Source: an uncultured virus (IMG/VR IMGVR_UViG_3300006888_000001) (lineage: Duplodnaviria; Heunggongvirae; Uroviricota; Caudoviricetes). From it: 64,000 nt of DNA. Under the pieces are notes generated by a model. That model worked only from the letters and a program-made list of their open reading frames with translations, did no database searches and was not told where the DNA came from. Numbering within the stretch: position 1 is the first letter of the stretch; every line of letters starts with the position of its first letter. Location: IMG/VR virus record IMGVR_UViG_3300006888_000001; one strand, 5' to 3'. Positions 1-64,000 of this stretch are shown here, piece after piece. The position numbers and the translations under genes are program-made.

Positions 1-22
1 TGCATAGACAGTCTTTCCCCGT

Positions 23-99
23 GCGCAATTAGCTCAGTTGGATAGAGCGTTAGCCTCCGGAGCTAAAGGCCGCAAGTTCGATTCTTGCATTGCGCACCA
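23..99 (+). tRNA. tRNA-Arg (anticodon CCG), integration target
   Basis: Acceptor stem GCGCAAT/ATTGCGC, D-arm AGCTCAGTTGGATAGAGC, anticodon arm TTAGC-CT CCG GA-GCTAA, T-loop GTTCGATTC, encoded CCA end. Confidence 0.97.
52..99 (+). repeat. attL core (tRNA 3' half)
   Basis: AGCCTCCGGAGCTAAAGGCCGCAAGTTCGATTCTTGCATTGCGCACCA is identical to 61509..61556. Confidence 0.95.
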
Positions 100-107
100 A
101 GAAAATC

Positions 108-144
108 AGCGGGTTACAGGCAAAAGTCTGTGACCCGCTTTTTT
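108..144 (+). terminator. Rho-independent terminator after the tRNA
   Basis: AGCGGGTTACAGGC-AAAA-GTCTGTGACCCGCT stem followed by a T run. Confidence 0.85.
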
Positions 145-145
145 A

Positions 146-175
146 TTTTGTACCCTATGGCTACCCTCTGAGTGC
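146..175 (+). promoter_or_regulatory. Putative integrase arm-type binding sites (left arm)
   Basis: TTTTgTACCCTatgGCTACCCTctGAGTGC matches 61382..61411 at 24/30 positions; tandem TACCCT 11 bp apart. Confidence 0.6.
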
Positions 176-277
176 TTTTTTTAGCGCTTTATCTGCTTTA
201 TTTTTGTCTTCCTGCCGTTTTGAAAGCGCCGCCTTTTGGCCATTCGCGGATCTCTGTTTTGTTGGGCGGGGTGTCGT

Positions 278-1645
278 ATGAACCGCCCGAAGAACAGGTC
301 TCATTCGGGGCCACCTCAGATTTCGCTGCCATCCGTCGTCAAGACCATCCCCCCTCATGACAGGGACGCCGAGCAGGCTCTTATAGGCACGTGCATTCTC
401 AGGTCCGAGCGCTTGGAGGATGTTCGTCCCTACGTGCGGCCTGAGGACTTTTACTTCCCCCAGCATCAGGTTTTGTTCAAGGCCATCCTCCGAATGGCCG
501 ACTCCCATGACATTGTGGATGTTGTGTCCTTGGCATCCGCGCTGCAGACCTCAGGCGAGTTGGATGGCGTGGGCGGCACCGTGTACTTGGCTTCACTCCT
601 GGGACATCCCTATTCAGGCAATGTCTCGTACTGGGCCGCGACCGTACGCGATACGGCCCGGCGCCGACGGATCATGCAACTGTCCACGGAGCTGTTCATG
701 GCCGCGGCCAATCCGACAGCTGACGTGTATGACGTGGCTGCAGGCGCTTCGGACCTGGTGGATGGCGTGCTGGCCGACAAGCTCGACACGGGGCGGCAGC
801 AGCCGCGTGAGATCGTGCGCGACTATCAGGATTGGCTGGACCGAGTCGTGGACGAGCAGGAGGGCATGGCGTTGCCGTTTCCCAAGGCCCAGAAGCTGAC
901 CGGCGGGTTCATGCCGACTGAGCTTGTGTATCTGGCGGCGCGTCCTTCCAACGGCAAGACGGCCCTCATGCTCAATACCTGCCTTTACAACTTAGGGCTT
1001 GGGAAGCGGATCGGAATTGTTTCGCTCGAAATGCGGTCCAAGATCCTGATGAGCCGCATGAGCGCTATGGCCTTAGACATAGACGCCCAGAAGTTCCGCA
1101 ACCGCACTCTGACTGCGGATGATCGCGCCAAGATCAACGAGTTTTGTCGGCGGATGGAGCAACGGTCGTTCCGCATGTGGGACGAGCCTGAGTTTTCTCC
1201 CGTGCGCATGCGTTCTGTCATCAAGAGCTGGAAGCGCCAGATGGGCGGCCTCGACTTCCTGGTCATCGATTACCTGCAGCTGCTCGATTCGGATCCGGTG
1301 GACGGCCGCATGGCATCGAACCGGGAGCAGGAGGTAAGCCGCATCTCCAAGGCCATCAAACGCTTGGCGCTGGGCGAAGAGCTGCCGGTCATGGTGCTGT
1401 GCCAGCTCAGCAGGCAGGCTGAGAAGGATTCCAAGCCCATGCTTTCGCACTTGCGCGAGTCCGGCAGCCTGGAGCAGGACGCAGATTTTGTTCTTTTTTT
1501 GAGTTTTTGGGACCCGAGAACGGTCGGACACGAGATTGATCTGGACCTGGACATCGCCAAGGGGCGGTCGTCGCAGACGGGGACAGTTCCATTGACGTAT
1601 GTCCGGCCGTTTTTGCGTTTTCATGAGCGACCGGAGGGGATGTGA
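278..1645 (+). CDS. dnaB: Replicative DNA helicase, DnaB family (phage-encoded)
   Basis: PPHDRDAEQALIG N-terminus, Walker A AARPSNGKT, IDYLQL, QLSR, LRESGSLEQDAD; ORF opens at 236, ATG at 278 preferred. Confidence 0.93.
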   Translation: MNRPKNRSHSGPPQISLPSVVKTIPPHDRDAEQALIGTCILRSERLEDVRPYVRPEDFYFPQHQVLFKAILRMADSHDIVDVVSLASALQTSGELDGVGGTVYLASLLGHPYSGNVSYWAATVRDTARRRRIMQLSTELFMAAANPTADVYDVAAGASDLVDGVLADKLDTGRQQPREIVRDYQDWLDRVVDEQEGMALPFPKAQKLTGGFMPTELVYLAARPSNGKTALMLNTCLYNLGLGKRIGIVSLEMRSKILMSRMSAMALDIDAQKFRNRTLTADDRAKINEFCRRMEQRSFRMWDEPEFSPVRMRSVIKSWKRQMGGLDFLVIDYLQLLDSDPVDGRMASNREQEVSRISKAIKRLALGEELPVMVLCQLSRQAEKDSKPMLSHLRESGSLEQDADFVLFLSFWDPRTVGHEIDLDLDIAKGRSSQTGTVPLTYVRPFLRFHERPEGM

Positions 1646-1872
1646 TGGCCAATGTCGGGACTTGGCCCGTCCGCGAGGATGGCATGCGTATGTTGAATGC
1701 CTGGCTGGTACCCGACGGGCAGGGTCGGGAGTGGTGCGTAACCATTATTGCGGAGGTGGAGGGTGGTCGGATTGTCAGAACTTCTCGCGCACATGTTGAA
1801 GTCAAAGAGCAATGCAGCGCCGCCAAAAAGCGACCGGGTGCCCGTCTCCCTGCGGAATATGAGCCTGGGTGA
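1642..1872 (+). CDS. Hypothetical phage protein
   Basis: Start overlaps the dnaB stop, GGAGG upstream; no recognisable motif. Confidence 0.4.
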   Translation: MMANVGTWPVREDGMRMLNAWLVPDGQGREWCVTIIAEVEGGRIVRTSRAHVEVKEQCSAAKKRPGARLPAEYEPG

Positions 1873-1977
1873 CGTGCTGCACGAGGCTGAATTGATCATG
1901 CGCAAGCAGAGCAGCCTTTCCAGTTGCGAGCGACGGATGGTGGTGGCCCGGGCGCGCGAGATCCTTGGAGGTGAACG

Positions 1978-2169
1978 GTGAAAGGCTTCTTTCTGCTGCT
2001 TGGTTTGGTGCTTGGGTTTGTGGTGTGGATGCTGGTTGCGGGACCCGGTCGTCATCGGCAGCGGTCGCGGCTGGCGGGGCTCTACTTCGGGCGCGAGGGC
2101 GAAGATTCACGCGCCAGAACCGTGGAAAGGCTGGAGAGATCAGCAAAGCCGGGAGGGCTGAAACGATGA
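1978..2169 (+). CDS. Small membrane protein
   Basis: GGAGGTG RBS; N-terminal hydrophobic helix FFLLLGLVLGFVVWMLVA. Confidence 0.55.
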   Translation: MKGFFLLLGLVLGFVVWMLVAGPGRHRQRSRLAGLYFGREGEDSRARTVERLERSAKPGGLKR

Positions 2170-2672
2170 CGTCGAAAACGTGTCATGCCTGTGGGCGCGA
2201 GTATTCTGAGATCGCCCGCATGTATTCGGAATTTGTGCGATGCCATGGTGCAAATGAGCTTTGGATGCAGCTTATCGACGCTGCTGCCGGAGTTCTGGCG
2301 GCGCGGGAACGCTTGGCTGAAACCTTGTCCTGCACTGACGAGGAGTATGTGGCCGTGCTGGCGCGGATGGAGATCATGCTCGCTATGGCCATCAGAGGAG
2401 TGGAGCGCGACGGCCCCATACGGCCCGGGCAGGATGATGCATGGCTTCATCCTGGCCTGGCCATCGCCCTGCTGATTGTCGAAGCGTCCAAGTGGGCGCG
2501 GCATGTGACCGACATCTTGTCTGTTTGGAGGGCTGCGCTCAATGCGCGCCAGGCCTTGGATCGTTTGATCCTTCCTTGGGAAGGCATGATGGCTCAAGCC
2601 AGGAGGTCTGTCGCGGTGGAATTTCGGCTGTGTCGGACGTGCCAAGTCCAGGCGGGACAACGTGAAGTGTGA
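2166..2672 (+). CDS. Hypothetical phage protein
   Basis: ATGA overlap with previous gene, GGAGG upstream; CHAC and CRTC motifs. Confidence 0.55.
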   Translation: MTSKTCHACGREYSEIARMYSEFVRCHGANELWMQLIDAAAGVLAARERLAETLSCTDEEYVAVLARMEIMLAMAIRGVERDGPIRPGQDDAWLHPGLAIALLIVEASKWARHVTDILSVWRAALNARQALDRLILPWEGMMAQARRSVAVEFRLCRTCQVQAGQREV

Positions 2673-3363
2673 GCGCTGCCAGACCGCGCTGCCTGAGGAT
2701 TCCGCTTACAATCGTAAATATTGCGATGTTTGCCGAAGGGTCGTGGACAAGGAACAGTGTGGCAAAAAGCGCGGCGTCAAGACAATTGAAGCCCGGACGT
2801 GTTCTGAGTGTCCAAAAGTATTTCACGTCATCGAGTACAGCAAAAGACTGACGTGTTCCCCGTGTTGTCAGCGTGCGCGGGAGGCACGCCTGCAGCGGGA
2901 GCGCGACTGCACCCCGATGGGCAAGGAAGAACGCGCCTGTGAGATTTGCTTGAAATCGTACGTGACGAGCAAACGGAGTAAGCGTCGAACTTGCGGCAAA
3001 AAAAACTGTCAGCGGGCGCTGCGTAAAATGGCTGATGCCCTGCGTGAGGATGAACGCCGCGCGGATTTACCGCGTGAGAATCGACAATGCCCAGTGTGCG
3101 GAAGTTGGTTTGAAACAATCGTCGGATCCAATCGGAAGACGTGCGGCAAAAAAAAGTGTGTCCGGACATGGTCTAATGCGTCCCGGCGCGTTGCGCGTGA
3201 ACTGGAGGCTAAGGTGAAGGCCTCGCGCGGGTTTGTCGATCCTGGGTACCGGGGAAAATGGGGCCTGGAGGTTGATCCCTGGGCTACTGATGCCCTGGGG
3301 GGCGAGAGTCTGTCGCCAGACGTATTGAGCTGGAACAACGCCATAATGACACCGTTTGGTTGA
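2662..3363 (+). CDS. Cys-rich repeat (putative multi-zinc-finger) protein
   Basis: Four CxxC...C units (CERC/YCDVC, CSEC/TCSPCC, CEIC/TCGKKNC, CPVC/TCGKKKC); very basic. Confidence 0.65.
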   Translation: MKCERCQTALPEDSAYNRKYCDVCRRVVDKEQCGKKRGVKTIEARTCSECPKVFHVIEYSKRLTCSPCCQRAREARLQRERDCTPMGKEERACEICLKSYVTSKRSKRRTCGKKNCQRALRKMADALREDERRADLPRENRQCPVCGSWFETIVGSNRKTCGKKKCVRTWSNASRRVARELEAKVKASRGFVDPGYRGKWGLEVDPWATDALGGESLSPDVLSWNNAIMTPFG

Positions 3364-3378
3364 AGTGAGGGCGGCCTA

Positions 3379-3702
3379 ATGGAGTCGTTTGTTGCCCGTA
3401 CAGCCGCTGTGCAGCGGTTTCGAGAGCTGTTGCGAAGCTGTCCGCTCGTAGCGATTGTGTCTGAGTCACGTTTGATGATCCGAGCGGTCCAGCTCACAGC
3501 CGACAAGCGCCGTCTGGTGCATAATAATCGTTGGGAGATGCTGCATTGGAAGGAGTTCAGCGAGGCTGTTGACCTGTTCTGGACCGATCCGGTTCAGGCT
3601 TGGCTGGCTGCGCATCCGTGCGCTGAGGTGGGCGTGCATTTTCGGAATATGGATGCGCAGGAGATCCGGGCCGGGTCTTTGCTGGTGGTGGACTCTGTAT
3701 AA
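3379..3702 (+). CDS. Hypothetical phage protein
   Basis: ORF in operon direction with GAGGG RBS. Confidence 0.5.
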   Translation: MESFVARTAAVQRFRELLRSCPLVAIVSESRLMIRAVQLTADKRRLVHNNRWEMLHWKEFSEAVDLFWTDPVQAWLAAHPCAEVGVHFRNMDAQEIRAGSLLVVDSV

Positions 3703-3787
3703 TTCTAAAGTGATGGTTTAGATTTTAGTTCTGACCGTCTGCGAGACTCGAGCTCGTGGCCGGGACTGGATTAGAATCGGGGGGTCT

Positions 3788-4666
3788 ATGGCAAGCCCAC
3801 AATGTGAGCATGGTTTTACGCGGATCGCGAACGAGCTGCTTCACGCGCTGGCTCTATGCCAAGTGTCAGGGCGTGAAATGCGCGTGGTTCTGGCCGTGAT
3901 CCGGGAGACCTACGGATATTCGCGACTCGTAGCTTCTTTGTCTCGGACTAGATTGGCTGAGATGTGCGGCCTTGAGCGGCGCGATGCGGACCGCGTCGTG
4001 CGGGCCTTGGTCGCTAAAAAAATTCTACACACGGAGCCTGGCCAAGGCAGATCGCCGGGACGAATTGGGCTGCAGAAGGATTACGATTTGTGGGATGTGG
4101 CGGCAAATACCCCGTCAGAAGTTGTGACGGCTAAAACGCCGTCACAAACACCGGCGGAAAACGTACTTGTGACGGCTACAACGCCGTCACAAGATGGGGC
4201 GAAAAAGCCGTCACAAACGGGAACCCACCATTATGATAAAAGAAAAAGAAAAAGAAATACCGCACGCTCAGGATCTGAAGAGGCATTGAAAGTGGCAAGG
4301 GCGTATCATGAGCGAATTCGGATTCTGCATCCGACATTGACGCGAGGCTGGACTGAGAAGTGGGATCAGGATGGAGCTTTGGCCCTGGATGACCTGGTAC
4401 GAATAGATGGCCATGACTGGGAAGCGGTCAAAGACGTTCTGCGGTGGATTTTGACAGACGATTTCTGGAGCCGGAATATGCGCAGCTTGGCTTCGGCCAG
4501 GAAGAAGGGTGCGGGTGGCTCCACCAAGTTCGAGTCGGCCATGGTGCAATTCGACTTGTCCAAGCGTTCGACCCGCGCCGCGGTCGATGCTCGGCCCCAG
4601 GCTGTGGTCAGAAAGTTAACTGAGACGGAATTAGCTGAGCGGCCGAATTGTTTGGGCTGGAAGTGA
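3788..4666 (+). CDS. Phage replication initiator, lambda O-like
   Basis: EHGFTRIANELLHAL and REMRVVLAVIRETYGY N-terminal motifs; C-terminal DDFWSRN motif; internal iterons. Confidence 0.85.
   Translation: MASPQCEHGFTRIANELLHALALCQVSGREMRVVLAVIRETYGYSRLVASLSRTRLAEMCGLERRDADRVVRALVAKKILHTEPGQGRSPGRIGLQKDYDLWDVAANTPSEVVTAKTPSQTPAENVLVTATTPSQDGAKKPSQTGTHHYDKRKRKRNTARSGSEEALKVARAYHERIRILHPTLTRGWTEKWDQDGALALDDLVRIDGHDWEAVKDVLRWILTDDFWSRNMRSLASARKKGAGGSTKFESAMVQFDLSKRSTRAAVDARPQAVVRKLTETELAERPNCLGWK
4095..4260. repeat. Putative replication origin: four 26-bp palindromic iterons plus an A-rich tract
   Basis: TTGTGACGGC-N6-GCCGTCACAA at 4122..4147 and 4167..4192; degenerate copies at 4095..4120 and 4191..4216; then ATAAAAGAAAAAGAAAAAGAAATA. 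Confidence 0.8.
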
Positions 4667-5210
4667 ATGAACAGTAAATTTGGTGATGTGGGGGTGGATT
4701 TTGGGCCGGGGTTTCGGGTTGGGCGTGTAGATAGAGGGATGGTGATGGATCTTGGATGATGAAGGGCGTGAGGTGCAGATGGATCGACCGGGTGGTCGAG
4801 GTGCAGATGGAGCGGCCGGGTGGTCGCCTTTTTTTGTTGGTGTGCGGATGAAACGTTCGATGCCTCCGGACATGACGTCCGTCATGTGAGTGTGGATTTC
4901 GTGCTGCTAAACGGTTGTCCCAGTCCGGCCAAAGTGTACGGTTTGGGCGTCGGTTTGGGGTTTATGCCGCATTGGTCCGGATGGACCACGCCGGGCGTGC
5001 TTTCGGGGGCGCGGCGGCCGGAGTCCGGGGAGGGGGGGGAGCCCCGCCGCGAATCCGAAACGCGAAGCGGATTTCAATCAGGTGGCTCTGTGAAACGCCG
5101 GTGATTTTTGCCGAAATCTTTCCGGATCCCATTTCATGGCTGCCGGGAACCGGCCGGGCAGGTCAAGCGGTGCGGTAGAGCGCGAAAAAAAAGCAAAACG
5201 GGGAGGCGGT

Positions 5211-5828
5211 ATGTCGAAAACGGTGGCGTATCTTCGGGTCAGCACGGATGCCCAGGACCTGCAGTCCCAGCGGCTGGAGATCCTGGAGCGGCTTATGGCC
5301 GACGGCGCGCGGGTTGACGAGTGGATTTCCATGGAAATCAGCTCACGGCGGTCGATGGATGACCGGGGCATTACGCAGCTTCTGGCGAGTCTGGCGCCCG
5401 GGGACATGCTGGTTGTGGCGGAGCTGTCGCGGCTGGGCCGAAGCCTGGGGCAGGTGGTGGAGATCGTCAACCGCCTGGTGGCCGGCCGGGTGCGTCTGTG
5501 GACGATCAAGGAGAACATCCGTCTGGACGGGTCCGGCGGCAGCATGGACATCGCGACCAAAACGACGGTGGCGCTTTTCGGCCTGATGGCTGAGATCGAG
5601 CGCGATCTTATCAGTCAGCGGACCAAGGCCGGTCTGGCGGCGGCCCGCGCCAAGGGCAAGGTGCTCGGCGCCCCGCGTGGGGTGCGGCGCTCCCGGCTGG
5701 ACGCCAAGACCGACGAGATTGCCGCGTGGCTGGCCAAGGGTGTGAGCCAGGCGAGTCTGGCCAAGATGTTCGATGTCAGTTCCAGCACGATGCACGGATT
5801 TCTGAAGACGCGCGGCCTGCTCGGGTAG
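5211..5828 (+). CDS. Small serine recombinase (resolvase/invertase family)
   Basis: AYLRVSTDAQD catalytic Ser motif, LVVAELSRLGRS, AEIERDLISQRT, C-terminal HTH. Confidence 0.93.
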   Translation: MSKTVAYLRVSTDAQDLQSQRLEILERLMADGARVDEWISMEISSRRSMDDRGITQLLASLAPGDMLVVAELSRLGRSLGQVVEIVNRLVAGRVRLWTIKENIRLDGSGGSMDIATKTTVALFGLMAEIERDLISQRTKAGLAAARAKGKVLGAPRGVRRSRLDAKTDEIAAWLAKGVSQASLAKMFDVSSSTMHGFLKTRGLLG

Positions 5829-5850
5829 AGCGGGGCAAAAAGGCGGCAAC

Positions 5851-6420
5851 ATGAGCAAGAAAGGTGATGAAATAGCCCGGGAGCTGATCCGGCTGCAGGA
5901 AGAGGAAGGCCTGAAGCAGTATGAGGCGGCGGAGCGGCTTGGGCTCTCGCCGACCAGCGCGAGCAATTACGTGAAGCGCCTCCGCACGCACACGGCCAAG
6001 GCCATGACGCTGTCCGCGCCCGTGGGTGAAATGATCCGCAGGCAGCTTGATGAGGTGGCGGAGGTGGTGCAGCTGGCGGGCGAGGCCCGTGGGCTCATCG
6101 AGCTGATCCAGTCCGTGCTGAAGGGCGAAGGCAACGAGTATTACGAACAGAAGTCCCGGCTGCGGCGCATCTGCGACGGGAGTCCGGACAAGTTCCTCAT
6201 TTCGCTCATGGCCGAAGTGCGCAAGCAGGTGGAGCTGCATTTCAACATGCGCGAGAAGTACTGCAACATGGAGCGCGTGACTGAGTTCCAGCGCGTCGTC
6301 CTGGAAGAGATCCAGCGCGAGGCCCCGGAAGTGTCCCAGCGCATCGTCACGCGTCTGGTGCAGGCGCGGACTCTGCGCGACTCCATTGATCTGGGCATGC
6401 CGTCGACAGGAGGACTTTGA
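5851..6420 (+). CDS. Probable terminase small subunit
   Basis: N-terminal HTH (QYEAAERLGLSPTSASNY) plus helical C-terminus; immediately upstream of and overlapping terL. Confidence 0.65.
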   Translation: MSKKGDEIARELIRLQEEEGLKQYEAAERLGLSPTSASNYVKRLRTHTAKAMTLSAPVGEMIRRQLDEVAEVVQLAGEARGLIELIQSVLKGEGNEYYEQKSRLRRICDGSPDKFLISLMAEVRKQVELHFNMREKYCNMERVTEFQRVVLEEIQREAPEVSQRIVTRLVQARTLRDSIDLGMPSTGGL

Positions 6421-8030
6421 TGATGAAACCCAAGGTCGATCTCTTCGCCTCCTTCGTCGATCAGGTCACGACCACGGTGAAGATCCCGGAGACGCCGCCG
6501 GGCAATGTCGGGGAGTGGGCGGCCGGGAACTACGCTGGCGGACGCCCGATCATACTTGACCGCGGGCCCTTCACCTTCGATCGCCACGAATACCTGGTCA
6601 CACCCTATGCCGACGATCATCCGTGCCAGGTCGAGCGCAAATCGACCCAGCGCGGCAACTCCACGCGGGCCTTCCTGCGCATGTTCCACGCGGCCCGGTA
6701 TCTGGCCATGGTGGGTATTCTGTACCTGTTCCCGTCCAAGACCGGTATCGGCGACTTTTCGCGCTCGCGCATCGCGCCGCTGGTGGAGCGCAACCCGGAG
6801 ATCATCGGCCGCTTCATGAAGGACACGGATTCCGTGGGCCTCAAGCGCTTCAACGGCGTGAACCTGCTCTTTCGCGGCACCAAGTCCGAGGAAGGTCTGC
6901 GCTCCGACCCGGCGGATTTCGTCATCTTCGACGAATTCGACCTCATGGCCGAGGGCATCGAGGGCGCGGCCGAGGGCCGCATGGAGCATTCGGATTTCAA
7001 GTGGAAGCACTACCTCTCAAACCCGACCATTCCGGACTATGGCATCGACCGGAAGTTTCAGCTGACGGATCAGCGCTTTTGGATGCTCAAGTGCCCGGCC
7101 TGCGGCGGATGGAACTGCATGGAAGATTATTTCAATCCGTCCATAGGAGATGATCAGGACATCATCGTGGAGCTTCGCGGCGAGATCGTGCGGCTTTGCC
7201 AGTGTTGCCGCAACGCGGCCCTGGACCCCGCCCAAGGCGAATGGGTGGCCAAGTGCCCAAGCATCACGGATATGCGCGGCTACGCCTACTCCAACCTGTG
7301 GAGCCTGTTCCGCAGTCCGGAGAGCATCGTCAAAGCCATGGGCGGCCTGACCACGCGCACCAAGCAAGCGTTCTGGAACTACATCATAGGCTGTGCCTAC
7401 ATCGAGTCCGACGCGCGGCTGTCCAAGGAACAGGTCTTGGCCCTGTGCGCCGGCCACGCCATTGCCAAGAAGGATCGTGGGCCGTGCTGGATGGGCGTTG
7501 ACCAGGGCGCGAAGTATTTGCACGTGGTGATCGGCAAGAGCTTTCCGGACCGGATTATTTACATCGGCATCCTGCTCGAATGGGATGAGCTGCCTGGACT
7601 GGCCGAGGATATGGGCGTGCACTGCGCAGTCATCGATGCTCAACCCGAGCAGCGGGCGGCCAAAAAAGCGGCCGCCAGTCCTGCGCTCGCGGGTAAGGCT
7701 TTTCTGAACTGGTATAACGAGCACGCCAAGGTTGTTGTCTGGGACGAGAAGAACATGAAGGTTTCGAGCCCGCGTACCGAGACCATGGATGATGCCCACG
7801 AGGCCCTGAAGGAGGCGAACGTGGCCCTTCCGGCGGACTGCGAACCCGTGCGCGAGTTTGCCGAGCACGCGCACAACGTGGCCAGCACCTGGGAAGAGGA
7901 TGACGAGGGCAACCGGCGCAAGGTCTGGAAAAAGCTGGGTCCGGACCATTACCGCCATGCGTTCAACTACGCCTGGATGGCGCGCAACCGCTTGCTGGGC
8001 AGCGGGTTTGGCGACTGCGACCTGAGCTAG
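6420..8030 (+). CDS. Terminase large subunit, GpA-like
   Basis: KSTQRGNST Walker A variant, IFDEFD Walker B, SNPT, CPAC...CQCC, MGVDQG nuclease motif, DHYRHAFNY. Confidence 0.88.
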   Translation: MMKPKVDLFASFVDQVTTTVKIPETPPGNVGEWAAGNYAGGRPIILDRGPFTFDRHEYLVTPYADDHPCQVERKSTQRGNSTRAFLRMFHAARYLAMVGILYLFPSKTGIGDFSRSRIAPLVERNPEIIGRFMKDTDSVGLKRFNGVNLLFRGTKSEEGLRSDPADFVIFDEFDLMAEGIEGAAEGRMEHSDFKWKHYLSNPTIPDYGIDRKFQLTDQRFWMLKCPACGGWNCMEDYFNPSIGDDQDIIVELRGEIVRLCQCCRNAALDPAQGEWVAKCPSITDMRGYAYSNLWSLFRSPESIVKAMGGLTTRTKQAFWNYIIGCAYIESDARLSKEQVLALCAGHAIAKKDRGPCWMGVDQGAKYLHVVIGKSFPDRIIYIGILLEWDELPGLAEDMGVHCAVIDAQPEQRAAKKAAASPALAGKAFLNWYNEHAKVVVWDEKNMKVSSPRTETMDDAHEALKEANVALPADCEPVREFAEHAHNVASTWEEDDEGNRRKVWKKLGPDHYRHAFNYAWMARNRLLGSGFGDCDLS

Positions 8031-8038
8031 GAGGCACC

Positions 8039-8695
8039 GTGATACTTCTCGAATACAACCCCATAACCGGGGAGCGCATTCACGTCTGGGAGCGTAAGGG
8101 CAAGGGCAAGATCCTGCTGCGGCGCGTGGTCGGCGGCATCGGCTGGCCGGGCAAGGGCGCGGCCGGATTCGTGGCCGTGATGGGCGAGGAGCTGAACCCG
8201 CACCGCGAGTTTCCGGACATGCACGCCGTGCACGTGCTGGCGGAATATGGGGATTGGCAGGGTCAGAACTTCCTGTCCGTGCCGGTGATATTCGCGGCCA
8301 TGGGCGCGGTGTCCCGGGTGTGTCATGTGGAGGAGTGGTGGGCGCCGGACCGGCCGGAGTTCCTGCGCGAGCTGCGCCAGTACAACCAGCGCCAGGCGGG
8401 CCTGCGCCGCGCGCCGCTGCGCCTGGCGCGGCCGCGCGAGCACATGACGGCGGAGTGGCTGGCCATGCGCGTGCATATGCGCACCAGCAGCCAGAAGACG
8501 CTGCACTTCAACCATGCGGACAGGATCAGGGCGGCCCTGTCCGCCCTGGGGCGGGACTTCTCGGAGCTGGATTGGGTCACCTCGCCGGAGATCACGGCCC
8601 TGCTCATGGGCATGGCCGCCCTGGACGGCCGCGACTACCAGGGCGCGGCCAGCGTCAGACCGTGGAAGCCCGCTGATGGCGTGGCAGGGTATTAG
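8039..8695 (+). CDS. Hypothetical phage protein
   Basis: GGAGG RBS, GC3-rich codon usage, lies between terL and portal. Confidence 0.7.
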   Translation: MILLEYNPITGERIHVWERKGKGKILLRRVVGGIGWPGKGAAGFVAVMGEELNPHREFPDMHAVHVLAEYGDWQGQNFLSVPVIFAAMGAVSRVCHVEEWWAPDRPEFLRELRQYNQRQAGLRRAPLRLARPREHMTAEWLAMRVHMRTSSQKTLHFNHADRIRAALSALGRDFSELDWVTSPEITALLMGMAALDGRDYQGAASVRPWKPADGVAGY

Positions 8696-8727
8696 GGTCA
8701 AAATTTACGCAAAACAGGGGGTGAAAT

Positions 8728-9141
8728 TTGAAGCCTGCCCCATCCATTAGAATAAGCGTCAAAAACTCCGCTAACGAGGGGGTTAAAATTCGGCTTTACG
8801 ACGCGGAGCATTTTGGGGGCCCGACCGGCATGTACCGGCTGAAGGTTGGGCGGGAGTGGTTGAAGCCCGGAGAAAAGTACGTCTTTTTCTCGTCCGCCTC
8901 GGCGCTGGACATTGCCGCGCGGTGTGTCGGCTTCGAGCCTGCGGCGGCTCCTGCCCCGGCGCTGCGCTATCGGGACCGGGTGCGCGTCACGGTCAAGGAT
9001 TCCGAAGGCAATGGGATTCGCGAGCAGGCCTTTGCCGCGTCCCCGCCGTACCAAGGACCGGATGGACGGTGGCGGGTCTTTGTGCTGACTTTTAAGCACG
9101 GAATGGTCCCGTTTTTGTGTGACGAAATAGAAGTGCTCTGA
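8728..9141 (+). CDS. Hypothetical phage protein
   Basis: ORF followed directly by a terminator. Confidence 0.55.
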   Translation: MKPAPSIRISVKNSANEGVKIRLYDAEHFGGPTGMYRLKVGREWLKPGEKYVFFSSASALDIAARCVGFEPAAAPAPALRYRDRVRVTVKDSEGNGIREQAFAASPPYQGPDGRWRVFVLTFKHGMVPFLCDEIEVL

Positions 9142-9166
9142 ACTCCCGATATTTCAAAACCCCGTC

Positions 9167-9188
9167 AAGCCCCGAAAGGGGCTTTTTT
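9167..9188 (+). terminator. Rho-independent terminator
   Basis: AAGCCCC-GAAA-GGGGCTT plus T run. Confidence 0.8.
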
Positions 9189-9341
9189 CGGCGTCCCGTG
9201 GTGTCCCGTGGTGTCCCGCAATCCCCGGCCTGCGGCGGTTTCCCGAAAACCTGTGTTACCGCTTGGGCTGAAATGGCGAGGGTTCCGGCCGGGTTCTTCC
9301 CCGGTCTCCCGGCCGGAATCCGGACCACAAGCGGGGAAAGC

Positions 9342-11306
9342 ATGGCCGAAAGAAAGTCGCAGCTCGAAAGCCTCGGGAACACCCTGTTCACCGAATTCAC
9401 CAGGGTTCGCCAGCAGCGCGAGAACCTGGTGGAAGAACGCTGGCTGACGGACGAGCGGCAGTATCGCGGCATCATCGACCCCGAGATTGAAAAGAACCTC
9501 AAGCCCGGGCGCTCAAAGGCCGTGCATCGCTTGACCAAGGTCAAGGTCGATACGATCAAGTCCCGGCTGATGAAGCTCATTTTTCCCGCCAACGGCTCCA
9601 AGAACTGGACCATCAAGCAAACCCCCTATCCCGAAGTCCACCCCGTCATCCTCGAAAACGCCGTGCGCGAGGCCATTTCCGCCGGAAAGCTCAGCCCCGA
9701 GGGCGTGACGACGGCCGCGCGCGACAAGATCAAGTTCGATCTGGCCGTACAGGCCCGCAATCTCATGGAAGCGCAGATGGCCGATCATCTGGCCGAAGGC
9801 GAAATGGGCTACCAGGAGCAGTGCGGCAAGGTCGTGTTCCAGGCCGTGAAACTGGGTACCGGCGTGCTGAAGGGTCCGCTTCCGGAACGCCGCCCCGTGC
9901 AGCGGTACGCGCCGCAGCAGACGGAAGACGGCTCTGTGCAGTGGACGCGCGTGAACGCCACGGAACTGGAATACCATCCGCACCGTGAATGGGTGTCCAC
10001 CTGGCTCGTCTACCCGGACATGGCCGATACGGACATCCGCCGCGCCCGCTTTGTCTGGCAGGCGCACCTCATGGCCAAGGAAGACGTGCAGGATCTGGCC
10101 AAAAAGCCCGGCTTCGAGGCGGAGCTTATCCGCGAGTACCTGGCCAGCAACCCCGAAGGTGACGCCGTTCCCTACAATTTCGAGACGGACCTGCGCCAGA
10201 TGGGCAGCAAGGAAGTGCCCCTGGAGTTCCGCGAGCGGTACCGCGTGCTGGAGCGCTGGGGCTACCTGACCGATGAGCAGCTGCGCGCCGCCGGAGTGGA
10301 CGTGCCCGAGGGCCTGCGCGGCTCCGACCTGGTGGCCTGCGTGTGGCTGCTGGGCAGCACGGCCGTGAAGGTGGTGCTGGCCAAATCCGGACAACGCCGC
10401 CTGCCCTATTATTTTTACAACGTGGTCGAGGACGACGCGACCATCCTTCCCGAGGGCGTGCCGCATATCATGCGTCACCCGGCCCGCATCATCGACGCGG
10501 CCCTGCGCATGACCCTGGACAATGCGGGCGTCACTGCCGGGCCGATCATCGGCATGAACAATTCCGCGCTGAACCGCCAGCTCAATCCCGATCCGGAAAA
10601 CCTGTACGGCGGCCGCGTCTATTTCTTCGACGATGCCCGCGACATGCAGGAGTGCATGCAGGTCTGGAATATCGATTCGCACAGCACGGAGCTGATGAAT
10701 CTCATCAAGTTCGTGAGCGATTTCGCGGACGAAACCACGTCTCCGCGCTTCATGCAGGGCGACGGCCGGGTCAAGGGTGCGGGGGAAACCGCTTCGGGCC
10801 TGTCCATGCTCATGGGCGCGGCCAACGTGAACCTGGGCGACCTGGTCCTGTTCTTCGATCAGCAGATCACATCCCCCTTCATCACCGCCCTGTACGACTG
10901 GGAAATGCAGTTCAATCCGCGAAGCGAGATCAAGGGCGACTTTTCCGTGCTGGCCGTTGGTTCCGCATCCCTTGTGGCCAAGGAAGTCCAGGCCCAGCAG
11001 CTTTTGGGTTTTGCCCAGACCACGGCGGACCCTCGCTATGCCGGCCGCGTCAAGGACGACGTGATGATCAGGAAAATTTCGCAATCCATGGACATCGATG
11101 CCGACGAGCTGGTGCGCACCGAAGAGGAATACCAGCAATGGCAGAACCAGCAAGCCGTGCTGGCGGCCAAGGCTCAGCTGCAGGCCGTGGTGGAAACCAT
11201 GGAATCCAAGGGCATTCCCGCCCGGCAGGTGCTTGAACAGGCGCTCATGCAAGCCATGGGCGCCATGCAACAGGGAGCGGGGCAGCTTCCCGGAGGCGTG
11301 CAATGA
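9342..11306 (+). CDS. Portal protein (podovirus type)
   Basis: ~654 aa after terminase; WLTDERQYRG, AVKLGTGVLKGP, GETASGLSMLM, IKGDFSV; Gln-rich C-terminal barrel. Confidence 0.85.
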   Translation: MAERKSQLESLGNTLFTEFTRVRQQRENLVEERWLTDERQYRGIIDPEIEKNLKPGRSKAVHRLTKVKVDTIKSRLMKLIFPANGSKNWTIKQTPYPEVHPVILENAVREAISAGKLSPEGVTTAARDKIKFDLAVQARNLMEAQMADHLAEGEMGYQEQCGKVVFQAVKLGTGVLKGPLPERRPVQRYAPQQTEDGSVQWTRVNATELEYHPHREWVSTWLVYPDMADTDIRRARFVWQAHLMAKEDVQDLAKKPGFEAELIREYLASNPEGDAVPYNFETDLRQMGSKEVPLEFRERYRVLERWGYLTDEQLRAAGVDVPEGLRGSDLVACVWLLGSTAVKVVLAKSGQRRLPYYFYNVVEDDATILPEGVPHIMRHPARIIDAALRMTLDNAGVTAGPIIGMNNSALNRQLNPDPENLYGGRVYFFDDARDMQECMQVWNIDSHSTELMNLIKFVSDFADETTSPRFMQGDGRVKGAGETASGLSMLMGAANVNLGDLVLFFDQQITSPFITALYDWEMQFNPRSEIKGDFSVLAVGSASLVAKEVQAQQLLGFAQTTADPRYAGRVKDDVMIRKISQSMDIDADELVRTEEEYQQWQNQQAVLAAKAQLQAVVETMESKGIPARQVLEQALMQAMGAMQQGAGQLPGGVQ

Positions 11307-11641
11307 CCATGAAGTCCATGGCCCTAGGCCAGAAGGAACGGAAGAAATACGCTCTTGAGCCGTGTGGTTCGGATCGGAATAAAGGACCCAAATACCCTTG
11401 GGGGCTCCGGTTGGATCTTGAGGACGAGACTTTGAAGAAGCTGGGCATCGACGTGTCCGAGCTGTCCAGCGGGTCGGAAGTGACCCTGCGCGGCAAGGCC
11501 ATGATCAGCGGAATCTCCGTGAACGACAGCGACGGCAAGAAACGCTCCAGCCTGAGCCTGCAGATCACGCATCTGGAATTGCCCGTGGAGGGTGATTTCG
11601 CGGCGGCATTCAAGGCCCGCGCGGCCAAGGGCAAGAAATGA
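11303..11641 (+). CDS. Small virion protein (capsid staple-like)
   Basis: YPWGLRLDLEDETLKKLGI...SLSLQITHLEL pattern; position after portal. Confidence 0.6.
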   Translation: MTMKSMALGQKERKKYALEPCGSDRNKGPKYPWGLRLDLEDETLKKLGIDVSELSSGSEVTLRGKAMISGISVNDSDGKKRSSLSLQITHLELPVEGDFAAAFKARAAKGKK

Positions 11642-11835
11642 GCCTGGACGCCCTGCTGGCCCACCAAGACGGCCCGGGCCTCGTGGCCGCCCGCGCTTGG
11701 TTCGATGCCGAGATCCGCAGAATCCTCAAGCGCATGGAAAACTGCACGCCCGATGAGCTGGGCAGGCTGCAGGGCAATATCGAGCAGTGCAGGCGGTTTT
11801 TGAAAATTTTCGAGGGTTCGCCAAATGGTGGCTGA
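11638..11835 (+). CDS. Small hypothetical head-module protein
   Basis: ATGA overlap; RLQG motif common in small post-portal genes. Confidence 0.6.
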   Translation: MSLDALLAHQDGPGLVAARAWFDAEIRRILKRMENCTPDELGRLQGNIEQCRRFLKIFEGSPNGG

Positions 11836-11994
11836 ACTCTTCAATCCGCGCCGGGCCCCGATTCGTTCGCCCCGGCAGCAACCCCGTAAAGCCGGCCCCG
11901 CCACGCGCGTGGGCGAAGCACAACGCCAGGCCCCGATTCGTTCGCCCTGGCCACGGCTTCACAAACGCCGCGAATGCGCCCGGTAGGAGGACAA

Positions 11995-13032
11995 ATGGCA
12001 GAGGACCAGAATTTTGTAACCGAGGACGACGAATTTGCAGTGGCATTCGCGGCGCGTGCCCGGCAGGACGCCGGGGACGATACGCAAGGCGGCGGCGATA
12101 CGGATGACGACGACGCGGGCCACGACGGCCATGACGACATGGCCGGTCAGGGCGACGGTGACCAGGGCGGCGATCAGGATGGCGGCGGCGAAGGTGACGG
12201 ACAGGGTGGACAGGACGGCGAGGGCGGTCAGGACGGCGGGAATCCGGATGATCTGGAGACCCTGAGAAATCGCGCCCATTCGTACGATTCCCTGAAGGGC
12301 AGGCATCAGCAGGTCCAGGACGAAAACCGCGCGCTCAGGGAAGAGCTGGCCCGCCTGAAACAGGCCCCGGCTCCGGAGCAGATGGCGGACGAGGACGTGC
12401 CCGAGGATCTGCGCGAGGACCTGGAAGTCATCGCCGGGCTGGACCCGGAGCTGGCCGAGCTGGTGCGCGAAAAGAGCGCCGACGGCGAGCGTCTGCGCAA
12501 GAGCCTAGCCAAGTTCGGCCCCGAATCCACCACGGCCATGGCCGAGGCGCTGCGCACGCGGCGCTATGTGGATCTTCAGGGGCAGGCGGAGCGTCAGGCG
12601 CAGGTGGCAGCGGTGCATCAGAAGCACTATGCCGATCTGCTTTCGGCCGTGCCGAGCCTGGCCGAGTGCTGCGTGGTGGCCCGAAACGAACACGGCCAGT
12701 ACCAGCTGTTCGCCCAGCCCGAGCGCGAGGCCGATTTTAACGCCTATTTCAAGGGCCTGGGCGAGTGGCTGGACGAGCTGCCCCACAAGACCGCCAAGGC
12801 CTACGGCGAAACGCTCTGGCGCTCCGGCGGCCCGCAGGAAGTGTCCGAAGTCCTCAAAGAATACGACAAGGCGCGCAAGCCCCGCGAACACGTGGACAAA
12901 GAGCTTGCCGAGAACCTGGGCCCGGTGCGCTCGCGCTCCCGTGGCCCTGGCGGAAAGGAGGGTGGGGAAGACCCCAACTCCTACGAAGGCGCTTATCAGC
13001 GCCGCGTGCGCGAGGAAAGCAAGCGCGCCTGA
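11995..13032 (+). CDS. Capsid scaffolding protein
   Basis: AGGAGG RBS; acidic G/D/Q low-complexity N-terminus plus coiled coil; directly upstream of the major capsid gene. Confidence 0.75.
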   Translation: MAEDQNFVTEDDEFAVAFAARARQDAGDDTQGGGDTDDDDAGHDGHDDMAGQGDGDQGGDQDGGGEGDGQGGQDGEGGQDGGNPDDLETLRNRAHSYDSLKGRHQQVQDENRALREELARLKQAPAPEQMADEDVPEDLREDLEVIAGLDPELAELVREKSADGERLRKSLAKFGPESTTAMAEALRTRRYVDLQGQAERQAQVAAVHQKHYADLLSAVPSLAECCVVARNEHGQYQLFAQPEREADFNAYFKGLGEWLDELPHKTAKAYGETLWRSGGPQEVSEVLKEYDKARKPREHVDKELAENLGPVRSRSRGPGGKEGGEDPNSYEGAYQRRVREESKRA

Positions 13033-13053
13033 GTCTAAAGAGGAATTTGCATC

Positions 13054-14091
13054 ATGGCATACGCAGGAACCACCTACAAACGCGACGGCTACAATCCGTC
13101 CATCGGCTCCACGGGCGGGGCGGGCGACATTTCCCCGCGCACCCTGGGCGACATCTGCTACGACATGCTGGAGCGGGCCCATCCGCACATGGTGCTCGAG
13201 CAGTTCGGCAAGTCCAAGACCCTGGGCAAGGGCAAAGGCCAGCAGATCTTCTTCCGGCGTTTCAAGAAGCTGCCGCCTGCCACCACGGCCCTGACCGAGG
13301 GCGTGACCCCGGCCTCCCAGAAGCTCACGGCGCAGGATTATGTCCTGCCCCTGACGCGCATCGGCTTCGTGGTCGAGATTTCGGACGAGATCGAGGATCA
13401 CCATGACGACCCGGTCATCCAGGAAGGCGTGGAGATCGTCTCCGAACAGATGGCCGAGAGTCTGGAACTCTTGCGCTTCGGCGGCCTGGTGGCCGGAACG
13501 AGCGTGTTCTTCTCCAACGGCGCGGCCCGCAATGCCGTCAACACCGAACCGACCAAGGATCTGTTCGTCAAGATCAACCGCTTCCTGAAACGCAAGGACG
13601 CCAAGCCCATCACCAAGTTCGTGGGTCCCACCGTGGAATTCGGCACCGTACACATGCCGAAGTCCTATATCGCGGTGTGCCATACGGATCTGGAAAGTTC
13701 CCTGGAAAAAATCATCGGCTGGAAAAAGCCCGAAGACTACGCGACCAAAAGCCCCTTCGAGAACGAGATCGGCTCCCTGCCGGGCTTTCGTTTCCTGACC
13801 TCGACCCTGCTCAACCCCTGGGCCGACGCGGGCGGAGTCAAGGGCGCCATGATCTCGACCTCGGGCGTCAATGCCGACGTGTACCCGATCCTGATCTTCG
13901 CCGAGAACGCCTACGCCATCTCGGCCTTCAAGGGTATGAACGCCCTGACCCCGTCCGTCATCCCGCCGAGCAGGAAGGACAAGTCCGACGTGCTCGGCCA
14001 GCGCGGCTACATCGGCGCCAAGGGCATGGCCGGGGCCTGCATCCTGAACGACGACTGGTTTGTGCGCGTGGAAGTCGCGGTCAAGGCCTAA
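13054..14091 (+). CDS. Major capsid protein, N4-gp56 family
   Basis: VLEQFG, LTEGVTP, YIAVCHTDLE, ENEIGS, DVYPILIF, DVLGQRGYIG motifs. Confidence 0.9.
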   Translation: MAYAGTTYKRDGYNPSIGSTGGAGDISPRTLGDICYDMLERAHPHMVLEQFGKSKTLGKGKGQQIFFRRFKKLPPATTALTEGVTPASQKLTAQDYVLPLTRIGFVVEISDEIEDHHDDPVIQEGVEIVSEQMAESLELLRFGGLVAGTSVFFSNGAARNAVNTEPTKDLFVKINRFLKRKDAKPITKFVGPTVEFGTVHMPKSYIAVCHTDLESSLEKIIGWKKPEDYATKSPFENEIGSLPGFRFLTSTLLNPWADAGGVKGAMISTSGVNADVYPILIFAENAYAISAFKGMNALTPSVIPPSRKDKSDVLGQRGYIGAKGMAGACILNDDWFVRVEVAVKA

Positions 14092-14095
14092 ACCT

Positions 14096-14124
14096 GCGGG
14101 GGCGGATCATTCGCCCCCGCTTTT
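14096..14124 (+). terminator. Terminator/attenuator after capsid gene
   Basis: GCGGGGGCGG-ATCAT-TCGCCCCCGC-TTTT. Confidence 0.7.
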
Positions 14125-14137
14125 GCGAGGAAACCTC

Positions 14138-14641
14138 ATGTTGAATCTCAGCGATATCGGAGTGGTCAAGGTCAAGAAGGAAGAGCGTGAGCGCGTGGCG
14201 CGCCTGCGCACGCAGCATCCGCAGGAGGATCTGTTCCGCATCCGCATCAACAATCAGGAATCCCTGGACGGCAAGGAGCCCGTGACCGGCTGCTGCAATG
14301 GGGACGAGTTCATGATCCCGCGCGACCAGGACTGGATCTGCCCGCGTGGGCATGTTTCGGTCCTGGGGCTGGCCGTGTTTCAGGACATGAAGCTCGAAGA
14401 GGCGCAGGAGAACGGGGTTCCCGTCTATTACCGGGTTCACTCGCAGCGCATGCGCTTTCATCTCATCATGTACGGCAAGCTGGATCTGGATGCCCTGGAC
14501 AAGGAGTTGGCCGACGAGGCCAAGAAGGCCACCAAGGCTTCAGAGAAAGCCGCCGCCAAACACGCCGCGGACAAGGCCGCGGGGCTGCTTGACGATGACG
14601 ACGCGCCGGCCGCCGACGGGAACAAGGGCGGGGTGGCCTAA
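14138..14641 (+). CDS. Hypothetical virion protein
   Basis: GAGGA RBS; post-capsid position. Confidence 0.7.
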   Translation: MLNLSDIGVVKVKKEERERVARLRTQHPQEDLFRIRINNQESLDGKEPVTGCCNGDEFMIPRDQDWICPRGHVSVLGLAVFQDMKLEEAQENGVPVYYRVHSQRMRFHLIMYGKLDLDALDKELADEAKKATKASEKAAAKHAADKAAGLLDDDDAPAADGNKGGVA

Positions 14642-15328
14642 ATGGGCGTGCTCGCGGCGGAAGTCATCAGCCAGGCCCTCCAGCAACTGGGCGAGGAAGG
14701 CGTTGGCACGTTCTGGGGCGTGTCCGAGATTCAGCGTTGGCTGAATCTCGGACAGCGCACCATGTGCATCTGGAAGCCGGATTCGTACATGGTCACGCGC
14801 TGGCTGCCTTTGGCCCTGGGGCCGCGTCAGGTCATCCCGGCGGACTGCGTGCGCCTGTTCGACGTGGTCCGCAACGATCCGGAGCACGGCGGCGCGGCGA
14901 TCACGCTGGTGGAACGCGCCGACCTGCCCATGAACTGGCCCACGGCCGTGGTGGTTGACGGGGTTGGCGTGGAACACTGGATGTATCTGCCGTCCAACGC
15001 CAAGAATTTTTACATCTATCCCGCTTACGATGAAGCCACGGACAACAAGATCGAAGCCATTTGCGGGGCCATTCCGCCGGTGGTGGACGCTTATGTGGGC
15101 GATGCGGCGAACCCTGCGCCTGCCTGCGCCGAGATCATGGTGGACGATACCGACGCCCTGTTGAACTACGTGCTGTTCCGGGCCTGCCTGAAGCAGACGG
15201 ACAGCGGCGTGCGCGACCGGGCCGCGTTTTTCGCGCAGCAGTACCTTATCGCCCTGGGCAAGGGCCGTGAAGCGGCGCTTATGGCCAACCCGCAACGCAT
15301 CCTGAACGTGCAGGGAGAGCAGGTATGA
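14642..15328 (+). CDS. Putative head-tail adaptor protein
   Basis: FWGVSEIQRWLN...FYIYP...ALLNYVLFRA pattern typical of podovirus adaptors. Confidence 0.65.
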   Translation: MGVLAAEVISQALQQLGEEGVGTFWGVSEIQRWLNLGQRTMCIWKPDSYMVTRWLPLALGPRQVIPADCVRLFDVVRNDPEHGGAAITLVERADLPMNWPTAVVVDGVGVEHWMYLPSNAKNFYIYPAYDEATDNKIEAICGAIPPVVDAYVGDAANPAPACAEIMVDDTDALLNYVLFRACLKQTDSGVRDRAAFFAQQYLIALGKGREAALMANPQRILNVQGEQV

Positions 15329-15870
15329 ACTGGATGACCGAGATCATTCAGGACGTGCGGGCCGAGCTGCCAGGCTGCCCGGCGCCCACGGTGGAACGGG
15401 CGGTGCTGAAAGCCGCGCGGGAGTATTTCGAGCAGTCCGGGGCCTGGGTCAAGGACATCCGCTTCACCATCGAGGCCGGACGCACGCGCAAGGATTTTTC
15501 CCAGCGCGTGCCGGGTCGGTTTCTGTACGTGCTTTGCGCCGCGCCTGCCGGTCTGGCCTTTGAGATCGACGGCAGCACGTACCTCCTGCAGGGGGCCCAG
15601 CCGCAGGACGTGGAGATCGAGCTGACCGTGGCCGTGGGTGTGGCAGGCAAAGCCACCGAGATCAGCGACCGCGCCCGCGAGGACATGGCCGAGGCCGTCA
15701 TGCACGGCGCTCTGGCCCGACTTTTCAAGCAAAAGCAGCCCTGGGGCGACCTGATCCTGGCGGCGGCCTATGCCGAGGATTTCCGCAAAGACATTGGCCG
15801 CGCGCGGGGTCGGGCCGCCGCGCCGGGAGTAGCGGTTACGCACTACGCCATAGGGAGGAGTTTCGAATGA
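15325..15870 (+). CDS. Putative adaptor/tail tubular protein
   Basis: PGCP..TVERAV..AAREY and AVMHGALARL...PW motifs. Confidence 0.6.
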   Translation: MNWMTEIIQDVRAELPGCPAPTVERAVLKAAREYFEQSGAWVKDIRFTIEAGRTRKDFSQRVPGRFLYVLCAAPAGLAFEIDGSTYLLQGAQPQDVEIELTVAVGVAGKATEISDRAREDMAEAVMHGALARLFKQKQPWGDLILAAAYAEDFRKDIGRARGRAAAPGVAVTHYAIGRSFE

Positions 15871-16160
15871 TCAGATTTTACGCTGAAAACAAAGCCGATG
15901 CCGTGGAGCTGACTACGGACAGAGAGGTGCCGGAAGGCGCGGCCTGGCACCAGGTCGGTCTGGCCAATCCCCTGGGGGACGCAGGCAGCGGGATCATCGA
16001 AGTGGACGACGGCACGGGGTACCGCACATATGCCGTCGTTGATCTGACGAAAACAGACCGCGTTCCGTTCTGCATGGTCCTGGATGCCAAGGGTATCCGC
16101 ATTACTCCGGACCGCGCCATGACCATCTGCTACAAGGCCCAGCCGGTGGGGATGCTGTGA
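15867..16160 (+). CDS. Hypothetical virion protein
   Basis: ATGA overlap, GGAGG RBS. Confidence 0.6.
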   Translation: MIRFYAENKADAVELTTDREVPEGAAWHQVGLANPLGDAGSGIIEVDDGTGYRTYAVVDLTKTDRVPFCMVLDAKGIRITPDRAMTICYKAQPVGML

Positions 16161-18130
16161 GCCGTCACCCCGTCATCTGCAATCCGGTCCTGGACCCCGT
16201 GGTCGACATTCTCGACTACGTGGCCTGGCGTGCCGGCGACAACGAGCTGCCCGTCATCTCCGGATCGCTCGGGGTTTTGGATGCCGGGCAGGCCTACACG
16301 ATCACCACGTCGCAACTCCTGGCCATGGCGTCCGACTCTGTCCATGCGCTGTCTGTCACGGGCCTGGGCGTGACGTCCGTGTCCACGTACGCCGGCAACC
16401 CTGCCGACCTGTCCAAAGCCACCCTGGCCGACAATATGGACGGAACCTGGACCCTGACCCTGGCCGCCGCCTGGTCCGGGACCGTGGACCTGGCCCTGTC
16501 GATCACGGATGGAAAAGCAGTCGTGTCCGGGACCATCTCCGGGACCGTGGAGCATGTGCTGTGGAAAAACAGCGGCGACACCCTCGCCGACCTGACGTAC
16601 AACCCCGCCCTTCTGTCCATCGTGCCCGACCCGGACGGTGGTTCGCATATCCGGGCCATCGCGTACAGCACCTCGCACGATTTCTACAAAACCGATATGC
16701 TGACGTGCCAGTCGGAGCAACTCCTGCGCATGTCGTGGCATTCCGCGTCGACCAACAGCGCCGTGCGCATATGGGGCATGGTAGGGGCCGCGACCCAAAA
16801 AATTCCGCTCGGAGACAGCGCGTTCGAGTTTACGACAGGCGAAGGGCAGACCCAGCTCCAGCCCTACTTCTTCATCATCGACGTGCAGCCCGGCGACGAG
16901 GTCTATCTGGACGACTTCCGTCTGGTGCTCCTCAATTCCCGGCCCGCCGTGTCCGGGACTGTCGATCTCGGCGCGATGCAGGCCGACGATACGGCCCTGT
17001 GGACGGCGGACCAGTTCCTGGCCGTGTTGGCCGATCCTGACGGCGATGCACTGACCATCACGGACCTGACCGTATCGGCCGGTTCCGTGGTCGATAACGG
17101 CAACGGCACCTGGACCTATACGGCCAAGGGCTGGGCCAATGTGGATGTGGATGTGACCGTGACCGCGACCGACGGGATAGCCACGGTCACGGTCACGGGC
17201 TACCTCGGCGTCTATGACATGGCCTCCACGGCTGCGGCCTGGGAATCGGCGCAGGAATGGACCCTCAACGCGCGCAACCCCTACCATCCGGCGGTCGAAA
17301 CCGGGGCGAACCTGGGCTATCTCACGCCTCTGGATCTGGGCGCGAAGCTCAAGCGTTGGGCAGACTCGTTCGACCTGTCGCGCATCACCATGTCCGGCTC
17401 GGAAATCTCCTCCTACGGCGACCGCATGGGCGGCCCGGCCGTCACGCAGGGCACTATTTCCTATCGTCCGCGCTACCGCAGCGCCGGGGAATACGGGCTC
17501 AACGGCAGGCCCTGCATATATTACGACGGCGGCGACTCTCTCGCCCTCGCGTCCGGCGCGGGCCTGCCCATAGGCACGGCCGCGCGCGGTCATCTCACCA
17601 TTTACCAGCCATCCCGCACGACCGGCAGCAATACGGTGATGCAGCAGGGCGCCAACGCCACCGGGTACAGGTTCTCCTTGCAGTTCCGCCAGACGCCCGT
17701 CGGCGACCCGTATTTTTCGGGCTACAACTCGGATCTGTCCAGCGGCGACGCCGTGACCCTGGACATCAAGTCCTCGGCCGTGGATTGGGCCGGGGACGGC
17801 GGCCTGTTGCGAATCTACAAGAATGGCCTGCTCAAGGCTGCGGCCAACCGGACCCTGAACACGACGCCGGACAGCCTGTCCTACGGCTCCGGCCCGGCCG
17901 GGGTGGAGGCCATGATGGGCCTCAAGGGCGACGACGTGCATTGGTCCGGCACGCTGACGGCCCCAGAAATCGAATGGCTTACCGCATGGCTGCACTGGAA
18001 ATACGGCGTCCAGGACCTGCTGCCGGCGGACAACCCGTGGCGCACGGCCCGGCCCCGTCGGATCGCCCTCGGGACCGAGGACGGCCTGACGCTCGGCACT
18101 GAAGACGGACAGGCAATACGCCTGGAATAG
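16157..18130 (+). CDS. Virion appendage/adhesin with cadherin-like repeats and a LamG/ConA-like region
   Basis: Two cadherin-like units (ITTSQLLAMASD...DNMDGTWTLT; DPDGDALTI...DNGNGTWTYT); GLNGRPCIYYDG; LRIYKNG; C-terminal LGTEDG repeat. Confidence 0.7.
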   Translation: MSRHPVICNPVLDPVVDILDYVAWRAGDNELPVISGSLGVLDAGQAYTITTSQLLAMASDSVHALSVTGLGVTSVSTYAGNPADLSKATLADNMDGTWTLTLAAAWSGTVDLALSITDGKAVVSGTISGTVEHVLWKNSGDTLADLTYNPALLSIVPDPDGGSHIRAIAYSTSHDFYKTDMLTCQSEQLLRMSWHSASTNSAVRIWGMVGAATQKIPLGDSAFEFTTGEGQTQLQPYFFIIDVQPGDEVYLDDFRLVLLNSRPAVSGTVDLGAMQADDTALWTADQFLAVLADPDGDALTITDLTVSAGSVVDNGNGTWTYTAKGWANVDVDVTVTATDGIATVTVTGYLGVYDMASTAAAWESAQEWTLNARNPYHPAVETGANLGYLTPLDLGAKLKRWADSFDLSRITMSGSEISSYGDRMGGPAVTQGTISYRPRYRSAGEYGLNGRPCIYYDGGDSLALASGAGLPIGTAARGHLTIYQPSRTTGSNTVMQQGANATGYRFSLQFRQTPVGDPYFSGYNSDLSSGDAVTLDIKSSAVDWAGDGGLLRIYKNGLLKAAANRTLNTTPDSLSYGSGPAGVEAMMGLKGDDVHWSGTLTAPEIEWLTAWLHWKYGVQDLLPADNPWRTARPRRIALGTEDGLTLGTEDGQAIRLE

Positions 18131-18139
18131 GAGCACGAC

Positions 18140-19192
18140 ATGACTATTGATCCCATTGACCTTAGAACCATCAACGCCATGCTTGATCGCGGGACTCCGG
18201 CCCATGACGACAGCCTGGTCGTGCAGACCGCCGCGAGCCTGACGCGCAAGCTGCCCCTGCATCGCGTGGTGTCGAGCTTGCCCGGACTGCTCGAAAACAA
18301 GGCCCATGTCGCCAAGATCGACGACACGCATTTTTCGATAGCCGCCGGAGCGGCCAAGATCCGCAAGGCGGATGGCTCGCTGCACGAGGTTTCGTGGGAT
18401 GCCCCACCCTCGGTCGATATTACGACCCTGAACGGCGGGGCGCTGCAACCGGGGCAGCTGCGCTGGATCGGCTATAAATGGAACACAGGGGAGGCGGCCA
18501 TCGAACCGGTCCTGCTGCCGCTCCTGCCAACAAGACTTGTCTATCTGGACCAGATCGCGCTCGTTGGTCGTCTGTGGAACACGGCTGGGGTGCTCACCGT
18601 GTCCAGCCGGCACATCCGCCTATCATATGATCCTTATGCGGCGCTGTCCGGGGTGTCCTGGCATCGCCCTGCGCTCAACGTGCGTAACAGCGTCATCGTG
18701 TCCCCGCACGTGAGTCCTTCCTATCTGAATTTTTCCGCCGGGGAGCTGGCCCGCTGGCCAATCGTCACCGACCATGTGACGGGCTCCCACCTGTTCGAGT
18801 ATCCTGGAATGAGCGTGCTGACGTCCATCTGGGGGCATCTCAAAGCAACGAGCATATACGACAATATCACCGACTGTACAGCGTTCAACCTCCTGGGCTT
18901 CTGGGATTCCGGGGCCGGAACACCGACGGCCATCGACACCGGAAAGTATGTTGTTCACCGGATAGGGATCTATGCGGGCAGCAATGAGCGCGTCTGGTTC
19001 CGGGGACAGGCGCAGTATGGGTCTATGGAAGAGGCCGTGGCCGCCCGACTGACCGAGGCCTTCACGTACGCGGCCTGGGCCGCCGACGCCCGCCAGATCG
19101 CGCCGGTTGCGTTCGTCATCGCCCGCAAAAATGAAGGGGACTTCGCCGCGAACGGATCGTACTGCAAAATCCTGCCCTGGACGGAGTGGTAA
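18140..19192 (+). CDS. Hypothetical tail/virion protein
   Basis: AGGAG RBS; 350-aa ORF in the late operon. Confidence 0.7.
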   Translation: MTIDPIDLRTINAMLDRGTPAHDDSLVVQTAASLTRKLPLHRVVSSLPGLLENKAHVAKIDDTHFSIAAGAAKIRKADGSLHEVSWDAPPSVDITTLNGGALQPGQLRWIGYKWNTGEAAIEPVLLPLLPTRLVYLDQIALVGRLWNTAGVLTVSSRHIRLSYDPYAALSGVSWHRPALNVRNSVIVSPHVSPSYLNFSAGELARWPIVTDHVTGSHLFEYPGMSVLTSIWGHLKATSIYDNITDCTAFNLLGFWDSGAGTPTAIDTGKYVVHRIGIYAGSNERVWFRGQAQYGSMEEAVAARLTEAFTYAAWAADARQIAPVAFVIARKNEGDFAANGSYCKILPWTEW

Positions 19193-19194
19193 TC

Positions 19195-19485
19195 ATGCTC
19201 CTTCAAGCTATCCCTGGCCGCTATTACCTGGTCCCGACCGAGGCCGAGGCCGAGGCCCTGCAGGCCCGGATTTTTCAATCCTACGTCACGCAATACCCGG
19301 ACGTGAACGCGGCGACCGGGGAGCCCATCGACCCGCAGCTCGCCACGCGCTGGGCCATCCCCGCGCAGACGATCAGCGGCGAATGGGCCGTGCCTGTCCC
19401 GAACCTGGATTGCGGGATTGATCTGCCCGAGGTGGAACTGTCCGCCGGGGATTGGCCCGTCGAAGAACCCTACATGCCGGAATGA
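19195..19485 (+). CDS. Hypothetical protein
   Basis: In-operon ORF with TRWA motif. Confidence 0.55.
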   Translation: MLLQAIPGRYYLVPTEAEAEALQARIFQSYVTQYPDVNAATGEPIDPQLATRWAIPAQTISGEWAVPVPNLDCGIDLPEVELSAGDWPVEEPYMPE

Positions 19486-19495
19486 TGGTGGCCCC

Positions 19496-19885
19496 ATGAC
19501 CGACACGGAACGCAGGAGCATCAAGAGGCGCGAGATGGACAAGCAGTACGTGCGTAAGGATGAACTGACGGAGATCGTCCAGCAGGCCGTGGCCGCAGGG
19601 CTCAGGGACTACCAGTGCGAGTGCGTGTTCGGCCTGGACCCGGAGGAGGTCAAGCAGGTTGGAAATGCGCTGTTTGCCGTCAAAGAGATAGGCGACGGCG
19701 GCTTGGCGCACGGCATCGAGGTCATGCGGGACAACCATAAGTTCCTGGCGCGGTACACCCGGTTCACTGGAAAGATCGGCACAGCGGTCATCACGCTCAT
19801 TATTATTGGCATCGTCACCATAGTCGGTTCGACCTTCGTTGACGGGGTGCGCGTCTGGATCAAGCAGATAGTGGTGAGGGGGTAG
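19496..19885 (+). CDS. Membrane protein of lysis cassette (holin/antiholin candidate)
   Basis: Single C-terminal TM helix; two genes upstream of the endolysin. Confidence 0.55.
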   Translation: MTDTERRSIKRREMDKQYVRKDELTEIVQQAVAAGLRDYQCECVFGLDPEEVKQVGNALFAVKEIGDGGLAHGIEVMRDNHKFLARYTRFTGKIGTAVITLIIIGIVTIVGSTFVDGVRVWIKQIVVRG

Positions 19886-19887
19886 GC

Positions 19888-20373
19888 ATGATTGAGCTTT
19901 TCGGAATGATTTTCGGCGGGGTGTTCCGGCTGCTGCCGGAGCTGATGAAGTGGATGGATAAGAAAGACGAGCGCAGGCACGAACTGGCCCTTCTTGAAAA
20001 GAATATGGAAGCCGACCGGCTGCGGGCCGAGATGCATATCCGGCAGATCGAGGCCGAGGCGGACGTCATTCTCGGCAAGGCCGAGATTGACGCGATCATC
20101 GCTGCGACCAAAGCGCAGGGTCAGAGATCCGGCGTGCGGTGGATCGACGGGCTCAATTCCCTGCTGCGCCCTGTCATCGCCTTTTGGTGGGTCATCGTCC
20201 TCTATTCCGGCGCGCTGTGCGTTCAATTCTACGCCCTGGTCTGGAAATTCCACGAAAGCGTCCCGGTGGCTGTCCTGACGGTCTTTGGCGAACAGGAAAA
20301 GTCCATTGCCCTGAGCATCATCGGCTTCGTCTTTGTAGACCGCGCCATCCGCCGTGGTTCGGGAATAAGATGA
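19888..20373 (+). CDS. Putative holin
   Basis: Hydrophobic segments; LLRPVIAFWW...IIGFVFVDR pattern; stop overlaps the lysozyme start. Confidence 0.6.
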   Translation: MIELFGMIFGGVFRLLPELMKWMDKKDERRHELALLEKNMEADRLRAEMHIRQIEAEADVILGKAEIDAIIAATKAQGQRSGVRWIDGLNSLLRPVIAFWWVIVLYSGALCVQFYALVWKFHESVPVAVLTVFGEQEKSIALSIIGFVFVDRAIRRGSGIR

Positions 20374-20816
20374 ACATCCTCCTGACCTTGATTCGTCGCT
20401 TCGAGGGCTGCAAGCTCGTGGCCTACCTCTGCCCTGCAGGCGTGTGGACGCTGGGCTGGGGCGCGACCGGCCCGGGCATCAAAAAGGGTCTGAAATGGAC
20501 CCAGGAGCAGGCGGACCGGCGTCTGGAAGGTGACGCGCTGCTGTATTACCTGGCCGCCCTGAAGGCTTCTCCCGTCCTGGCCACGCAGCCCGAAGCCCAT
20601 CAGGCCATTGCCGACTTTTGCTACAACCTTGGGCTTGGGCGCTACAGGGCTTCCACGCTCAAGAAGCGGGTCGATGCGGGAGACTGGGACGGGGCCTGCG
20701 ACGAGATCGTCAAATGGGTGTTCGGCGGAGGAAAGAAGCTGTCGGGCCTGGTGCTCAGAAGGCAGGCCGAGGCCGCCGTCATCATGAAATACGCCGGAGG
20801 TGGCCATGGCCGCTAA
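20370..20816 (+). CDS. Endolysin, GH24 phage lysozyme
   Basis: FEGCKLVAYLCPAGVWTLGWGAT (E-x8-C-x5-T), FCYNLG, LSGLVLRRQAE. Confidence 0.92.
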   Translation: MNILLTLIRRFEGCKLVAYLCPAGVWTLGWGATGPGIKKGLKWTQEQADRRLEGDALLYYLAALKASPVLATQPEAHQAIADFCYNLGLGRYRASTLKKRVDAGDWDGACDEIVKWVFGGGKKLSGLVLRRQAEAAVIMKYAGGGHGR

Positions 20817-21213
20817 AATCCAGAAACCGACCGTCATCAAGCAGCGCGAGCGTGTGGCCGTGGACTGTACCCAGGGCGAGAGCGTGGAGATCAACGTCAT
20901 GTTTCTGGCTCCGGACGGCATCATGCCGTGGCCGGACCTAGCCTCGTACGCGGCGCGGATGGAACTGCGCGAGTATCCGGACGATCCTGCGCCGCTGGCG
21001 GTCCTGACCAGCGCGGATGGCAATATTTCGCTCTCGGACAGCGGACTCATCGTCGGGGAGATCCCCAAGGAAGTCACATTCTCTATCGGCCGGCGGGATA
21101 TCACGCGCTTTGGCAGCGACCTGTTCATCTACCCTGCAGACGGGGATGGCATCCATGTCTGTGGGCATGACTTCAAGATGAGCCTGTCGAGCACCTGGCT
21201 GGAGGAGGGATAA
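20806..21213 (+). CDS. Hypothetical tail-associated protein
   Basis: GGAGG RBS; DLASYAARMELR motif. Confidence 0.6.
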   Translation: MAAKIQKPTVIKQRERVAVDCTQGESVEINVMFLAPDGIMPWPDLASYAARMELREYPDDPAPLAVLTSADGNISLSDSGLIVGEIPKEVTFSIGRRDITRFGSDLFIYPADGDGIHVCGHDFKMSLSSTWLEEG

Positions 21214-21392
21214 TGCACATCGGCATGACCGAGATCGGGTTCTATCCCTATTCGTTCCCCAGGTATGACGAGGTTGACCCGGAACACCGGCTAGTCGCGG
21301 AGATCACGCCGCCGAACAGGATTTTCAGCAACATCGTCCACGTCGTCGCGGAGGACCCGCGTATGGTCGTGGTGGTGGCAAGGGGGTTGTAG
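21213..21392 (+). CDS. Small hypothetical protein (59 aa)
   Basis: TAATG overlap, GGAGGAGG RBS, fills the gap exactly. Confidence 0.5.
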   Translation: MHIGMTEIGFYPYSFPRYDEVDPEHRLVAEITPPNRIFSNIVHVVAEDPRMVVVVARGL

Positions 21393-23312
21393 GTGAGCAG
21401 CTACTTCATGTTCGTCAATGCGTGCCGGACGCAGATCGCGGTTCCCGGCATCACGGCATCGGCCACGGAAATCCCGGTGGTCAACGTGGACTTTTTTCCG
21501 GCCGAGATTCCCGAGGGCAAGCGCCTGGCCCTGACGCTCCATCACGAGGGCGTTCCTGGCAACCAGGAGATCGTTTACTGCACGGCCATTACCGGCAACG
21601 TGCTGACGGTCATCCGCGGGCGTGAGGGCACGACGGCGCAGTCATGGATAGCCGGTTCGGTCGTTGGCGCCTACCTCACGGCAGACATCCTCGACACCGT
21701 GGCCAACCAGGACGAGATGGCGGCCGAGACGCTGGCGAGAATCCTGCTCATTGCGGAGCAAGCCGATGCCGTCAGCCTGCCAGCGGAATCGGCGCAGGAA
21801 TCGGCGCAAATCGCAGCCGATGCTGCCGCAGAAGCCACGGCGTCCGCAGAACTGGCCGCCCAGGCGGAAGCTGACGCCAACGTCATCATTCTGGACGCCG
21901 CCGCCGTCGCGCAGGTCCGGGCCGATGCAGAGGCAGACGCCGCGCGCGCCGACGAAGCCGCCGACGAGGCGGAAGCCTCCGCAGCCCAAGCCCTGCAATC
22001 CGCCATCGACGCATCGGGCCTCGGGTTTCAGACCGCGACGGGCACGCTCCTGCAGGATACGGACACCATCACTCTTCCCTGGCCGTGCGACACGACGCGT
22101 AAGAACGTGGCCGTGTACCTTGGTCGATCCAAGGAGCCACAACCCAGCCTGACCTTTGTTGATGAAACGCACATCAAAGTAGGCGGGCCAGTGCCGCAGG
22201 ATACGCCTTACGAGGTGCTTTCCCTGGTCATGTCCAGCGCGACCATTCTGGATGATTTCTACAACGGGGCGCAGGCCGCAGCCGTGGCGGCGGAAGCGGC
22301 CGAGGATGGGGCGCAGGTCGCCCAGGCCGCAGCCGAGTCCGCGCAGACCGGGGCACAACTTGCTCAGGCTGGGGCCGAGGCCGCGCGGGACAGTGCGGTA
22401 AGCGCCGCCGCCGATCGTGACATAGAGAACTGGAACGAGTCTACGGCCTACGTGGCCACGTCGCTCGTGACCGGCAGTGACGGCCACAAGTACATCTGCA
22501 TCTGCGGGCATACCGGCGTTGATCCCGTAGGCGATAACGATAGCTATTGGGTGGATTTGAGTGTGCTTGGGCTGGAGTTGGGGGAAACAGAAACAACTGC
22601 GTATCCAGGAGATAAAGGACAATATGCATATGACCACGCCGTGTCCGGACACGCACCAGTAAATGCTCAAAAAAACAGCGACATTACAAAGGAAGAGATT
22701 GAGTCAAAATTGACTGGCAATATATCGACCCATGCGCATTATTACGCGATGGCATCTACCCCTGGTGGCCCAGCGTCTTCTTCTGCCGAATGCACCGGAA
22801 ACGCAGCAACTGCAACAAAATTGCAGACTCCGAGGTCAATTTCACTGGCTGGAGTCCTGTCAGGTTCTGCTAATTTTGACGGCAGCGCGAACATCACAAT
22901 CAGCGCTCAAGCTGTTGGCATCGAGCCGGCACAGGTCGCCGGGAATGCGATCTACTCAAAATACGACTCCGAGAACGGGTACTCGGGTAATTCGTACGCC
23001 ACGACACCTGGACGAGGTGAACTAGCGACTTTTTTTGAGGCCGGGTCTGGCCATGTATCAATCAGGGTCGAATTTACAGGCATGGTAAAGGCGTACTTTG
23101 AGGCTAGAGAACTAGTAAGTGCTGGATCAACATATGCTAGAATACTGAAAAATGGCGTTCAACTTCAAGAGTGGACGATAACGACACAGACATATGTTGC
23201 GTTGTCTGTGAATACAACTGTCAAGCCAGGTGATATAATTTCATTTCAGGCGCGCAGCGATAACTTTATGTATAGACCAAGAACACGTAATCATAGGATA
23301 CTGGTTGGATGA
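21393..23312 (+). CDS. Tail fibre protein
   Basis: EIVYCT...LTVIRGREGTTA anchor; Ala/Glu coiled coils; TAYPGDKG and GNAATATKLQTPRSI fibre motifs; lower-GC C-terminal tip. Confidence 0.8.
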   Translation: MSSYFMFVNACRTQIAVPGITASATEIPVVNVDFFPAEIPEGKRLALTLHHEGVPGNQEIVYCTAITGNVLTVIRGREGTTAQSWIAGSVVGAYLTADILDTVANQDEMAAETLARILLIAEQADAVSLPAESAQESAQIAADAAAEATASAELAAQAEADANVIILDAAAVAQVRADAEADAARADEAADEAEASAAQALQSAIDASGLGFQTATGTLLQDTDTITLPWPCDTTRKNVAVYLGRSKEPQPSLTFVDETHIKVGGPVPQDTPYEVLSLVMSSATILDDFYNGAQAAAVAAEAAEDGAQVAQAAAESAQTGAQLAQAGAEAARDSAVSAAADRDIENWNESTAYVATSLVTGSDGHKYICICGHTGVDPVGDNDSYWVDLSVLGLELGETETTAYPGDKGQYAYDHAVSGHAPVNAQKNSDITKEEIESKLTGNISTHAHYYAMASTPGGPASSSAECTGNAATATKLQTPRSISLAGVLSGSANFDGSANITISAQAVGIEPAQVAGNAIYSKYDSENGYSGNSYATTPGRGELATFFEAGSGHVSIRVEFTGMVKAYFEARELVSAGSTYARILKNGVQLQEWTITTQTYVALSVNTTVKPGDIISFQARSDNFMYRPRTRNHRILVG

Positions 23313-23424
23313 ATGCGAATTATTATCTCTCAGTAAACGGACCGCATTGTGGTTATCTGATTTGCGGTGCAAATCGTCAATGTACCAGAATTAGAGTTTT
23401 ATGCAAAAAATGAAGGAATGGACA

Positions 23425-23478
23425 GCGTCCGAAACCCGCCCCCGCAACGTCGCGTTCCTGGGCATCATCAAATACTAG
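23425..23478 (+). pseudogene. Relic C-terminus of a tail-fibre gene
   Basis: Reads ASETRPRNVAFLGIIKY*, the usual end of collar-domain fibres, but is cut off upstream by a stop. Confidence 0.6.
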
Positions 23479-23490
23479 GGAGGGTTCATT

Positions 23491-24846
23491 ATGACATTGC
23501 AACTCATACCGAAACACATGGTCGATATTCCCGAGGCCACGACCGAGGCGGCCGGGCTTATGTCGTCCACGGACAAAATCAAGCTGGACGGCATCGAAGC
23601 CGGGGCCAACACCTATACGCACCCGGCAACGCACCCCGATACCATGATCGACGGAACGATCTACGCGATTTCGGGCACGGCCCCGGAGATACGCGATACG
23701 GACGGAAGCCTTCAAGTGTGGACATTGACCGGCGATTCGACCCCCGTGCTGTTCGTGGCATCCGGGAAGTTTGTGCTACTGCACATCGCAAACCCTGATG
23801 CGCACACGGTAACATGGCAGCCTGATGTGCAGTGGCTCGGAGGAAGCCCCCCGACCCTTTCGTCCACGGGCATCGACGTTATCCGGTTTTGGCGCGTCGC
23901 CGGCACGTTGTATGGCGAGCACAAGGGCGTCTTCGGGGTTGTTCCGGAGGCGGCGTTTTGGGAAGTGACTGACCTGGAAGCGCTGCTCGGATGGCCTGGA
24001 TATGGATATGTTATGCGGGCAACGTGGACGGGAACGGCGTTTGTTGTCGCCAATGGGTCTGGCGAGACAGCATCGTCTTCGGACGGCGAGACATGGGTGG
24101 AAGGGGCTGCAATGCAGTTTGCCATATGGGACATCGTTTGGGCAGGGACAAAACTTGTAGCCGTAGGCCACCGTGTGGCTACGTCCGAAGACAACGGGGC
24201 GACATGGACCGAGCAGGCTGGGCTTACAGCTACCGCTTGGGGCGCGGAGACCGCGCGGTCCGTCATTTGGACAGGTTCGATGCTGGTTGTTGGCGGCAAC
24301 GACGGGAGTATCGCCACATCGCCAGACGGCGTGACGTGGACGTATCAGGACGGCCTGAAAGTCACGGCATGGGGAGAGAACACGGTGCTGTCTCTGGCCT
24401 GGACTGGGTCGGTACTGGTTGCTGGTGGGTATGATGATCGTGTGGCGACTTCGCCGGACGGGGTCGTGTGGACGTACCGGCCCGGCCTTGCCTCTCTTGG
24501 GGGAGGAGGCCTGGCGATTGGCGCCATCTGGAGCATGGCGTGGTTTAACTCCATGATTCTCGCTTTTGGGATGGGTAATTACGCCACCTCGCCCGACGGC
24601 GTGACGTGGACGAAGAGCTCCTTAGCGTTCCTGGGCATGCACCCGCACGTGACACACGGGTCGGCGCTGTTTATCGGCGGGAGTTATGGTGAAGTTGCGT
24701 ATTCAACGGACGGCGTGACGTGGACGAGAATCGCGGACATTGGCGATGTAGCGCAGGTTTCCGCAATGGCCAGCAGCGGCACGTTGGTTTTGGCGTGTAA
24801 TCATGCGCAGAAAGTTGCGGTCTGCGCGCCCGAGGTCACCCCGTGA
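23491..24846 (+). CDS. Second receptor-binding/tail protein with Asp-box (BNR-like) beta-propeller repeats
   Basis: AGLMSSTDKIKLDGIEAGAN fibre motif; repeated (T)SPDGVTWT. Confidence 0.75.
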   Translation: MTLQLIPKHMVDIPEATTEAAGLMSSTDKIKLDGIEAGANTYTHPATHPDTMIDGTIYAISGTAPEIRDTDGSLQVWTLTGDSTPVLFVASGKFVLLHIANPDAHTVTWQPDVQWLGGSPPTLSSTGIDVIRFWRVAGTLYGEHKGVFGVVPEAAFWEVTDLEALLGWPGYGYVMRATWTGTAFVVANGSGETASSSDGETWVEGAAMQFAIWDIVWAGTKLVAVGHRVATSEDNGATWTEQAGLTATAWGAETARSVIWTGSMLVVGGNDGSIATSPDGVTWTYQDGLKVTAWGENTVLSLAWTGSVLVAGGYDDRVATSPDGVVWTYRPGLASLGGGGLAIGAIWSMAWFNSMILAFGMGNYATSPDGVTWTKSSLAFLGMHPHVTHGSALFIGGSYGEVAYSTDGVTWTRIADIGDVAQVSAMASSGTLVLACNHAQKVAVCAPEVTP

Positions 24847-26450
24847 AAATCGGCACCGGCGTCTTCCGCGAGGCCCTGAAAGCCATCGAGCCCTACCGCG
24901 TAGGCGAAGAGTACGCCGTGGAAGCGGTCAACTGCGATCTGCGCACCGGGGCAATCGTGCCCATGAAAGCGCCGGACCCTTCGTTTTCCGCGCCCGTGGG
25001 AACGGAGCGCATTCACCTGTGGCAAGACAAGCTGGCCTGCTTCACGCAAAAAGACGCGAGCGTGCTCCCGCACCCCAACAACGACAACCTCGTCTGGGCC
25101 GGGACCGATTACGGGCAATACCCCTTGCAGGCGTCCCTTGCGCAGTTCTTCGGCGCTGAGGGCACGGTGGGTTTTCCGCTGGCATCAAGCCGCTTCGGCG
25201 TGGACGCGCCACCCCAGGCTCCGGTGGTCGTAGTGAACGGCGTGGCCGGGGAGGCCCTGCTTCGTTCCACGGCCTATCGTTTTTCCGCAGCTGCCGCCAC
25301 GGGCGAGGAGTCGGACTTGTCCCTGCCGTCCGCCGTGGTCGATGTGTTCGACGGCCAGACCGCCGAGATCACGCAGTTCTGGCCGCTGGACGGGGGCGTG
25401 CCCGTGGTGCCGGACGGCGTGGCCACCATCCGCGTGTACCGCGCCGTGCGCGACCAGTACAACGTGGATACCTGGCAGTTCGTGACCGAGCTGCCGGCCG
25501 CCACGAGCAGCTTCGAGGACACGCTGGAAATCACCGAGGAAGTGGCGCAGTCCGAGGGCTGGCTTCCGCCCGTGGACTTCGCGGGCCTGGTGGATCTGGG
25601 CGGCGGCATCGTCGTGGGCTGGAAGGGCCGCGATTTGTGCCTGTCCGAGTCCGGGGCTCCGTCCGCGTTTCCGCTCAAATACCGTCTGCGCACGGACACG
25701 CCCGTGGTCGGCGTGGGCGTCACGGGCGGGTTCGGCATTGTGCTGACGCACGCCGCCCCCTACCTGCTCACCGCCACCACGCCGGAATCTGCCACCATGC
25801 CGAGTTTGCAGTTCAACTCGCCGTGCCTGTCCGCAAGGTCCATCTGCTCCACGCGCCTGGGCGTGGTCTACGCCACGAAAGAAGGGCTCATGCAGATTTC
25901 CAGCGGCGGCGTGCCCCGGTTGCTGACCGAGGGCATTCTGAGCCGCGAGCAGTGGGAGGCCCTGGACCCGGAAAACATGGTCTGCGTGGCCCACGGCGAC
26001 CGCATTTACGGGTTTCGCTACGGCTCCGCGCACGGCTGGATGCTGGACATCACCAAGAACGGCATTGTCGACATCACCCTTGGAGTCACGGTTTCCGATG
26101 CGCACATGGACGCCGGCGGCGACCGCGTGCTGATCCTGGACGGGACCGAGTCCGTGGGCGGGCTTGGTTCGGGCGAGGCGCTGACGGCCCGCTGGAAGTC
26201 CGCCCTGTGGATGTTCGCCACGGCGCAAAGCCTGAACGTGGCCCGCATTCTGGGCACACAGAGCGTCGAAGCGCCGCTGACGCTCAAGATCTGGCGCGAC
26301 GGCATGCTGCACTGCACCCGCACCGTCACGAACACTCGCCCGTTCATGCTGCCCCCTGGCCTGTACCTGAAGGCGCAATACGAAATTTCCGGCACGGCCG
26401 AGGTGCATGTGGTGCACATCGTCTCCGACGTAGAGGAGCTTGGGCGATGA
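24843..26450 (+). CDS. Putative tail nozzle/stabilisation protein
   Basis: 535 aa; IRVYR, LCLSE..P.AFP..Y, CLSARS, VVYATKEGL, WKS motifs. Confidence 0.65.
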   Translation: MKIGTGVFREALKAIEPYRVGEEYAVEAVNCDLRTGAIVPMKAPDPSFSAPVGTERIHLWQDKLACFTQKDASVLPHPNNDNLVWAGTDYGQYPLQASLAQFFGAEGTVGFPLASSRFGVDAPPQAPVVVVNGVAGEALLRSTAYRFSAAAATGEESDLSLPSAVVDVFDGQTAEITQFWPLDGGVPVVPDGVATIRVYRAVRDQYNVDTWQFVTELPAATSSFEDTLEITEEVAQSEGWLPPVDFAGLVDLGGGIVVGWKGRDLCLSESGAPSAFPLKYRLRTDTPVVGVGVTGGFGIVLTHAAPYLLTATTPESATMPSLQFNSPCLSARSICSTRLGVVYATKEGLMQISSGGVPRLLTEGILSREQWEALDPENMVCVAHGDRIYGFRYGSAHGWMLDITKNGIVDITLGVTVSDAHMDAGGDRVLILDGTESVGGLGSGEALTARWKSALWMFATAQSLNVARILGTQSVEAPLTLKIWRDGMLHCTRTVTNTRPFMLPPGLYLKAQYEISGTAEVHVVHIVSDVEELGR

Positions 26451-26803
26451 CGGACCCGCGCAAAATCGCCGTGCCGCCCGTGCCCAGGGGCCTTGACCCG
26501 GAAACGCAACGGTTCCTCGAAGCCCTGCGCGGCTACATCCTGTCCCGCGACGGACAGACCACCGTTTCCCGGGCGGACGACAAGACCAACCTGGTCAAGC
26601 GCGAAATGCGCGACCTGCTGCCCGGCATGGTCGACGCCCTGGTCAAGAGCGGCGTGCAGGACACGGTGCTGGATCTGGTGCGCAGTAGGCAGAATCTTTT
26701 CGTGCAGGATACGGCCCCGAATTTTCGCGGCCAGACCGGCGTCTGGGTGCAGACCGGGCTCCCCGGCGGCGGTTTCACAATCTGGATCGAGGACGGTGCT
26801 TAA
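26447..26803 (+). CDS. Hypothetical tail protein
   Basis: ATGA overlap, GAGGAG RBS. Confidence 0.6.
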   Translation: MTDPRKIAVPPVPRGLDPETQRFLEALRGYILSRDGQTTVSRADDKTNLVKREMRDLLPGMVDALVKSGVQDTVLDLVRSRQNLFVQDTAPNFRGQTGVWVQTGLPGGGFTIWIEDGA

Positions 26804-27054
26804 TGGGGCTGGTCAACGCATTCGGTGACATGGCGCTCGACGCGAGCGTGCAGGCGGTCAAGGCGGCTGTTGAGGCCGTAGAGGCGGACGTGCAGGCGGT
26901 CGAGACTGCCGTGCAGGCGGTCGAGGCGGACGTGGAAACGCTGGCTCAGGCCGTGGCGGATCTGCACGTCACGCAGCAGTCCGCGCTTACGGAATTGCAG
27001 GCCATCAAGGCGGTCATGGAAGCCGTGCTGGCGGAACTTCAGGCGCAGCCATAG
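26803..27054 (+). CDS. Small heptad-repeat coiled-coil protein
   Basis: VQAVKAA-VEAVEAD-VQAVETA-VQAVEAD repeats. Confidence 0.65.
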   Translation: MGLVNAFGDMALDASVQAVKAAVEAVEADVQAVETAVQAVEADVETLAQAVADLHVTQQSALTELQAIKAVMEAVLAELQAQP

Positions 27055-27062
27055 GGGGCCAC

Positions 27063-28643
27063 ATGAACGAACCACGCAGAATCTACACCCGCATCGTCAT
27101 GCAGTGGGATGACGAGGATCTGAACGTCATCGAGAGCGAAAGCTATCTGTATGACGGGCCGGTGGCCCTGTGCGTCGATGGGCGTGGGGACGCGAGCAAC
27201 AACAACGGGCGCGGGGATTCTGCATCCGGGAATGGCGGCAAGGCTGGCGGCGCGGACTCCGAGGCTGGCGGCGACGCCGGACGCGGCGAAGGGCGCAATG
27301 GCGGCGGGTCCGGAAGTAGCGGCAGCGGCGGCAGTTCCGAAAGAGGCGTGGGCAACCGCACGGCGTCCCGTGGCGGCATGGCGGCCGAGAACGAAAAGGG
27401 CGGGCTGGGGAAGTCGTCGTCCAGCAATTCCGGCGGCAACCGCAGCTTCGGCAGCGCGGACGCGGCCTACAGCCGGGACGAGGCAGTAGCCAGGGAGTCG
27501 ATAGGACGTGGCGGTGGGGTCAGCCTTGGCAACCCCAGTTTTGGCAGCGTGGACGCGGCATACAGCCGGTCGGTTCATGCGGCTACGCCGGACGTGTCCC
27601 GCGAGCTGTCCGAGCTGACCGGGAAGCAGATCTCGCGCACGGATGCCGGGTATACGGATGAGATGGGGAACCAGATTGCAGGTCCTACGGGCGTGGCCAC
27701 GGATTATGGTGCGCGGGCCGTGGCCAGCGCGCAAGACCTGGGCATGCCCTTTGCCGGGGCGACGGCGATGATGGACGCGGTTTCGAGCGCCAAGAGCAAG
27801 TCCAAGGCCGCTAATGCGCGCGATATTCAGAACATGGCGACCAATGCCCTGAAGGACCCCGTGTCTCTGGATATGGATCCACATATGGCTTTGGACGCGT
27901 ACAATGATGCCATGCACGGCAAGTACGGCAAGGCCGTGAGCGCCGGGGCTATGAACCCTCAGGAGGCCAGCGCGGTACAGGATGCGTTCGGCGGCTTGTC
28001 CGGGATGTTCGGTTTTGGCCGGGACGACGTGACCACGGACTATGAGGCTTTCGTGGAAGCCGTGGATCGCGGCATTTTTGATCCCTTGAGTGGCAAGCCT
28101 ACGTTCAAGGGCTATCTGAACATGATAGCCCCGGTCCTCAGCGTGGCGGCTGCGCCGTTATCTGCATTGGGTTATTCGGTAGCCCAGGTTCCCGGCGCTG
28201 TTGTCGGAGCGTTGGCCCCGGCAGTCGCCAATGCGTATGCACAACCGAAATCGTCAACGGCCATCGACACGGCAGTAGGTCTTGCGTCGAAGGTCACCGG
28301 TGTGGACCTGTCGAACTTTGGCACGGCGTTCTCCGCCATGGATACGATGAATACTTTAAACAAGGCCCAGCAATACTCTGGCACCGCGCCGAGCCACGTC
28401 AGCGGCGTCAAAACGACCCGTGGCGGCGACGGCATGGCGCCGATGATGGCCGGGTACGAGCGCTTCTTCACCAAGAAGGCCACGGCGGCCGTCCCGAAAG
28501 AGCCCGTGAATCCAAGATTTCAGCAGCGTCTCGCGGGCGGATCGGGTCAGCGGCAGGAAACAGGGCCGCAGCCCACCAAGCCCAGCGTGCTTGATGCGGC
28601 GCTTACGCAGTCGCAACAGCGATTTTTCACCAGGAGGGCATAA
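27063..28643 (+). CDS. Putative internal virion/ejection protein
   Basis: G/S-rich stretch plus hydrophobic Ala/Gly helices; position after tail genes. Confidence 0.6.
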   Translation: MNEPRRIYTRIVMQWDDEDLNVIESESYLYDGPVALCVDGRGDASNNNGRGDSASGNGGKAGGADSEAGGDAGRGEGRNGGGSGSSGSGGSSERGVGNRTASRGGMAAENEKGGLGKSSSSNSGGNRSFGSADAAYSRDEAVARESIGRGGGVSLGNPSFGSVDAAYSRSVHAATPDVSRELSELTGKQISRTDAGYTDEMGNQIAGPTGVATDYGARAVASAQDLGMPFAGATAMMDAVSSAKSKSKAANARDIQNMATNALKDPVSLDMDPHMALDAYNDAMHGKYGKAVSAGAMNPQEASAVQDAFGGLSGMFGFGRDDVTTDYEAFVEAVDRGIFDPLSGKPTFKGYLNMIAPVLSVAAAPLSALGYSVAQVPGAVVGALAPAVANAYAQPKSSTAIDTAVGLASKVTGVDLSNFGTAFSAMDTMNTLNKAQQYSGTAPSHVSGVKTTRGGDGMAPMMAGYERFFTKKATAAVPKEPVNPRFQQRLAGGSGQRQETGPQPTKPSVLDAALTQSQQRFFTRRA

Positions 28644-28646
28644 GTC

Positions 28647-29444
28647 ATGGATTTCTTCAGCGCGCTGGATACGGTTCTGAATGTCGCGAGCAAGGCCGCG
28701 CCTGTGGCTTCGGCGATTTACAATATCTCTTCCGGCATCAGCAATAATAAAGTCGCCGGCGATGCCTGGGATACAGTGGCGGGTACTGCCGCCAAGCAGG
28801 ATCAAATTGCCACGGACCAATGGGCTGTCAACAAGCCGCTCATGCAGAAGCAGGGTGTGCTTTCCGGGCTGGAGCTGGACCAGGCCATTGCCCGCACGCC
28901 CGGGCTGCTTTCCGCCCAGTACGGTCTGGCCGAGCGCGGACTGACCCAGCAGGGCAAGGATATGGATCTGTATGACAGTTCCCGGGGCATTCTCTCCAAG
29001 TTTTTCGATGAGTCCGAAAAAGGCATCGACCCGCGCATGGACATGGACCGCGCCGGGGCCGCCGTGGAAACGGCCATGGCCGGGGCGGACGGACAGATTG
29101 CCCGCAGCCTGGGGCGGCGCGGCGTATCCCTGGGCGGGGATCAGGCGCAGCAGCTTACCCAGCAATCCATCATCAACAAGGTCCTGGCCAAGGCCGGGGC
29201 GCGCACCTCGGCCTGGCAGACCGGCCGCGACACCAATTACGCTCGTCTGAGCAACGCAACCAATGTGAGGGGCGGCATGGGCGCGACAGTGGACACGCCG
29301 CGCGCGCCGTCCATCAGCCTGGGCAACCCGGCCGCCAGTCTGGCCGCTTCCAGCGATACCACGGCCAAGCTGGCGCAGGCCGCAAGCCAGGCGGCAGGCG
29401 CGGCCTTCAACGAGGCCGGATACAACCTTACCCGCCAATATTAA
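28647..29444 (+). CDS. Putative internal virion/ejection protein
   Basis: Ala/Gln-rich helical protein; GGAGG RBS. Confidence 0.6.
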   Translation: MDFFSALDTVLNVASKAAPVASAIYNISSGISNNKVAGDAWDTVAGTAAKQDQIATDQWAVNKPLMQKQGVLSGLELDQAIARTPGLLSAQYGLAERGLTQQGKDMDLYDSSRGILSKFFDESEKGIDPRMDMDRAGAAVETAMAGADGQIARSLGRRGVSLGGDQAQQLTQQSIINKVLAKAGARTSAWQTGRDTNYARLSNATNVRGGMGATVDTPRAPSISLGNPAASLAASSDTTAKLAQAASQAAGAAFNEAGYNLTRQY

Positions 29445-29456
29445 GGAGACGCGACC

Positions 29457-30599
29457 ATGGGAATCATGATGCCCATCACCCTGAGCGGCGGCATGCAGCG
29501 CGCTCATCAGGACAATCAGGCGGACCAGCGGTTCGAGCAGGAAACGCAGTATAACGACAAGCGCATGCAGGGCCTGGATCTGGGCATGCGCAAAGACAGG
29601 CTGGAGCTGGACGAGTTCGAGAAGGGTCTGCCCCTGAAGCAGATGCAGCGCGATGCGCAAACCATTGTGGCCCGCGCCAAAGCTGCGATCATGGCGATAG
29701 ATGGGCAACCAATCCAGCTGAGTGATGGTGAATACGAACTGAAGCCGGATCAGGTAGGCCCGTTCCTGGCGCAGACATTTACGGACATGCCCGCCTTTGG
29801 CGCCGTGGAGTGGCGTAACGGCAAGCTGGTGTCCGGTGGCCGGGAAATACCCCTGGACGTAGCGATGGAGCGCCTGGTGAAACTGGCCGATCCTGAAACC
29901 GCCCTGAAGCTCAAGCAGCTGGAATACGCGCCTGCCCAGTACGTGGTTAACGGCAAGGTCGTGACCATGACGCCCAAGCAGGCCGCGTCCGTGCCCGGCG
30001 CCCAAAAGCTGGACAACGTCAAGGGCGGGCTGGATCTGGGCAAGGCCAGTGCTGAGATAGGCAATATCAATGCCCAAGCCGGGGAGCGTCGGGCTCAGGC
30101 GGGCAAGTACGCGGCGGAAACGCAGTGGATCGGTCCCAAGGCACAGGCGGACATAAGCGCCACCAACGCCCTGGCCGGAGAGCGCCGGGCCAGTGCAGGG
30201 GCCAAGGGGCGTGAGGGTACGGACAAGGAGCGCAAGGCCATCCGCGATGAGATCGATTTTGTGACCAAGCAGATCAAGGATTCAGGCAGTAATACATTTG
30301 CCTTCCTGGGCGATGTCGGCAGTCTGGACGGATTGGATTCCGGCCAGAAGCAGAGCGTGGCTGCACGCATGGATCAGATCGCGAGCGACCCCAAGGCCAA
30401 CACTGTAGAGAGACAGGTAGCCGGTCGTTATATTGCCCTGATGCAGGCCGGGGGCTACCTTGACTCCGATGACGAACTGGCTGCGGCCGATTCCGCCAAG
30501 GCGGAATACGCCAGGCTGGTGCAGCAGTTCGGGCGCGAGCAGGCCCGCGCCATTTTGGCTCGCAAGGCCGGGAATACCGGAGATCCGCGCAACAGATAG
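29457..30599 (+). CDS. Putative internal virion/ejection protein
   Basis: AAGGAG RBS; helical A/Q/K-rich repeats; directly before the giant gene. Confidence 0.6.
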   Translation: MGIMMPITLSGGMQRAHQDNQADQRFEQETQYNDKRMQGLDLGMRKDRLELDEFEKGLPLKQMQRDAQTIVARAKAAIMAIDGQPIQLSDGEYELKPDQVGPFLAQTFTDMPAFGAVEWRNGKLVSGGREIPLDVAMERLVKLADPETALKLKQLEYAPAQYVVNGKVVTMTPKQAASVPGAQKLDNVKGGLDLGKASAEIGNINAQAGERRAQAGKYAAETQWIGPKAQADISATNALAGERRASAGAKGREGTDKERKAIRDEIDFVTKQIKDSGSNTFAFLGDVGSLDGLDSGQKQSVAARMDQIASDPKANTVERQVAGRYIALMQAGGYLDSDDELAAADSAKAEYARLVQQFGREQARAILARKAGNTGDPRNR

Positions 30600-30604
30600 G
30601 GGGC

Positions 30605-33600
30605 ATGATGAATTTTCAGATCACCGACGACATCCTTGACGCCTGGGATCAGGAGCTTGGTTTTGCGGAAGAACGGCAGGCGACCCCTGCCGTTTCGCGT
30701 TCCGTACCGCAGACAAAAGGCAGTGTGGAGCAGGCCCTGACCACGGCCGGAAAATTCGAGCTGACGCCCGAAGTGCTGGACCAGTGGGACCGGGAGCTTG
30801 GGTTTGACAAGGAGCCTGTGGATGCCGCCGCCCGCGAAGCCGTGGCGGAGCCTGCGCAGGTTGAAGGCCCGGGCGTGGTGGCGCGAGGCATAGGCAAGGC
30901 CCTGGGCAATGTCGTCGGTCTGGGCGACCTGTTGCCGGACGTGGAAGTGCGCCTTGGGCAAGACCGCCCGGCGGAGCTGGTGCCACGGTCCGACCCGCGC
31001 GGCCCGGAGTGGGAAAAGCAGGGAGCGGAGATTTCTTCCATGCTCGGACGCGGCGTTGCGCACACGGCCAAGGCCGCGTGGGAGAACGGCGATTTCGGCC
31101 AGACGCAGGAAGAATTGATTGATTCCTACAGGGCGGTCCGTGACAAGGTTGGTGCTGATCAGGAATTTCTGAAGTCTCGCGAGGACTGGGCCGAGGGACT
31201 GCCCGAGGGGATATTGTCCCTGCCGTACTCGCTTACGACCATGGGCGCGAGCCTGCTGGGCAGCCTGGCGGGCTCGCCGGGCGGCAAGACGGGTTCCGTG
31301 CTGGGCGGCATGGCCGCTTCCGGCGCCACGGCTTACCGTGCCAGCCGTCACGACTTCATGGGCAATCTGCTCCTGAAGGCAAGCCAGGAACTTGGCCGCG
31401 TGCCCACGCCCGAGGAATGGACAGCCCTGCAGGACAAGTTTGACGGCGCGGCCACCAAGTATGGCGCTTGGGAAGCTATCCCCGAAGCGGTGGGCAATGC
31501 CATGTTCATGGGCGTTGTCGGGCCGGGCTCCAAGTGGGTGGCGGACAAGCTGAGTAAGAAGTTGGGTACCGGCCTGGTCGGGCGCGTGGTCAAGGGGCCG
31601 GTCGGCCGCGTCACGGCCGGAATGGTTGGCACACAGGCCGAAGAACAGTCGATGGAAGGGCTGACGGGATGGGGCCAGGGCGGCGTAGAGGCCGAAGTAG
31701 GTCTGCGCGACAAAGCGCCAACATTGGCCGAAGCCTACAAGGAGTCATTCGCGCCCACGTTCTGGATGACCATGATCACGGGCGGTTTGGGGACCGGCGC
31801 AAGCCACGTGTATGACCGCTGGAAGCAGAGCGGGCGCATCACGGAACCGGAGGCCGATCCGACCCAGACGCAAATCCCCAGTGACCCGGCCCGCGAGCAA
31901 GCCGCCCGCGACACCCTGGACCAGGGCCGGGAAGTGGATCTGCTGGATCTTACCCCGACCGATCCGGCAACGCCGCCGCCTGCAGTGCCTTCCGCGCCTG
32001 CAGCTGCTGCAGCGTCCACAGTCACGGGCCGCGTGGACGAGCTGGCCGATACGTTGGGGCAAATGAACGATGTCCCCGTGGTGGACGAGGCAAACGAGAT
32101 CAGCCCGGCCGTGCTTGGCACGCCTGAGGGTGACGCCGCGTTCCAGGAGTCTCAGCGTGCCGCAGCCGAGGCGGCCGTTCCCGTGGGCGGCAAGTTCGTT
32201 CCGGATGGGGCGCAGCCTGTAGCGCCGGTAGCGGAACAAGCCCCGGATACCCCATTTACGCCCTCGGAGCTGCAGGGCATGATGCCCGCTCCGGAGGAGC
32301 CCATATTGGTGCCGCCCATGGAGCAGGCCGGCGCGGTGGATGCCTTGGATGCGGGCCAGGGGATGCCCTCAAATGATGTCGAAAAACAGGAAAGAGCCCC
32401 CTGGCAGATGACCTTGGGCGAGTACCTGGAAGCCAAGCCAGATGGCCCCAAGTCCCGGATGAACACGCACGAGCACCATGTGCGCGAGGCCCTGGAGCAG
32501 GGCTTGCCGGTGCCGCCCGAGGTGCTGGCGCGGTACAAGGGGCGGTACTGGATGGAGCGCCAGCCAGAGGAGCCCGTGGCAATCGAGCTGGAAGGCGGGT
32601 TTGGTGGCGGTGAAGGGGCTGCGCCTCCCGGACATGTTTCGATTTTCGATCAGGCAGTTTCGTTTGGGGAAGTGGCAGGGCAGCACAAGCAGGAGGGGAT
32701 GGATGACCGAAGACAAGGCGAAACGGGCGGAGCAGACGCTGGACAGGTTGGCCAAGGCTTTCAACAAGACGACGGCGGGCCGGTCGGCGACATTCAAGCG
32801 GGGGCTGTTCAACAGGATGACCAAGGACAAGGGGGAAGCCTTCAGGCAGGATCTTTTGTCGAGGATCAATCTCGAATAGCCGAAGCGCTGGACTATGCCG
32901 ACAACGTGACGCGGCATCTGGTCGGTGCCGGCGCGTTGACCGAGGAAGAAGCCGGGCTCATCGAGCAGGCCGAGCGTGATGAGAGCGAGGCACGCCTGGC
33001 GGATCTGGCATATGAAATGAGCATGCATGCCGAGGTGCGGGATCATGCCCTGGATATCCATGAGCGCGTGATTTCGCGCATCCGTAAATTGGGCGGGATC
33101 AATTACGACCACGCCCGGGAACAGATGGGCCGGGATGGCATTCAGTGGATGCAATCACGGTTTGGGCTGGGTTTCGTGTCCAGTGACGGGGTCATGCTGG
33201 ACGAGCTGGCGGACATGCTGAGCGCCGAAGTTCCGGAGCTGGCAATCGACCGCGAGGTCCAGAACCTCATGGACCTGCTGCGCGACCGCGTGCAGTCCAA
33301 AAAGGCCATCGAGCAGGATTACAGCCGCGCCGTGGACGGCGTGCGCATGGAGATGAGCGAGATTATCGGCCGCCTGCAGGAGCGCCAGGATTACCGCGAG
33401 GGCAAGAATGTCTTTGACCAGCGCGCCGAATCGGACACGGAGCAGGCCAACGCCCCGCCGCACGACCCGGCCCTAGACGAGTCCATGGCCGAGTTCATGG
33501 CCGAGTATGACCGCCAGCTGGCCGAGAAAGAGGCCAAGGCTCAGAAGCCAAAGACTTTGCGCGAGAAGGGCAAAGAGCGGCGAGAGAAGCGGGCGGAGCC

Positions 33601-36600
33601 GTCACCTGAAAAGCAGGCCAGGGCTACGGCCCGCGCGAACCGCAAGCCTGGTCAGACCCTCAAAGACGCCAAGGCCGAGGTGGCCGACCACGCCCAGGGG
33701 CTCGCTGACAGTCTCAAAGCCGCGGCCGATGTGTTTTCGAGGTTCGGCGGGTTGTCCGTGCGCATCGTCAAGGATGGGGAAGAGGTCAATCAAGACCTTT
33801 ACCGGGAGCTGAAACCCCACCTGACCAAGGCCCTGGAACACCTGAAGGCCATGGGTGTGGCCGGCAAGGACCTGGTGCGCGAGTTCGTGTCCAGGGCCAT
33901 GGAAATTTTCGGGGCCAATGCCGCCAAGGCGCGGCCCTATTTCGCCAAATTTGTGCGCGAGGAAATAGCGGGAGGAACTAATGTCGATCAACAGCGTGGC
34001 GGCGAGGATCTGGAACGAGATAGCAGAGCAGGGCAACCTGGCAACGGCGTGGGCCAAGAAAGCCTTCTCGATGAGCGAGGAGGAGCTGAGCCAGGAGGAG
34101 GACAGGGAATACAAGGCGCTGCTGAAACAGGGCGAGGATCACGAAGTGGCCAGCGCCTTCCTGGACGTGCGGCACCTGCTGGCGGAGAGCAAGGCGATAC
34201 GGGCATACGTGAAGAAACATCCGCAACTGAGCGCGGCCCTGCCGGAAGTGAATTCGGTGAACGAGGCGATACTGCTGGCCATGGGGGACACGGAATTGAG
34301 CCTGTCCCAGACCAAGCGGTTGCGCGAGCTGCTGCAAAGCGAGCTGAAGCAGATGAGCGCATAGCCGATCAGAAAAAGGCCCCGACTGCGCAAAAGTCCG
34401 GGGATCTGGCCAATATCGCCGAAACCCTGCCTGTTCTGTACGAGGGGCAGCATAAGGACGTGCAGTTCGCGGAGCTGCGCTTTGAAAAGGGCGCTGGCGT
34501 CATGTTCACCAACGGCACGGGCACGGGCAAGACCGGGTCCGGCCTCGGTATCGTCAAGCGCCTGGTCAATGCGGACAAGACCAACATCCTCATCGCCGTG
34601 CCGGCGGACAAGATCGCCAAGGACTGGATCGACTTTGCCGCCAAATACCTGAACCTGACCGTCACCCAGCTCAAGGACACCAAGGACGCGGGCAAGGGCG
34701 TGGTCATCACCACGCACGCCAACATGGGCATGAACGATGCCCTGGCATCGCGCCAGTGGGATCTTGTTATCATAGACGAGGCCCACAAGCTCATGAGTTC
34801 CGAGAACGGGGATGTGACCGACGCGCTGAACGCGCTGCGGGCCATCACCATGCACAAGGACGGCGCCTACAAATTGGCCCGTATGCGTCATCCGGATCTG
34901 TATGCGGCCCATGAAGAGGCGTCCGTGTCGCACAAGTGGGCCACGGACGAGCAGATAGCCAAATCCAACGCCGCGTACACGGCATGGAGAAATGCCATGC
35001 GCGCGGTGGACGACGAAGTCCGTCAGGCGCGGGAAAGGGGCATTCGCTCGCGGCTCGATGCCACGGACGGCCGGCCCGGCGTGGTGTTTCTTTCGGCCAC
35101 GCCCTTTGCCTACGTGAAGGACGTGGACTATGCCGCCGGCTATCTGTTCGACTACCCGGAGGTGAAGGGCACGGGCTATAACGCGCCCAGCGGGCAGCAA
35201 TCCTTCATGATCCAGCATTTCGGATTCCGGATGCGCACCGGCAAGATGAACAAGCCGGAGGCGGACGTGGATTCCGGGCTGATGGAACGGCAATTCAACT
35301 CCTGGCTGAAGCGGGAAAAGGTGTTGTCTTCGCGCACCCTACAGGTCGATTTCGACTATGACCGGCGGTTTGTGCTGGTGGAATCGGCCATTGGCCGCAA
35401 GATCGATGAGGGACTGGAACTGTTGCGGTCGAAAAGGTTCCGCGAGCTGGGCGACAAGGTCGGTAAGACGTTCGACCATCTGGCCCGGCGCTACCTGCTG
35501 GAAGCCATCAAGGCCAGGGAGGCGATTTCTGTCATTGAGGCGCACCTGGCGCGCGGCCGCAAGGTTGTGATTTTCCACGACTACAAACAGGGTGGAAACT
35601 GGCACAATCCTTTTGACGTGAGTGGCTACACCCTGGACGATGACGAACAGGTGCGCAGCCAGGCCCGCGCATTTCGAGATGAGTATCCGGACCTGGTCAA
35701 TCTGCCCATCAAGGGCCTGAGCAGTCCCATCGACGCCCTGACCAGGGCTTTTCCGAACCTGCTTCTGTTCAACGGCGACGTGCCCGGCAAGCAGCGCAAC
35801 GAGAACGTCAAGCTGTTCCAGGATGACGATTCCGGGCGCAATCTGATTTTGGTCCAGAGCGCGGCCGGTGAGGCGGGCATCAGCCTGCACGATACCACGG
35901 GCACGCATCAGCGCGTGCTCATCAACCTGGGCCTGCCGACCCGGCCGGTCACGGCCATGCAGCAGGAAGGCCGCATTTACCGCGTGGGCCAGGCTTCGCA
36001 CGCCATTTTCCGCTATCTGAACACGGGCACCAGCTGGGAGCGCTGGGCCTTTGCCTCGACCATTGCGGGCCGCGCCAGCACGGCCGAGAATCTGGCCATG
36101 GGCGAAGAGGCCCGGGCATTGCGGGACGGATTTATCCAGGCCTTCGAGGATTCCGACGCCTGGGAGCCCGGGCACGAGTCCGAGGGCCTGGGCGGCAAAG
36201 AGCGCGACGCGGCCGCCATGGCCGCCATTTCCGAGTGGGACCGCGCCCGGACTATGTATTTCGGCCAGCAGAAAAAAACGTCGCGCACCAAGGCGGCCGA
36301 GGGCGCGGACTATTTCGCCACGCCCGAGCCCCTGGGGCTGAAGATGGTGGAATGGGCGGGCATCAGCCCCGGCATGGACGTGCTGGAGCCCAGCGCCGGG
36401 CACGGCGCCATTGCCCGCTGGTTCCCGGATCTGGCGCGCAAGGTGGTCATCGAGCCATCCCACGAGTTGGCTTCGCGCATCGGCCTGGTATCCGACGCCA
36501 AAATCGTCACCGAGCGGTTCGAGGATCATCACGTCGTCAACAAGTATGACGCCATCGTCATGAATCCGCCTTTCGGCACGGCGGGCAAGCTGGCCATGGA

Positions 36601-39600
36601 GCACGTGGCCAAGGCCTTCACGCACCTGCGCGAGGGCGGGCGCATCGTGGCGCTCATCCCCGAAGGCCCGAGCATGGAGAAGCGGTTTGACGCCTGGTAC
36701 GAGTCCGAGGCGGCCAAGCATGCGCATTTGCGCATGAGCCTGTCTCTGCCGGCCGTGACCTTCGAGCGGGCCGGAACGAGCGTGCGCACGCGCGTGGTGG
36801 TCATCGACAAGGCTGAAAAGCCCGTGGGCCACGTGGAGCAGCGCAGTCCGTCCGAGGTGGGTGGCGAAACGATCAAGGACTTTTTCGAGAACCTGGAGCA
36901 CAGGACGGCTCCGGACCGGGTCCGCACCGAGGATGTCGTGCAGCAGGAAGCGGCGGAAAAGGCGTCCTCCGGCGAGGGCGTGTTCTTCGACGCGGCCGAA
37001 ACCAAGCATTCCAAGACCGGCGAGGCCCTGTATGTGGCCAAAAAGGCCGGGCAGGTATCCGATGCTGATTACAAGAAACTGGCGTCCATGGCCAAGGCGC
37101 ATGGCGGCTGGTGGTCGAGCTATAAGGCATCGGGGGCCATTCCGGGCTTTCAGTTCAAGGACCGCAAGGGCCGAGACGTCTTTTTGCAGGAGGCCAACGA
37201 GCTGCTGCAGGGCGTGGGTAAAGTGGCGGAAGGGCCGGCGCAGTATCAGACCAAGCCTGGGTCTGTACGCACTGCGTCCTCCTTGGATGGTGGGGTTCAT
37301 GCGGTTGACGGCGCATCCGAAACTGTTAGGGCCGAGCAAATCGGAGGTGAATATGGAAAAGAAAGAACCCTTGCCGAATCCGAGCCGGAAAACGAGCGTG
37401 AAGGTGACATATCCGGTCGACGAGGAGCGGATTCTGTTTCCGGAGCCGAGCCAGGAAGCGCTGGACGCCTTCCAGGAGTACGTTCGGTCCTGCTTAAAAC
37501 AGTCGAAAAACAATACGTCCCCGCAAAAATAAAGTCCGATCTTGACGCGGCGGTTGCCGTGGCCAGCCTAGCCGACCAGCCCCAGGAAAACATGGTTGCC
37601 CTGGTGCTGGACGCCGGCAACAAGCCCCTGGCAATTCTGCATCACTCCAAGGGGTCTACAGACTCAACTGTCGCCGAGCCCGCAATCCTGTCCGGCTCCG
37701 TGCTCGATGTACCCGGGGCCAGGTACGTCTATCTGGCGCACAATCATCCGGGCGAAAAAGCCTATCTCTCCCCCCAGGACGTAAAGCTTGCCGGTACCTA
37801 CCATGACCTGTTCGAGGGAAGCGGCGTGAAAATGCTGGGCCTGCTCGCGGTCACGTCGAACAGCTTCGCCAACGAACTGGGTGGCAATATCCCCATTCCC
37901 GCGTCCAGCGGGAAGGGTAAACGCGTTCCCGTACAGGTGCGCGTTTTCTTCGGCGTGTATGAGCCTGAGCGCGTTATTCGGCTGAACGATCCGAATGTGC
38001 TTATCAGGCATAGCGAGACAATCACCGGCGGCGCGGACTCCGGCATAGTGCTGCTCAATACCCAGAATGTCGTGGTGGGCTTTGTGCCTATGTCGCCGCA
38101 GCATATGGCTACGCTGCGCGGGAACGGGCTGGGGAATATCTTGCGGGCCATGCACCGGGCCAATGCCAATGGCGTGCTGGGCGTAATCCCCGGCATTTTC
38201 GACACGAAGGCGTGGCACAATGTTGCGGCCTTGGCGCGGGTCGCGGGGTTGCGTGCTCTTGATGTGCTGTACAGGGATCAACACGGAGATCTGCAATCGT
38301 TCCGTGGTAACGGCCAGGACTTTGGGGGCGACGTGGATGTGTTTTTCTCCCGCGCCGAAAACCCGACCGCCAAGGGCATGCCTGCGGCCGACGTGAAAAG
38401 CGTTGTGGACGCTGTGGCCGGGAATTGGGCCAAGGCTCCGGTGGTGAATGTGGTGCAGTCCGTGCGGGATCTGCCCGCGAAGATTCTGGGCGCGGTGCGC
38501 AAGGCCGGAGCCGAGGGCGACGTGCAGGCCGTTTATCATAACGGCACTATCCACATTATCGCCGACCGCATGGCCAGCGCCGATCACGTGCGCCGCACGC
38601 TGCTGCACGAGGGAACCGGGCACCACGGCTTGCGGCTGATCATGCGCAAGGCGGAACTGAACCGCGCCCTGGATCTGGCCTGGGAAAATTCCAAGGTCCG
38701 CGACGCGGCCGGTGAGATCGCCGGGGGCTACGAACTGGATCTCTCCGACCTGGACCAGCGCCGCGAGGCCGTGGAGGAGGTGCTGGCACACTGGGCGGAA
38801 ACGGGCGTTCGCGCCTGGGCGCTGGATAGGTTTGTGGCCGCCGTGCGCCGCGCCCTGCGCCGGGTGCTGCCGGGCCTCAAGATGACCGATGCTGAGGTCC
38901 TGGACCTGATTGTGCGCGCCCGTCGCGCCGTGGTCGAGGGCAAGGGTGCCAGGGCCGTGGCTGGCGGCGGGGCAAAGATGAGCCGGAACCCGGCGGATAT
39001 AGGCATGATCACTGAGGAGATCGCCACCGCCATAGGATGGCAGCCCGGCCCGATCCGGCTGGGGCCTGAAGACATGACTCATATCGCCGAGCGGCACCAA
39101 AGGGAGATCGCGCGGATGGGCTATCCGTCAGTGAGCGACTTCGTGAAGCATGTCGTCGAGAACTTCGACGCGGTGTATCAAGGGTACGGTCGTTCGGTAT
39201 TTTTGGCGGTGCGTGGTGGTAAAACGTGGAAGGCGGCGACGGTCAAGATGGAGTTTGAGCCCAAAGGAAATTTTTGGCGGGTGGTTTCTGCCAGTCCGGT
39301 ACGACCGGACTATTTTGTGAACCTTGAGGGTGTGGAAAGAAAAAAACTGCTTTGGGAAGGGGCGCAGTCCAATCATCGCCTTGCGGCGACCCCTAGCGCG
39401 GTCTCGGGCCAAAGCAGTTATGAAGGGAACATAAGCGCGACCGATGAGGATGACAATACGTACCTGTCCCGGGGGAGAGGCCGAAAAAGTATCAGTATTG
39501 ACGGAATCGAACGGCCGGCCGTAAACAGCGAGGGCCGGCCTATTCATGAAAGTACGGCTGGAATCGTCAATTTTTGGAGGTGGTTCGATGGATTTCAACG

Positions 39601-42600
39601 AGGAAGAGTTGGTGGAAAAGCTGTTGCAGGCGCATACGCAGGAGGAAATCGACGCGGTGTTCGATTTGATTCCGCTGACGGACGAAGAGGAAGAGAAGTT
39701 GGCCTCGATGACCGGGGACGACCCAGAGTATTTTTTCACGGAACGGCAGAAGCCATAGACGCCTTCGACCTGGACCATCCGAACAGAAAGGACAACGGGT
39801 GGCTGGGCCGGGGCGTGTACCTCATAAGCGACTCCCGCATCGCCGAAACGTACGCCAACCTGAAGGGCGGGTTCAAAAACCAGGCGGTGATGCCGCTCTA
39901 TGCCGCTGTTCGAAACCCCTATCACGCAAGCTTAAAGATAAAGCAGAAACTCAGAAGATTCAGCAAGACGTCTATTGAACGCTGGACGCAGGGCCTCAAA
40001 GACCAGGGCTTTGACGGCGTTGTGTTGGATTTTCCCGACGGCACCACGGAGCTGGTGGCATTCTACCCGGAGCAGGTGAAGTCCGTCACAGGGAACGCCG
40101 GAAGCTTTGACTCCGCAAACGACGACATACGTTTCAGCCGGGGCGAGAAAAAAACAAAGCTCCAGCAATCTGCGTTCAAGACCAGGGCAGATGCCGCCGA
40201 AGCGGGGATGCAAACTGGCGCAGACACCGGAGCTTTGAAAGAACCGCTTCGGGAAAGGGCACCGACCAATCATCGCCTTGCGGCGACCCCTAGCGCTGTC
40301 TCGGGCCAAAGCGGTTCTTCGGACGAATCATTAGAAACCTTCGGCGAGGGTGACAATACCCGTTTTTTCCGCGCCGCTACCCAGGTATCCCAGACCGTGG
40401 CCGGCATGGCCACGCCCATGACTCCCGCGCAGATCGCTGCCGAGCTGGAGGCGAACCGCACCTTTGCCAACAAGATCCATGAAGGCCGCGACCAGGTGAG
40501 ACACCAGATCAAGCTCGCGGCCACGGAGATGCAGCGCGCGGTGCAACGCCTGGCAGACTCCAAAAAGTGGAAGTACAACCCCCTCAAAATATTCTCCTCG
40601 GAAAAGGAGCTTAAAGATTCGTCCCGCTCCCGCCTGCTGGACGCGGCCATGCTTGTGCATCGGGAAATGCAGATCAACCCGGACAAGGTTCAGGAGTTCA
40701 AGGACTGGGCGCGCGAGCAGCTTGAAGTCAAAAAGGTCAAGGGCGAGGAGCGGCTGCGCATTCAGGATCAGCTCCGTGTTTTGGAGGCGGCCGAAAACCT
40801 GACGATTGAGCAGAAGCAGTTCGTGGACGACACCATGAACAACGCTTTCGAGACCTTGGGCGGCCAGGCCAAAAATGCGGGCGTGGTCAACACGCTGCTG
40901 GACAACTACGTGCGCCGCCTGTGGAACCGCCCGCAGGATGGCGACAAGGCCGTCTTCTCCGGCGCCGGGCATGCCTTCAAGACCTTCACCACGGCCAGCA
41001 AGGCCCGGAGCTTGGAAACCATATTTGACGGCTGGATAAAGGGTTACGATTTGCAGATCAAGGGCATCACGTCCAGTTGGGCGGCCATTGCCGGGGAGAT
41101 CGGCGAGATCGTGGCGAACAAGCAGTTCATTCAGGAAGGCCGCGCTCAGGGCGTGCTCTCTGCGCGGCGCCAAAAGGGTTATGCCGAGCTGCAGGGCAAG
41201 GGGTTTCAGGTCTGGGTGCGCAAGGCCGGGGTTAAGATCCGCATGCGCGACGTGTACGGCCTCTTGGGCACCGATGGTCAGGGCCGTAAGATGTACGTGT
41301 CCACGCCGAACAGGTACTGGGCCGTCTATACGGATAAGGCTGCGCGCCGGGCGGATACGCTGTTTGACGACGAAGCTCTGGCCCGGGCCTATGCGGAGCA
41401 GCTGCGCGAGCAAGGGGCTCCCGGCGCGTGGGTCGAGTTTCGGCAGGAAGTGGATATTTTCGAGAAGGTGCCCCTGTACGCGCCGGAAAAGGTGGCGGAC
41501 CTCATCAATAGAATGACCCGCGCCATGGACGGGGATAGCCCGTGGAAGGCGCCCTTGCCGCGTGCCATTCTGGCCTTCAACAACGCGGCCAAGGGCTGGA
41601 TTCTGATGACCAGCTTCTTTCACCATCTGGCCGGCGCCCGGTCGTGGGCTTTCGGCGTGAACCAGGGTGCCCTGGAAGCGCTGCGCAAGGGCGACGTGTC
41701 CGATGCCGTGCAGAAAATGGCCAGATCCATCAACCCGGTTTCCGCCCACAAGCGGGGCCTGGAGAAGATCCGGACCAGCAATGCCGTGTTGCGCCAGCTC
41801 ATCAAGCATGGCCTGACCCTTGGCGAGCTGGCAGACTGGTCCGAGGGAGTGGCGTCCGAGCATCGCGGCATCACGGACCGGCTGTTTACGCACCTTTCCG
41901 GACGGCTGCCTGGCGCGGAAAAGGTTGTCGCGGGCGTGCGGGCCGGGCGGTACTTCCGCGAACGGGCGGCCAACGCGCTCTTCAAACGCTATTTTGCCGG
42001 GCTCAAGGCCGAGGCTGCCGTGCTGGAATACGGGCATCAGCTCGATGCCGAGATCCGCGAAGCGAACCGGGAAGGGCGGGTGCCCAACCCGGATCTGGTG
42101 GCCGAGCGGGTGGCGCGCCTGGTCAATGACGACTTCGGCGGCCTGCATCTGGCACGCATGGGCAGGCATCCCGGCGTGCAGGCGGGGCTGCGCCTGTTGC
42201 TGCTGGCGCCGGACTGGACCGAATCGAACTGGCGCACGATCACGGGCATGGTGCCCGGGCTGAACGACGCCGTCGCGCGGATGATGCACGAGGTGCCCGC
42301 GCCTCCCGGCATGGACAAGGTGTATCGCCGTTTCTGGGCGCGGATCATCGTGGTCGGGGCGCTGCACACGCTGGCCCTGCAGGTGCTGGTGTCGGCCCTG
42401 CTTGGTGATGACGACGATCATTGGTATGACCTGTACAAGGACCAGTTCGCGGACTGGGACGCGCTGCGGCGCATGAAATGGACGGGCGTTGACGTGACGC
42501 CGATCTACAAGCGGCTCGGCGTGGACGTGCCCAAGGGTGAGCGCCGGGTCTTTTCCGTGGTCGGGCACTTCGCCGATTTCCTGCGGATCATGGATCCGGA

Positions 42601-43291
42601 GAATCTCATCAAGGGCAAGCTCTCGCCGCTGATGCGGATCGTGGGCGCTTTGGGCACCAAGACCGATTACCGCGAGCGGCCCTTCACGGGCGTGAAGGAG
42701 CTGGTCACCACGGGCCAGACCGTGAAGAGTTCGCGGCATCTGTCCAAAGAACAGTTCTTTGACGCGCTCCCCTCCATCCTGGCGGCGCAGATCCGCGACC
42801 TGCAGCCCATCCAGGTGGGCTATCTGCTCAAATATTTGCAAGGCGAGGAAGAAGGTTTGACGGCGCTTCTTGCCTCTGGAGGCGCGCACATGAGCGCAAC
42901 CCAGAAGCCCGATGTGATCGGCAAGGAGTTTGAGGAGGCGGCGAAGGAAGTGAACAGGGCCCGCCTCCGCTGGCGCGAGCTGGGCGAGCTGCGGGCGGCG
43001 TATCTGGCCCTGTACGAGAAAGATCCGGCCGCGGCCGAGGCTCTGCGCACGGAGCGCGCCGCCGACTTCAAGGAGGCCCGGACCTTCCGCCGCGACAACG
43101 AGAAGCTGCTGCGGCTGTACCCGATGTACGCGCGGGTGCGCGAGGCCCTGGGCGAGCAGGGCCGGAGCAAGCGCCTGCAGGAGGCCTATGTGCTGGACAA
43201 AAACAAACGCTCCACGAGCGTTGACACGCTTGATGAGAATATCGAAAAGCTGAAGCGTACATTTGTCGAGAAATATCGCAAGGCTGGATAG
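30605..43291 (+). CDS. Giant polyvalent protein (4228 aa): SF2 helicase, N6-adenine MTase, JAB/RadC, zincin peptidase, BECR-like nuclease, ADP-ribosyltransferase-like
   Basis: GTGTGKT (~34515), DEAH (~34775), SAT, QEGRIYR (~35965); DYFATP, LEPSAGHG, NPPF (~36565); HNHPGEKAYLSPQD (~37740); HEGTGHHG (~38605); HIAERH...WRVVSA (39080-39295); FHGT...GRGVYL...GFDG...EQVKS (39735-40085). Confidence 0.9.
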   Translation: MMNFQITDDILDAWDQELGFAEERQATPAVSRSVPQTKGSVEQALTTAGKFELTPEVLDQWDRELGFDKEPVDAAAREAVAEPAQVEGPGVVARGIGKALGNVVGLGDLLPDVEVRLGQDRPAELVPRSDPRGPEWEKQGAEISSMLGRGVAHTAKAAWENGDFGQTQEELIDSYRAVRDKVGADQEFLKSREDWAEGLPEGILSLPYSLTTMGASLLGSLAGSPGGKTGSVLGGMAASGATAYRASRHDFMGNLLLKASQELGRVPTPEEWTALQDKFDGAATKYGAWEAIPEAVGNAMFMGVVGPGSKWVADKLSKKLGTGLVGRVVKGPVGRVTAGMVGTQAEEQSMEGLTGWGQGGVEAEVGLRDKAPTLAEAYKESFAPTFWMTMITGGLGTGASHVYDRWKQSGRITEPEADPTQTQIPSDPAREQAARDTLDQGREVDLLDLTPTDPATPPPAVPSAPAAAAASTVTGRVDELADTLGQMNDVPVVDEANEISPAVLGTPEGDAAFQESQRAAAEAAVPVGGKFVPDGAQPVAPVAEQAPDTPFTPSELQGMMPAPEEPILVPPMEQAGAVDALDAGQGMPSNDVEKQERAPWQMTLGEYLEAKPDGPKSRMNTHEHHVREALEQGLPVPPEVLARYKGRYWMERQPEEPVAIELEGGFGGGEGAAPPGHVSIFDQAVSFGEVAGQHKQEGMDDRRQGETGGADAGQVGQGFQQDDGGPVGDIQAGAVQQDDQGQGGSLQAGSFVEDQSRIAEALDYADNVTRHLVGAGALTEEEAGLIEQAERDESEARLADLAYEMSMHAEVRDHALDIHERVISRIRKLGGINYDHAREQMGRDGIQWMQSRFGLGFVSSDGVMLDELADMLSAEVPELAIDREVQNLMDLLRDRVQSKKAIEQDYSRAVDGVRMEMSEIIGRLQERQDYREGKNVFDQRAESDTEQANAPPHDPALDESMAEFMAEYDRQLAEKEAKAQKPKTLREKGKERREKRAEPSPEKQARATARANRKPGQTLKDAKAEVADHAQGLADSLKAAADVFSRFGGLSVRIVKDGEEVNQDLYRELKPHLTKALEHLKAMGVAGKDLVREFVSRAMEIFGANAAKARPYFAKFVREEIAGGTNVDQQRGGEDLERDSRAGQPGNGVGQESLLDERGGAEPGGGQGIQGAAETGRGSRSGQRLPGRAAPAGGEQGDTGIREETSATERGPAGSEFGERGDTAGHGGHGIEPVPDQAVARAAAKRAEADERIADQKKAPTAQKSGDLANIAETLPVLYEGQHKDVQFAELRFEKGAGVMFTNGTGTGKTGSGLGIVKRLVNADKTNILIAVPADKIAKDWIDFAAKYLNLTVTQLKDTKDAGKGVVITTHANMGMNDALASRQWDLVIIDEAHKLMSSENGDVTDALNALRAITMHKDGAYKLARMRHPDLYAAHEEASVSHKWATDEQIAKSNAAYTAWRNAMRAVDDEVRQARERGIRSRLDATDGRPGVVFLSATPFAYVKDVDYAAGYLFDYPEVKGTGYNAPSGQQSFMIQHFGFRMRTGKMNKPEADVDSGLMERQFNSWLKREKVLSSRTLQVDFDYDRRFVLVESAIGRKIDEGLELLRSKRFRELGDKVGKTFDHLARRYLLEAIKAREAISVIEAHLARGRKVVIFHDYKQGGNWHNPFDVSGYTLDDDEQVRSQARAFRDEYPDLVNLPIKGLSSPIDALTRAFPNLLLFNGDVPGKQRNENVKLFQDDDSGRNLILVQSAAGEAGISLHDTTGTHQRVLINLGLPTRPVTAMQQEGRIYRVGQASHAIFRYLNTGTSWERWAFASTIAGRASTAENLAMGEEARALRDGFIQAFEDSDAWEPGHESEGLGGKERDAAAMAAISEWDRARTMYFGQQKKTSRTKAAEGADYFATPEPLGLKMVEWAGISPGMDVLEPSAGHGAIARWFPDLARKVVIEPSHELASRIGLVSDAKIVTERFEDHHVVNKYDAIVMNPPFGTAGKLAMEHVAKAFTHLREGGRIVALIPEGPSMEKRFDAWYESEAAKHAHLRMSLSLPAVTFERAGTSVRTRVVVIDKAEKPVGHVEQRSPSEVGGETIKDFFENLEHRTAPDRVRTEDVVQQEAAEKASSGEGVFFDAAETKHSKTGEALYVAKKAGQVSDADYKKLASMAKAHGGWWSSYKASGAIPGFQFKDRKGRDVFLQEANELLQGVGKVAEGPAQYQTKPGSVRTASSLDGGVHAVDGASETVRAEQIGGEYGKERTLAESEPENEREGDISGRRGADSVSGAEPGSAGRLPGVRSVLLKTVEKQYVPAKIKSDLDAAVAVASLADQPQENMVALVLDAGNKPLAILHHSKGSTDSTVAEPAILSGSVLDVPGARYVYLAHNHPGEKAYLSPQDVKLAGTYHDLFEGSGVKMLGLLAVTSNSFANELGGNIPIPASSGKGKRVPVQVRVFFGVYEPERVIRLNDPNVLIRHSETITGGADSGIVLLNTQNVVVGFVPMSPQHMATLRGNGLGNILRAMHRANANGVLGVIPGIFDTKAWHNVAALARVAGLRALDVLYRDQHGDLQSFRGNGQDFGGDVDVFFSRAENPTAKGMPAADVKSVVDAVAGNWAKAPVVNVVQSVRDLPAKILGAVRKAGAEGDVQAVYHNGTIHIIADRMASADHVRRTLLHEGTGHHGLRLIMRKAELNRALDLAWENSKVRDAAGEIAGGYELDLSDLDQRREAVEEVLAHWAETGVRAWALDRFVAAVRRALRRVLPGLKMTDAEVLDLIVRARRAVVEGKGARAVAGGGAKMSRNPADIGMITEEIATAIGWQPGPIRLGPEDMTHIAERHQREIARMGYPSVSDFVKHVVENFDAVYQGYGRSVFLAVRGGKTWKAATVKMEFEPKGNFWRVVSASPVRPDYFVNLEGVERKKLLWEGAQSNHRLAATPSAVSGQSSYEGNISATDEDDNTYLSRGRGRKSISIDGIERPAVNSEGRPIHESTAGIVNFWRWFDGFQRGRVGGKAVAGAYAGGNRRGVRFDSADGRRGREVGLDDRGRPRVFFHGTAEAIDAFDLDHPNRKDNGWLGRGVYLISDSRIAETYANLKGGFKNQAVMPLYAAVRNPYHASLKIKQKLRRFSKTSIERWTQGLKDQGFDGVVLDFPDGTTELVAFYPEQVKSVTGNAGSFDSANDDIRFSRGEKKTKLQQSAFKTRADAAEAGMQTGADTGALKEPLRERAPTNHRLAATPSAVSGQSGSSDESLETFGEGDNTRFFRAATQVSQTVAGMATPMTPAQIAAELEANRTFANKIHEGRDQVRHQIKLAATEMQRAVQRLADSKKWKYNPLKIFSSEKELKDSSRSRLLDAAMLVHREMQINPDKVQEFKDWAREQLEVKKVKGEERLRIQDQLRVLEAAENLTIEQKQFVDDTMNNAFETLGGQAKNAGVVNTLLDNYVRRLWNRPQDGDKAVFSGAGHAFKTFTTASKARSLETIFDGWIKGYDLQIKGITSSWAAIAGEIGEIVANKQFIQEGRAQGVLSARRQKGYAELQGKGFQVWVRKAGVKIRMRDVYGLLGTDGQGRKMYVSTPNRYWAVYTDKAARRADTLFDDEALARAYAEQLREQGAPGAWVEFRQEVDIFEKVPLYAPEKVADLINRMTRAMDGDSPWKAPLPRAILAFNNAAKGWILMTSFFHHLAGARSWAFGVNQGALEALRKGDVSDAVQKMARSINPVSAHKRGLEKIRTSNAVLRQLIKHGLTLGELADWSEGVASEHRGITDRLFTHLSGRLPGAEKVVAGVRAGRYFRERAANALFKRYFAGLKAEAAVLEYGHQLDAEIREANREGRVPNPDLVAERVARLVNDDFGGLHLARMGRHPGVQAGLRLLLLAPDWTESNWRTITGMVPGLNDAVARMMHEVPAPPGMDKVYRRFWARIIVVGALHTLALQVLVSALLGDDDDHWYDLYKDQFADWDALRRMKWTGVDVTPIYKRLGVDVPKGERRVFSVVGHFADFLRIMDPENLIKGKLSPLMRIVGALGTKTDYRERPFTGVKELVTTGQTVKSSRHLSKEQFFDALPSILAAQIRDLQPIQVGYLLKYLQGEEEGLTALLASGGAHMSATQKPDVIGKEFEEAAKEVNRARLRWRELGELRAAYLALYEKDPAAAEALRTERAADFKEARTFRRDNEKLLRLYPMYARVREALGEQGRSKRLQEAYVLDKNKRSTSVDTLDENIEKLKRTFVEKYRKAG
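32703..32879 (+). CDS. Nested +1-frame small ORF 1 (58 aa, basic) inside the giant gene
   Basis: AGGAGG 6 nt before ATG; MTEDKAKRAEQTLDRLAKAFNK...; the giant frame here is a G/Q/D linker. Confidence 0.6.
   Translation: MTEDKAKRAEQTLDRLAKAFNKTTAGRSATFKRGLFNRMTKDKGEAFRQDLLSRINLE
33981..34364 (+). CDS. Nested +1-frame ORF 2 (127 aa, helical) inside the giant gene, just before the helicase domain
   Basis: GGAGG 5 nt before ATG; G/C third-position bias switches to this frame; protein-like amphipathic sequence. Confidence 0.75.
   Translation: MSINSVAARIWNEIAEQGNLATAWAKKAFSMSEEELSQEEDREYKALLKQGEDHEVASAFLDVRHLLAESKAIRAYVKKHPQLSAALPEVNSVNEAILLAMGDTELSLSQTKRLRELLQSELKQMSA
37353..37532 (+). CDS. Nested +1-frame small ORF 3 (59 aa), just before the JAB/RadC domain
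   Basis: GGAGGTGA SD before ATG; MEKKEPLPNPSRKTSVKVTYPVDEERILFPEPSQEALDAFQEYVRS... Confidence 0.65.
   Translation: MEKKEPLPNPSRKTSVKVTYPVDEERILFPEPSQEALDAFQEYVRSCLKQSKNNTSPQK
39340..39421 (-). ncRNA. Putative antisense structured small RNA, copy 1
   Basis: Minus strand: TTGTCA-17 bp-TATGTT promoter, 11-bp terminal stem AACTGCTTTGG/CCAAAGCAGTT, TCGCC-GCAA-GGCGA GNRA hairpin, ends in a T7 tract. Confidence 0.6.
39428..39456 (-). promoter_or_regulatory. Putative sigma70 antisense promoter
   Basis: -35 TTGTCA (39456..39451), 17-bp spacer, -10 TATGTT (39433..39428). Confidence 0.55.
39588..39758 (+). CDS. Nested +1-frame small ORF 4 (56 aa, very acidic), overlapping the start of the ART domain
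   Basis: GGAGGT SD; MDFNEEELVEKLLQAHTQEEIDAVFDLIPLTDEEEEKLASM...; 18 D/E vs 4 K/R. Confidence 0.7.
   Translation: MDFNEEELVEKLLQAHTQEEIDAVFDLIPLTDEEEEKLASMTGDDPEYFFTERQKP
40236..40321 (-). ncRNA. Putative antisense structured small RNA, copy 2
   Basis: 40242..40316 matches 39345..39419 at 67/75 with a compensatory stem change; TTGTCA retained at 40356..40351. Confidence 0.5.
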
Positions 43292-43362
43292 GGATCAGCC
43301 CCATCGGGGAGGCCGCCGTGGAAGGAAAGAGCATTGTGACCCTACAGAAAGGATTGCCCGGC

Positions 43363-43644
43363 ATGGGCGTGGACGAGAAGAAGCTGACGCGCGAAAAGCG
43401 CCTGCTGCGCTGGTTCAAGGACCGTGGCTGGGACCTGACCACAGACGTGGCCAAGGTCATGGGCGTACACCGCACCTTCCCAGGCAAATGCCTGATCGCC
43501 TGCACAGACCCACTGCCGAGTGAGATGCGTAAGAAGTTATTGGCAGCGGGCGTACCGGATAATTTGCTGCCGCCGGGGAAAGAGGTGAAGAGGGGCCAGG
43601 GGAGGGCGTTGCCGAAGGTGGGGTTTAATTATTGTGCGTTGTGA
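43363..43644 (+). CDS. Cro-like small DNA-binding protein
   Basis: DVAKVMGVHR HTH; RKKLLAAGVPDNLLP resembles REKLVSAGIPAELLP of 59030..59245. Confidence 0.65.
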   Translation: MGVDEKKLTREKRLLRWFKDRGWDLTTDVAKVMGVHRTFPGKCLIACTDPLPSEMRKKLLAAGVPDNLLPPGKEVKRGQGRALPKVGFNYCAL

Positions 43645-43677
43645 GGGGGGGGGTATGAGATTGGAGAAACAAAGGGT

Positions 43678-43705
43678 AAGGCCATCCGATTTTGGGTGGC
43701 CTTTT
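43678..43705 (+). terminator. Terminator ending the late operon (possibly bidirectional)
   Basis: AAGGCCATCC-GATTTT-GGGTGGCCTT-TT between convergent genes. Confidence 0.65.
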
Positions 43706-43756
43706 GATTTAGGTAGGTTTGTTATTCAGTAAAGTCGAAATCAAGACTCATAATTT

Positions 43757-45151
43757 TTACTGATATCTATTGATGCGCTGCAATCTACTGGAATATAAGG
43801 TGCCTAGCTTTTCATCAGGCCAGTCTAGATGCTTTAAAATTAGTCGTTCCGTTAAGATTTGTATTCGTATGGTATTATCATTTAATAGATATACGTCTTC
43901 ACAGTGTGCCATATGGAATAGCTTATTTCTGATAGATAAAGCATTTTGAAGTCCTAAATTAAAATCAAGTTTATTCCATATGTCGTCTTTTTCAATTTCA
44001 AGAATATTAGCGCAATAGATTATTTTATCAATTACAGAAGGTCTTTTCAGTTCAGGTAATTTTTTTATAAGTAATTCACAATATTTGCCAATTTCATCAT
44101 GACTTGATAGATTTTCTATAGCGACTTTTAAAGTCAATTCTATTGTTTTCCATTTTGATGATGGGATGCTTATTTCTTTTTTGTAAATTCGTGTTAGTCC
44201 GTCACATAGACATTCTAGCGCTATAATTGAATGAAAAAAGTTTATTTCAACTGCATTTTCTAAATATGACAATGATAAAAATAATATGCTATTTTTTAGC
44301 TCATTTTTAATATTTGAAGATTTGTATGATTTTAAAAGTACTTCAAATCCTGAATTAATTAGATCTGCATGGTCAATTAAAGAGAATGAGTTCTTTTGAT
44401 ATGATTTATGTGGAGTATATTTTCGAATTATTGGACACGTTACGTTTGTGTTTCTTGAAAAAGGCGTTATTTGTATTTCTCCCCATTGGATTGATCGTCT
44501 ATTACATAGAGAAAGTAATGATGTGACGTCTCCAATTTCATCCATTATAGCGTCTAAAATAAATTTTAAGCTACATTCCTGAGTGTTAATGGTAAATGTT
44601 ACAATTGGTTTTGAAAACGACATGATTGCATTATTTTTGTAGTATTCTTTTTTTATAAAACTATATTGATCCAGAGCCATCCATTCTCCAAGTTCTGATT
44701 TCCATTTTATTTCTTCTTTATACGAAGAAAGATAATTTATTGATCCATCATCGCTACAGTTAGATGATCGTTTTTTGCTAATGCTATAGCTAGGGCATAA
44801 TGTTATTGTAGAATGTACAAATTCTATATCTCTTATTTTATCATCGCTAATCGAATATTCAAATCCCCCAGAGTGGACTATCGCTTTATTTTTATGAGAA
44901 GTTAATTCTACTATATTTTTTAAAATTAAATTATTCTTATCATTTTCTTGATTCTTGATAAATAAATCTCCATATTCGTCTCCAAGCATTATATTATCAA
45001 TATCATCATAAAATGAGTATTCTCCTTCAAGAAAATAAATTTCCGTAATTATTTTTTCAAAAACATGTTTATTGTATTCAATTTTAACAAAAACATTAAT
45101 ACTATCTGCGATTATACCTTTTATTTCAATTTTTTTAATTTCTGAATACAT
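43757..45151 (-). CDS. ApeA-like HEPN domain protein (putative anti-phage RNase)
   Basis: C-terminal IIALECL and RNKLFH (RxxxxH) motifs; very AT-rich. Confidence 0.65.
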   Translation of the reverse strand: MYSEIKKIEIKGIIADSINVFVKIEYNKHVFEKIITEIYFLEGEYSFYDDIDNIMLGDEYGDLFIKNQENDKNNLILKNIVELTSHKNKAIVHSGGFEYSISDDKIRDIEFVHSTITLCPSYSISKKRSSNCSDDGSINYLSSYKEEIKWKSELGEWMALDQYSFIKKEYYKNNAIMSFSKPIVTFTINTQECSLKFILDAIMDEIGDVTSLLSLCNRRSIQWGEIQITPFSRNTNVTCPIIRKYTPHKSYQKNSFSLIDHADLINSGFEVLLKSYKSSNIKNELKNSILFLSLSYLENAVEINFFHSIIALECLCDGLTRIYKKEISIPSSKWKTIELTLKVAIENLSSHDEIGKYCELLIKKLPELKRPSVIDKIIYCANILEIEKDDIWNKLDFNLGLQNALSIRNKLFHMAHCEDVYLLNDNTIRIQILTERLILKHLDWPDEKLGTLYSSRLQRINRYQ

Positions 45152-45309
45152 AGATATACCGCACTGTTTAAAATATTTAAAATTTGCTCATCTAATCACC
45201 AACGTATCTTGATAACAAAATAAGCGCACAAAGAAATATCATAGCCTGATTTGATCATTAATTCATTGAATTATAATTTTTACAAAACAACTGCATTGTT
45301 GAATCAAAT

Positions 45310-45948
45310 TTAAATTTTATCTGGATTGACCTTAGGGCAACAATCAACAAATCTACGTTGAATATCCGGGATTTTTCCCTGCTGGTTGCTGTCGCCAGAC
45401 AGTATCACAAGCATCATACCAGTCATTACCAGTAGTCCGTTTGAAGATTTAGCCGCTTGGGCTAGGAGTTCCGTGGGATAGCCTTTGGCATGCCGAGTAA
45501 TGGCGTGGATGCCTCCGTGAATATATGAACTGAGGGGTTTCCATGAGTATTCTTTAAACTCAAGTAATTGGCCAGTTACTTGAGGTGGCGCTTTGTCTTC
45601 AAGTTCCTTGAGTATTCCGTTCAACAGAGGAACCTTGTCCGCCCACTTTTCAGTTTCAGAAGTCAATTCACTTTCTAGTTTTCTAATCATGTTTTCTGAG
45701 GCTGCATAAAGAGCCCAGATTGCTTTCGCAAGGGATTCATATTGCATTCTGATTACTCCAAGTGAAGAAGTAAAATTTCCCGTGCTGAGGAGTATACGGA
45801 CACTCTCAGAATGCTCGAATGAAACGCCACAAAGGACGCGGCTCGATGTGATTCGCGCAGAGTAGTTGTTCACAGGAAGATCAAGGAAGATTTCCAATTC
45901 GGCAGACATCTCATGCGACCGCCGTAAAAGATTCACAATGTTAGTCAC
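45310..45948 (-). CDS. DUF5677/DUF6988-like helical protein (HEPN-related)
   Basis: SSLGVIRMQYESL and WKPLSSYIHGG motifs. Confidence 0.55.
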   Translation of the reverse strand: MTNIVNLLRRSHEMSAELEIFLDLPVNNYSARITSSRVLCGVSFEHSESVRILLSTGNFTSSLGVIRMQYESLAKAIWALYAASENMIRKLESELTSETEKWADKVPLLNGILKELEDKAPPQVTGQLLEFKEYSWKPLSSYIHGGIHAITRHAKGYPTELLAQAAKSSNGLLVMTGMMLVILSGDSNQQGKIPDIQRRFVDCCPKVNPDKI

Positions 45949-45996
45949 GATAAGCTCATAGCATTTGAAAATTTTAGACTGAATATATAATCTTGA

Positions 45997-46779
45997 TTAA
46001 TGTCGTTTACGTCTCAATAATGAGTCATCTTTTCGAGTGAATACATAGCTTCCGTCTTTTTTGAAAATAGCGATTTCTTTGTCATTTACAGCAATAAGCA
46101 ATCCTTCGTGAATGACATTGCCTTTGTCGTCAACCACGGAAAAACAGTTATTCCACTTCGAATTTTTGTCTGCATGACAACCATTTTCAAGATACAATTT
46201 GATTCTTTCCTGAGCGGTGTCGTGCCCCTTAGAATATGCACTCATCGGTAGGAGCCACCAAAAAATAGCAATAGCCATGGCAGCTGTTGCGAAAGCGATA
46301 ACTCCGTAGGATGCAAGTCCTACAATCCCAATGGATTTTGTGAAGTCGTTGTTCTTCCAATGGAGCCAGGACACCACAACTTTGACTTTGCAAAGTATCC
46401 ATTGGATGCGTGGATGAAAACCGTGCCTAGTTGATTTCAGTAACCAATAAATAAAAGAAATTAATACTACAGCTGCGCCAATAGCCAAATATATGACTGG
46501 AGGATTGAATAGCGTAGTCAGGAAATTTGAAGCAAGTTCTCCAATCGTAAGAAGAAGATGACCTATTGCTTGATACGAAAATACATAAATATCTGGTGCT
46601 GAAATTGGAAATCCATTAGATTCAACTCCAAATGCACTCATGTATCCTTGATAATATCTAAGCCCCAGCAAGTAAGCTGCTGGCGTGATGATAGCTACGA
46701 TGGCGCCAATGGTGCCAATGGTCAAAGGTGCGAGATTTTTTTTGGATTCTTCGGCATGAGGTTCGAGCGTAGGGGGCAT
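45997..46779 (-). CDS. Multi-pass membrane protein
   Basis: 3-4 hydrophobic helices plus a C-terminal soluble domain. Confidence 0.65.
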   Translation of the reverse strand: MPPTLEPHAEESKKNLAPLTIGTIGAIVAIITPAAYLLGLRYYQGYMSAFGVESNGFPISAPDIYVFSYQAIGHLLLTIGELASNFLTTLFNPPVIYLAIGAAVVLISFIYWLLKSTRHGFHPRIQWILCKVKVVVSWLHWKNNDFTKSIGIVGLASYGVIAFATAAMAIAIFWWLLPMSAYSKGHDTAQERIKLYLENGCHADKNSKWNNCFSVVDDKGNVIHEGLLIAVNDKEIAIFKKDGSYVFTRKDDSLLRRKRH

Positions 46780-46903
46780 GGGGAGACTCGTGCAAAATGT
46801 TAAGGTGCCGGGCCAACAAATCATCCGTAATTTCCAAGATGCGCCTTGACGTAGGAAGACTGTGTCTCGAAAAATACGATACCAGATATCACCGTGAGTC
46901 TTT

Positions 46904-46962
46904 CGCCAACGTCAGGAGTCACCTGCAGTTGGTAGCGCCTGCTGAATTAACTTTTGTTCTGC
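46904..46962 (-). other. Possible degenerate integron attC-like site
   Basis: Minus strand GCAGAAC...TTCAGC...GGTGAC...GTTGGCG, 59 bp, at the 3' end of the PLD gene. Confidence 0.3.
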
Positions 46963-48099
46963 TTTTTTAGACGCTAACCATATCACGGTGTCTAACTCTG
47001 CGAGATTTTTTGCTGGATGATTGGGGTTCTGAATAATTGCAGATCGCAACTTTATTGCAAGATCAATGTAGCGTGAACCTTCGCTGGCGCGCCGAGGTGC
47101 TTTGAATTTCATCTCTGCAAGGTAATTCTGAATGGGATTATTAAGAATAGGGTAATTCGCAGGGAATGCAAGGCAAAGCATCTCAGATAAAAACGCTTTA
47201 CGTGTTGTAACTTGCATCTGGTGTAGTTCGTCAATTTCTTCTCTAACAACGTCGTCTCGATCATTATCCGAGGCTTCAAGAATCCTCAGATAACTCTTTG
47301 CCAACACTCTAAAATCACTGCCTTTGCCTTGACGTTCCCATCCAGCTCCTTGCAGGCGATCGCCAAGTTCACCACTCCAGTAGTTAGGGAGTTTTTCGTA
47401 GAATTGAGAAGAACTGATTTGTCCATCCGCACATTTCCGGAAAAGACTGATAAGTTTCTTTCTGTTTTTCTCGTATGCGGCCAATTGAGTACGCCGAATC
47501 TCAATTTGCTGCTTCATGCCTGCAAGTCGTGGCAATTTTAGTGTAATCGTTTGCGTCACTGCGTTTTTCTTCGTAGGCTTACTGCCAGTGCCGCGGCAGG
47601 TTGGAGTGACCTCTTTATATTGACTTAGCCAATCTTCAGATACAGGAATAGATTGTTTCTCAATGCGTCGAATCCAATTTTTTGCTTCTTCATATTCGTT
47701 CTCGGATATATGAGAAAATACATTTGCCTCAAAATTCGATTCAAAAGCAGCTCGTGTAAGATTTGATGAACCCACGATAGCGAAATAATCACCTTTGGGC
47801 TCTTTCCAGAAAACTGCTTTCGGGTGAAATCCTGCAATCATGTCGGCAACCAGGAATTGACTTTTTCTTTTTGGAGGTAGCCAGCGCATAACTTTTTCGC
47901 AGGCTGCTTTCTTGGTAATTCCGAAGTCTTTTCCTATGATCAAACGAAAACTCCGACATAAAGGATTCAACTCTAAGCTCTCATCCCATTCTGTGAGATA
48001 TGCAGTTACTACAAATAATTCCAATGCCTGTTTAAATGCTCTTTTGTAAAGCTCAACAAGCTTACTTTTATTTTCTGGATTATGGAGAAATAGTTTCAT
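46912..48099 (-). CDS. PLD-family (HKD) nuclease domain protein, restriction-endonuclease-like
   Basis: VVTAYL, FHPK...AIVGSSNLT...NFEAN motif. Confidence 0.8.
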   Translation of the reverse strand: MKLFLHNPENKSKLVELYKRAFKQALELFVVTAYLTEWDESLELNPLCRSFRLIIGKDFGITKKAACEKVMRWLPPKRKSQFLVADMIAGFHPKAVFWKEPKGDYFAIVGSSNLTRAAFESNFEANVFSHISENEYEEAKNWIRRIEKQSIPVSEDWLSQYKEVTPTCRGTGSKPTKKNAVTQTITLKLPRLAGMKQQIEIRRTQLAAYEKNRKKLISLFRKCADGQISSSQFYEKLPNYWSGELGDRLQGAGWERQGKGSDFRVLAKSYLRILEASDNDRDDVVREEIDELHQMQVTTRKAFLSEMLCLAFPANYPILNNPIQNYLAEMKFKAPRRASEGSRYIDLAIKLRSAIIQNPNHPAKNLAELDTVIWLASKKAEQKLIQQALPTAGDS

Positions 48100-48106
48100 T
48101 GTATTT

Positions 48107-49135
48107 TTATTGCGTAGAATTAGCTGTTTTAACTAATGATTTACCAAGAATTTCGACGACTGGACTTATAGATTGAGCCTCTTTCTCTTGATCTTCATAT
48201 CCTGTGGGTCGATTAACAAATGCAGCCTGAGATGCTTGGAGCAAAATAGCGTCTCTGATCTGTTGGTCAGCACTTCCTTCTACAAAAGCTCTAAAGGTCA
48301 TAAGAGCATTTGCTCTATGTTTATTGAGTGTTTCATTATGTTTGCTTGATTTATAATTTTTAGCACATAAAAAAATACTGAACGATAAAGTTGAAAGAAG
48401 AATTAACTTGCTGACCACATATTGAATGGTAGCTGATATTGTTTCAGGGTGGTAATTAAAGCTTATTATTAAAAAAGATATTGCAACAATTAATGTAGCA
48501 ATGGATGTTGTTATTGTAGCTATCAGCCATTTTTGGGCAGCAGTAGCGTGTGCCGTTGAGTCTCCTAAAAATATTTGGGCTGTTGTTGCAACGCCAGCTT
48601 CTGCTGCTTGATCTTTAACTGCTTGAAGCGCACTTTCTGCATCAATTTTATATGAGCCTAGCATCTCTTTAAACGTCTCAGCTTCTTCTTTCATGGTGGC
48701 ATGATAGCCTTTAGCCTCGCGCTCAATTTTGGCATAGTCAGTGGCTTGTGATGCAGTAAAGGCTAATGGAATAGTCAGAGGTTCGATTATTGAATCATAA
48801 GAATTTTTGACTTCTTGGATTATGGCGTTGCAAACGTCAGCTGGTGTATTTTGATTTATTGTAAAGTTTTTGACTCTTTCTGTTAACGATTCTAAATTTT
48901 TACATGCGGATGCGATTTGGTTAAGATGAGTATAACCTAATCTATTAATGTCTCTTTGATTAAGCTGCTTGATTATATCAATCATTTCTTCAAAAAAGGG
49001 GACCGAATCTGAAAAATTAATGTCTCTCGACAATTCTTCAGTTCTTGCCAATGAATCAGGTTTTATATTTGCCAATTTTTCGAGTATCTTTTTAACATCA
49101 TTGATTTTTACAGTTCTTTCCTCTGGAGTTGCCAT
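48107..49135 (-). CDS. Coiled-coil protein with two TM helices
   Basis: Helical N-terminus, two hydrophobic segments, NKHRANALMTF; 7-nt gap to the PLD gene. Confidence 0.7.
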   Translation of the reverse strand: MATPEERTVKINDVKKILEKLANIKPDSLARTEELSRDINFSDSVPFFEEMIDIIKQLNQRDINRLGYTHLNQIASACKNLESLTERVKNFTINQNTPADVCNAIIQEVKNSYDSIIEPLTIPLAFTASQATDYAKIEREAKGYHATMKEEAETFKEMLGSYKIDAESALQAVKDQAAEAGVATTAQIFLGDSTAHATAAQKWLIATITTSIATLIVAISFLIISFNYHPETISATIQYVVSKLILLSTLSFSIFLCAKNYKSSKHNETLNKHRANALMTFRAFVEGSADQQIRDAILLQASQAAFVNRPTGYEDQEKEAQSISPVVEILGKSLVKTANSTQ

Positions 49136-49464
49136 GTTATTTCCTTAGTGTTTGCGGCTTATTCAGATTCAGTGTCGAAACAGTTGAAACCAATAATCTG
49201 GAATCCATAGATAATGCAAGCCAATGTATTGTCATACAATCTTTGGAATTGTGATTTCGTAGCAAACAAGTCTGACTCAAAGTCTACCTTTCACTCACCA
49301 TGATTTTTTTTAAATTATTCCGTTTTCCTGCAATCTGCCGAAACAAACGACAAGAACACCCCATATGCGTACCACAATGTATTCCTGGCGTCTGTTATGC
49401 TTAACTGTCTACCCATTCAAAGGATCGTCAGGATTTGCTAGAGATCCCCAAAAAAGGGGGCTGT

Positions 49465-49629
49465 ATGACAATACTGGCATGTCCGAAATGTGGTTTGAAT
49501 TTGATGAATGACGATCAGCGTCACTGCAAGGAATGCGCACGAAAGTCGCGCAAGCGCATGATCCTGTTTGCAGCCGTGCTGTTACCAGTCTGCCTGTCCA
49601 TGGCCGCGGCGGGGTGGTTGCCGATGTAG
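49465..49629 (+). CDS. Small zinc-ribbon plus TM protein
   Basis: CPKC...CKEC then a hydrophobic tail; AAGGGGG RBS. Confidence 0.5.
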   Translation: MTILACPKCGLNLMNDDQRHCKECARKSRKRMILFAAVLLPVCLSMAAAGWLPM

Positions 49630-49641
49630 GCCTTCGCCTTT

Positions 49642-49689
49642 GCCTGGGACGCCGGAGGCCGTGGGTTCGAGTCCCTTCGGCCCCACTCA
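49642..49689 (+). pseudogene. Degenerate tRNA 3'-half (tRNA-Asp-like) followed by a terminator hairpin
   Basis: GCCTGggACGCCGGAGGCCGTGGGTTCGAGTCCCtTCGGCCCCAC; hairpin plus T run at 49700..49731. Confidence 0.55.
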
Positions 49690-50055
49690 AGCACTCAATG
49701 GTTTAAGGTCGAGCGGCTTTAAGCCCTTTTTATTTGTGCGCCCGGCAGGGTGCACTCATTTGCAGGTGATAATCTGGAAATGTTTTAATGATTCAGTCAA
49801 ACAGCAGATCGAATTCCATTCTTGATACATAACCAACTGATGATGTTTATAATTTTTGTAGCCAACCCGCCAAAACTGTCAGATCCTGTGTTGCATAACT
49901 GGCTGAAATCGTGCAATTCATTCTGCGGATAAATTAGCGAGTCTCACAGCGACGTCCTTCGATGCCTACACTCATGTAGCGCAAGCTGCTAACTTTCTAA
50001 TCTCGAACAACCTCGATCACAAAAATGCCGAACAAGAAATAGGTAGCCTAATTCA

Positions 50056-52089
50056 ATGAAAAACAATGTTGATCAGGAGTTTAGCGAATTCGTGCTTTTC
50101 TCTGAGGAAGAGATCAAAGCGCTAACTGCGCGAAGCTTTGAACGTGAGGTCAGAGGCAAGTCAGCTGTTTTTGTCAATTGCCTTGTCCGCAACAAGGACG
50201 TTCAGCTAAAACCCGAGGAACGCACCCGGCAACTTTGGCTGGCCCGACTTATCGACCAGTATAAGTACCCGGCATCGCGCATTCAGGTTGAATACCCCAT
50301 CACTTTTGGACGGGACAGTTCCAAGCGCGCCGATATCGTCGTCTTCGACGCCGACCGCCCGACAGTTCCTTACATCATCATTGAGGTGAAGCAGAGTAAG
50401 TTGCGAGATGGCAAGGAGCAACTGCGCTCCTACACACACGCGACGGGTGCGCCTCTGGCGGTGTGGAGCAACGGCATTCTCGACGAGGTCTGGCATCGCA
50501 AAAATCCGAACTACTTTGTCCCCATTCACCACCTGCCCCGAGCGAATCAGACGATCGAGGATATCGTCGATCAGCCGTGGACCATTCAGACCCTGATAGA
50601 CAAGGAGAATGAGCGGGAATGCGAGGGCTCAAAGGCACGTTCCCTGCGCGACTTGATCGAGGACATGGAAAACGAGGTTCTGGCCAACGCTGGTGTCGAT
50701 GTCTTTGAGGAAGTATTCAAACTGATCTTTACCAAGCTCTATGACGAGATGGCCACACATCGCGGCCAATATCCGTGCTTGCGTTTTCGAAACACCAACA
50801 CCGCCGCGCAACTAAAACGCGCCATTCAGGACTTGTTCGACGAAGCAAAGAATAAATGGCCCGGCGTATTCCTTGAAACCGAGCGCATACGCCTGTCGCC
50901 CGATCATCTGCAAGTCTGCGTCGGGTCTTTGGAAGAATGGAAGCTGTTCAACTCCAACCTCGACGTTATCGACGACGCTTTCGAATATCTCGTCAACAAG
51001 TCATCGAAGGGTGAAAAAGGCCAGTACTTTACCCCTCGCTGGGTGATCGACATGTGCGTAAAAATGCTCAATCCACAAGAGCATGAAACGGTGATAGACA
51101 CTGCGTGCGGTTCTGCGGGCTTTACGGTGCACTCTATGTTCCACGTCTGGCGAAAAATCATCGCGGACTTGGGACTACAGGAAAGCCACCTATTCACAAT
51201 GGAGCAGAAGCCACCACGTTGCGAAGACTATGTGCGCGACAAGGTGTTCGCCATCGACTTCGATGAAAAATCCGTCCGCGTCTCCCGCTGCCTCAACCTC
51301 ATCGCGGGCGACGGTGAAACCAACGTGCTTCATCTCAACACCCTCGACTGGACCAAGTGGGACGAGACGGTAAAGCAGGATGAATGGGGCGAGACCTACA
51401 GCGCCGGATGGCAGCGACTTCGCAGGCTCAGGGTTAGCACCAAACAGGCCGACTACCGGCAATTCAAGTTCGACGTGGTGATGGCCAACCCGCCTTTCGC
51501 GGGTGATATCAAACAATCCGAAATGCTGTCATCCTATGATCTGGCCCATAAGAAGGACGGCAAGCTGGAACGCGCCGTAGGTCGTGATCTACTGTTCATC
51601 GAACGCAATCTGGACTTCCTAAAACCTGGCGGCCGTATGGCTGTGGTGCTTCCACAGGGGCGATTCAACAACTCGTCCGACCGACGGGTGCGCGAGTTTA
51701 TCATGGAGCGTTGCCGCATCCTGGCCGTGGTGGGTTTGCACCCTAATAGCTTCAAACCGCACACCGGGACTAAGACAAGCGTGCTGTTTGTGCAGAAGTG
51801 GAACGACGATCCCTCTGCCGGACCACTCTGCCCTAAGGTGGGCGACTATAACATCTTCTTCGCCACGCAGCAGGTGGAAAGCATCAACAATTCGGGCGAG
51901 AAGGTCTATGTGCGCCGCGAGGACGGCGGCATGCTAATGCGTGATACGCATGGGCACTTCATCGTCGCTCATGACCTCTACAATCACGAGGGTCTGACAG
52001 GGGATGGCATAGCCGAAGCCTTTCAGGAGTTCGCCGCACAGGAGCAATTCAGTTTTTTTCGCTTCGCCCCTTCGACAGTGACCGCTTAG
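50056..52089 (+). CDS. Fused restriction endonuclease (HsdR N-terminal type) and N6-adenine methyltransferase (type IIB/IIG-like)
   Basis: RADIVV...IEVK...QLRSY nuclease motif; GQYFTPR, DTACGSAGF, NPPF. Confidence 0.88.
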   Translation: MKNNVDQEFSEFVLFSEEEIKALTARSFEREVRGKSAVFVNCLVRNKDVQLKPEERTRQLWLARLIDQYKYPASRIQVEYPITFGRDSSKRADIVVFDADRPTVPYIIIEVKQSKLRDGKEQLRSYTHATGAPLAVWSNGILDEVWHRKNPNYFVPIHHLPRANQTIEDIVDQPWTIQTLIDKENERECEGSKARSLRDLIEDMENEVLANAGVDVFEEVFKLIFTKLYDEMATHRGQYPCLRFRNTNTAAQLKRAIQDLFDEAKNKWPGVFLETERIRLSPDHLQVCVGSLEEWKLFNSNLDVIDDAFEYLVNKSSKGEKGQYFTPRWVIDMCVKMLNPQEHETVIDTACGSAGFTVHSMFHVWRKIIADLGLQESHLFTMEQKPPRCEDYVRDKVFAIDFDEKSVRVSRCLNLIAGDGETNVLHLNTLDWTKWDETVKQDEWGETYSAGWQRLRRLRVSTKQADYRQFKFDVVMANPPFAGDIKQSEMLSSYDLAHKKDGKLERAVGRDLLFIERNLDFLKPGGRMAVVLPQGRFNNSSDRRVREFIMERCRILAVVGLHPNSFKPHTGTKTSVLFVQKWNDDPSAGPLCPKVGDYNIFFATQQVESINNSGEKVYVRREDGGMLMRDTHGHFIVAHDLYNHEGLTGDGIAEAFQEFAAQEQFSFFRFAPSTVTA

Positions 52090-52097
52090 GCGCACTG

Positions 52098-53495
52098 TTG
52101 GAGGGGCTTGAAGCAACTATAGCAAAATTATCGCAGCTTGAAAGGACATCGCGCATAGACGCAGAGTTCTTTAAACGGAGTTTTCTCCGCTCCGAGGCAT
52201 TTATTAAAAAGTGTCAATGCAAAAGCGTCGATCAACTTACGCATGTCTCGGATGGTAACCATTTTTCGATTAGCGAAGACTTTGTTGACAATGGAATTCC
52301 ATATTATCGTGGGCAAGATGTTACAAATCGATTCTTCATCGAGACATCCGCGCCAATCCACATAACTTATGAAGCATATGATCGAAAATACATGCGTAGG
52401 TCTTACCTCAAGCGAGGGGATGTTCTCTTATCAATCATTGGCACTATTGGCGAGTTAAGCCTTGTTGCATCGGATAAACCAGCGACCTGTTCGTGCAAGT
52501 TGGCTATACTTCGACCACGCAAAATTACACCTGAGTACTTGGCGGTCTTCCTGCGCTCTGAACATGGGCAAAACCAGATTGAACGGCTTACCCGTGGTGC
52601 GGTTCAGAAGGGTTTGATCCTCGAGGACATGGATCAGTTGTGGGTGCCGCAGGTATCGTCAGAGTTCGAGAAGCGCATCACATATACTGTGCTTACGGCC
52701 CGCGACAAGCAAGAAGTCTCTGGCAGGGAGTTGATTAAGGCCGAAGAAATCCTATTATCGGCCTTGGGGCTAAAGGGTTGGAAGCCACCGGAACCGCTTA
52801 GCTACACAGCCCGCGCTAGCGACGCCTTCGCCGCCGGACGTTGGGATGCGCAGTATTTCCGTCCTTTGTTCGCCGAGGTCGAAAAGCGTCTTTCCGCTAC
52901 GGGCAAGGCTGTTGCATTGGGTGCGATTCTCGATATCAACAGCCGTGGCCAACAACCACTTTATGCGGACGAAGGATTGCCAGTCGTCAACTCTAAGCAC
53001 GTCCGCACCAATAACGTATTGCTCGACAATGACAATCGCCGCGCCGTGGAAGCGGGCTCCCCCCTAATCATCAAAAAGGGCGATGTTCTGTTGAATGGAA
53101 CAGGAGTCGGCACGATTGGCCGAGCCGCGGCCTATCTGCATGAGCAACAAGCGTTGCCCGACAACCATGTGACTGTCCTTCGCTCTGCACTTGTCGATCC
53201 TATATACCTTGCCGTGTTCCTTAATAGCCAGCTTGGCCAGTTGCAGATCGAGCGGCACATCAAGGGTTCATCTGGCCAGATCGAACTCTATCCCGACGAT
53301 ATTGCGAAGGTGGTATTTTGGAACGCACCCGATCATGTGCAGGCAAAAGTCCGTAATGCCGTCTTGTCAGCTTTCAATCAAGAACGTCGCGCACAAGAAC
53401 TGCTCGAAGGTGCCAAGCGCGCCGTCGAAATAGCCATTGAAGGCGGCGAACCTGCCGCGCTGGCCTTCCTTGATGCTGTAGAGGAGTCAAACTGA
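52098..53495 (+). CDS. hsdS: Restriction-modification specificity (S) subunit
   Basis: Two TRD repeats (RIDAEFF...GDVLLSIIGTIG...PEYLAVFL; RWDAQYF...GDVLLNGTGVGTIG...PIYLAVFL) with helical spacers. Confidence 0.85.
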   Translation: MEGLEATIAKLSQLERTSRIDAEFFKRSFLRSEAFIKKCQCKSVDQLTHVSDGNHFSISEDFVDNGIPYYRGQDVTNRFFIETSAPIHITYEAYDRKYMRRSYLKRGDVLLSIIGTIGELSLVASDKPATCSCKLAILRPRKITPEYLAVFLRSEHGQNQIERLTRGAVQKGLILEDMDQLWVPQVSSEFEKRITYTVLTARDKQEVSGRELIKAEEILLSALGLKGWKPPEPLSYTARASDAFAAGRWDAQYFRPLFAEVEKRLSATGKAVALGAILDINSRGQQPLYADEGLPVVNSKHVRTNNVLLDNDNRRAVEAGSPLIIKKGDVLLNGTGVGTIGRAAAYLHEQQALPDNHVTVLRSALVDPIYLAVFLNSQLGQLQIERHIKGSSGQIELYPDDIAKVVFWNAPDHVQAKVRNAVLSAFNQERRAQELLEGAKRAVEIAIEGGEPAALAFLDAVEESN

Positions 53496-54292
53496 TGGCC
53501 CTTCCCCCGCACGCGCAGGAATGGATGGGCAAGGCCGAGATCGACTACATCGGTCCCTTTGTGAAGGCATGGGCCGCGTTCAACGCATGGTATCGTCATG
53601 CCAGCGGGCAAGCAACCGAACGCGCCATGCTCAAATTCGCGATTCGTGATCACAATAGCCATCTGCGTCGTCATCTCCTGCCCCTTCTGACCAACGGTAA
53701 CGGCACAGCAGAAGCGGAGCGGTTGAAGCTGGCGATATGCGACCTGCAACAAAAGCTCGACGCCATTCATTTCGAGGTGACGCCCAAAGGACGACGTGAG
53801 CGGGTTTCGCTGCGCGAGGTCTGCATCAATCCGCCGGTCAACTGGAACGGCGATCATTTGGAAAAAAACAGGCACAGCTACACGGTGACAAAGATACAGG
53901 GTGGTCAGTATCAGATCACAGTCACATCATTGCAGACACAGCGGGTGCGCTTCCAGCATATTCAAGCAGGCTACGATCCGGCAGAAATCTATACGCTTCC
54001 TGATTTCAATAACAAGTTGTCTGAAGCTCAGCGCATAATTCTTCGACAGTTTTACGACACATGCAATCCACGCCCAATGACGGATCTTGTTCAAGGCGGT
54101 GGCCCGGCGCTTGAAATCTCGACCATGCAGTTCCAATGCAGGGCCGAAGACCTGTTGGCTGGCTTGGTCGAGACGCTTTACGCCATGCGCAACGCCCTGC
54201 TGCACGGCGAAGTCGATCCCGACGAACAGGTGCTTGCCTGCTACGAACCCGCCTATCGGGTCGTCATGTGCTTCCTTAAGTCAATCGGGTAG
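53495..54292 (+). CDS. HEPN-like protein coupled to the R-M operon
   Basis: TGATG overlap; FVKAWAAFNAWY and YAMRNALLHG (RxxxxH). Confidence 0.7.
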   Translation: MALPPHAQEWMGKAEIDYIGPFVKAWAAFNAWYRHASGQATERAMLKFAIRDHNSHLRRHLLPLLTNGNGTAEAERLKLAICDLQQKLDAIHFEVTPKGRRERVSLREVCINPPVNWNGDHLEKNRHSYTVTKIQGGQYQITVTSLQTQRVRFQHIQAGYDPAEIYTLPDFNNKLSEAQRIILRQFYDTCNPRPMTDLVQGGGPALEISTMQFQCRAEDLLAGLVETLYAMRNALLHGEVDPDEQVLACYEPAYRVVMCFLKSIG

Positions 54293-54428
54293 GTGGACAG
54301 AATCAAGCGGTTAAGAAATTGCCAATGCGGTTACGCCGCACCGACATAACACTTGTGGGTTTTTTGTGGGTTTTGAACTCACGAGAATTAATGCTGTGGC
54401 TCAGTCCGCCAATGTTCTCTCTTCACTC

Positions 54429-55031
54429 TTAAAGTTCAAGTTTAAGTTCTTGTTCCAATCCCAAAAAGCTGAGACTCTTGATTGTCTTCTTGCCGTTATC
54501 GATGATCAAGACAGTGTAATCTCCCTTATCCAAAGCAATTCTTTCCGGTTTTCTGTCGATTAAAAAGGGCCCGATCCTGTTATTCGTGGCTTGATGTATC
54601 AGCCAAAGGGTGACCGTCTTTCGAGCGCTTACGGTCAGGACTCCTTTTTCTTTTTTTGTGCTGACTGGATGTATGACGGCACTGTTCGACGCAGTATTGT
54701 CTATTTGCATCTCTTTTTTGGTGATTTGGTAGACTTCATTTGCTATTGGGCGGCTGTTCGCTATGACTAAGTGCCCGAACTGGTAAATGATATACATTAT
54801 TACCATAAAAGCAGGAATTCCAAAAATCAATCCTCTCCCATTATTCGCTCGCCAACGAGTGATCCTCCAAGCCTTGAGGTTTTCGTTTTTCTTTCTTTTC
54901 TCCTCGTTGATAATATCACGTGCAGAATACAGACATCCACATCGAGGACACGAAAGAGGAGAGAATTTCATATCCTGCTCATTCGCCTTGTACAGGCACT
55001 TGGGGCAAATTTTCACTGCTTGGTGTCCCAT
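54429..55031 (-). CDS. Zinc-ribbon plus TM protein
   Basis: CPKC...CPRC, then one TM helix and a soluble domain. Confidence 0.6.
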   Translation of the reverse strand: MGHQAVKICPKCLYKANEQDMKFSPLSCPRCGCLYSARDIINEEKRKKNENLKAWRITRWRANNGRGLIFGIPAFMVIMYIIYQFGHLVIANSRPIANEVYQITKKEMQIDNTASNSAVIHPVSTKKEKGVLTVSARKTVTLWLIHQATNNRIGPFLIDRKPERIALDKGDYTVLIIDNGKKTIKSLSFLGLEQELKLEL

Positions 55032-55245
55032 TAGCTGGCCAATAATTGAATTTATGAAACCGATTATTGTTTTTATGACACGATTTCAACCCAATTTTGC
55101 TTTCGTGAGGTACCGTCCTATCATTCTTTACGCAGATGTAGGCGCAGCCGCTTCGTCCGAATGTATGACAACTTTTTTTGCTGATTTTCTGATCAAGCCG
55201 TGCTATTGGGGCGCCCAATAATTCATTTACTCATGGAAGGCGCAC

Positions 55246-55746
55246 ATGAAAAAGTTGTCCACGACTCTGCTTCTTTTCTTCCTTTTCCAGACGGGGTGCT
55301 TCAATCTGGCAACGCCTCCTTCTCAAATATCCGGATCATATACTTCAGAACTGCGGTACCAAAGCTTCACGTGCGAAGAGCTCTCCGCAGAATTGAGTTC
55401 CCTGGCGCGGCGGGAGAACCAATTGGCAACGGCTCAAGAGCAGCGGCGAAAGTCGAGCATGGTTCAGGCGTTTTGGATTGGATATGGCAACGGTGACGGG
55501 ATAGAAGCCGCAGAATTGGCAAATGTGCGCGGAGAAAAAGAGGCCGTACGAAAGGCCATTGAATCGAATCGGTGCGGAGCCTCTAAAAACCTTTCAGCAA
55601 AATCCGCCACAACTACCAATCCAGCAGGACCCTTGAACGACAACCTTAGGCGCGACCTGGAAACCATTGAACAGTGGAGGTCGGCTGGCATCCTCACTGA
55701 GAAAGAGGCAGGGGAGTTGAGAAGGGAAGCTCTGCAGAAATACTAG
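55246..55746 (+). CDS. Lipoprotein with SHOCT-like C-terminus
   Basis: Signal peptide ending TGC; GILTEKEAGELRREAL. Confidence 0.7.
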   Translation: MKKLSTTLLLFFLFQTGCFNLATPPSQISGSYTSELRYQSFTCEELSAELSSLARRENQLATAQEQRRKSSMVQAFWIGYGNGDGIEAAELANVRGEKEAVRKAIESNRCGASKNLSAKSATTTNPAGPLNDNLRRDLETIEQWRSAGILTEKEAGELRREALQKY

Positions 55747-56108
55747 GGTGAGGGTATGTCCATTGTTTGACAATTTTTATTTAAAGATAAGTTGCATGTA
55801 AAAAAAATTTCACAAAAGACATGAAATTTTATCATGCATAACTAAAATGAGTCTTTTAAATTTCACTTTGCCTTGGTAGTGTAGACGAAAAAAATATGAT
55901 TTCGCTAAGTATAATATACTGTTAAAATTTTGATGCGTAGAACGTTAAATTTAAATTTATTTAATTCTGATTAAGCTAAATTTTGTTGTTCTTAACATCT
56001 TTAAATGTATTTTTTATGACTGTATATGTGTAAAATATATTTGAATCGTCGTTATTATTGAAAAAATTTAAAATAACTTTTCAAATCACTAAAAAAATTG
56101 AGGTTCGT

Positions 56109-56570
56109 ATGAAGGTGCTTGGAATTCGAACTGCGCCGAAGCAGTTGAGATTTGCATTGTTGGAAATGGACGGAACTGACATTAAATTCCTTAACCAAGA
56201 CGCTGAAAATCTGATCAAGGTGCCCGCTAGTGTGACAGAGGTCGAAGACATTGTTCATTGGCAGAAATCGGAGATTGACAGAATACTCAGGCAAAATCAG
56301 GACATCGATTTGGTTGCGATTAAGACGAGCGAATATGCTGGAAATGAAACCAAATTAACTCGCTTGGCTTCGTATCTTGACGCCGCTGTTTTGCTGGCCG
56401 CTAAAGATGCCAACATCACAGTCTGCACCCGTGTATACAGCCAAATCGGTACCAAAAGAGCAAACGTCAAGGAACACGCTGAGTCTAGAGTTGGTGCTAC
56501 GGAAAAGTATTGGAACGAACAAATTGCCGACGCGATTATGGTGGCTTGGGCTGTCAGGGAAAAAGCCTAG
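56109..56570 (+). CDS. RNase H/RuvC-like fold protein (first catalytic Asp replaced)
   Basis: MKVLGIR...FALLE, IDLVAIK, IADAIMVAW pattern. Confidence 0.55.
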   Translation: MKVLGIRTAPKQLRFALLEMDGTDIKFLNQDAENLIKVPASVTEVEDIVHWQKSEIDRILRQNQDIDLVAIKTSEYAGNETKLTRLASYLDAAVLLAAKDANITVCTRVYSQIGTKRANVKEHAESRVGATEKYWNEQIADAIMVAWAVREKA

Positions 56571-57637
56571 TGTCGGCGCCGAAATTTAATGCAGGAGATA
56601 GGCTGTATAAGTATCAGCTAAAGCATCACATTGGTGGTGGTCATTTCGGCGAAGTTTGGCTCGCGCATGATCTCACTTTAGCTAGGGATGTTGCCATCAA
56701 GATTCTCGATGAAAATATGGCTTCTGTGGCGGAGAACCTGAACGAGGCAAAAGTCGGAAATAGGCTTGAACACCCGAATGTTATCCACGTTCACTACGCG
56801 GACGTTGTCAGAACCCCCTCTGGAAATGTTGTAGCGATTGCTATGGATTTCCACTCAAATGGCTGTGCGACTACACAGGTGAATTCATCTAACTTTCTAC
56901 CAATGACAGAGGCGATTCGAATAACAATCGATATTCTCAGGGGGCTTGAGTACCTTCATGAATCCGGCCTTTTTCACAACGACATTAAGCCTTCTAATAT
57001 TCTTATTGGTCCACGAGGAGAAGGAATCCTCACGGATTATGGAATTTCTTGCGCATCGCCAAGTTTAAGTCCAGTGAAAGCACCAAATGTCTACATCCTT
57101 CACGCAGCGCCGGAAACCATTGCCACATGCAACATCACTCTATCGACTGACATATACCAAGTTGGTCTAACATTATTCAGATTGTTGAACGGTGTTGCAA
57201 CTATTCGTGATTTACTTAACAGTGTTGGGGAAAAACAGTTTGAAGACCTAAAAGCAAAAGGAAAGGTGCCAAGAAAACAGGACTACTTACCATTTCCATC
57301 ATCTGTAGCTAGAGTTATCGCAAAAGCCACTAAACCCAACCCAACTGACAGATTTCAATCAGCACTGGGAATGCGGCGAGCACTCGAAGCAATTTCTGTA
57401 ACTGGATATTGGACTACCGACGCCACGGGAGATTATCTTGGCGTTTTGGGTAACCAAACATTTCGTTTTTCTCAGGAAAAGACCAAGAGCGGATACAGGT
57501 TCAATGCGTTTCGTACGAGACTGGAGAGCGGTAATGAAACTCGCGTGGCGAAGATGTCTGGTTCAAGGCTAAATAATGATGAAATCAAGAAACATAAGAA
57601 AGATTTTATGCTTTCGGTGGTAAACGGTGAGTTGTGA
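56570..57637 (+). CDS. Hanks-type Ser/Thr protein kinase
   Basis: GGGHFGEV, VAIK, HNDIKPSN, DYG, APE, DIYQVG; GTG start overlaps the upstream TAG. Confidence 0.92.
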   Translation: MSAPKFNAGDRLYKYQLKHHIGGGHFGEVWLAHDLTLARDVAIKILDENMASVAENLNEAKVGNRLEHPNVIHVHYADVVRTPSGNVVAIAMDFHSNGCATTQVNSSNFLPMTEAIRITIDILRGLEYLHESGLFHNDIKPSNILIGPRGEGILTDYGISCASPSLSPVKAPNVYILHAAPETIATCNITLSTDIYQVGLTLFRLLNGVATIRDLLNSVGEKQFEDLKAKGKVPRKQDYLPFPSSVARVIAKATKPNPTDRFQSALGMRRALEAISVTGYWTTDATGDYLGVLGNQTFRFSQEKTKSGYRFNAFRTRLESGNETRVAKMSGSRLNNDEIKKHKKDFMLSVVNGEL

Positions 57638-57705
57638 TCTAAGAATTCGCTCCACGGACAAAATTTTGCTTCGCTCGCATTTTTCCGGTGAGCTAAGCAT
57701 TATAC
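57637..57705 (+). other. Degenerate integron attC-like site
   Basis: ATCTAAgAATTCGCTCCACGGAC...GCTTCGC...CCGGTGAGCTAAGCaTTATAC, imperfect palindrome starting at the kinase stop codon. Confidence 0.5.
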
Positions 57706-57849
57706 GTTACAAGTTATTCTTATAGCAATGGATAATAAAAAAAAAGATTGAATCTTTAGCGGAATATTTGTTTTTTTATCATTTCTGTTGTTATTTGTTT
57801 CCTTCGCAGAATAATCTCCGGTTCGGAGCAGTGCTACATGATGCTGTCG

Positions 57850-57993
57850 TCAACGATTGCCAATTTCCTTCGCCTTCATCTCATTGAAACAAATGTTAAT
57901 CTCGCAGTTTAACATTTCATGATTGCTCCTGAGAAGGAACACGGCAACCAGAAGAACGAGAAAAATGCTGACAATTGCAATTAAAGTTATCAT
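57850..57993 (-). CDS. Possible 47-aa membrane peptide
   Basis: MITLIAIVSIFLVLLVAVFLLR...; purine-rich GAGAAGGA upstream. Confidence 0.3.
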   Translation of the reverse strand: MITLIAIVSIFLVLLVAVFLLRSNHEMLNCEINICFNEMKAKEIGNR

Positions 57994-58114
57994 TCCTTCT
58001 CTGTAACCCATTTGGGAGAATATGCAATCCTATGTGTCAAATAGGGGCATACTCGAACTGATCGTTCGTGAGCCCTCCTCTGAAATGTCATCTGGGTAAA
58101 TCGGCAATCATCGT

Positions 58115-58159
58115 CCTGTCACGCCGGTGGCTCAGAGTTCGAACTCAATGGGCTCCGCC
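58115..58159 (+). pseudogene. Degenerate tRNA-Asp(GTC) 3'-half
   Basis: CCTGTCACGCCGGTGG...GAGTTCGAACTC...GGCTCCGCC. Confidence 0.5.
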
Positions 58160-58487
58160 CTGAACTCTAATTTTCTGTGGGATCTAACGAGGTGGAAAAG
58201 ACGGGGTGTTCCGGGCATTTTTCATTATGGGTACCTATTCGTATGAATGAATATTATTGCGTACCTTTTGTGCGAATATTACGAGAATCAGACCTAATAA
58301 TTATGATGTATTGTTGAGATTAAATTATGCATACAGATAAATATTTTTATCGATGCAGAATATTTTATTAATTTTTTATACTATATCGATCATAAACATA
58401 TTAAAATTTGTCAAAATGTTGGATTATTCTTATTGTTATTTTCAAAATCGACTTAATTTTCTATAATTTATAAATTTTGAATTAGTA

Positions 58488-58940
58488 TTATTTGGAAATT
58501 ATAGCCAAAACAGCCTTATTTATCATATCTTTACTTGCTTCATTTTCCTTCATTACTTCGCAAACTTTGTCGATTAGCCGAAGCTGCGCTTCGCAAGACT
58601 TCGCATCATCATATGTATTGATCGTAAGCTCGGGGAGATCTTCAGGCTGCGATCCGTCAATGTTTTGGGCGTTGGTCAGGCGCAGGTGTCGCGCTGTTGT
58701 CTGCGATGCGTCCGGGAGGAACATGTTCCCGGTGCCGTAGAAAAGCCAATTCATATCAATGCCATAAGTTTGGCCAAGCTGCTGAATATGCGAGAACTTT
58801 GGTTCTGAATTTCCGTCCGTCTTCATGAAACTGTGCATGGATTGCCGGCTGATTCCGGCGGCCTTGGCCATGTCGGTCTGCTTTATACTGAGCTCGCGCT
58901 GAATGAGCAGAAACTGTTCTGAACATTTTACGCTTTCCAT
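58488..58940 (-). CDS. CI-like XRE repressor
   Basis: QTDMAKAAGISRQSM HTH, IDMNWLFYGTGNMF; divergent from cro; start uncertain (58973/58952/58940). Confidence 0.8.
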   Translation of the reverse strand: MESVKCSEQFLLIQRELSIKQTDMAKAAGISRQSMHSFMKTDGNSEPKFSHIQQLGQTYGIDMNWLFYGTGNMFLPDASQTTARHLRLTNAQNIDGSQPEDLPELTINTYDDAKSCEAQLRLIDKVCEVMKENEASKDMINKAVLAIISK

Positions 58941-58967
58941 GCTGTTTGACATACTGTTCACCCTTAT

Positions 58968-58988
58968 GGACAAAAAATTTAATTGTCC
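58968..58988. promoter_or_regulatory. Putative operator in the cI-cro intergenic region
   Basis: GGACAA-N9-TTGTCC inverted repeat; TTGACA at 58946. Confidence 0.4.
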
Positions 58989-59029
58989 TTATTTCTGTCT
59001 TGTATTCATTTCTAAAAGTGAGGGAGGCT

Positions 59030-59245
59030 ATGGGCGCTCTGGTTAAAAAACCTACACGGCAAAGCGAGCTGAACGCATGGCTCGTGCGACATCGTGTAAA
59101 AAAGATGGAACTCGCAAAACTTCTGGGAGTCTCATATCAGCGGCTGGTCCAGCAGCTGCGCGGCATATACATGACCGATGCCACGCGGGAGAAGCTGGTC
59201 TCAGCCGGCATTCCCGCCGAGCTTCTTCCAGGGAGCGACGAATGA
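59030..59245 (+). CDS. Cro-like regulator
   Basis: GGAGG RBS; KMELAKLLGVSYQRL HTH. Confidence 0.75.
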   Translation: MGALVKKPTRQSELNAWLVRHRVKKMELAKLLGVSYQRLVQQLRGIYMTDATREKLVSAGIPAELLPGSDE

Positions 59246-59505
59246 ACTCTGAAGAAATTTTGTTCAAACGCAGCGGGCGTAAGCGCGTTTACGGCGACCG
59301 GGTCAAGGTGACGTTTTTTCTGGATGAAACCATCCATGCCGAGATCGAAACCACCGGGCGCGCCATTGGGCTGAATTTGACGGAGTCGTTGCATTGCTGC
59401 CTGGTCTTGGGCTTGCCTTTGTTTGAGGCCTATCCGGAACTGACACCCGTATTACAGAATAAATTCAAAATAGAAACAACCGAAGAATCGGCTGAGCAGG
59501 ATTGA
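59242..59505 (+). CDS. Small regulator (ribbon-helix-helix-like)
   Basis: ATGA overlap; RVKVTFFLDE strand followed by helices. Confidence 0.55.
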   Translation: MNSEEILFKRSGRKRVYGDRVKVTFFLDETIHAEIETTGRAIGLNLTESLHCCLVLGLPLFEAYPELTPVLQNKFKIETTEESAEQD

Positions 59506-59596
59506 TTTTTCCGGTCGCGTCATTCTGAATTTACAGCCATTTTCTTTTTTTGACGTATTTTCGAATCAGCGTGCAAGGCTATTTGTTCAGAACAAA

Positions 59597-59950
59597 GTGG
59601 TCAAGGAGGGGCGTCTGAGACCCAGGGATTACGTCTTTGACAGGGCCAGGGCGATGATGGCGATGGCTGAGGCCTTGGCCTGCTGGGCACACGAGGATCC
59701 CCCGGTTGTCGGACTGGCGCTGCGACCCCTGCTCGAAGTCTTGCCGCCGTGCGTGTCCCGTAAGGAAGTTTCAACCCTGCTTGGCATCCCCGTGTCCGCC
59801 AAGACCCTGCGCAACCTTGATTCCTTGGGAAAGGGGCCGAGAATGCGTTTCAAGGACGAGTGTTCGGGGGCCGTGCTGTATCCGGCTCCGTTTCTGTTGG
59901 AATGGATCGAGAGAAGGGGCCTTGTGCTCCTGGTTGCAAAGACGATGTAG
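59597..59950 (+). CDS. AlpA/excisionase-like DNA-binding protein
   Basis: VSRKEVSTLLG..VSAKTLRNLDSLGKGP...VLY...LLEW. Confidence 0.6.
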   Translation: MVKEGRLRPRDYVFDRARAMMAMAEALACWAHEDPPVVGLALRPLLEVLPPCVSRKEVSTLLGIPVSAKTLRNLDSLGKGPRMRFKDECSGAVLYPAPFLLEWIERRGLVLLVAKTM

Positions 59951-60012
59951 ACCATCGCCTTGAAACGCTGGAACCGGCTAAAGATATTGTGTTCACAGGA
60001 GGATTACGTTGT

Positions 60013-60291
60013 ATGATGCACGAAGAAATTTTCCGGGAAGAAGTCCGCGCCGCCATCGGACAGATTGATTTTTCCAAGGTCAGCCGTCTTGCCGAATTGC
60101 AACAGAGGGTGACCCTTTCGGAAAAGGAAGTATCTGAACTGTATGGGTGGTCTACGCGGCTTCTGCAAGAGTGGCGCACCAAGGGGATTGGTCCGCGCTA
60201 TATCAAGGGGGCCATGAAAGTTACCTATCGGCGCTCCGATCTTGATGCATACGTTTCAGCTCAGGCGGTCAAGACACGTGACCAGCTGTAA
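60013..60291 (+). CDS. Excisionase-like HTH protein
   Basis: LSEKEVSELYG...WRTKGIGPRYIK...VTYRRSDLDAY; convergent with and overlapping int. Confidence 0.75.
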   Translation: MMHEEIFREEVRAAIGQIDFSKVSRLAELQQRVTLSEKEVSELYGWSTRLLQEWRTKGIGPRYIKGAMKVTYRRSDLDAYVSAQAVKTRDQL

Positions 60292-61381
60292 TCTTTCCAA
60301 TACGCAATGCTGCCGTCCGCGTGCCGGTAGGGCACAAGTGCGAGTATCGGCGAGTCATCGTTTCGTTCGAGTGACCGAGCAGGGAGCCGACAGTGTAAAG
60401 GGGCTCTCCGGCCTGCACCAACCAGCTGGCGAAAGTGTGGCGCAGGGTGTGAAAGACCACCTTGCCCAGGGGATCCGTGATCCCGTCATTGAGGCCGAGG
60501 GCGTCAACGGCCCGGCGGAAGCTGTCGCTGACCTCCGAGGCCTGCTTTCCGTTGCGATCCGGGAAGACGTAATTTCCGGGCGCGGGATTGATGCGACGGA
60601 AAATTTCTATGACAGCATCGGTCATGAAGGCCACTCTAGGCTTTCCCTTTTTGCCGTCGAGGATCTGGATGGTGCCGGAGTGCATGTCCAGGTGGAAGCC
60701 CTTGAGCCGGAAAAGTTCCCCGCGTCTCATGCCGGTGTGCAAAGAGACATCGCACAGGTTGCGCAGGGCAGGGGAGCGGCGGCCGAGTTCATCCATCAGA
60801 GCTGCTGCTTCGGGCACGGTCAGGAACCGAAAGCGCTCGTTGTGGACGTCCGGCATATCGAACTTGGGCATTTGGCCGGTCCACAGTCCCCAATCCTGGC
60901 ATTTGCGCATGATGCGGCGGAGCTGGGCCAGGACGTGCTTGACTGTCTGCGGCCCGAGGTCTTTTGCCTGCAGGTCCTTGGCCAGGCGATCGATGTCTGT
61001 GGCCGAGATTTCGTGCAGGCACCTTCGGCCCAAGGCTGGCTCTATGTGGTTTTTGAAGCGGCTCAGGTCCATGGGTTCGGATGGTCTGCCGGCGATATAG
61101 CCTTTGCGGTATTTCTCCCATGCATCTGCGATGGTCACAGGCGGGAGGTCTGTAGGCAGGGTGTCGGAGTGGCGCAGGGTTCGGATGCGTTCGCTCCTGA
61201 CTTGCGCGGCCAGGGCGGCGTTGATACCATCGCTTCGCCGGCCGACCTTCTCCCATTTCTTGCGCTGACCGATTTTGTATGTGATGTAAAAGCATGTGTC
61301 CGGCTTGCCCATGAAGGTGCGGCCTTCAGTGTCTCGCTGGTATACTCCGATGTGCTTGGTCTTCTTCCGGTCACCGCTCAT
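60269..61381 (-). CDS. int: Tyrosine integrase
   Basis: HTGMRRGEL, HTLRHTFAS, LGHS, RYSH catalytic motifs; adjacent to attR. Confidence 0.95.
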   Translation of the reverse strand: MSGDRKKTKHIGVYQRDTEGRTFMGKPDTCFYITYKIGQRKKWEKVGRRSDGINAALAAQVRSERIRTLRHSDTLPTDLPPVTIADAWEKYRKGYIAGRPSEPMDLSRFKNHIEPALGRRCLHEISATDIDRLAKDLQAKDLGPQTVKHVLAQLRRIMRKCQDWGLWTGQMPKFDMPDVHNERFRFLTVPEAAALMDELGRRSPALRNLCDVSLHTGMRRGELFRLKGFHLDMHSGTIQILDGKKGKPRVAFMTDAVIEIFRRINPAPGNYVFPDRNGKQASEVSDSFRRAVDALGLNDGITDPLGKVVFHTLRHTFASWLVQAGEPLYTVGSLLGHSNETMTRRYSHLCPTGTRTAALRIGKITAGHVS

Positions 61382-61411
61382 TTTTCTACCCTCCTGCTAC
61401 CCTGCGAGTGC
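61382..61411 (+). promoter_or_regulatory. Putative integrase arm-type binding sites (right arm), overlapping the int RBS
   Basis: TTTTcTACCCTcctGCTACCCTgcGAGTGC. Confidence 0.6.
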
Positions 61412-61508
61412 AAAAGTATGCGGTTTTCTGCCCTAGGCACAATTAGTACCAGCACTGAAATTACAGCAGGATACAGCAGAAAAAAGCATACGAGAAGGGC
61501 GTCCGGCC

Positions 61509-61556
61509 AGCCTCCGGAGCTAAAGGCCGCAAGTTCGATTCTTGCATTGCGCACCA
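61509..61556 (+). repeat. attR core
   Basis: Perfect 48-bp copy of 52..99. Confidence 0.95.
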
Positions 61557-61564
61557 GAGAAATC

Positions 61565-61598
61565 AAGGGCTTACAGAAACAACCTGTAAGCCCTTTTT
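61565..61598 (+). terminator. Terminator after attR
   Basis: AAGGGCTTACAG-AAACAAC-CTGTAAGCCCTT plus T run. Confidence 0.8.
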
Positions 61599-61821
61599 CT
61601 TTCCCCCACCATATCCCCCACCCGAAAGAGCCCGGCCAGCCTTGATTTCAGCGTGGTGGGGGAAGTCCCCCACTTTTGCTTCACCGGGCCACGGTCGCCA
61701 TGGTGCAAGACAATCTGCAGAAAGTTCCCCCACCTCCACAAAAAAACCGACCTCAACTATGAAGGCCGGGGAGTTTTCCTGCATGGCCAGAGGTCCACTT
61801 CTGCGTGGAAATAATCATTTT

Positions 61822-62274
61822 TTAAGCAAGTCGTCTTGGTTTGTTTATGATTCTGTTGCGCTTTTCCGCTTCGGGATCAAAAACATTTTGACAATTAGTA
61901 CACTGATAACATCCATTGCCAAGGGGATTAAGCATTATCATCTTTTCAACAACTTGTAAGCATTGTGGGCAATATGGTCCGTCAAGTTCGCCATTTTTAT
62001 TTTTGCTATATGGTAGTCTTGAAATCCATTCAATATTATTTTTAAATTCTAACAGTTTATTTAAAGTCTCAATTTCTTTGTTTTTAATTATTATTAACCC
62101 ATTTAATTTATTTATTTCATTCATAGCAACATTTAAATTCGTATATATTTCGCTTATTTTTGAATAAAGTTCTGCATTTTTACTTATGTTAATCATGCCT
62201 AGCAAGTTTGATGCGACATCTTTTGTATATTGCAATCCTGATATAACGGTGCTTGTAAGTCCTAATGCATCCAT
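61822..62274 (-). CDS. Coiled-coil plus C-terminal zinc-ribbon protein
   Basis: GGAGG RBS; GPYCPQC...YQCTNC; AT-rich. Confidence 0.7.
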   Translation of the reverse strand: MDALGLTSTVISGLQYTKDVASNLLGMINISKNAELYSKISEIYTNLNVAMNEINKLNGLIIIKNKEIETLNKLLEFKNNIEWISRLPYSKNKNGELDGPYCPQCLQVVEKMIMLNPLGNGCYQCTNCQNVFDPEAEKRNRIINKPRRLA

Positions 62275-62538
62275 AGGTTCCTCCAGTATAAATAATTGAT
62301 ATTGAACGATTTCTTTGTCCGGCTGATAGCATAGAAGTGGTGGAGATGCAGCAAAAAAAAGTGCTGTCCCCACCTTCCCCCACCAAAAAAAGCCCCCCAC
62401 CCGGCGAACCAGGCAGGGGGATATATTCTGGGCCAATTTGCCAACTTTTCGATGTTAGACATACTTTCCCTCTTGTCATTGTCTGTGAATGATGTGTATT
62501 CACACATTTTTTAAATCTGTGACGGAGAAATTGCAATC

Positions 62539-63372
62539 ATGGAAGAAGGAAAGAGATTTAGTCTTATATATTTAGATAAAGGTGCTCCGATTCAAGACAG
62601 CGAAAGGTTTAGAAGAAGAATTTATTCGTATATTAATCAAAATCACAGTTTATATGAACAAGATTTCGGAAAAAAAATCGAATTAGACACTGGATCAAAA
62701 GTACCATTTCTATTAAATTATGGATATTCGATAACTAAATTTTTCGAAAAAAATGAAATAAGAGATGTTTTAGATTCAATTACAATAATTAATGATATTT
62801 TGGTAATAAAACATGATAAACATGATAAATGGAAAGATTTTGTAAGCAAAGTTTTGAGGGAAGAAAATTTAGGATACATTCTTGATAAAAAAGGAGGTGT
62901 TCATTTTTATATTGATGAAGAATTTGAAAGGAACAGATTTTCGACTTTGTTAATGATTGACAAGCAAAAGTATGTTGCAGTTCGTTCTGCTTATGAAGAT
63001 GCTTATCGTCATTTTGATAGCAATCCTATTGATACAAAAGCAGCAGTTAGATCTTTGTTTGAGTCATTAGAAATACTTGTAAAGCAAATGGTTGTTGCGC
63101 AAAATTTGAATAAACGTATTGTAGAAAACGATTTAAAAAACAAATGCTTGCAGATATACAATGGCGATGAAACTGCAAAGTTAGCTGTTTCGGCGATGTT
63201 CGATTCCTTTGCCTTGTGGGTTAATGGTATCCATTTATACCGCCATGGCCAGGATGACGCCCAACCAGTGAGGCCGCCTATTGATCTTGCAATTTATATT
63301 ATGAGTAGCGGAAGTTCCTTTTTACGATGGTTGATTGAACTTAACGAAAAATTGATCGCGTTGGAACAATAA
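62539..63372 (+). CDS. Abi-like protein (AbiJ/Abi_C-type, HEPN-related C-terminus)
   Basis: RFSLIYL N-terminus, KAAVRSLFESLE, YRHG; AT-rich. Confidence 0.55.
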   Translation: MEEGKRFSLIYLDKGAPIQDSERFRRRIYSYINQNHSLYEQDFGKKIELDTGSKVPFLLNYGYSITKFFEKNEIRDVLDSITIINDILVIKHDKHDKWKDFVSKVLREENLGYILDKKGGVHFYIDEEFERNRFSTLLMIDKQKYVAVRSAYEDAYRHFDSNPIDTKAAVRSLFESLEILVKQMVVAQNLNKRIVENDLKNKCLQIYNGDETAKLAVSAMFDSFALWVNGIHLYRHGQDDAQPVRPPIDLAIYIMSSGSSFLRWLIELNEKLIALEQ

Positions 63373-63439
63373 TCCCGCCACTCTCCCCATCGCCATGTGG
63401 GCAGCAGGGGCGTCCTGTATCCAACGAACACCAGCACGA

Positions 63440-63919
63440 TCAGTATTTCCGAACCATCCCCGTCACCACGCCCCAGATATCCAGATCCTGCCCGGGTCTG
63501 ATGCGCAGAGGCTGAAAATCCTTGTTCTCAGGATCAAGCACCCAGTGTCCGGATTTTCTGTTCAGACGTCGGACGCACATCTCACCATTCACCACCGTGA
63601 CCACAATCATGCCATGCCTTGGCCCTATGGACCGGTCGACGATGAGAACATCTCCGTCGAGTATTCCGGCACCGGCCAGCGCGTCGTTCGTGACCCTCAC
63701 CATGAAAGTGTCTGGAGGGTTCCTGATCATGTACCTGTTGAGATCTAACTCGGCTTCGATGTAGTCGTCGGCAGGGGATGGGAAGCCGGCGGAAATACGA
63801 TCGAGATAAAGCGGCAAGGATATGACCTTGGCGTTCTCGCTGACTGCCTGGCCGACAATTTCAAACTGATTCAATTCAGGGTGATGAAACTTGACGATAG
63901 AAGCGGCACAGTTTTGCAT
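63440..63919 (-). CDS. umuD: UmuD-like S24 family protein
   Basis: ISAGFPSPADDYIE..LDLN, DGDVLIVDRS, IWGVV; no N-terminal HTH. Confidence 0.8.
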   Translation of the reverse strand: MQNCAASIVKFHHPELNQFEIVGQAVSENAKVISLPLYLDRISAGFPSPADDYIEAELDLNRYMIRNPPDTFMVRVTNDALAGAGILDGDVLIVDRSIGPRHGMIVVTVVNGEMCVRRLNRKSGHWVLDPENKDFQPLRIRPGQDLDIWGVVTGMVRKY

Positions 63920-64000
63920 GGAGAACCTGCTTGATATGGAGATAGAGCGATGGAGAATTTGTTACATGGAAAACGGTAGACATCAAACGACAAATTCTTC

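Follow-up and report, generated by a model that had tools for sequence, protein, structure and literature searches.

A giant phage gene whose linkers stay open in a second reading frame raises the question of whether that frame encodes proteins of its own, and if so what these might do to the enzyme that surrounds them. The gene lies in the window (the whole stretch of 64,000 nt of uncultured-virus DNA that was analysed; Table 1), downstream of terminase, portal-like, major head and internal-virion-protein genes, and Pfam assigns to its product an SNF2/ResIII helicase with an N6-methyltransferase (DarB-like), a RadC/JAB domain (7.9e-10) and an ART-PolyVal domain (3.9e-24). Several conflict-related enzymatic domains are combined here in one phage polypeptide, as in the polyvalent proteins described for phages and conjugative elements (Iyer, Burroughs, Anand, de Souza and Aravind 2017, PMC5512222); the gene is a typical member, combining ART-PolyVal and RadC/JAB with a helicase of the SNF2 type and a methylase, and lying beside virion genes. 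A first-pass annotation had proposed that four small ORFs are nested in the +1 frame of this gene, each with GGAGG 5–7 nt before its ATG and one with the full GGAGGTGA (ORF3), and this description holds: all four lie wholly inside the giant gene on the same strand and at an offset of +1, as embedded overlapping genes do, and each has a ribosome binding site and start codon of its own (GGAGG-to-ATG spacing among ORF1–4: 5, 5, 6 or 7 nt). A 5-nt Shine-Dalgarno (SD) core at a spacing of 4–10 nt precedes 6 of the 92 +1-frame ATGs of the giant gene: four of these start the ORFs discussed here, and the remaining two head ORFs of 23 and 21 codons. Embedded same-strand genes are familiar from phages, examples being Rz1 inside Rz of lambda (+1 frame) and B in A and E in D of phiX174. 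As in those pairs, each small gene is enclosed by a larger one on its strand and brings its own start signals, and both frames are open; unlike those cases, the host here encodes a virion enzyme with several domains, runs to more than 4000 codons and contains four nested genes, these sit in disordered linkers and have the normal codon pattern in their own frame, and the predicted binding target of ORF2 is the domain that follows it in the host frame.

Table 1. Positions of the giant gene, its domains and the nested ORFs in the window.
Feature	Position	Strand	Details
Giant polyvalent virion-protein gene	30605..43291	+	4228 aa, no cysteine
Nested ORF1 + SD	32692..32879	+	GGAGG 32692-32696; ATG 32703; stop 32877-32879; ORF 32703..32879, 58 aa, basic, pI 10.4; covers giant residues 700-759
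Nested ORF2 + SD	33970..34364	+	GGGAGG 33970-33975; ATG 33981; stop 34362-34364; ORF 33981..34364, 127 aa, all-alpha; covers giant residues 1126-1254
DarB-like SF2 helicase + methyltransferase module, giant frame	34448..36739	+	residues about 1282-2045; Pfam; alignment motifs
Nested ORF3 + SD	37343..37532	+	GGAGGTGA 37343-37350; ATG 37353; ORF 37353..37532, 59 aa; covers giant residues 2250-2310, directly ahead of RadC/JAB
RadC/JAB domain, giant frame	37556-37861	+	begins residue 2318
79-nt direct repeats (39341-39419 and 40238-40316)	39341..40316	+	flank ORF4 + ART module
Nested ORF4 + SD	39576..39758	+	GGAGG 39576-39580; ATG 39588; ORF 39588..39758, 56 aa, very acidic, pI 4.05, charge -14; covers giant residues 2995-3052, reaching from the motif FWRWFDG into VFFHGT, the start of ART-PolyVal
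ART-PolyVal domain, giant frame	39707-40108	+	begins residue 3035

The codon composition of the giant frame changes at exactly these places. Overall, its GC1/GC2/GC3 values are 0.68/0.45/0.75, whilst within the four ORF spans GC3 drops to 0.26–0.50 and GC1 climbs to 0.74–0.88: this is the normal coding pattern as read in +1, and the move of third-position bias into that frame, which had been pointed out earlier for ORF2, is present in all four spans. In a codon-model scan of the giant gene, +1 scored better than frame 0 solely at 32600-32884, 33965-34399, 37250-37549 and 39500-39769, and +2 was never better than frame 0. The atypical codons to which attention had likewise been drawn are enriched inside the spans, with GGA accounting for 32 of 64 giant-frame Gly codons there versus 29 of 352 outside; the corresponding figures are 16/34 versus 7/289 for CGA and 17/23 versus 23/159 for CAA.

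Could the ORFs nevertheless be a chance by-product, that is, untranslated +1 frames of purine-rich, T-poor linker DNA in which GGAGG stems from Gly-Gly or Gly-Glu codons? When codons were resampled under the linker amino acids, the +1 frame was free of stops with a probability of 0.85, 0.74, 0.145 and 0.77 for ORF1–4. Open +1 frames are thus probable from linker composition for ORF1, ORF2 and ORF4, and the ORFs alone prove nothing; +1 ORFs of at least 40 aa are moreover common, with 706 in 29 giant genes. The probability that the giant frame is free of stops given the nested protein is 0.020, 0.007, 0.141 and 0.049 for ORF1–4; selection on codon choice has kept this frame open. A chance origin leaves the fall in giant-frame GC3 unexplained, as it does the suppressed third-position change described below and the four strong-SD ATGs among six, and it offers no account of the protein conservation, fixed start and stop, confident fold and stand-alone homologues of ORF2. 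We consider it highly improbable; for ORF2 it is already untenable, with homologues conserved at the protein level down to 29–33% identity. The small genes had originally been described as overprinted in the linkers. The direction is probably the reverse, with the small gene primary and the G/E/R/Q linker of the host frame a secondary reading or by-product, because the nested frame has genome-typical codons and free-standing homologues of ORF2 exist.

Sequence comparison and structure prediction give decisive support to ORF2 as a real gene, belonging to a conserved family of about 125 aa. The databases contain 25 homologues (24 of 122–133 aa and one of 208 aa), reaching down to 33% identity, in which start and end are conserved. 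ORF2 is nested in +1 within a read-through giant frame at all 21 viral loci, whose GC contents range over 0.42–0.69, and occupies the same frame and slot at 7 of 11 genome loci and in all three cultured-phage records. It lacks annotation in all three of these records, in line with the earlier expectation that standard gene calling would overlook such genes; cultured carriers include Ruegeria phage 45A6 and Serratia phage Parlo, and the locus of the Parlo homologue is annotated as 'DarB-like antirestriction protein'. Frame-specific selection across homologues had been proposed as a check, and it comes out in favour of the nested frame: the same nucleotides give an amino-acid identity of 0.447 in the nested frame versus 0.286 in the host frame, the nested value being higher in 153 of 153 pairs, and the nucleotides at positions 1/2/3 of the nested codons diverge by 0.44/0.37/0.53. 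An independently made host-frame alignment again gave 0.286 over ORF2, versus 0.50–0.60 in the helicase and methyltransferase domains. The ATG of ORF2 is conserved among homologues and the host-frame residues over it are variable; stops occur in the host frame of all three stand-alone homologues and of the remnant L042. The AF2 model of ORF2 reached a pLDDT of 89.4 and a pTM of 0.82, and the host-frame reading of the same DNA fell below 50 over residues 66–172 of the modelled piece (flanks 81–93), which spans most of the overlap (about residues 68–195 of that piece). No PDB sequence relative of ORF2 was found, nor a fold or family match conferring a known biochemical role, nor a nuclease-like fold match to the model. 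Alignments and models together show a widespread family, folded by prediction, whose single slot has a small N-terminal helical domain before it and the DarB-like helicase/methyltransferase after it.

For ORF1, ORF3 and ORF4 the sole relative compared was G002, which is 88% identical and in which the start, stop and SD of all three are intact. Giant-frame third positions have changed at 9 of 176 sites in these ORFs versus 405 of 1832 in the flanks (p=2.4e-9). For ORF1 the figure is 2/59 (p=1.4e-4), with synonymous to non-synonymous changes of 8:4 in +1 and 2:10 in the giant frame, and one homologue was found (59 aa, 45% identity, E 2.8e-7) that shares the NLE end. ORF4 differs from G002 at 6 of 171 nt and at 1 of 57 giant third positions (p=2.3e-5). 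In case of ORF3, 6 of 60 giant third positions have changed (p=0.025), the C-terminus in G002 differs, and the ratio in its own frame is 3:11, in which no purifying selection is visible and which counts in favour of the chance reading. Searches for homologues of ORF3 and ORF4 beyond G002 found none. Selection in both frames is observed for ORF2, ORF1 and ORF4, and weakly for ORF3; judged by these patterns, there is good support for ORF1 and ORF4 behaving as real genes and weaker support for ORF3, and all three are known from this lineage alone.

ORF4 represents an insertion of ~45 aa relative to the ART modules of two other loci (L024 and L025), which lack ORF4, and the 79-nt repeats around ORF4 and the ART module are 89% identical and spaced by 897 nt, which is in frame, with NHRLAATPSAVSGQS encoded twice; they show cross-matches to G002. 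Both the insertion and the repeats would be in keeping with selfish or hitch-hiking cassettes: out-of-frame insertions tolerated as linker, the products of which serve their own spread or an unrelated role. The native codon pattern of the nested frame, the secondary appearance of the host frame, the free-standing homologues of ORF2 and an unrelated 89-aa +1 ORF that occupies the ORF2 slot in L001 also agree with this, and there is a published precedent in the ShiLan domain, an HNH endonuclease lying out of frame in an actinophage DNA methylase gene that is read through (Arsenault, Gosselin and Gogarten 2025, PMC11855218). As far as the available portion of that report goes, the two arrangements share an out-of-frame gene in a phage enzyme gene, a stop-free host frame and concealment from annotation, the host-frame read-through of ShiLan being predicted to form a loop. 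Unlike ShiLan, ORF1–4 encode no mobility domain, be it of a nuclease, a transposase or another kind (Pfam, PHROG, PADLOC and NCBIfam; nothing above noise), and do not classify as homing endonucleases, and ORF2 appears to be fixed and to co-diverge with the host module rather than to occur sporadically. The slot of ORF2 has remained constant while the helicase of relatives diverged to 36–46% identity, ORF2 and helicase are jointly absent from the close relative G002, and the predicted binding of ORF2 is at the helicase catalytic cleft; with these observations set against it, the cassette explanation appears unlikely. The first-pass annotation knew of no description of this arrangement. Same-strand embedded genes and out-of-frame read-through are in fact already in print, and to that extent it is not wholly undescribed; for polyvalent proteins, nested genes are not described in PMC5512222 ('overlapping', 'linker' and 'immunity protein' do not occur, and 'nested' occurs twice, for a hairpin).

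The first-pass annotation had further placed ORF2–4 just ahead of the helicase/methyltransferase, JAB and ART domains, and the positions agree: the domains begin at giant residues 1282, 2318 and 3035, and the ORFs end at residues 1254, 2310 and 3052. Of its suggestion that the nested ORFs are cognate inhibitors or antitoxins protecting the producing cell, a tie to the domain that follows is supported for ORF2. The helicase begins 155–180 residues past the ORF2 start at 16 of 17 loci, and every helicase-bearing relative found has ORF2, these relatives having been retrieved by searching with ORF2 itself. Homologues of ORF2 also occur with no helicase nearby (L041, L044, L045 and L007/L008), and the partnership is therefore not obligatory. 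Modelling of the pair, which had been suggested from the outset, gave the ORF2–helicase complex a score of 0.67 (runs 0.67, 0.54 and 0.72), versus 0.00 for the best of three controls; of 157 solved complexes 116 attain this mark, as do 2 of 215 mismatched pairs, although these counts are only approximate because our own unpaired alignments were used. The runs have at least 86% of contacts in common, with a partner pLDDT of at least 84, and since ORF2 has no PDB sequence relative the score is not the memory of a solved partner. The predicted interface comprises residues 177–185, 267–273, 372–378 and 656–670 of the helicase piece, which are the invariant TNGTGTGKT, DE, SAT and QxEGRxxR columns of the helicase alignment. 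The predicted binding site of ORF2 is thus the ATP cleft of the helicase, between the two RecA-like lobes, at Walker A, DEAH, SAT and motif VI; the prediction expresses model confidence and reads alike for inhibition and for activation.

Which of these two applies bears on the role of ORF2. P1 carries DarB, a helicase with N6-methylase, in its virion, and small accessory proteins are needed for capsid incorporation of this enzyme; the enzyme, its packaging and the presence of small partners are alike, although in P1 the partners are encoded by genes of their own. By this analogy ORF2 could assist the helicase as a positive subunit or as an adaptor for packaging, required for its folding, its targeting to the capsid or its activity, and would enter the virion with it instead of being an inhibitor left behind in the producing cell. 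The co-occurrence and predicted binding apply to it equally, and the giant gene lies among internal virion protein genes. Against this, the predicted contacts are with residues that must close around ATP, so that, as far as the predicted interface goes, blocking fits better than activating, and we hold a positive subunit to be quite unlikely. Small proteins encoded beside the enzyme that they control are known from type II toxin-antitoxin and polymorphic-toxin immunity pairs. ORF2 resembles these in being small, encoded close to its enzyme and predicted to bind the active-site region, unlike them in lying inside the gene of the enzyme instead of beside it; no match of ORF1–4 to a known antitoxin or immunity family was obtained with Pfam, PADLOC or NCBIfam.

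The reading that we favour, and which we judge to be reasonably probable as a whole, is that the four ORFs are genuine overlapping genes in linkers and that ORF2 is a cis-encoded regulator of the helicase that follows it. Each nested ORF would be translated off the giant-gene mRNA from its own Shine-Dalgarno sequence and ATG, and would sit in a disordered linker of a polyvalent protein packaged in the virion. ORF2 protein, which the producing cell would make beside the helicase as the latter emerges, would regulate the helicase motor, most likely as a wedge-type inhibitor ('safety catch') or as a holding chaperone, and would hold the ATPase off until packaging or ejection of the giant protein. 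ORF1, ORF3 and ORF4 may be younger, lineage-restricted small proteins of a like kind, of which ORF3 may partner JAB and ORF4 may partner ART. In evolutionary terms the small genes would have come first, the G/E/R/Q linker being the read-through of them in the giant frame.

A wider reading, which we regard as possible but doubtful, is that the genes of giant polyvalent virion proteins systematically conceal partner genes acting on the next domain: every disordered linker would correspond to a small gene in a different frame, translated from the shared mRNA just when the following enzymatic domain emerges, and its product would bind the active site of that domain. The domain would so be held inactive or unfolded-competent in the producer, and only the injected, partner-free enzyme would be active in the next host. 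If true, ORF2/helicase would be the first case, with ORF3/JAB, ORF4/ART and the nested families of relatives as further ones. The scan of other polyvalent genes that had been recommended bears on how giant phage genes may conceal small partner proteins of their own: in the 29 giant genes surveyed, 125 of the 706 +1 ATG-ORFs outscore the host frame, versus 0 of 38 +2 ORFs. The better-scoring +1 ORFs reduce to 44 distinct candidates, 35 of them with an SD core, and two more conserved nested families are found among these.

The giant gene (4228 codons) lies downstream of the internal-virion-protein genes of a podovirus-like phage that also has genes for a terminase, a portal-like protein, a major head protein and a tail fibre. 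Four kinds of Pfam domain are found in this one ORF, which makes its product a polyvalent protein as defined by Iyer et al. 2017 (PMC5512222); in a cultured relative, the helicase-methylase part is annotated as a "DarB-like antirestriction protein". Four ATG-led ORFs are nested in it where the first-pass annotation had placed them, every one offset by +1 from the host frame.

Features of the giant gene, its nested ORFs and stand-alone relatives of ORF2
Feature	Location	Strand	Remark
Giant gene	30605..43291	+	host frame (frame 0)
ORF1	32703..32879	+	58 aa, +1
ORF2	33981..34364	+	127 aa, +1
ORF3	37353..37532	+	59 aa, +1
ORF4	39588..39758	+	56 aa, +1
SNF2/ResIII helicase	giant residues 1282-1830	+	Pfam
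Methyltransferase	giant residues about 1920-2045	+	Pfam
RadC/JAB domain	giant residues 2318-2419	+	Pfam
ART-PolyVal	giant residues 3035-3168	+	Pfam
79-nt direct repeats	39341-39419 and 40238-40316		89% identical, 897 nt apart, in frame; bracket ORF4 and ART-PolyVal
Stand-alone ORF2-family genes	L041 414-815; L044 6004-6558; L045 5932-6372		bacterial MAG contigs, beside housekeeping genes

The giant frame has an overall GC content of 0.68/0.45/0.75 at codon positions 1/2/3, and in the four nested stretches GC3 drops to 0.26-0.50 whilst GC1 rises to 0.74-0.88, which is the usual pattern of the gene if read in +1. A codon model trained on the giant gene itself preferred +1 over frame 0 solely at 32600-32884, 33965-34399, 37250-37549 and 39500-39769 and never favoured +2; the median score outside these stretches was -37. 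The atypical linker codons noticed at first pass are real: GGA makes up 32 of 64 glycine codons within the spans versus 29 of 352 outside, with corresponding counts of 16/34 versus 7/289 for CGA and 17/23 versus 23/159 for CAA. A 5-nt SD core at a spacing of 4-10 precedes only 6 of the 92 +1-frame ATGs of the giant gene: four of these are the nested ORFs, all with GGAGG, and the remaining two begin ORFs of 23 and 21 codons. When the linker amino acids were held fixed and synonymous codons resampled, the +1 frame was stop-free in 85%, 74%, 14.5% and 77% of cases (ORF1-ORF4), and openness alone is therefore no evidence for nested genes. The reverse resampling, with the nested proteins fixed, left the giant frame stop-free in only 2.0%, 0.7%, 14.1% and 4.9% (product 9e-7): read-through of the giant frame is thus kept up by selection. 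The case for the nested genes rests on codon signature, start signals and conservation; we regard ORF2 as a gene with near certainty and ORF1 and ORF4 as probable ones, ORF1 with slightly more confidence, whilst for ORF3 the balance tips only slightly in this direction.

ORF2 belongs to a protein family with 25 homologues besides the window's own copy in a set of 5.8 billion proteins. Common to them are the start MSxxSVAAxIWNEIA and the end, with identity as low as 33%; 24 are 122-133 aa long and one (P0017) reaches 208 aa through 80 additional residues at the C-terminus. A pattern scan of viral contigs gave 21 ORF2-bearing loci (GC 0.42-0.69), and in all 21 the homologue is +1 in a giant frame that stays open for 1317-4121 codons within the locus. 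Its ATG sits at the homologous position in every one of them, the host-frame residues spanning this ATG are variable and a stop frequently lies a few codons upstream. A frameshift product, in which the N-terminus of the giant protein would be fused to ORF2, is unlikely given this conserved ATG, a +1 stop that precedes it by 4 codons in the window and further +1 stops within 10 codons of the ATG in several relatives. By tblastn, the family was also found in Serratia phage Parlo, Klebsiella phage vB_KpnP_ZX1, Ruegeria phage 45A6 and two Vibrio phages; in the three cultured-phage records that we inspected the homologue is intact, +1 and unannotated, bearing out the expectation that annotation misses such genes.

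Selection on ORF2 was analysed with 18 sequences, the near-duplicates L004, L008 and L019 and the truncated L022 having been dropped. Nucleotide divergence at nested codon positions 1/2/3 was 0.44/0.37/0.53, and thus the "wobble" position of the host frame is the most constrained. Over the same aligned nucleotides, amino-acid identity was 0.447 in the nested frame versus 0.286 in the host frame, with the nested frame higher in 153 of 153 pairs; a separate host-frame alignment again gave 0.286 for the linker, versus 0.50-0.60 in the helicase and methylase domains. AlphaFold2 models ORF2 as a seven-helix globule (pLDDT 89.4, pTM 0.82). In a 300-residue piece of the host-frame translation, in which ORF2 overlaps residues about 68-195, residues 66-172 are below pLDDT 50 and without secondary structure, and the flanking helices are confident (81-93). 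The fold has no evident relatives: the model gave a best Foldseek E of 1.3 and a best VIA-align wide Z of 4.4 against the PDB and a best E of 1.6 against BFVD, the sequence profile had 0 matches in the PDB and the ESM Atlas yielded no usable match. Searches of all four nested proteins against Pfam, PHROGs, PADLOC and NCBIfam returned nothing above noise.

Among 11 ORF2 loci in genome contigs, seven are nested likewise (two of these look identical to viral loci) and one, L042, is a decayed remnant. Three further loci hold stand-alone homologues with no giant-gene similarity nearby and neither giant gene nor helicase within 6 kb, and there the equivalent host frame has stops. The first-pass annotation had described the small genes as overprinted in the linkers, but the opposite direction is suggested by these free-standing homologues, by the genome-typical codon pattern of the nested frame and by the G/E/R/Q-rich, disordered, rare-codon character of the host-frame linker: the linker would be a secondary reading of a resident small gene, not the small gene an overprint on the linker.

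The first-pass annotation had further proposed the nested ORFs as cognate inhibitors or antitoxins of the neighbouring domains. For ORF2, the ResIII helicase starts 155-180 residues past the ORF2 start in 16 of the 17 viral loci scanned (L004, L008, L019 and L022 of the 21 were left out), a count that leaves room for helicases without ORF2, the relatives having come from ORF2 searches. The exception, L007 (near-duplicate L008), no longer has the helicase, and the C-terminus of its ORF2 homologue is divergent. In G002, the closest relative of the window (88% nucleotide identity), the giant gene lacks window 33474-37300, a block comprising a small upstream helical domain, ORF2 and the helicase/methylase. 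The rest of this 59.9-kb record, estimated to be 76% complete, yielded no copy of ORF2 or of the helicase. The right-hand junction lies 52 nt ahead of the ORF3 ATG, and thus module swaps seem to respect units of a nested ORF and the domain that follows it. No relative was found with ORF2 as a separate gene directly upstream of a separate helicase gene.

Complex prediction for ORF2 with the helicase-methylase piece gave a score of 0.67 (runs 0.67, 0.54 and 0.72), the best of three controls scoring 0.00; solved complexes reach this mark in 116 of 157 cases and mismatched pairs in 2 of 215, counts that hold only roughly here because the prediction was run with our own alignments. At least 86% of contacts were common to the runs, with a partner pLDDT of at least 84, and ORF2 has no relative among solved structures, so that this result is not a memory of its complex. 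The confident interface comprises piece residues 177-185, 267-273, 372-378, 632-639 and 656-670, which correspond to invariant columns of the helicase-motif alignment A3 (TNGTGTGKT, i.e. Walker A; DE of DEAH; SAT; GxSxHD; QxEGRxxR) lining the ATP cleft between the two RecA-like lobes; on the side of ORF2, contacts involve the invariant L87-P88-E89 loop and the conserved N-terminus, of which the SVAA segment is modelled at the Walker A/SAT motifs. The prediction supports binding of ORF2 to the helicase, and with such a geometry ORF2 may act as a wedge-type regulator, in its simplest forms either an inhibitor or a holding chaperone.

Outside the window, the other three nested ORFs are known from G002 only, which keeps start, stop, length and SD of each. 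ORF1, ORF3 and ORF4 differ between the two at 12/177, 14/180 and 6/171 nt (long flanks 0.109-0.139), and third positions of the giant frame changed at 9/176 sites in the three ORFs versus 405/1832 in the flanks (Fisher p=2.4e-9; ORF1 2/59, p=1.4e-4; ORF3 6/60, p=0.025; ORF4 1/57, p=2.3e-5). For ORF1, synonymous to non-synonymous changes are 8 to 4 in its own frame and 2 to 10 in the host frame, which shows purifying selection on the nested reading. A single 59-aa homologue of ORF1 (45% identity, E 2.8e-7) shares its NLE end; a second match, the 661-aa repeat protein P0030, was judged spurious, and 26-residue main-frame similarities to a low-GC protein (L048-L050) uninformative. ORF3 is the weakest of the four nested genes, with 3 synonymous to 11 non-synonymous changes in its own frame, hence no purifying selection seen, and a C-terminus that differs in G002. 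ORF3 and ORF4 matched only themselves in the 5.8-billion protein set and had no relatives in metagenome contigs, blanks of little weight as nested ORFs are seldom called as genes; tblastn of ORF1, ORF3 and ORF4 against 22 viral loci (the 21 with ORF2 and L001) gave no matches.

ORF4 encodes a very acidic protein (charge -14). Compared with the ART modules of L024 and L025, it constitutes an insertion of about 45 residues. Its span runs from a conserved FWRWFDG motif, the codons of which supply both SD and ATG, to the VFFHGT that opens the ART domain. The direct repeats around ORF4 and ART both encode NHRLAATPSAVSGQS and cross-match in G002; being in frame, they suggest a cassette open to gain or loss by recombination with the frame unbroken. 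A similarity between ORF4 and ORF2 (E 0.046 uncorrected) was gone after composition correction. Judged by position alone, ORF3/JAB and ORF4/ART are candidate pairings.

Candidate nested genes appear in other giant genes as well. Among ATG-led ORFs of at least 40 codons in 29 giant genes (from 34 loci, after removal of five near-duplicates), the codon model cleanly set nested genes apart: 125/706 +1 ORFs outscored the host frame versus 0/38 +2 ORFs, the former reducing to 44 distinct candidates, of which 35 have an SD core. Two nested families are each common to two phages (L005 3208-3339/L006 2539-2748, E 9e-14; L034 5467-5619/L046 5131-5301, E 8e-8) and a further pair is conserved at E 7e-4 (L009 4684-4914/L021 5152-5427); all are small, +1 and upstream of the ORF2 slot. 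The distant relative L001 (GC 0.46) carries an 89-aa +1 ORF (8350-8616) in the exact ORF2 slot, right after a conserved YFAKFVREE motif and followed by a methylase without helicase; it shows no detectable kinship to ORF2 (hhalign probability 0.2%).

Genes embedded in another gene on the same strand are a classical feature of phages, e.g. Rz1 in Rz. A phage methylase gene that reads through an out-of-frame HNH gene is described in PMC11855218, and a term search of the polyvalent-protein paper (PMC5512222) did not turn up overlapping genes, linkers or immunity proteins. As far as the literature was accessible, no paper was seen to describe nested or overlapping genes for polyvalent or DarB-like proteins; what appears to be new here is a conserved fold-orphan family nested in a linker of the gene of its own predicted target. 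If this holds, polyvalent/DarB-like phage genes encode a protein together with its own regulators, which are absent from annotation because gene callers suppress nested calls. The ORF2 family would be new to Pfam, PHROG, NCBIfam and PADLOC, without structural neighbour in the searched libraries, and would offer a testable handle on the silencing or assembly of a packaged antirestriction motor. A fused gene that reads through a small gene already resident in a different frame would be an evolutionary route to "linkers", and searches for overlapping genes should then aim at the disordered spacers of giant phage genes.

As for the giant gene as a whole, megablast against phages and plasmids gave no match, nor did tblastn of the JAB stretch against phages, and the nearest record in the collection searched, G001, is without the giant gene. 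No sigma-70-like site was found on the + strand within it. Within window 30597-30610, the gene starts with ATGATG, 5 nt past the stop of the upstream ORF; with a GGGGG run 1-4 nt away as the sole upstream signal, its initiation site looks weaker than those of the nested ORFs with their GGAGG. The 4228-residue protein contains no cysteine, and nested ORF3 has one. Downstream, window 50056-52086 and 56510-57634 hold a second gene that matches DarB-like/DNA-methyltransferase PHROGs and a gene for a serine-threonine kinase.

Follow-up and report, generated by a model that had tools for sequence, protein, structure and literature searches.

A conserved minus-strand hairpin element in the linker-coding DNA of a phage polyvalent protein gene, probably an antisense small RNA

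The OOP RNA of phage lambda and the RatA and SR4 RNAs of Bacillus subtilis prophages are 3'-overlapping cis-antisense RNAs, and RatA and SR4 are type I antitoxins. RNA-OUT of IS10 and the plasmid RNAs CopA and FinP pair through an open loop with the 5' leader or the start region of their targets. In the ToxIN system, the type III antitoxin ToxI consists of short tandem repeats, which are located on the strand of the toxin gene and upstream of it and are processed by the toxin. Rickettsia palindromic elements are selfish palindromes that are inserted in frame and occur as many dispersed copies per genome in unrelated genes, and the attC site of integrons is an imperfect palindrome ending in the core site GTTRRRY.

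The stretch of viral DNA analyzed here (64,000 nucleotides, referred to as the window) contains a plus-strand open reading frame (ORF) at 30605..43291 which, according to the ORF list and its translation, encodes a polyvalent protein of 4228 amino acids. Pfam and other calls assign to it SNF2/ResIII helicase, methyltransferase and RadC-JAB domains, a zincin-like HExxH region, a PBECR3-like domain and an ART-PolyVal ADP-ribosyltransferase (ART) domain, the latter at 39707..40108 on the plus strand (PF18760, residues 3035-3168, E 3.9e-24, 86.4 bits against a cut-off of 31.2). The gene is set in a virion module, as the neighboring genes match families of the terminase large subunit, head-tail adaptor, tail fibre and internal virion protein. 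Iyer et al. (2017; PMC5512222) treated the polyvalent proteins of phages and conjugative elements, and from passages of that paper the features shared with the present protein are PBECR, ART-PolyVal, RadC, helicase-methylase and zincin-like peptidase domains and the virion gene context. Its passages on "hairpin", "linker" and "nucleotide level" mention neither an element at the nucleotide level nor an antisense RNA where domains join.

Within this ORF a repeat search detected a direct repeat of 79 nt (39341-39419 and 40238-40316, 89% identity). Its two copies are spaced by 897 nt, equivalent to 299 codons, and both are in frame and encode the peptides KKLLWEGAQSNHRLAATPSAVSGQSS and KEPLRERAPTNHRLAATPSAVSGQSG. 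Copy 1 follows the PBECR3-like domain and copy 2 follows the ART domain, which lies between the two. A preliminary description of the locus had proposed a 75-nt repeat (39345-39419 and 40242-40316) forming a structured minus-strand RNA in each copy, and the features on which it drew were recovered: 67 of the 75 bases are identical, both copies fold into a minus-strand hairpin (-32.9 and -42.3 kcal/mol; z -2.70 and -3.67 against dinucleotide shuffles), and a compensatory change (ACTGC/GCAGT versus ACCGC/GCGGT) and a TCGCC-GCAA-GGCGA cap are present in the sequence.

Read along the minus strand, copy 1 has just upstream a site that a consensus scan calls promoter-like (TTGTCA-17-TATGTT, 39456-39428), as had been proposed, with a -35-like hexamer at 39451..39456, where the plus strand encodes D-N, and a -10-like hexamer at 39428..39433. 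The start of the RNA would be at about 39421, at the base of the stem. The rod-like hairpin (39345..39419, minus strand; 97.2 bits with the covariance model), called from folding, covariance model and covariation, has an 11-bp outer stem, conserved internal loops and the cap mentioned above, and is followed directly by a terminator-like T7 tract (39340..39346, minus strand), which on the plus strand is A7 within the codons AGA AAA AAA. In copy 2 the TTGTCA is kept with a weaker -10 box, as the preliminary description had it (minus strand, 40356-40327; TTGTCA-18-AATGAT, called by the scan, or TTGTCA-17-TAATGA), the hairpin (40239..40319, minus strand, 88.6 bits) has a 15-bp outer stem including one G-U pair that is a C-A mismatch on the plus strand, and the tail TTCTTTC (40232..40238, minus strand) is a poor U-tract. 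Copy 1 looks fully equipped and copy 2 looks like a weaker gene; because of its weak -10 box and poor U-tract it may be a decaying duplicate. Both blastn and the covariance model detect only these two copies within the window, and the consensus scan calls four promoter-like sites in 2 kb, where 0.6 would be expected from shuffled sequence.

The evidence from the window by itself is modest. One compensatory double change among eight random substitutions has a probability of about 0.036, and when the peptides are recoded synonymously, the real folding energy is not unusual (z -0.45 to -0.91), although few of these recodings contain a perfect inverted repeat of 11 bp (16/3000 and 3/3000). The decisive support comes from relatives elsewhere.

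The domain directly upstream of copy 1 (38993..39322, plus strand) had been described as BECR-like and is a PBECR3-like domain with a putative fold of the BECR/RelE kind. A phmmer search found 440 relatives at E<=0.001, and the Pfam family PBECR3 (PF18812) is matched by 5 of 15 aligned relatives (best E 4.7e-07), with relative P0032 carrying it, whereas the domain itself has no Pfam match at E<=0.1. Among structures, its AlphaFold model (pLDDT 88.4) comes closest to CdiA-CT toxins (8ey4_A with Z 7.4, rmsd 2.5 and 76 aligned residues), 7m5f_C (Z 7.2), BrnT and the tRNase colicin D (both Z 7.1) and RelE (Z 5.0-5.2), and all these Z scores are in the middling range below 8. A Foldseek search gave no matches at E<=0.001.

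Relatives of the element were collected as a set of 51 non-redundant sequences from phage, metagenome and bacterial contigs, and the family spans phages, prophages and bacterial contigs of several phyla. The PBECR3-like domain is located directly upstream in 24 of 41 elements and in 7 of 11 elements found with the covariance model, and the tie to the BECR-like domain is frequent but not obligatory: other copies follow an ART domain (in the window and in L001) or an LPD3 domain (L186) or are located in non-coding DNA. For about 18 of the 51 elements no PBECR3-like domain was detected in any frame of the flanking DNA examined, some of these flanks being short; among these, the L186 element and second copies of the type seen in the window are situated in long ORFs behind other domains, and the rest have no long open frame in the frame of the element. 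Of the 11 copies found with the covariance model, 2 are not spanned by an open frame on the opposite strand. Rfam 15 gave no match at E<=1 for window positions 38500-41200 and, for six related loci, a single row elsewhere in L218 (an unrelated lncRNA model, E 0.6), so that the Rfam search suggested in the preliminary description returned no relevant family for either, and a text search of the literature found nothing on such an element. Judged by Rfam 15 and that text search, the element belongs to a widespread putative RNA family that matches none described.

Covariation among homologues, on which the preliminary description had staked its reading, was strong in two alignments. In an alignment of 46 sequences, 92.1% of 1334 cells are paired compared with 81.2% in shuffles (none of 500 shuffles was as high), two-sided changes occur in 151 cells compared with 54.6 in shuffles, and pairing falls to 39-52% when the partner columns are slid. 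The covarying parts are the outer (basal) stem and the apical hairpin. In the internal loops the sequence itself is kept from phylum to phylum; in a proposed middle helix GAGA/UUUC there are no two-sided changes, and 13 of 46 cells at one pair are unpaired. The second alignment, made of 17 matches (16 distinct; 11 from genomes that no search but the covariance model had reached, and 6 from loci searched again), shows 87.1% pairing compared with 73.5% in shuffles. Two-sided changes are found at each of the 12 pairs of the outer stem and, in the middle helix, as one change from G-C to A-U; as this alignment was fitted to the covariance model it leans towards structure, and both alignments hold related sequences. 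The paired strand can be recognized from wobble cells, with 195 G-U on the minus strand against 17 A-C or C-A, and from the 39 distinct apical hairpins among the relatives, of which 15 have a GNRA or UNCG tetraloop when read on the minus strand and 1 when read on the plus strand. That no more than 15 of the 39 have such loops counts against the RNA reading, as does the fact that hairpins of single-stranded DNA can accommodate G-T wobble as well.

Signals of transcription recur on the same strand. A sigma-70-like promoter (score at least 9) is located just upstream of 31 of the 51 elements compared with 31 of 940 control windows (3.3%), and in the other 20 no promoter-like site of good score was found in the 60 nt scanned. 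The end of the -10 box is about 7-13 nt from the stem, and relatives, diverged copies included, repeatedly have a TATAnT box so placed. A T-run of at least four directly follows the stem in 33 of 46 elements, compared with 4.3% of control 11-mers, and is absent in 13. By comparison, the unit is thus shown to consist of a predicted sigma-70-type promoter, a rod-like hairpin of about 80-95 nt and a T-run directly after the stem, and the relatives thereby back the earlier proposal of such a unit on the minus strand, duplicated behind nuclease-like and ART domains.

The DNA of the element is also constrained beyond its peptide, KKxLWERAQS..PSAVSGQSG..ENI..VK. Across 12 loci (the window and 11 loci found by peptide pattern rather than through their DNA), where a residue is shared its codon is shared too in 360 of 426 cases (84.5%) within the element, compared with 785 of 2074 (37.8%) in the adjacent domain, and in all 10 of these loci that have the Arg residue its codon is AGG. 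As these bases encode the linker peptide as well, the DNA is almost frozen; the element is more than a peptide linker.

With moderate confidence we favor the reading that each repeat is a compact minus-strand small-RNA gene within linker-coding DNA which acts in cis on the effector gene. Like OOP, RatA and SR4, the predicted RNA would have a length of about 70-100 nt, its own sigma-70 promoter just upstream and a stable stem-loop with a U-tract as intrinsic terminator (in copy 2 only TTCTTTC), and it would be transcribed from the strand opposite a phage gene and overlap a (toxic) coding unit in its 3' part; where a PBECR3-like gene stands solo, the ORF ends with the element (L209, L218). In contrast to those RNAs, it is situated within an ORF that continues beyond it, and its other strand is translated in frame. 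Its hairpin is a single long rod capped by a closed tetraloop, and nearly every base of it is conserved across phyla. The toxic unit would be a BECR-like domain belonging to a giant injected protein and not a small membrane peptide, and for this element an effect such as RNase III cleavage is hypothetical. With RNA-OUT, CopA and FinP it shares a single stable imperfect antisense hairpin within a mobile element's own gene and compensatory changes; it differs from them in its position thousands of bases inside an ORF and in its closed 4-nt loops. A ToxI-like RNA would likewise neutralize an endoribonuclease in phage-host conflict and be encoded beside nuclease sequence, but the element consists of single units of about 85 nt on the opposite strand and downstream of the BECR-like domain, and assignment to type III antitoxins was rejected. 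An integron attC site was also rejected, as the ends in the window read GTTATGA and GTTCTTC and do not conform to GTTRRRY; no integrase was seen in the contexts examined.

A different reading, which we consider unlikely but worth weighing, is that the RNA acts in trans as a partner of the PBECR3-like protein domain, either as an antidote or decoy that would keep the RNase-fold domain from harming the producing cell or as a cofactor or cargo loaded with the effector. The antitoxin or decoy role is the one that the preliminary description had proposed for the BECR-like module, as a complement to nested protein genes. The element is found most often right after this domain of putative BECR/RelE-like fold, RNA binding is predicted for some PBECR domains in passages of PMC5512222, internal loops conserved across phyla are not needed for pure antisense pairing, and closed GNRA or UUCG caps suit a stable protein-binding hairpin. 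Such a partner is also favored because a closed 4-nt tetraloop is a poor start for antisense "kissing" and because near-identical sequence across phyla exceeds the needs of cis complementarity. Against it are the copies after ART or LPD3 domains and those that stand alone; in five genomes with stand-alone copies (about 76-100 bits), four of which are incomplete metagenome bins, the PBECR3-like domain was found in none, while a positive control gave 4/4.

It is rather improbable that the element is a small palindromic DNA element, acting as single-stranded DNA or spreading selfishly as do REP/RAYT elements, IS200-type hairpins or Rickettsia palindromic elements, which linkers would tolerate in frame and which would have no RNA function. 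Homology among dispersed copies does end abruptly at the stem base (69-96 nt), copies occur at unrelated sites (between two convergent chromosomal genes in L062; near a small terminase-like gene, DarP and transketolase), L232 has three copies 1.2 kb apart, duplicated tails are found in tandem (P0063, L195, L198), and DNA hairpins would accommodate the wobble pairs. As in the Rickettsia elements, the palindrome is translated in frame as an extra peptide and the hairpin is kept by compensatory changes. However, copies are few (two in the window, 1-3 per genome in five genomes, and 1 or 2 in each of the 11 of 151 Desulfovibrionaceae genomes that have the element) and mostly in one context, after one domain family, and with such numbers a Rickettsia palindromic element was rejected. 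Moreover, neither a transposase nor an HUH enzyme was seen next to the copies examined, and a DNA element leaves unexplained the T-run, the RNA-type tetraloops on one strand and the promoter-like boxes at a fixed distance outside the homology.

Even less probable is that the element mainly serves as a transcription stop or insulator that ends antisense or convergent transcription before the effector gene, with the short RNA as a by-product. The frequent T-run right behind the basal stem and the terminator position of the L062 element, immediately downstream of a minus-strand gene, agree with this, but terminators normally lack sequence conservation across phyla and do not need conserved internal loops, and an own promoter 7-13 nt upstream is not one of their traits. 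That only a peptide is repeated, serving polyvalent proteins as a motif for linking, docking or protease cleavage, with an incidental hairpin, agrees with the common C-terminal domain tail xLWE[RG]AQ...SGQS in many of the best 150 matches among 1.84 billion proteins searched, with the same frame in all ORF-embedded copies and with the recodings of the window peptide that fold about as stably as the real sequence, but is already contradicted by the conservation of synonymous sites, by stem changes that are compensatory even at amino-acid cost (L/S versus P/G in the window), by peptide covariation that tracks base pairing (PLW...GQSG versus LLW...GQSS), by apical hairpins that keep pairing while their peptide is unconstrained, and by copies outside ORFs.

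According to the favored reading of a cis-acting antisense small RNA, host RNA polymerase would make an RNA of about 85 nt from the minus-strand unit, and this RNA would be perfectly complementary to the effector mRNA. It would lower or cut, in cis, the expression of the effector gene bearing RNase and ART domains, in a mode likened to the 3'-overlapping type I antitoxin RNAs of prophages or to lambda OOP, and would thus probably be a cis regulator or RNA antidote of that gene.

In the window, a repeat search detected a direct repeat of 79 nt (39341-39419 and 40238-40316; 89% identity, 897 nt apart). As this spacing corresponds to exactly 299 codons, both copies share the reading frame of the ORF of 4228 codons at 30605-43291 (+) that contains them, and they encode the peptides KKLLWEGAQSNHRLAATPSAVSGQSS and KEPLRERAPTNHRLAATPSAVSGQSG, respectively. 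On the minus strand both copies fold into long hairpins, copy 1 (39419-39345) with -32.9 kcal/mol (z -2.70) and copy 2 (40319-40239), built on the same plan, with -42.3 kcal/mol (z -3.67). The preliminary description had proposed a duplicated antisense small-RNA unit at this place, and the features it listed are indeed present: 67 of 75 bases agree between its 75-nt repeats, the difference between ACTGC/GCAGT and ACCGC/GCGGT is compensatory, and the inner hairpin is capped by GCAA. Copy 1 is preceded by a promoter-like site (TTGTCA-17-TATGTT, 39456-39428, minus strand) and ends in a T7 tract (39346-39340, minus strand), and the signals of copy 2 are weaker, as had been noted, its promoter-like site (40356-40327, minus strand) following the same plan with a poorer -10 box and its tail being poorer as well. 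A third copy within the window was found neither by blastn nor with a covariance model. By itself, the window provides modest evidence: 8 random changes would include one compensatory double with P ~0.036, the folding stability of the real sequence is about that of synonymous recodings of the same peptide (z -0.45 to -0.91), and an 11-bp perfect inverted repeat is rare among such recodings (16/3000 and 3/3000).

The giant ORF encodes a polyvalent protein with Pfam domains for a SNF2/ResIII helicase, a methyltransferase, RadC-JAB and, between the two copies, ART-PolyVal (residues 3035-3168, E 3.9e-24). It lies within a phage virion module, since matches to families of terminase large subunits, head-tail adaptors, tail fibres and internal virion proteins were obtained for the genes around it. 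The 110 residues preceding copy 1 (38993-39322, plus strand) constitute a domain for which a search of 1.84 billion representative proteins gave 440 relatives (E<=0.001); Pfam PBECR3 was matched by 5 of 15 aligned relatives and not by the window's own domain, which is called PBECR3-like here. Its AlphaFold model (pLDDT 88.4) is closest to CdiA-CT toxins, BrnT, colicin D tRNase and RelE (Z between 5.0 and 7.4, which the tool calls middling), and a Foldseek search of the PDB with this model gave no match at E<=0.001. The model is suggestive of a BECR fold.

Several further features were noticed in this DNA. A third minus-strand promoter-like site (TTGAAA-17-AAAAAT, 39598-39570) lies antisense over the start of a nested ORF of 56 codons (MDFNEEELVEKLLQ...; 39588-39758, plus strand, frame +1 of the giant ORF), which has a GGAGGT box 6 nt before its start. 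In the main frame the same DNA encodes an insertion of about 35-40 residues, rich in Gly and Arg, that separates NFWRWF from VFFHGT where the ART domain begins. The nested ORF is also open in L001, an 88%-identical IMG/VR relative that has both copies, and because five of the six base differences alter a residue in either frame, this comparison does not show which frame is selected. The window and L001 are nearly identical between 39340, where copy 1 begins, and about 39800, and clearly more diverged on either side; this pattern may be due to overlapping constraints from an RNA gene and the nested ORF, or to recent exchange of the segment. The giant protein has a recurrent short motif close to domain ends, (D/N)x(R/Y/V)(F/L)(S/F)R, at 38345 (DVFFSR), 39464 (NTYLSR), 40133 (DIRFSR) and 40364 (NTRFFR) on the plus strand, and two of these four occurrences sit just past the RNA units and overlap their -35 boxes. 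Another large gene (50056-52086, plus strand) matches phage methyltransferase, helicase and DarB-like antirestriction families and may be a second anti-defence effector of this phage.

Relatives of the element were collected from species genomes (20 loci, found by peptide pattern, including Desulfovibrio and other Desulfovibrionaceae, Hydrogenedentota, Methylococcales, Xanthobacter, Oryzomonas, Geobacteraceae and Verrucomicrobia), from IMG/VR (4 loci) and from metagenomes (38 loci, found by a 22-nt pattern that spans only the 5' conserved block). Pattern scans of IMG/VR returned mostly chance matches: true elements came only from the L001 contig among 18 stretches in one scan, from 4 of 22 in another, and 5 real elements were present among at least 120 stretches in a third. 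The non-redundant set comprised 51 elements after removal of duplicates, of the decayed L202 and L203, of the partial match L185 and of a chance match at window position 17213. Of 151 species genomes of Desulfovibrionaceae, 11 have copies detected by a covariance model that was built from an alignment of 46 sequences. No blastn match to a 102-nt element at E<=0.001 was obtained among GenBank phages or PLSDB plasmids.

In many of the 150 best of the 440 domain matches the repeat peptide, xLWE[RG]AQ...PSAVSGQS, is the usual C-terminal tail of the PBECR3-like domain, and this at first favoured a peptide linker. That reading fits badly, because PLW occurs with GQSG and LLW with GQSS/N/K, exactly as base pairing predicts (CCG/CGG and CTG/CAG), and because the middle of the peptide varies freely. 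More diverged tails, for example PLWEGAPSLHQ and PLWDRAGTS, also occur among these proteins. In 12 loci that have both domain and element (the window and 11 found by peptide pattern; the metagenome loci, having been chosen by the DNA of the 5' block, were left out of the test of that block), codons for the same residue were identical in 360 of 426 comparisons (84.5%) within the conserved blocks of the element versus 785 of 2074 (37.8%) in the adjoining domain, the protein identity of which is only 30%. The element's Arg is encoded by AGG in all 10 loci that have it.

Covariation is present in the aligned minus-strand sequences. RNAalifold on a MAFFT alignment of the 46 sequences predicted 23 pairs, and at 15 of these there are compensatory changes. 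In a rod model of 29 pairs, 92.1% of 1334 cells were paired versus 81.2% in shuffled alignments (none of 500 shuffles was as high), and both sides had changed in 151 cells versus 54.6 in the shuffles, cell counts that exceed the number of independent events since the sequences are mutually related; shifting the partner columns lowered pairing to 39-52%. The signal comes from two parts, the basal stem and the apical hairpin. In the middle of the rod, the helix GCGY/GCGC is never broken, and the helix GAGA/UUUC displays no double change and has one pair that is unpaired in 13 of 46 cells. A second alignment of 17 matches (11 new model-found loci and 6 re-searched loci, including the diverged L047, L056 and L206), which was fitted to the model and so leans towards structure, had 87.1% of cells paired versus 73.5% when shuffled, changes on both sides in 12 of 12 outer-stem pairs and one G-C to A-U change in the middle GCGC helix. 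Covariation among homologues, one of the two points on which the preliminary description had made its proposal depend, was thus found in both alignments. The structure also has a strand: non-Watson-Crick pairs that are G-U on the minus strand occupy 195 cells, versus 17 for A-C/C-A, the minus-strand counterpart of plus-strand G-U, and distinct apical hairpins with a GNRA or UNCG tetraloop were counted in 15 of 39 cases on the minus strand versus 1 of 39 on the plus strand.

Signals resembling those for transcription accompany the element on the same strand. Promoter-like sites (TTGACA-like, 16-18-nt spacer, TATAAT-like; score >=9 of 12.5) were detected at 31 of 51 elements versus 31 of 940 control windows taken from these loci, the end of the -10 box usually being 7-13 nt ahead of the stem base, and a TATAnT -10 box recurs in diverged copies. 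The ORF-embedded copy of the cultured Oryzomonas japonica Red96 (L055) has TTGACA-17-GAGAAT or, alternatively, TTGACA-20-AATATT. T-runs of at least 4 follow the stem in 33 of 46 elements versus 4.3% of control 11-mers. Read on the plus strand, the A-run encodes KK, the -10 box ENI and the -35 box VK or DN. These sequence comparisons demonstrate selection on a structured, strand-specific element flanked by promoter-like and terminator-like signals.

The element is probably a minus-strand antisense RNA gene, with action in cis as the default. Transcription of copy 1 from the site at 39456-39428 would start near 39421 and yield an RNA of about 82 nt, which would be perfectly complementary to the effector mRNA. 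In the solo-domain genes at L209 and L218 the element overlaps the 3' end of the ORF, and because of this overlap and of the complementarity the RNA could act in cis like lambda OOP and RatA/SR4, 3'-overlapping antisense RNAs of phages and prophages.

A role in trans, in which the RNA binds a protein and the neighbouring putative RNase-fold domain is the obvious candidate partner, corresponds to the antitoxin or decoy idea of the preliminary description. The closed tetraloops and the internal loops whose sequence is conserved across phyla favour a protein partner, and such a role is conceivable if rather unlikely. About 18 of the 51 elements lack a PBECR3-like domain in any frame within the available flanks, some of which are short. 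Among them, L186 (after an LPD3 domain) and copies of the type of the window's copy 2 (after the ART domain) follow other domains within long ORFs; the rest have no long open frame in the element's frame, a class that may sometimes represent a decayed or mis-assembled gene, many loci being from fragmentary assemblies. At L062 the element occupies the space that separates two convergent chromosomal genes (AAA_14/DUF4143 and AMP-binding), and the copy of the cultured Xanthobacter autotrophicus AM5 (L057) stands alone. Five genomes with stand-alone copies have 1-3 copies each, and our own domain alignment found the PBECR3-like domain in none of the five (positive control 4/4), four of them being metagenome bins; a search with Pfam PF18812 matched nothing, control genomes included, and was uninformative. 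A Desulfovibrio bin contig (L232, G004:C139, 850-3420) has three copies about 1.2 kb apart, on the strand of a TerD / PRTase-TRSP / HAD / StiP-PELOTA cluster and downstream from it, with no recognisable ORFs between the copies. It also contains a second, unrelated 75-nt repeat (1657-1731 and 3110-3184, 80% identity; arranged in the same way, with an A-run ahead of a long hairpin, AGAAATGCTCGCTG...CAGCGAGCATTTCT), which may be another hairpin-RNA family. In the proteins P0063 and P0165, and upstream of the element in L195 and L198, the tail is in tandem duplicate (...YRGQSGEQLWERAQ...), so duplication of the unit has occurred more than once and apart from that in the window.

Homology among the dispersed copies is limited to 69-96 nt, that is, to the hairpin; that the element is a selfish or single-stranded-DNA palindrome appears quite improbable beside the promoter-like sites, the T-runs, the tetraloops of one strand and the low copy number. 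A mere terminator, to which the stem and T-runs would correspond and the promoter-like sites would be superfluous, is more improbable still. A motif acting solely as a peptide, whether linker or cleavage site, is very hard to credit in view of the covariation, the synonymous-site conservation, the apical hairpins and the copies without a spanning open frame, 2 of the 11 model-found copies having none on the opposite strand. Other candidates were discarded as well. A programmed -1 frameshift site (A AAA AAA plus hairpin) would have a spacer of 0-1 nt, its A-run is missing in several relatives and the wobble pairs favour the minus strand; attC, REP and retron ncRNA do not fit the element.

In kind, the antisense element would be a cis-encoded small RNA, as judged from sequence. 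It is unusual among these in that it lies in frame inside a continuing ORF, is conserved nearly base for base across phyla, and is associated with a BECR-like domain of injected effectors. No Rfam family matches it at E<=1, and full-text literature searches with the peptide motifs, the DNA motif and PBECR3 returned only unrelated papers and no description of it; in the passages found in the polyvalent-protein paper (PMC5512222), no element at the nucleotide level is mentioned for the joints between domains. Should the RNA be produced, it would therefore constitute an undescribed, widespread RNA family, hidden in protein-coding DNA beyond the reach of searches for intergenic RNA genes. More tentatively, and with less likelihood than the antisense gene itself, this may be a dual-coding gene family across phyla in which the linker codons of an effector carry an antisense structured RNA dedicated to the adjoining BECR-fold RNase domain, as its antidote, decoy or cofactor, and serving self-protection or loading of injected polyvalent toxins. 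Were this true, a RelE/colicin-type nuclease would for the first time have a known RNA partner, and the RNA gene would have frozen the protein sequence written over it. An RNA gene would account for the near base-for-base conservation of a "linker" across phyla in fast-evolving phage effectors, would be a clear natural case of a single DNA stretch serving as codon string, promoter, structured RNA and terminator, and would offer a handle on how a phage or prophage controls, or guards itself against, giant proteins with RNase and ADP-ribosyltransferase modules.
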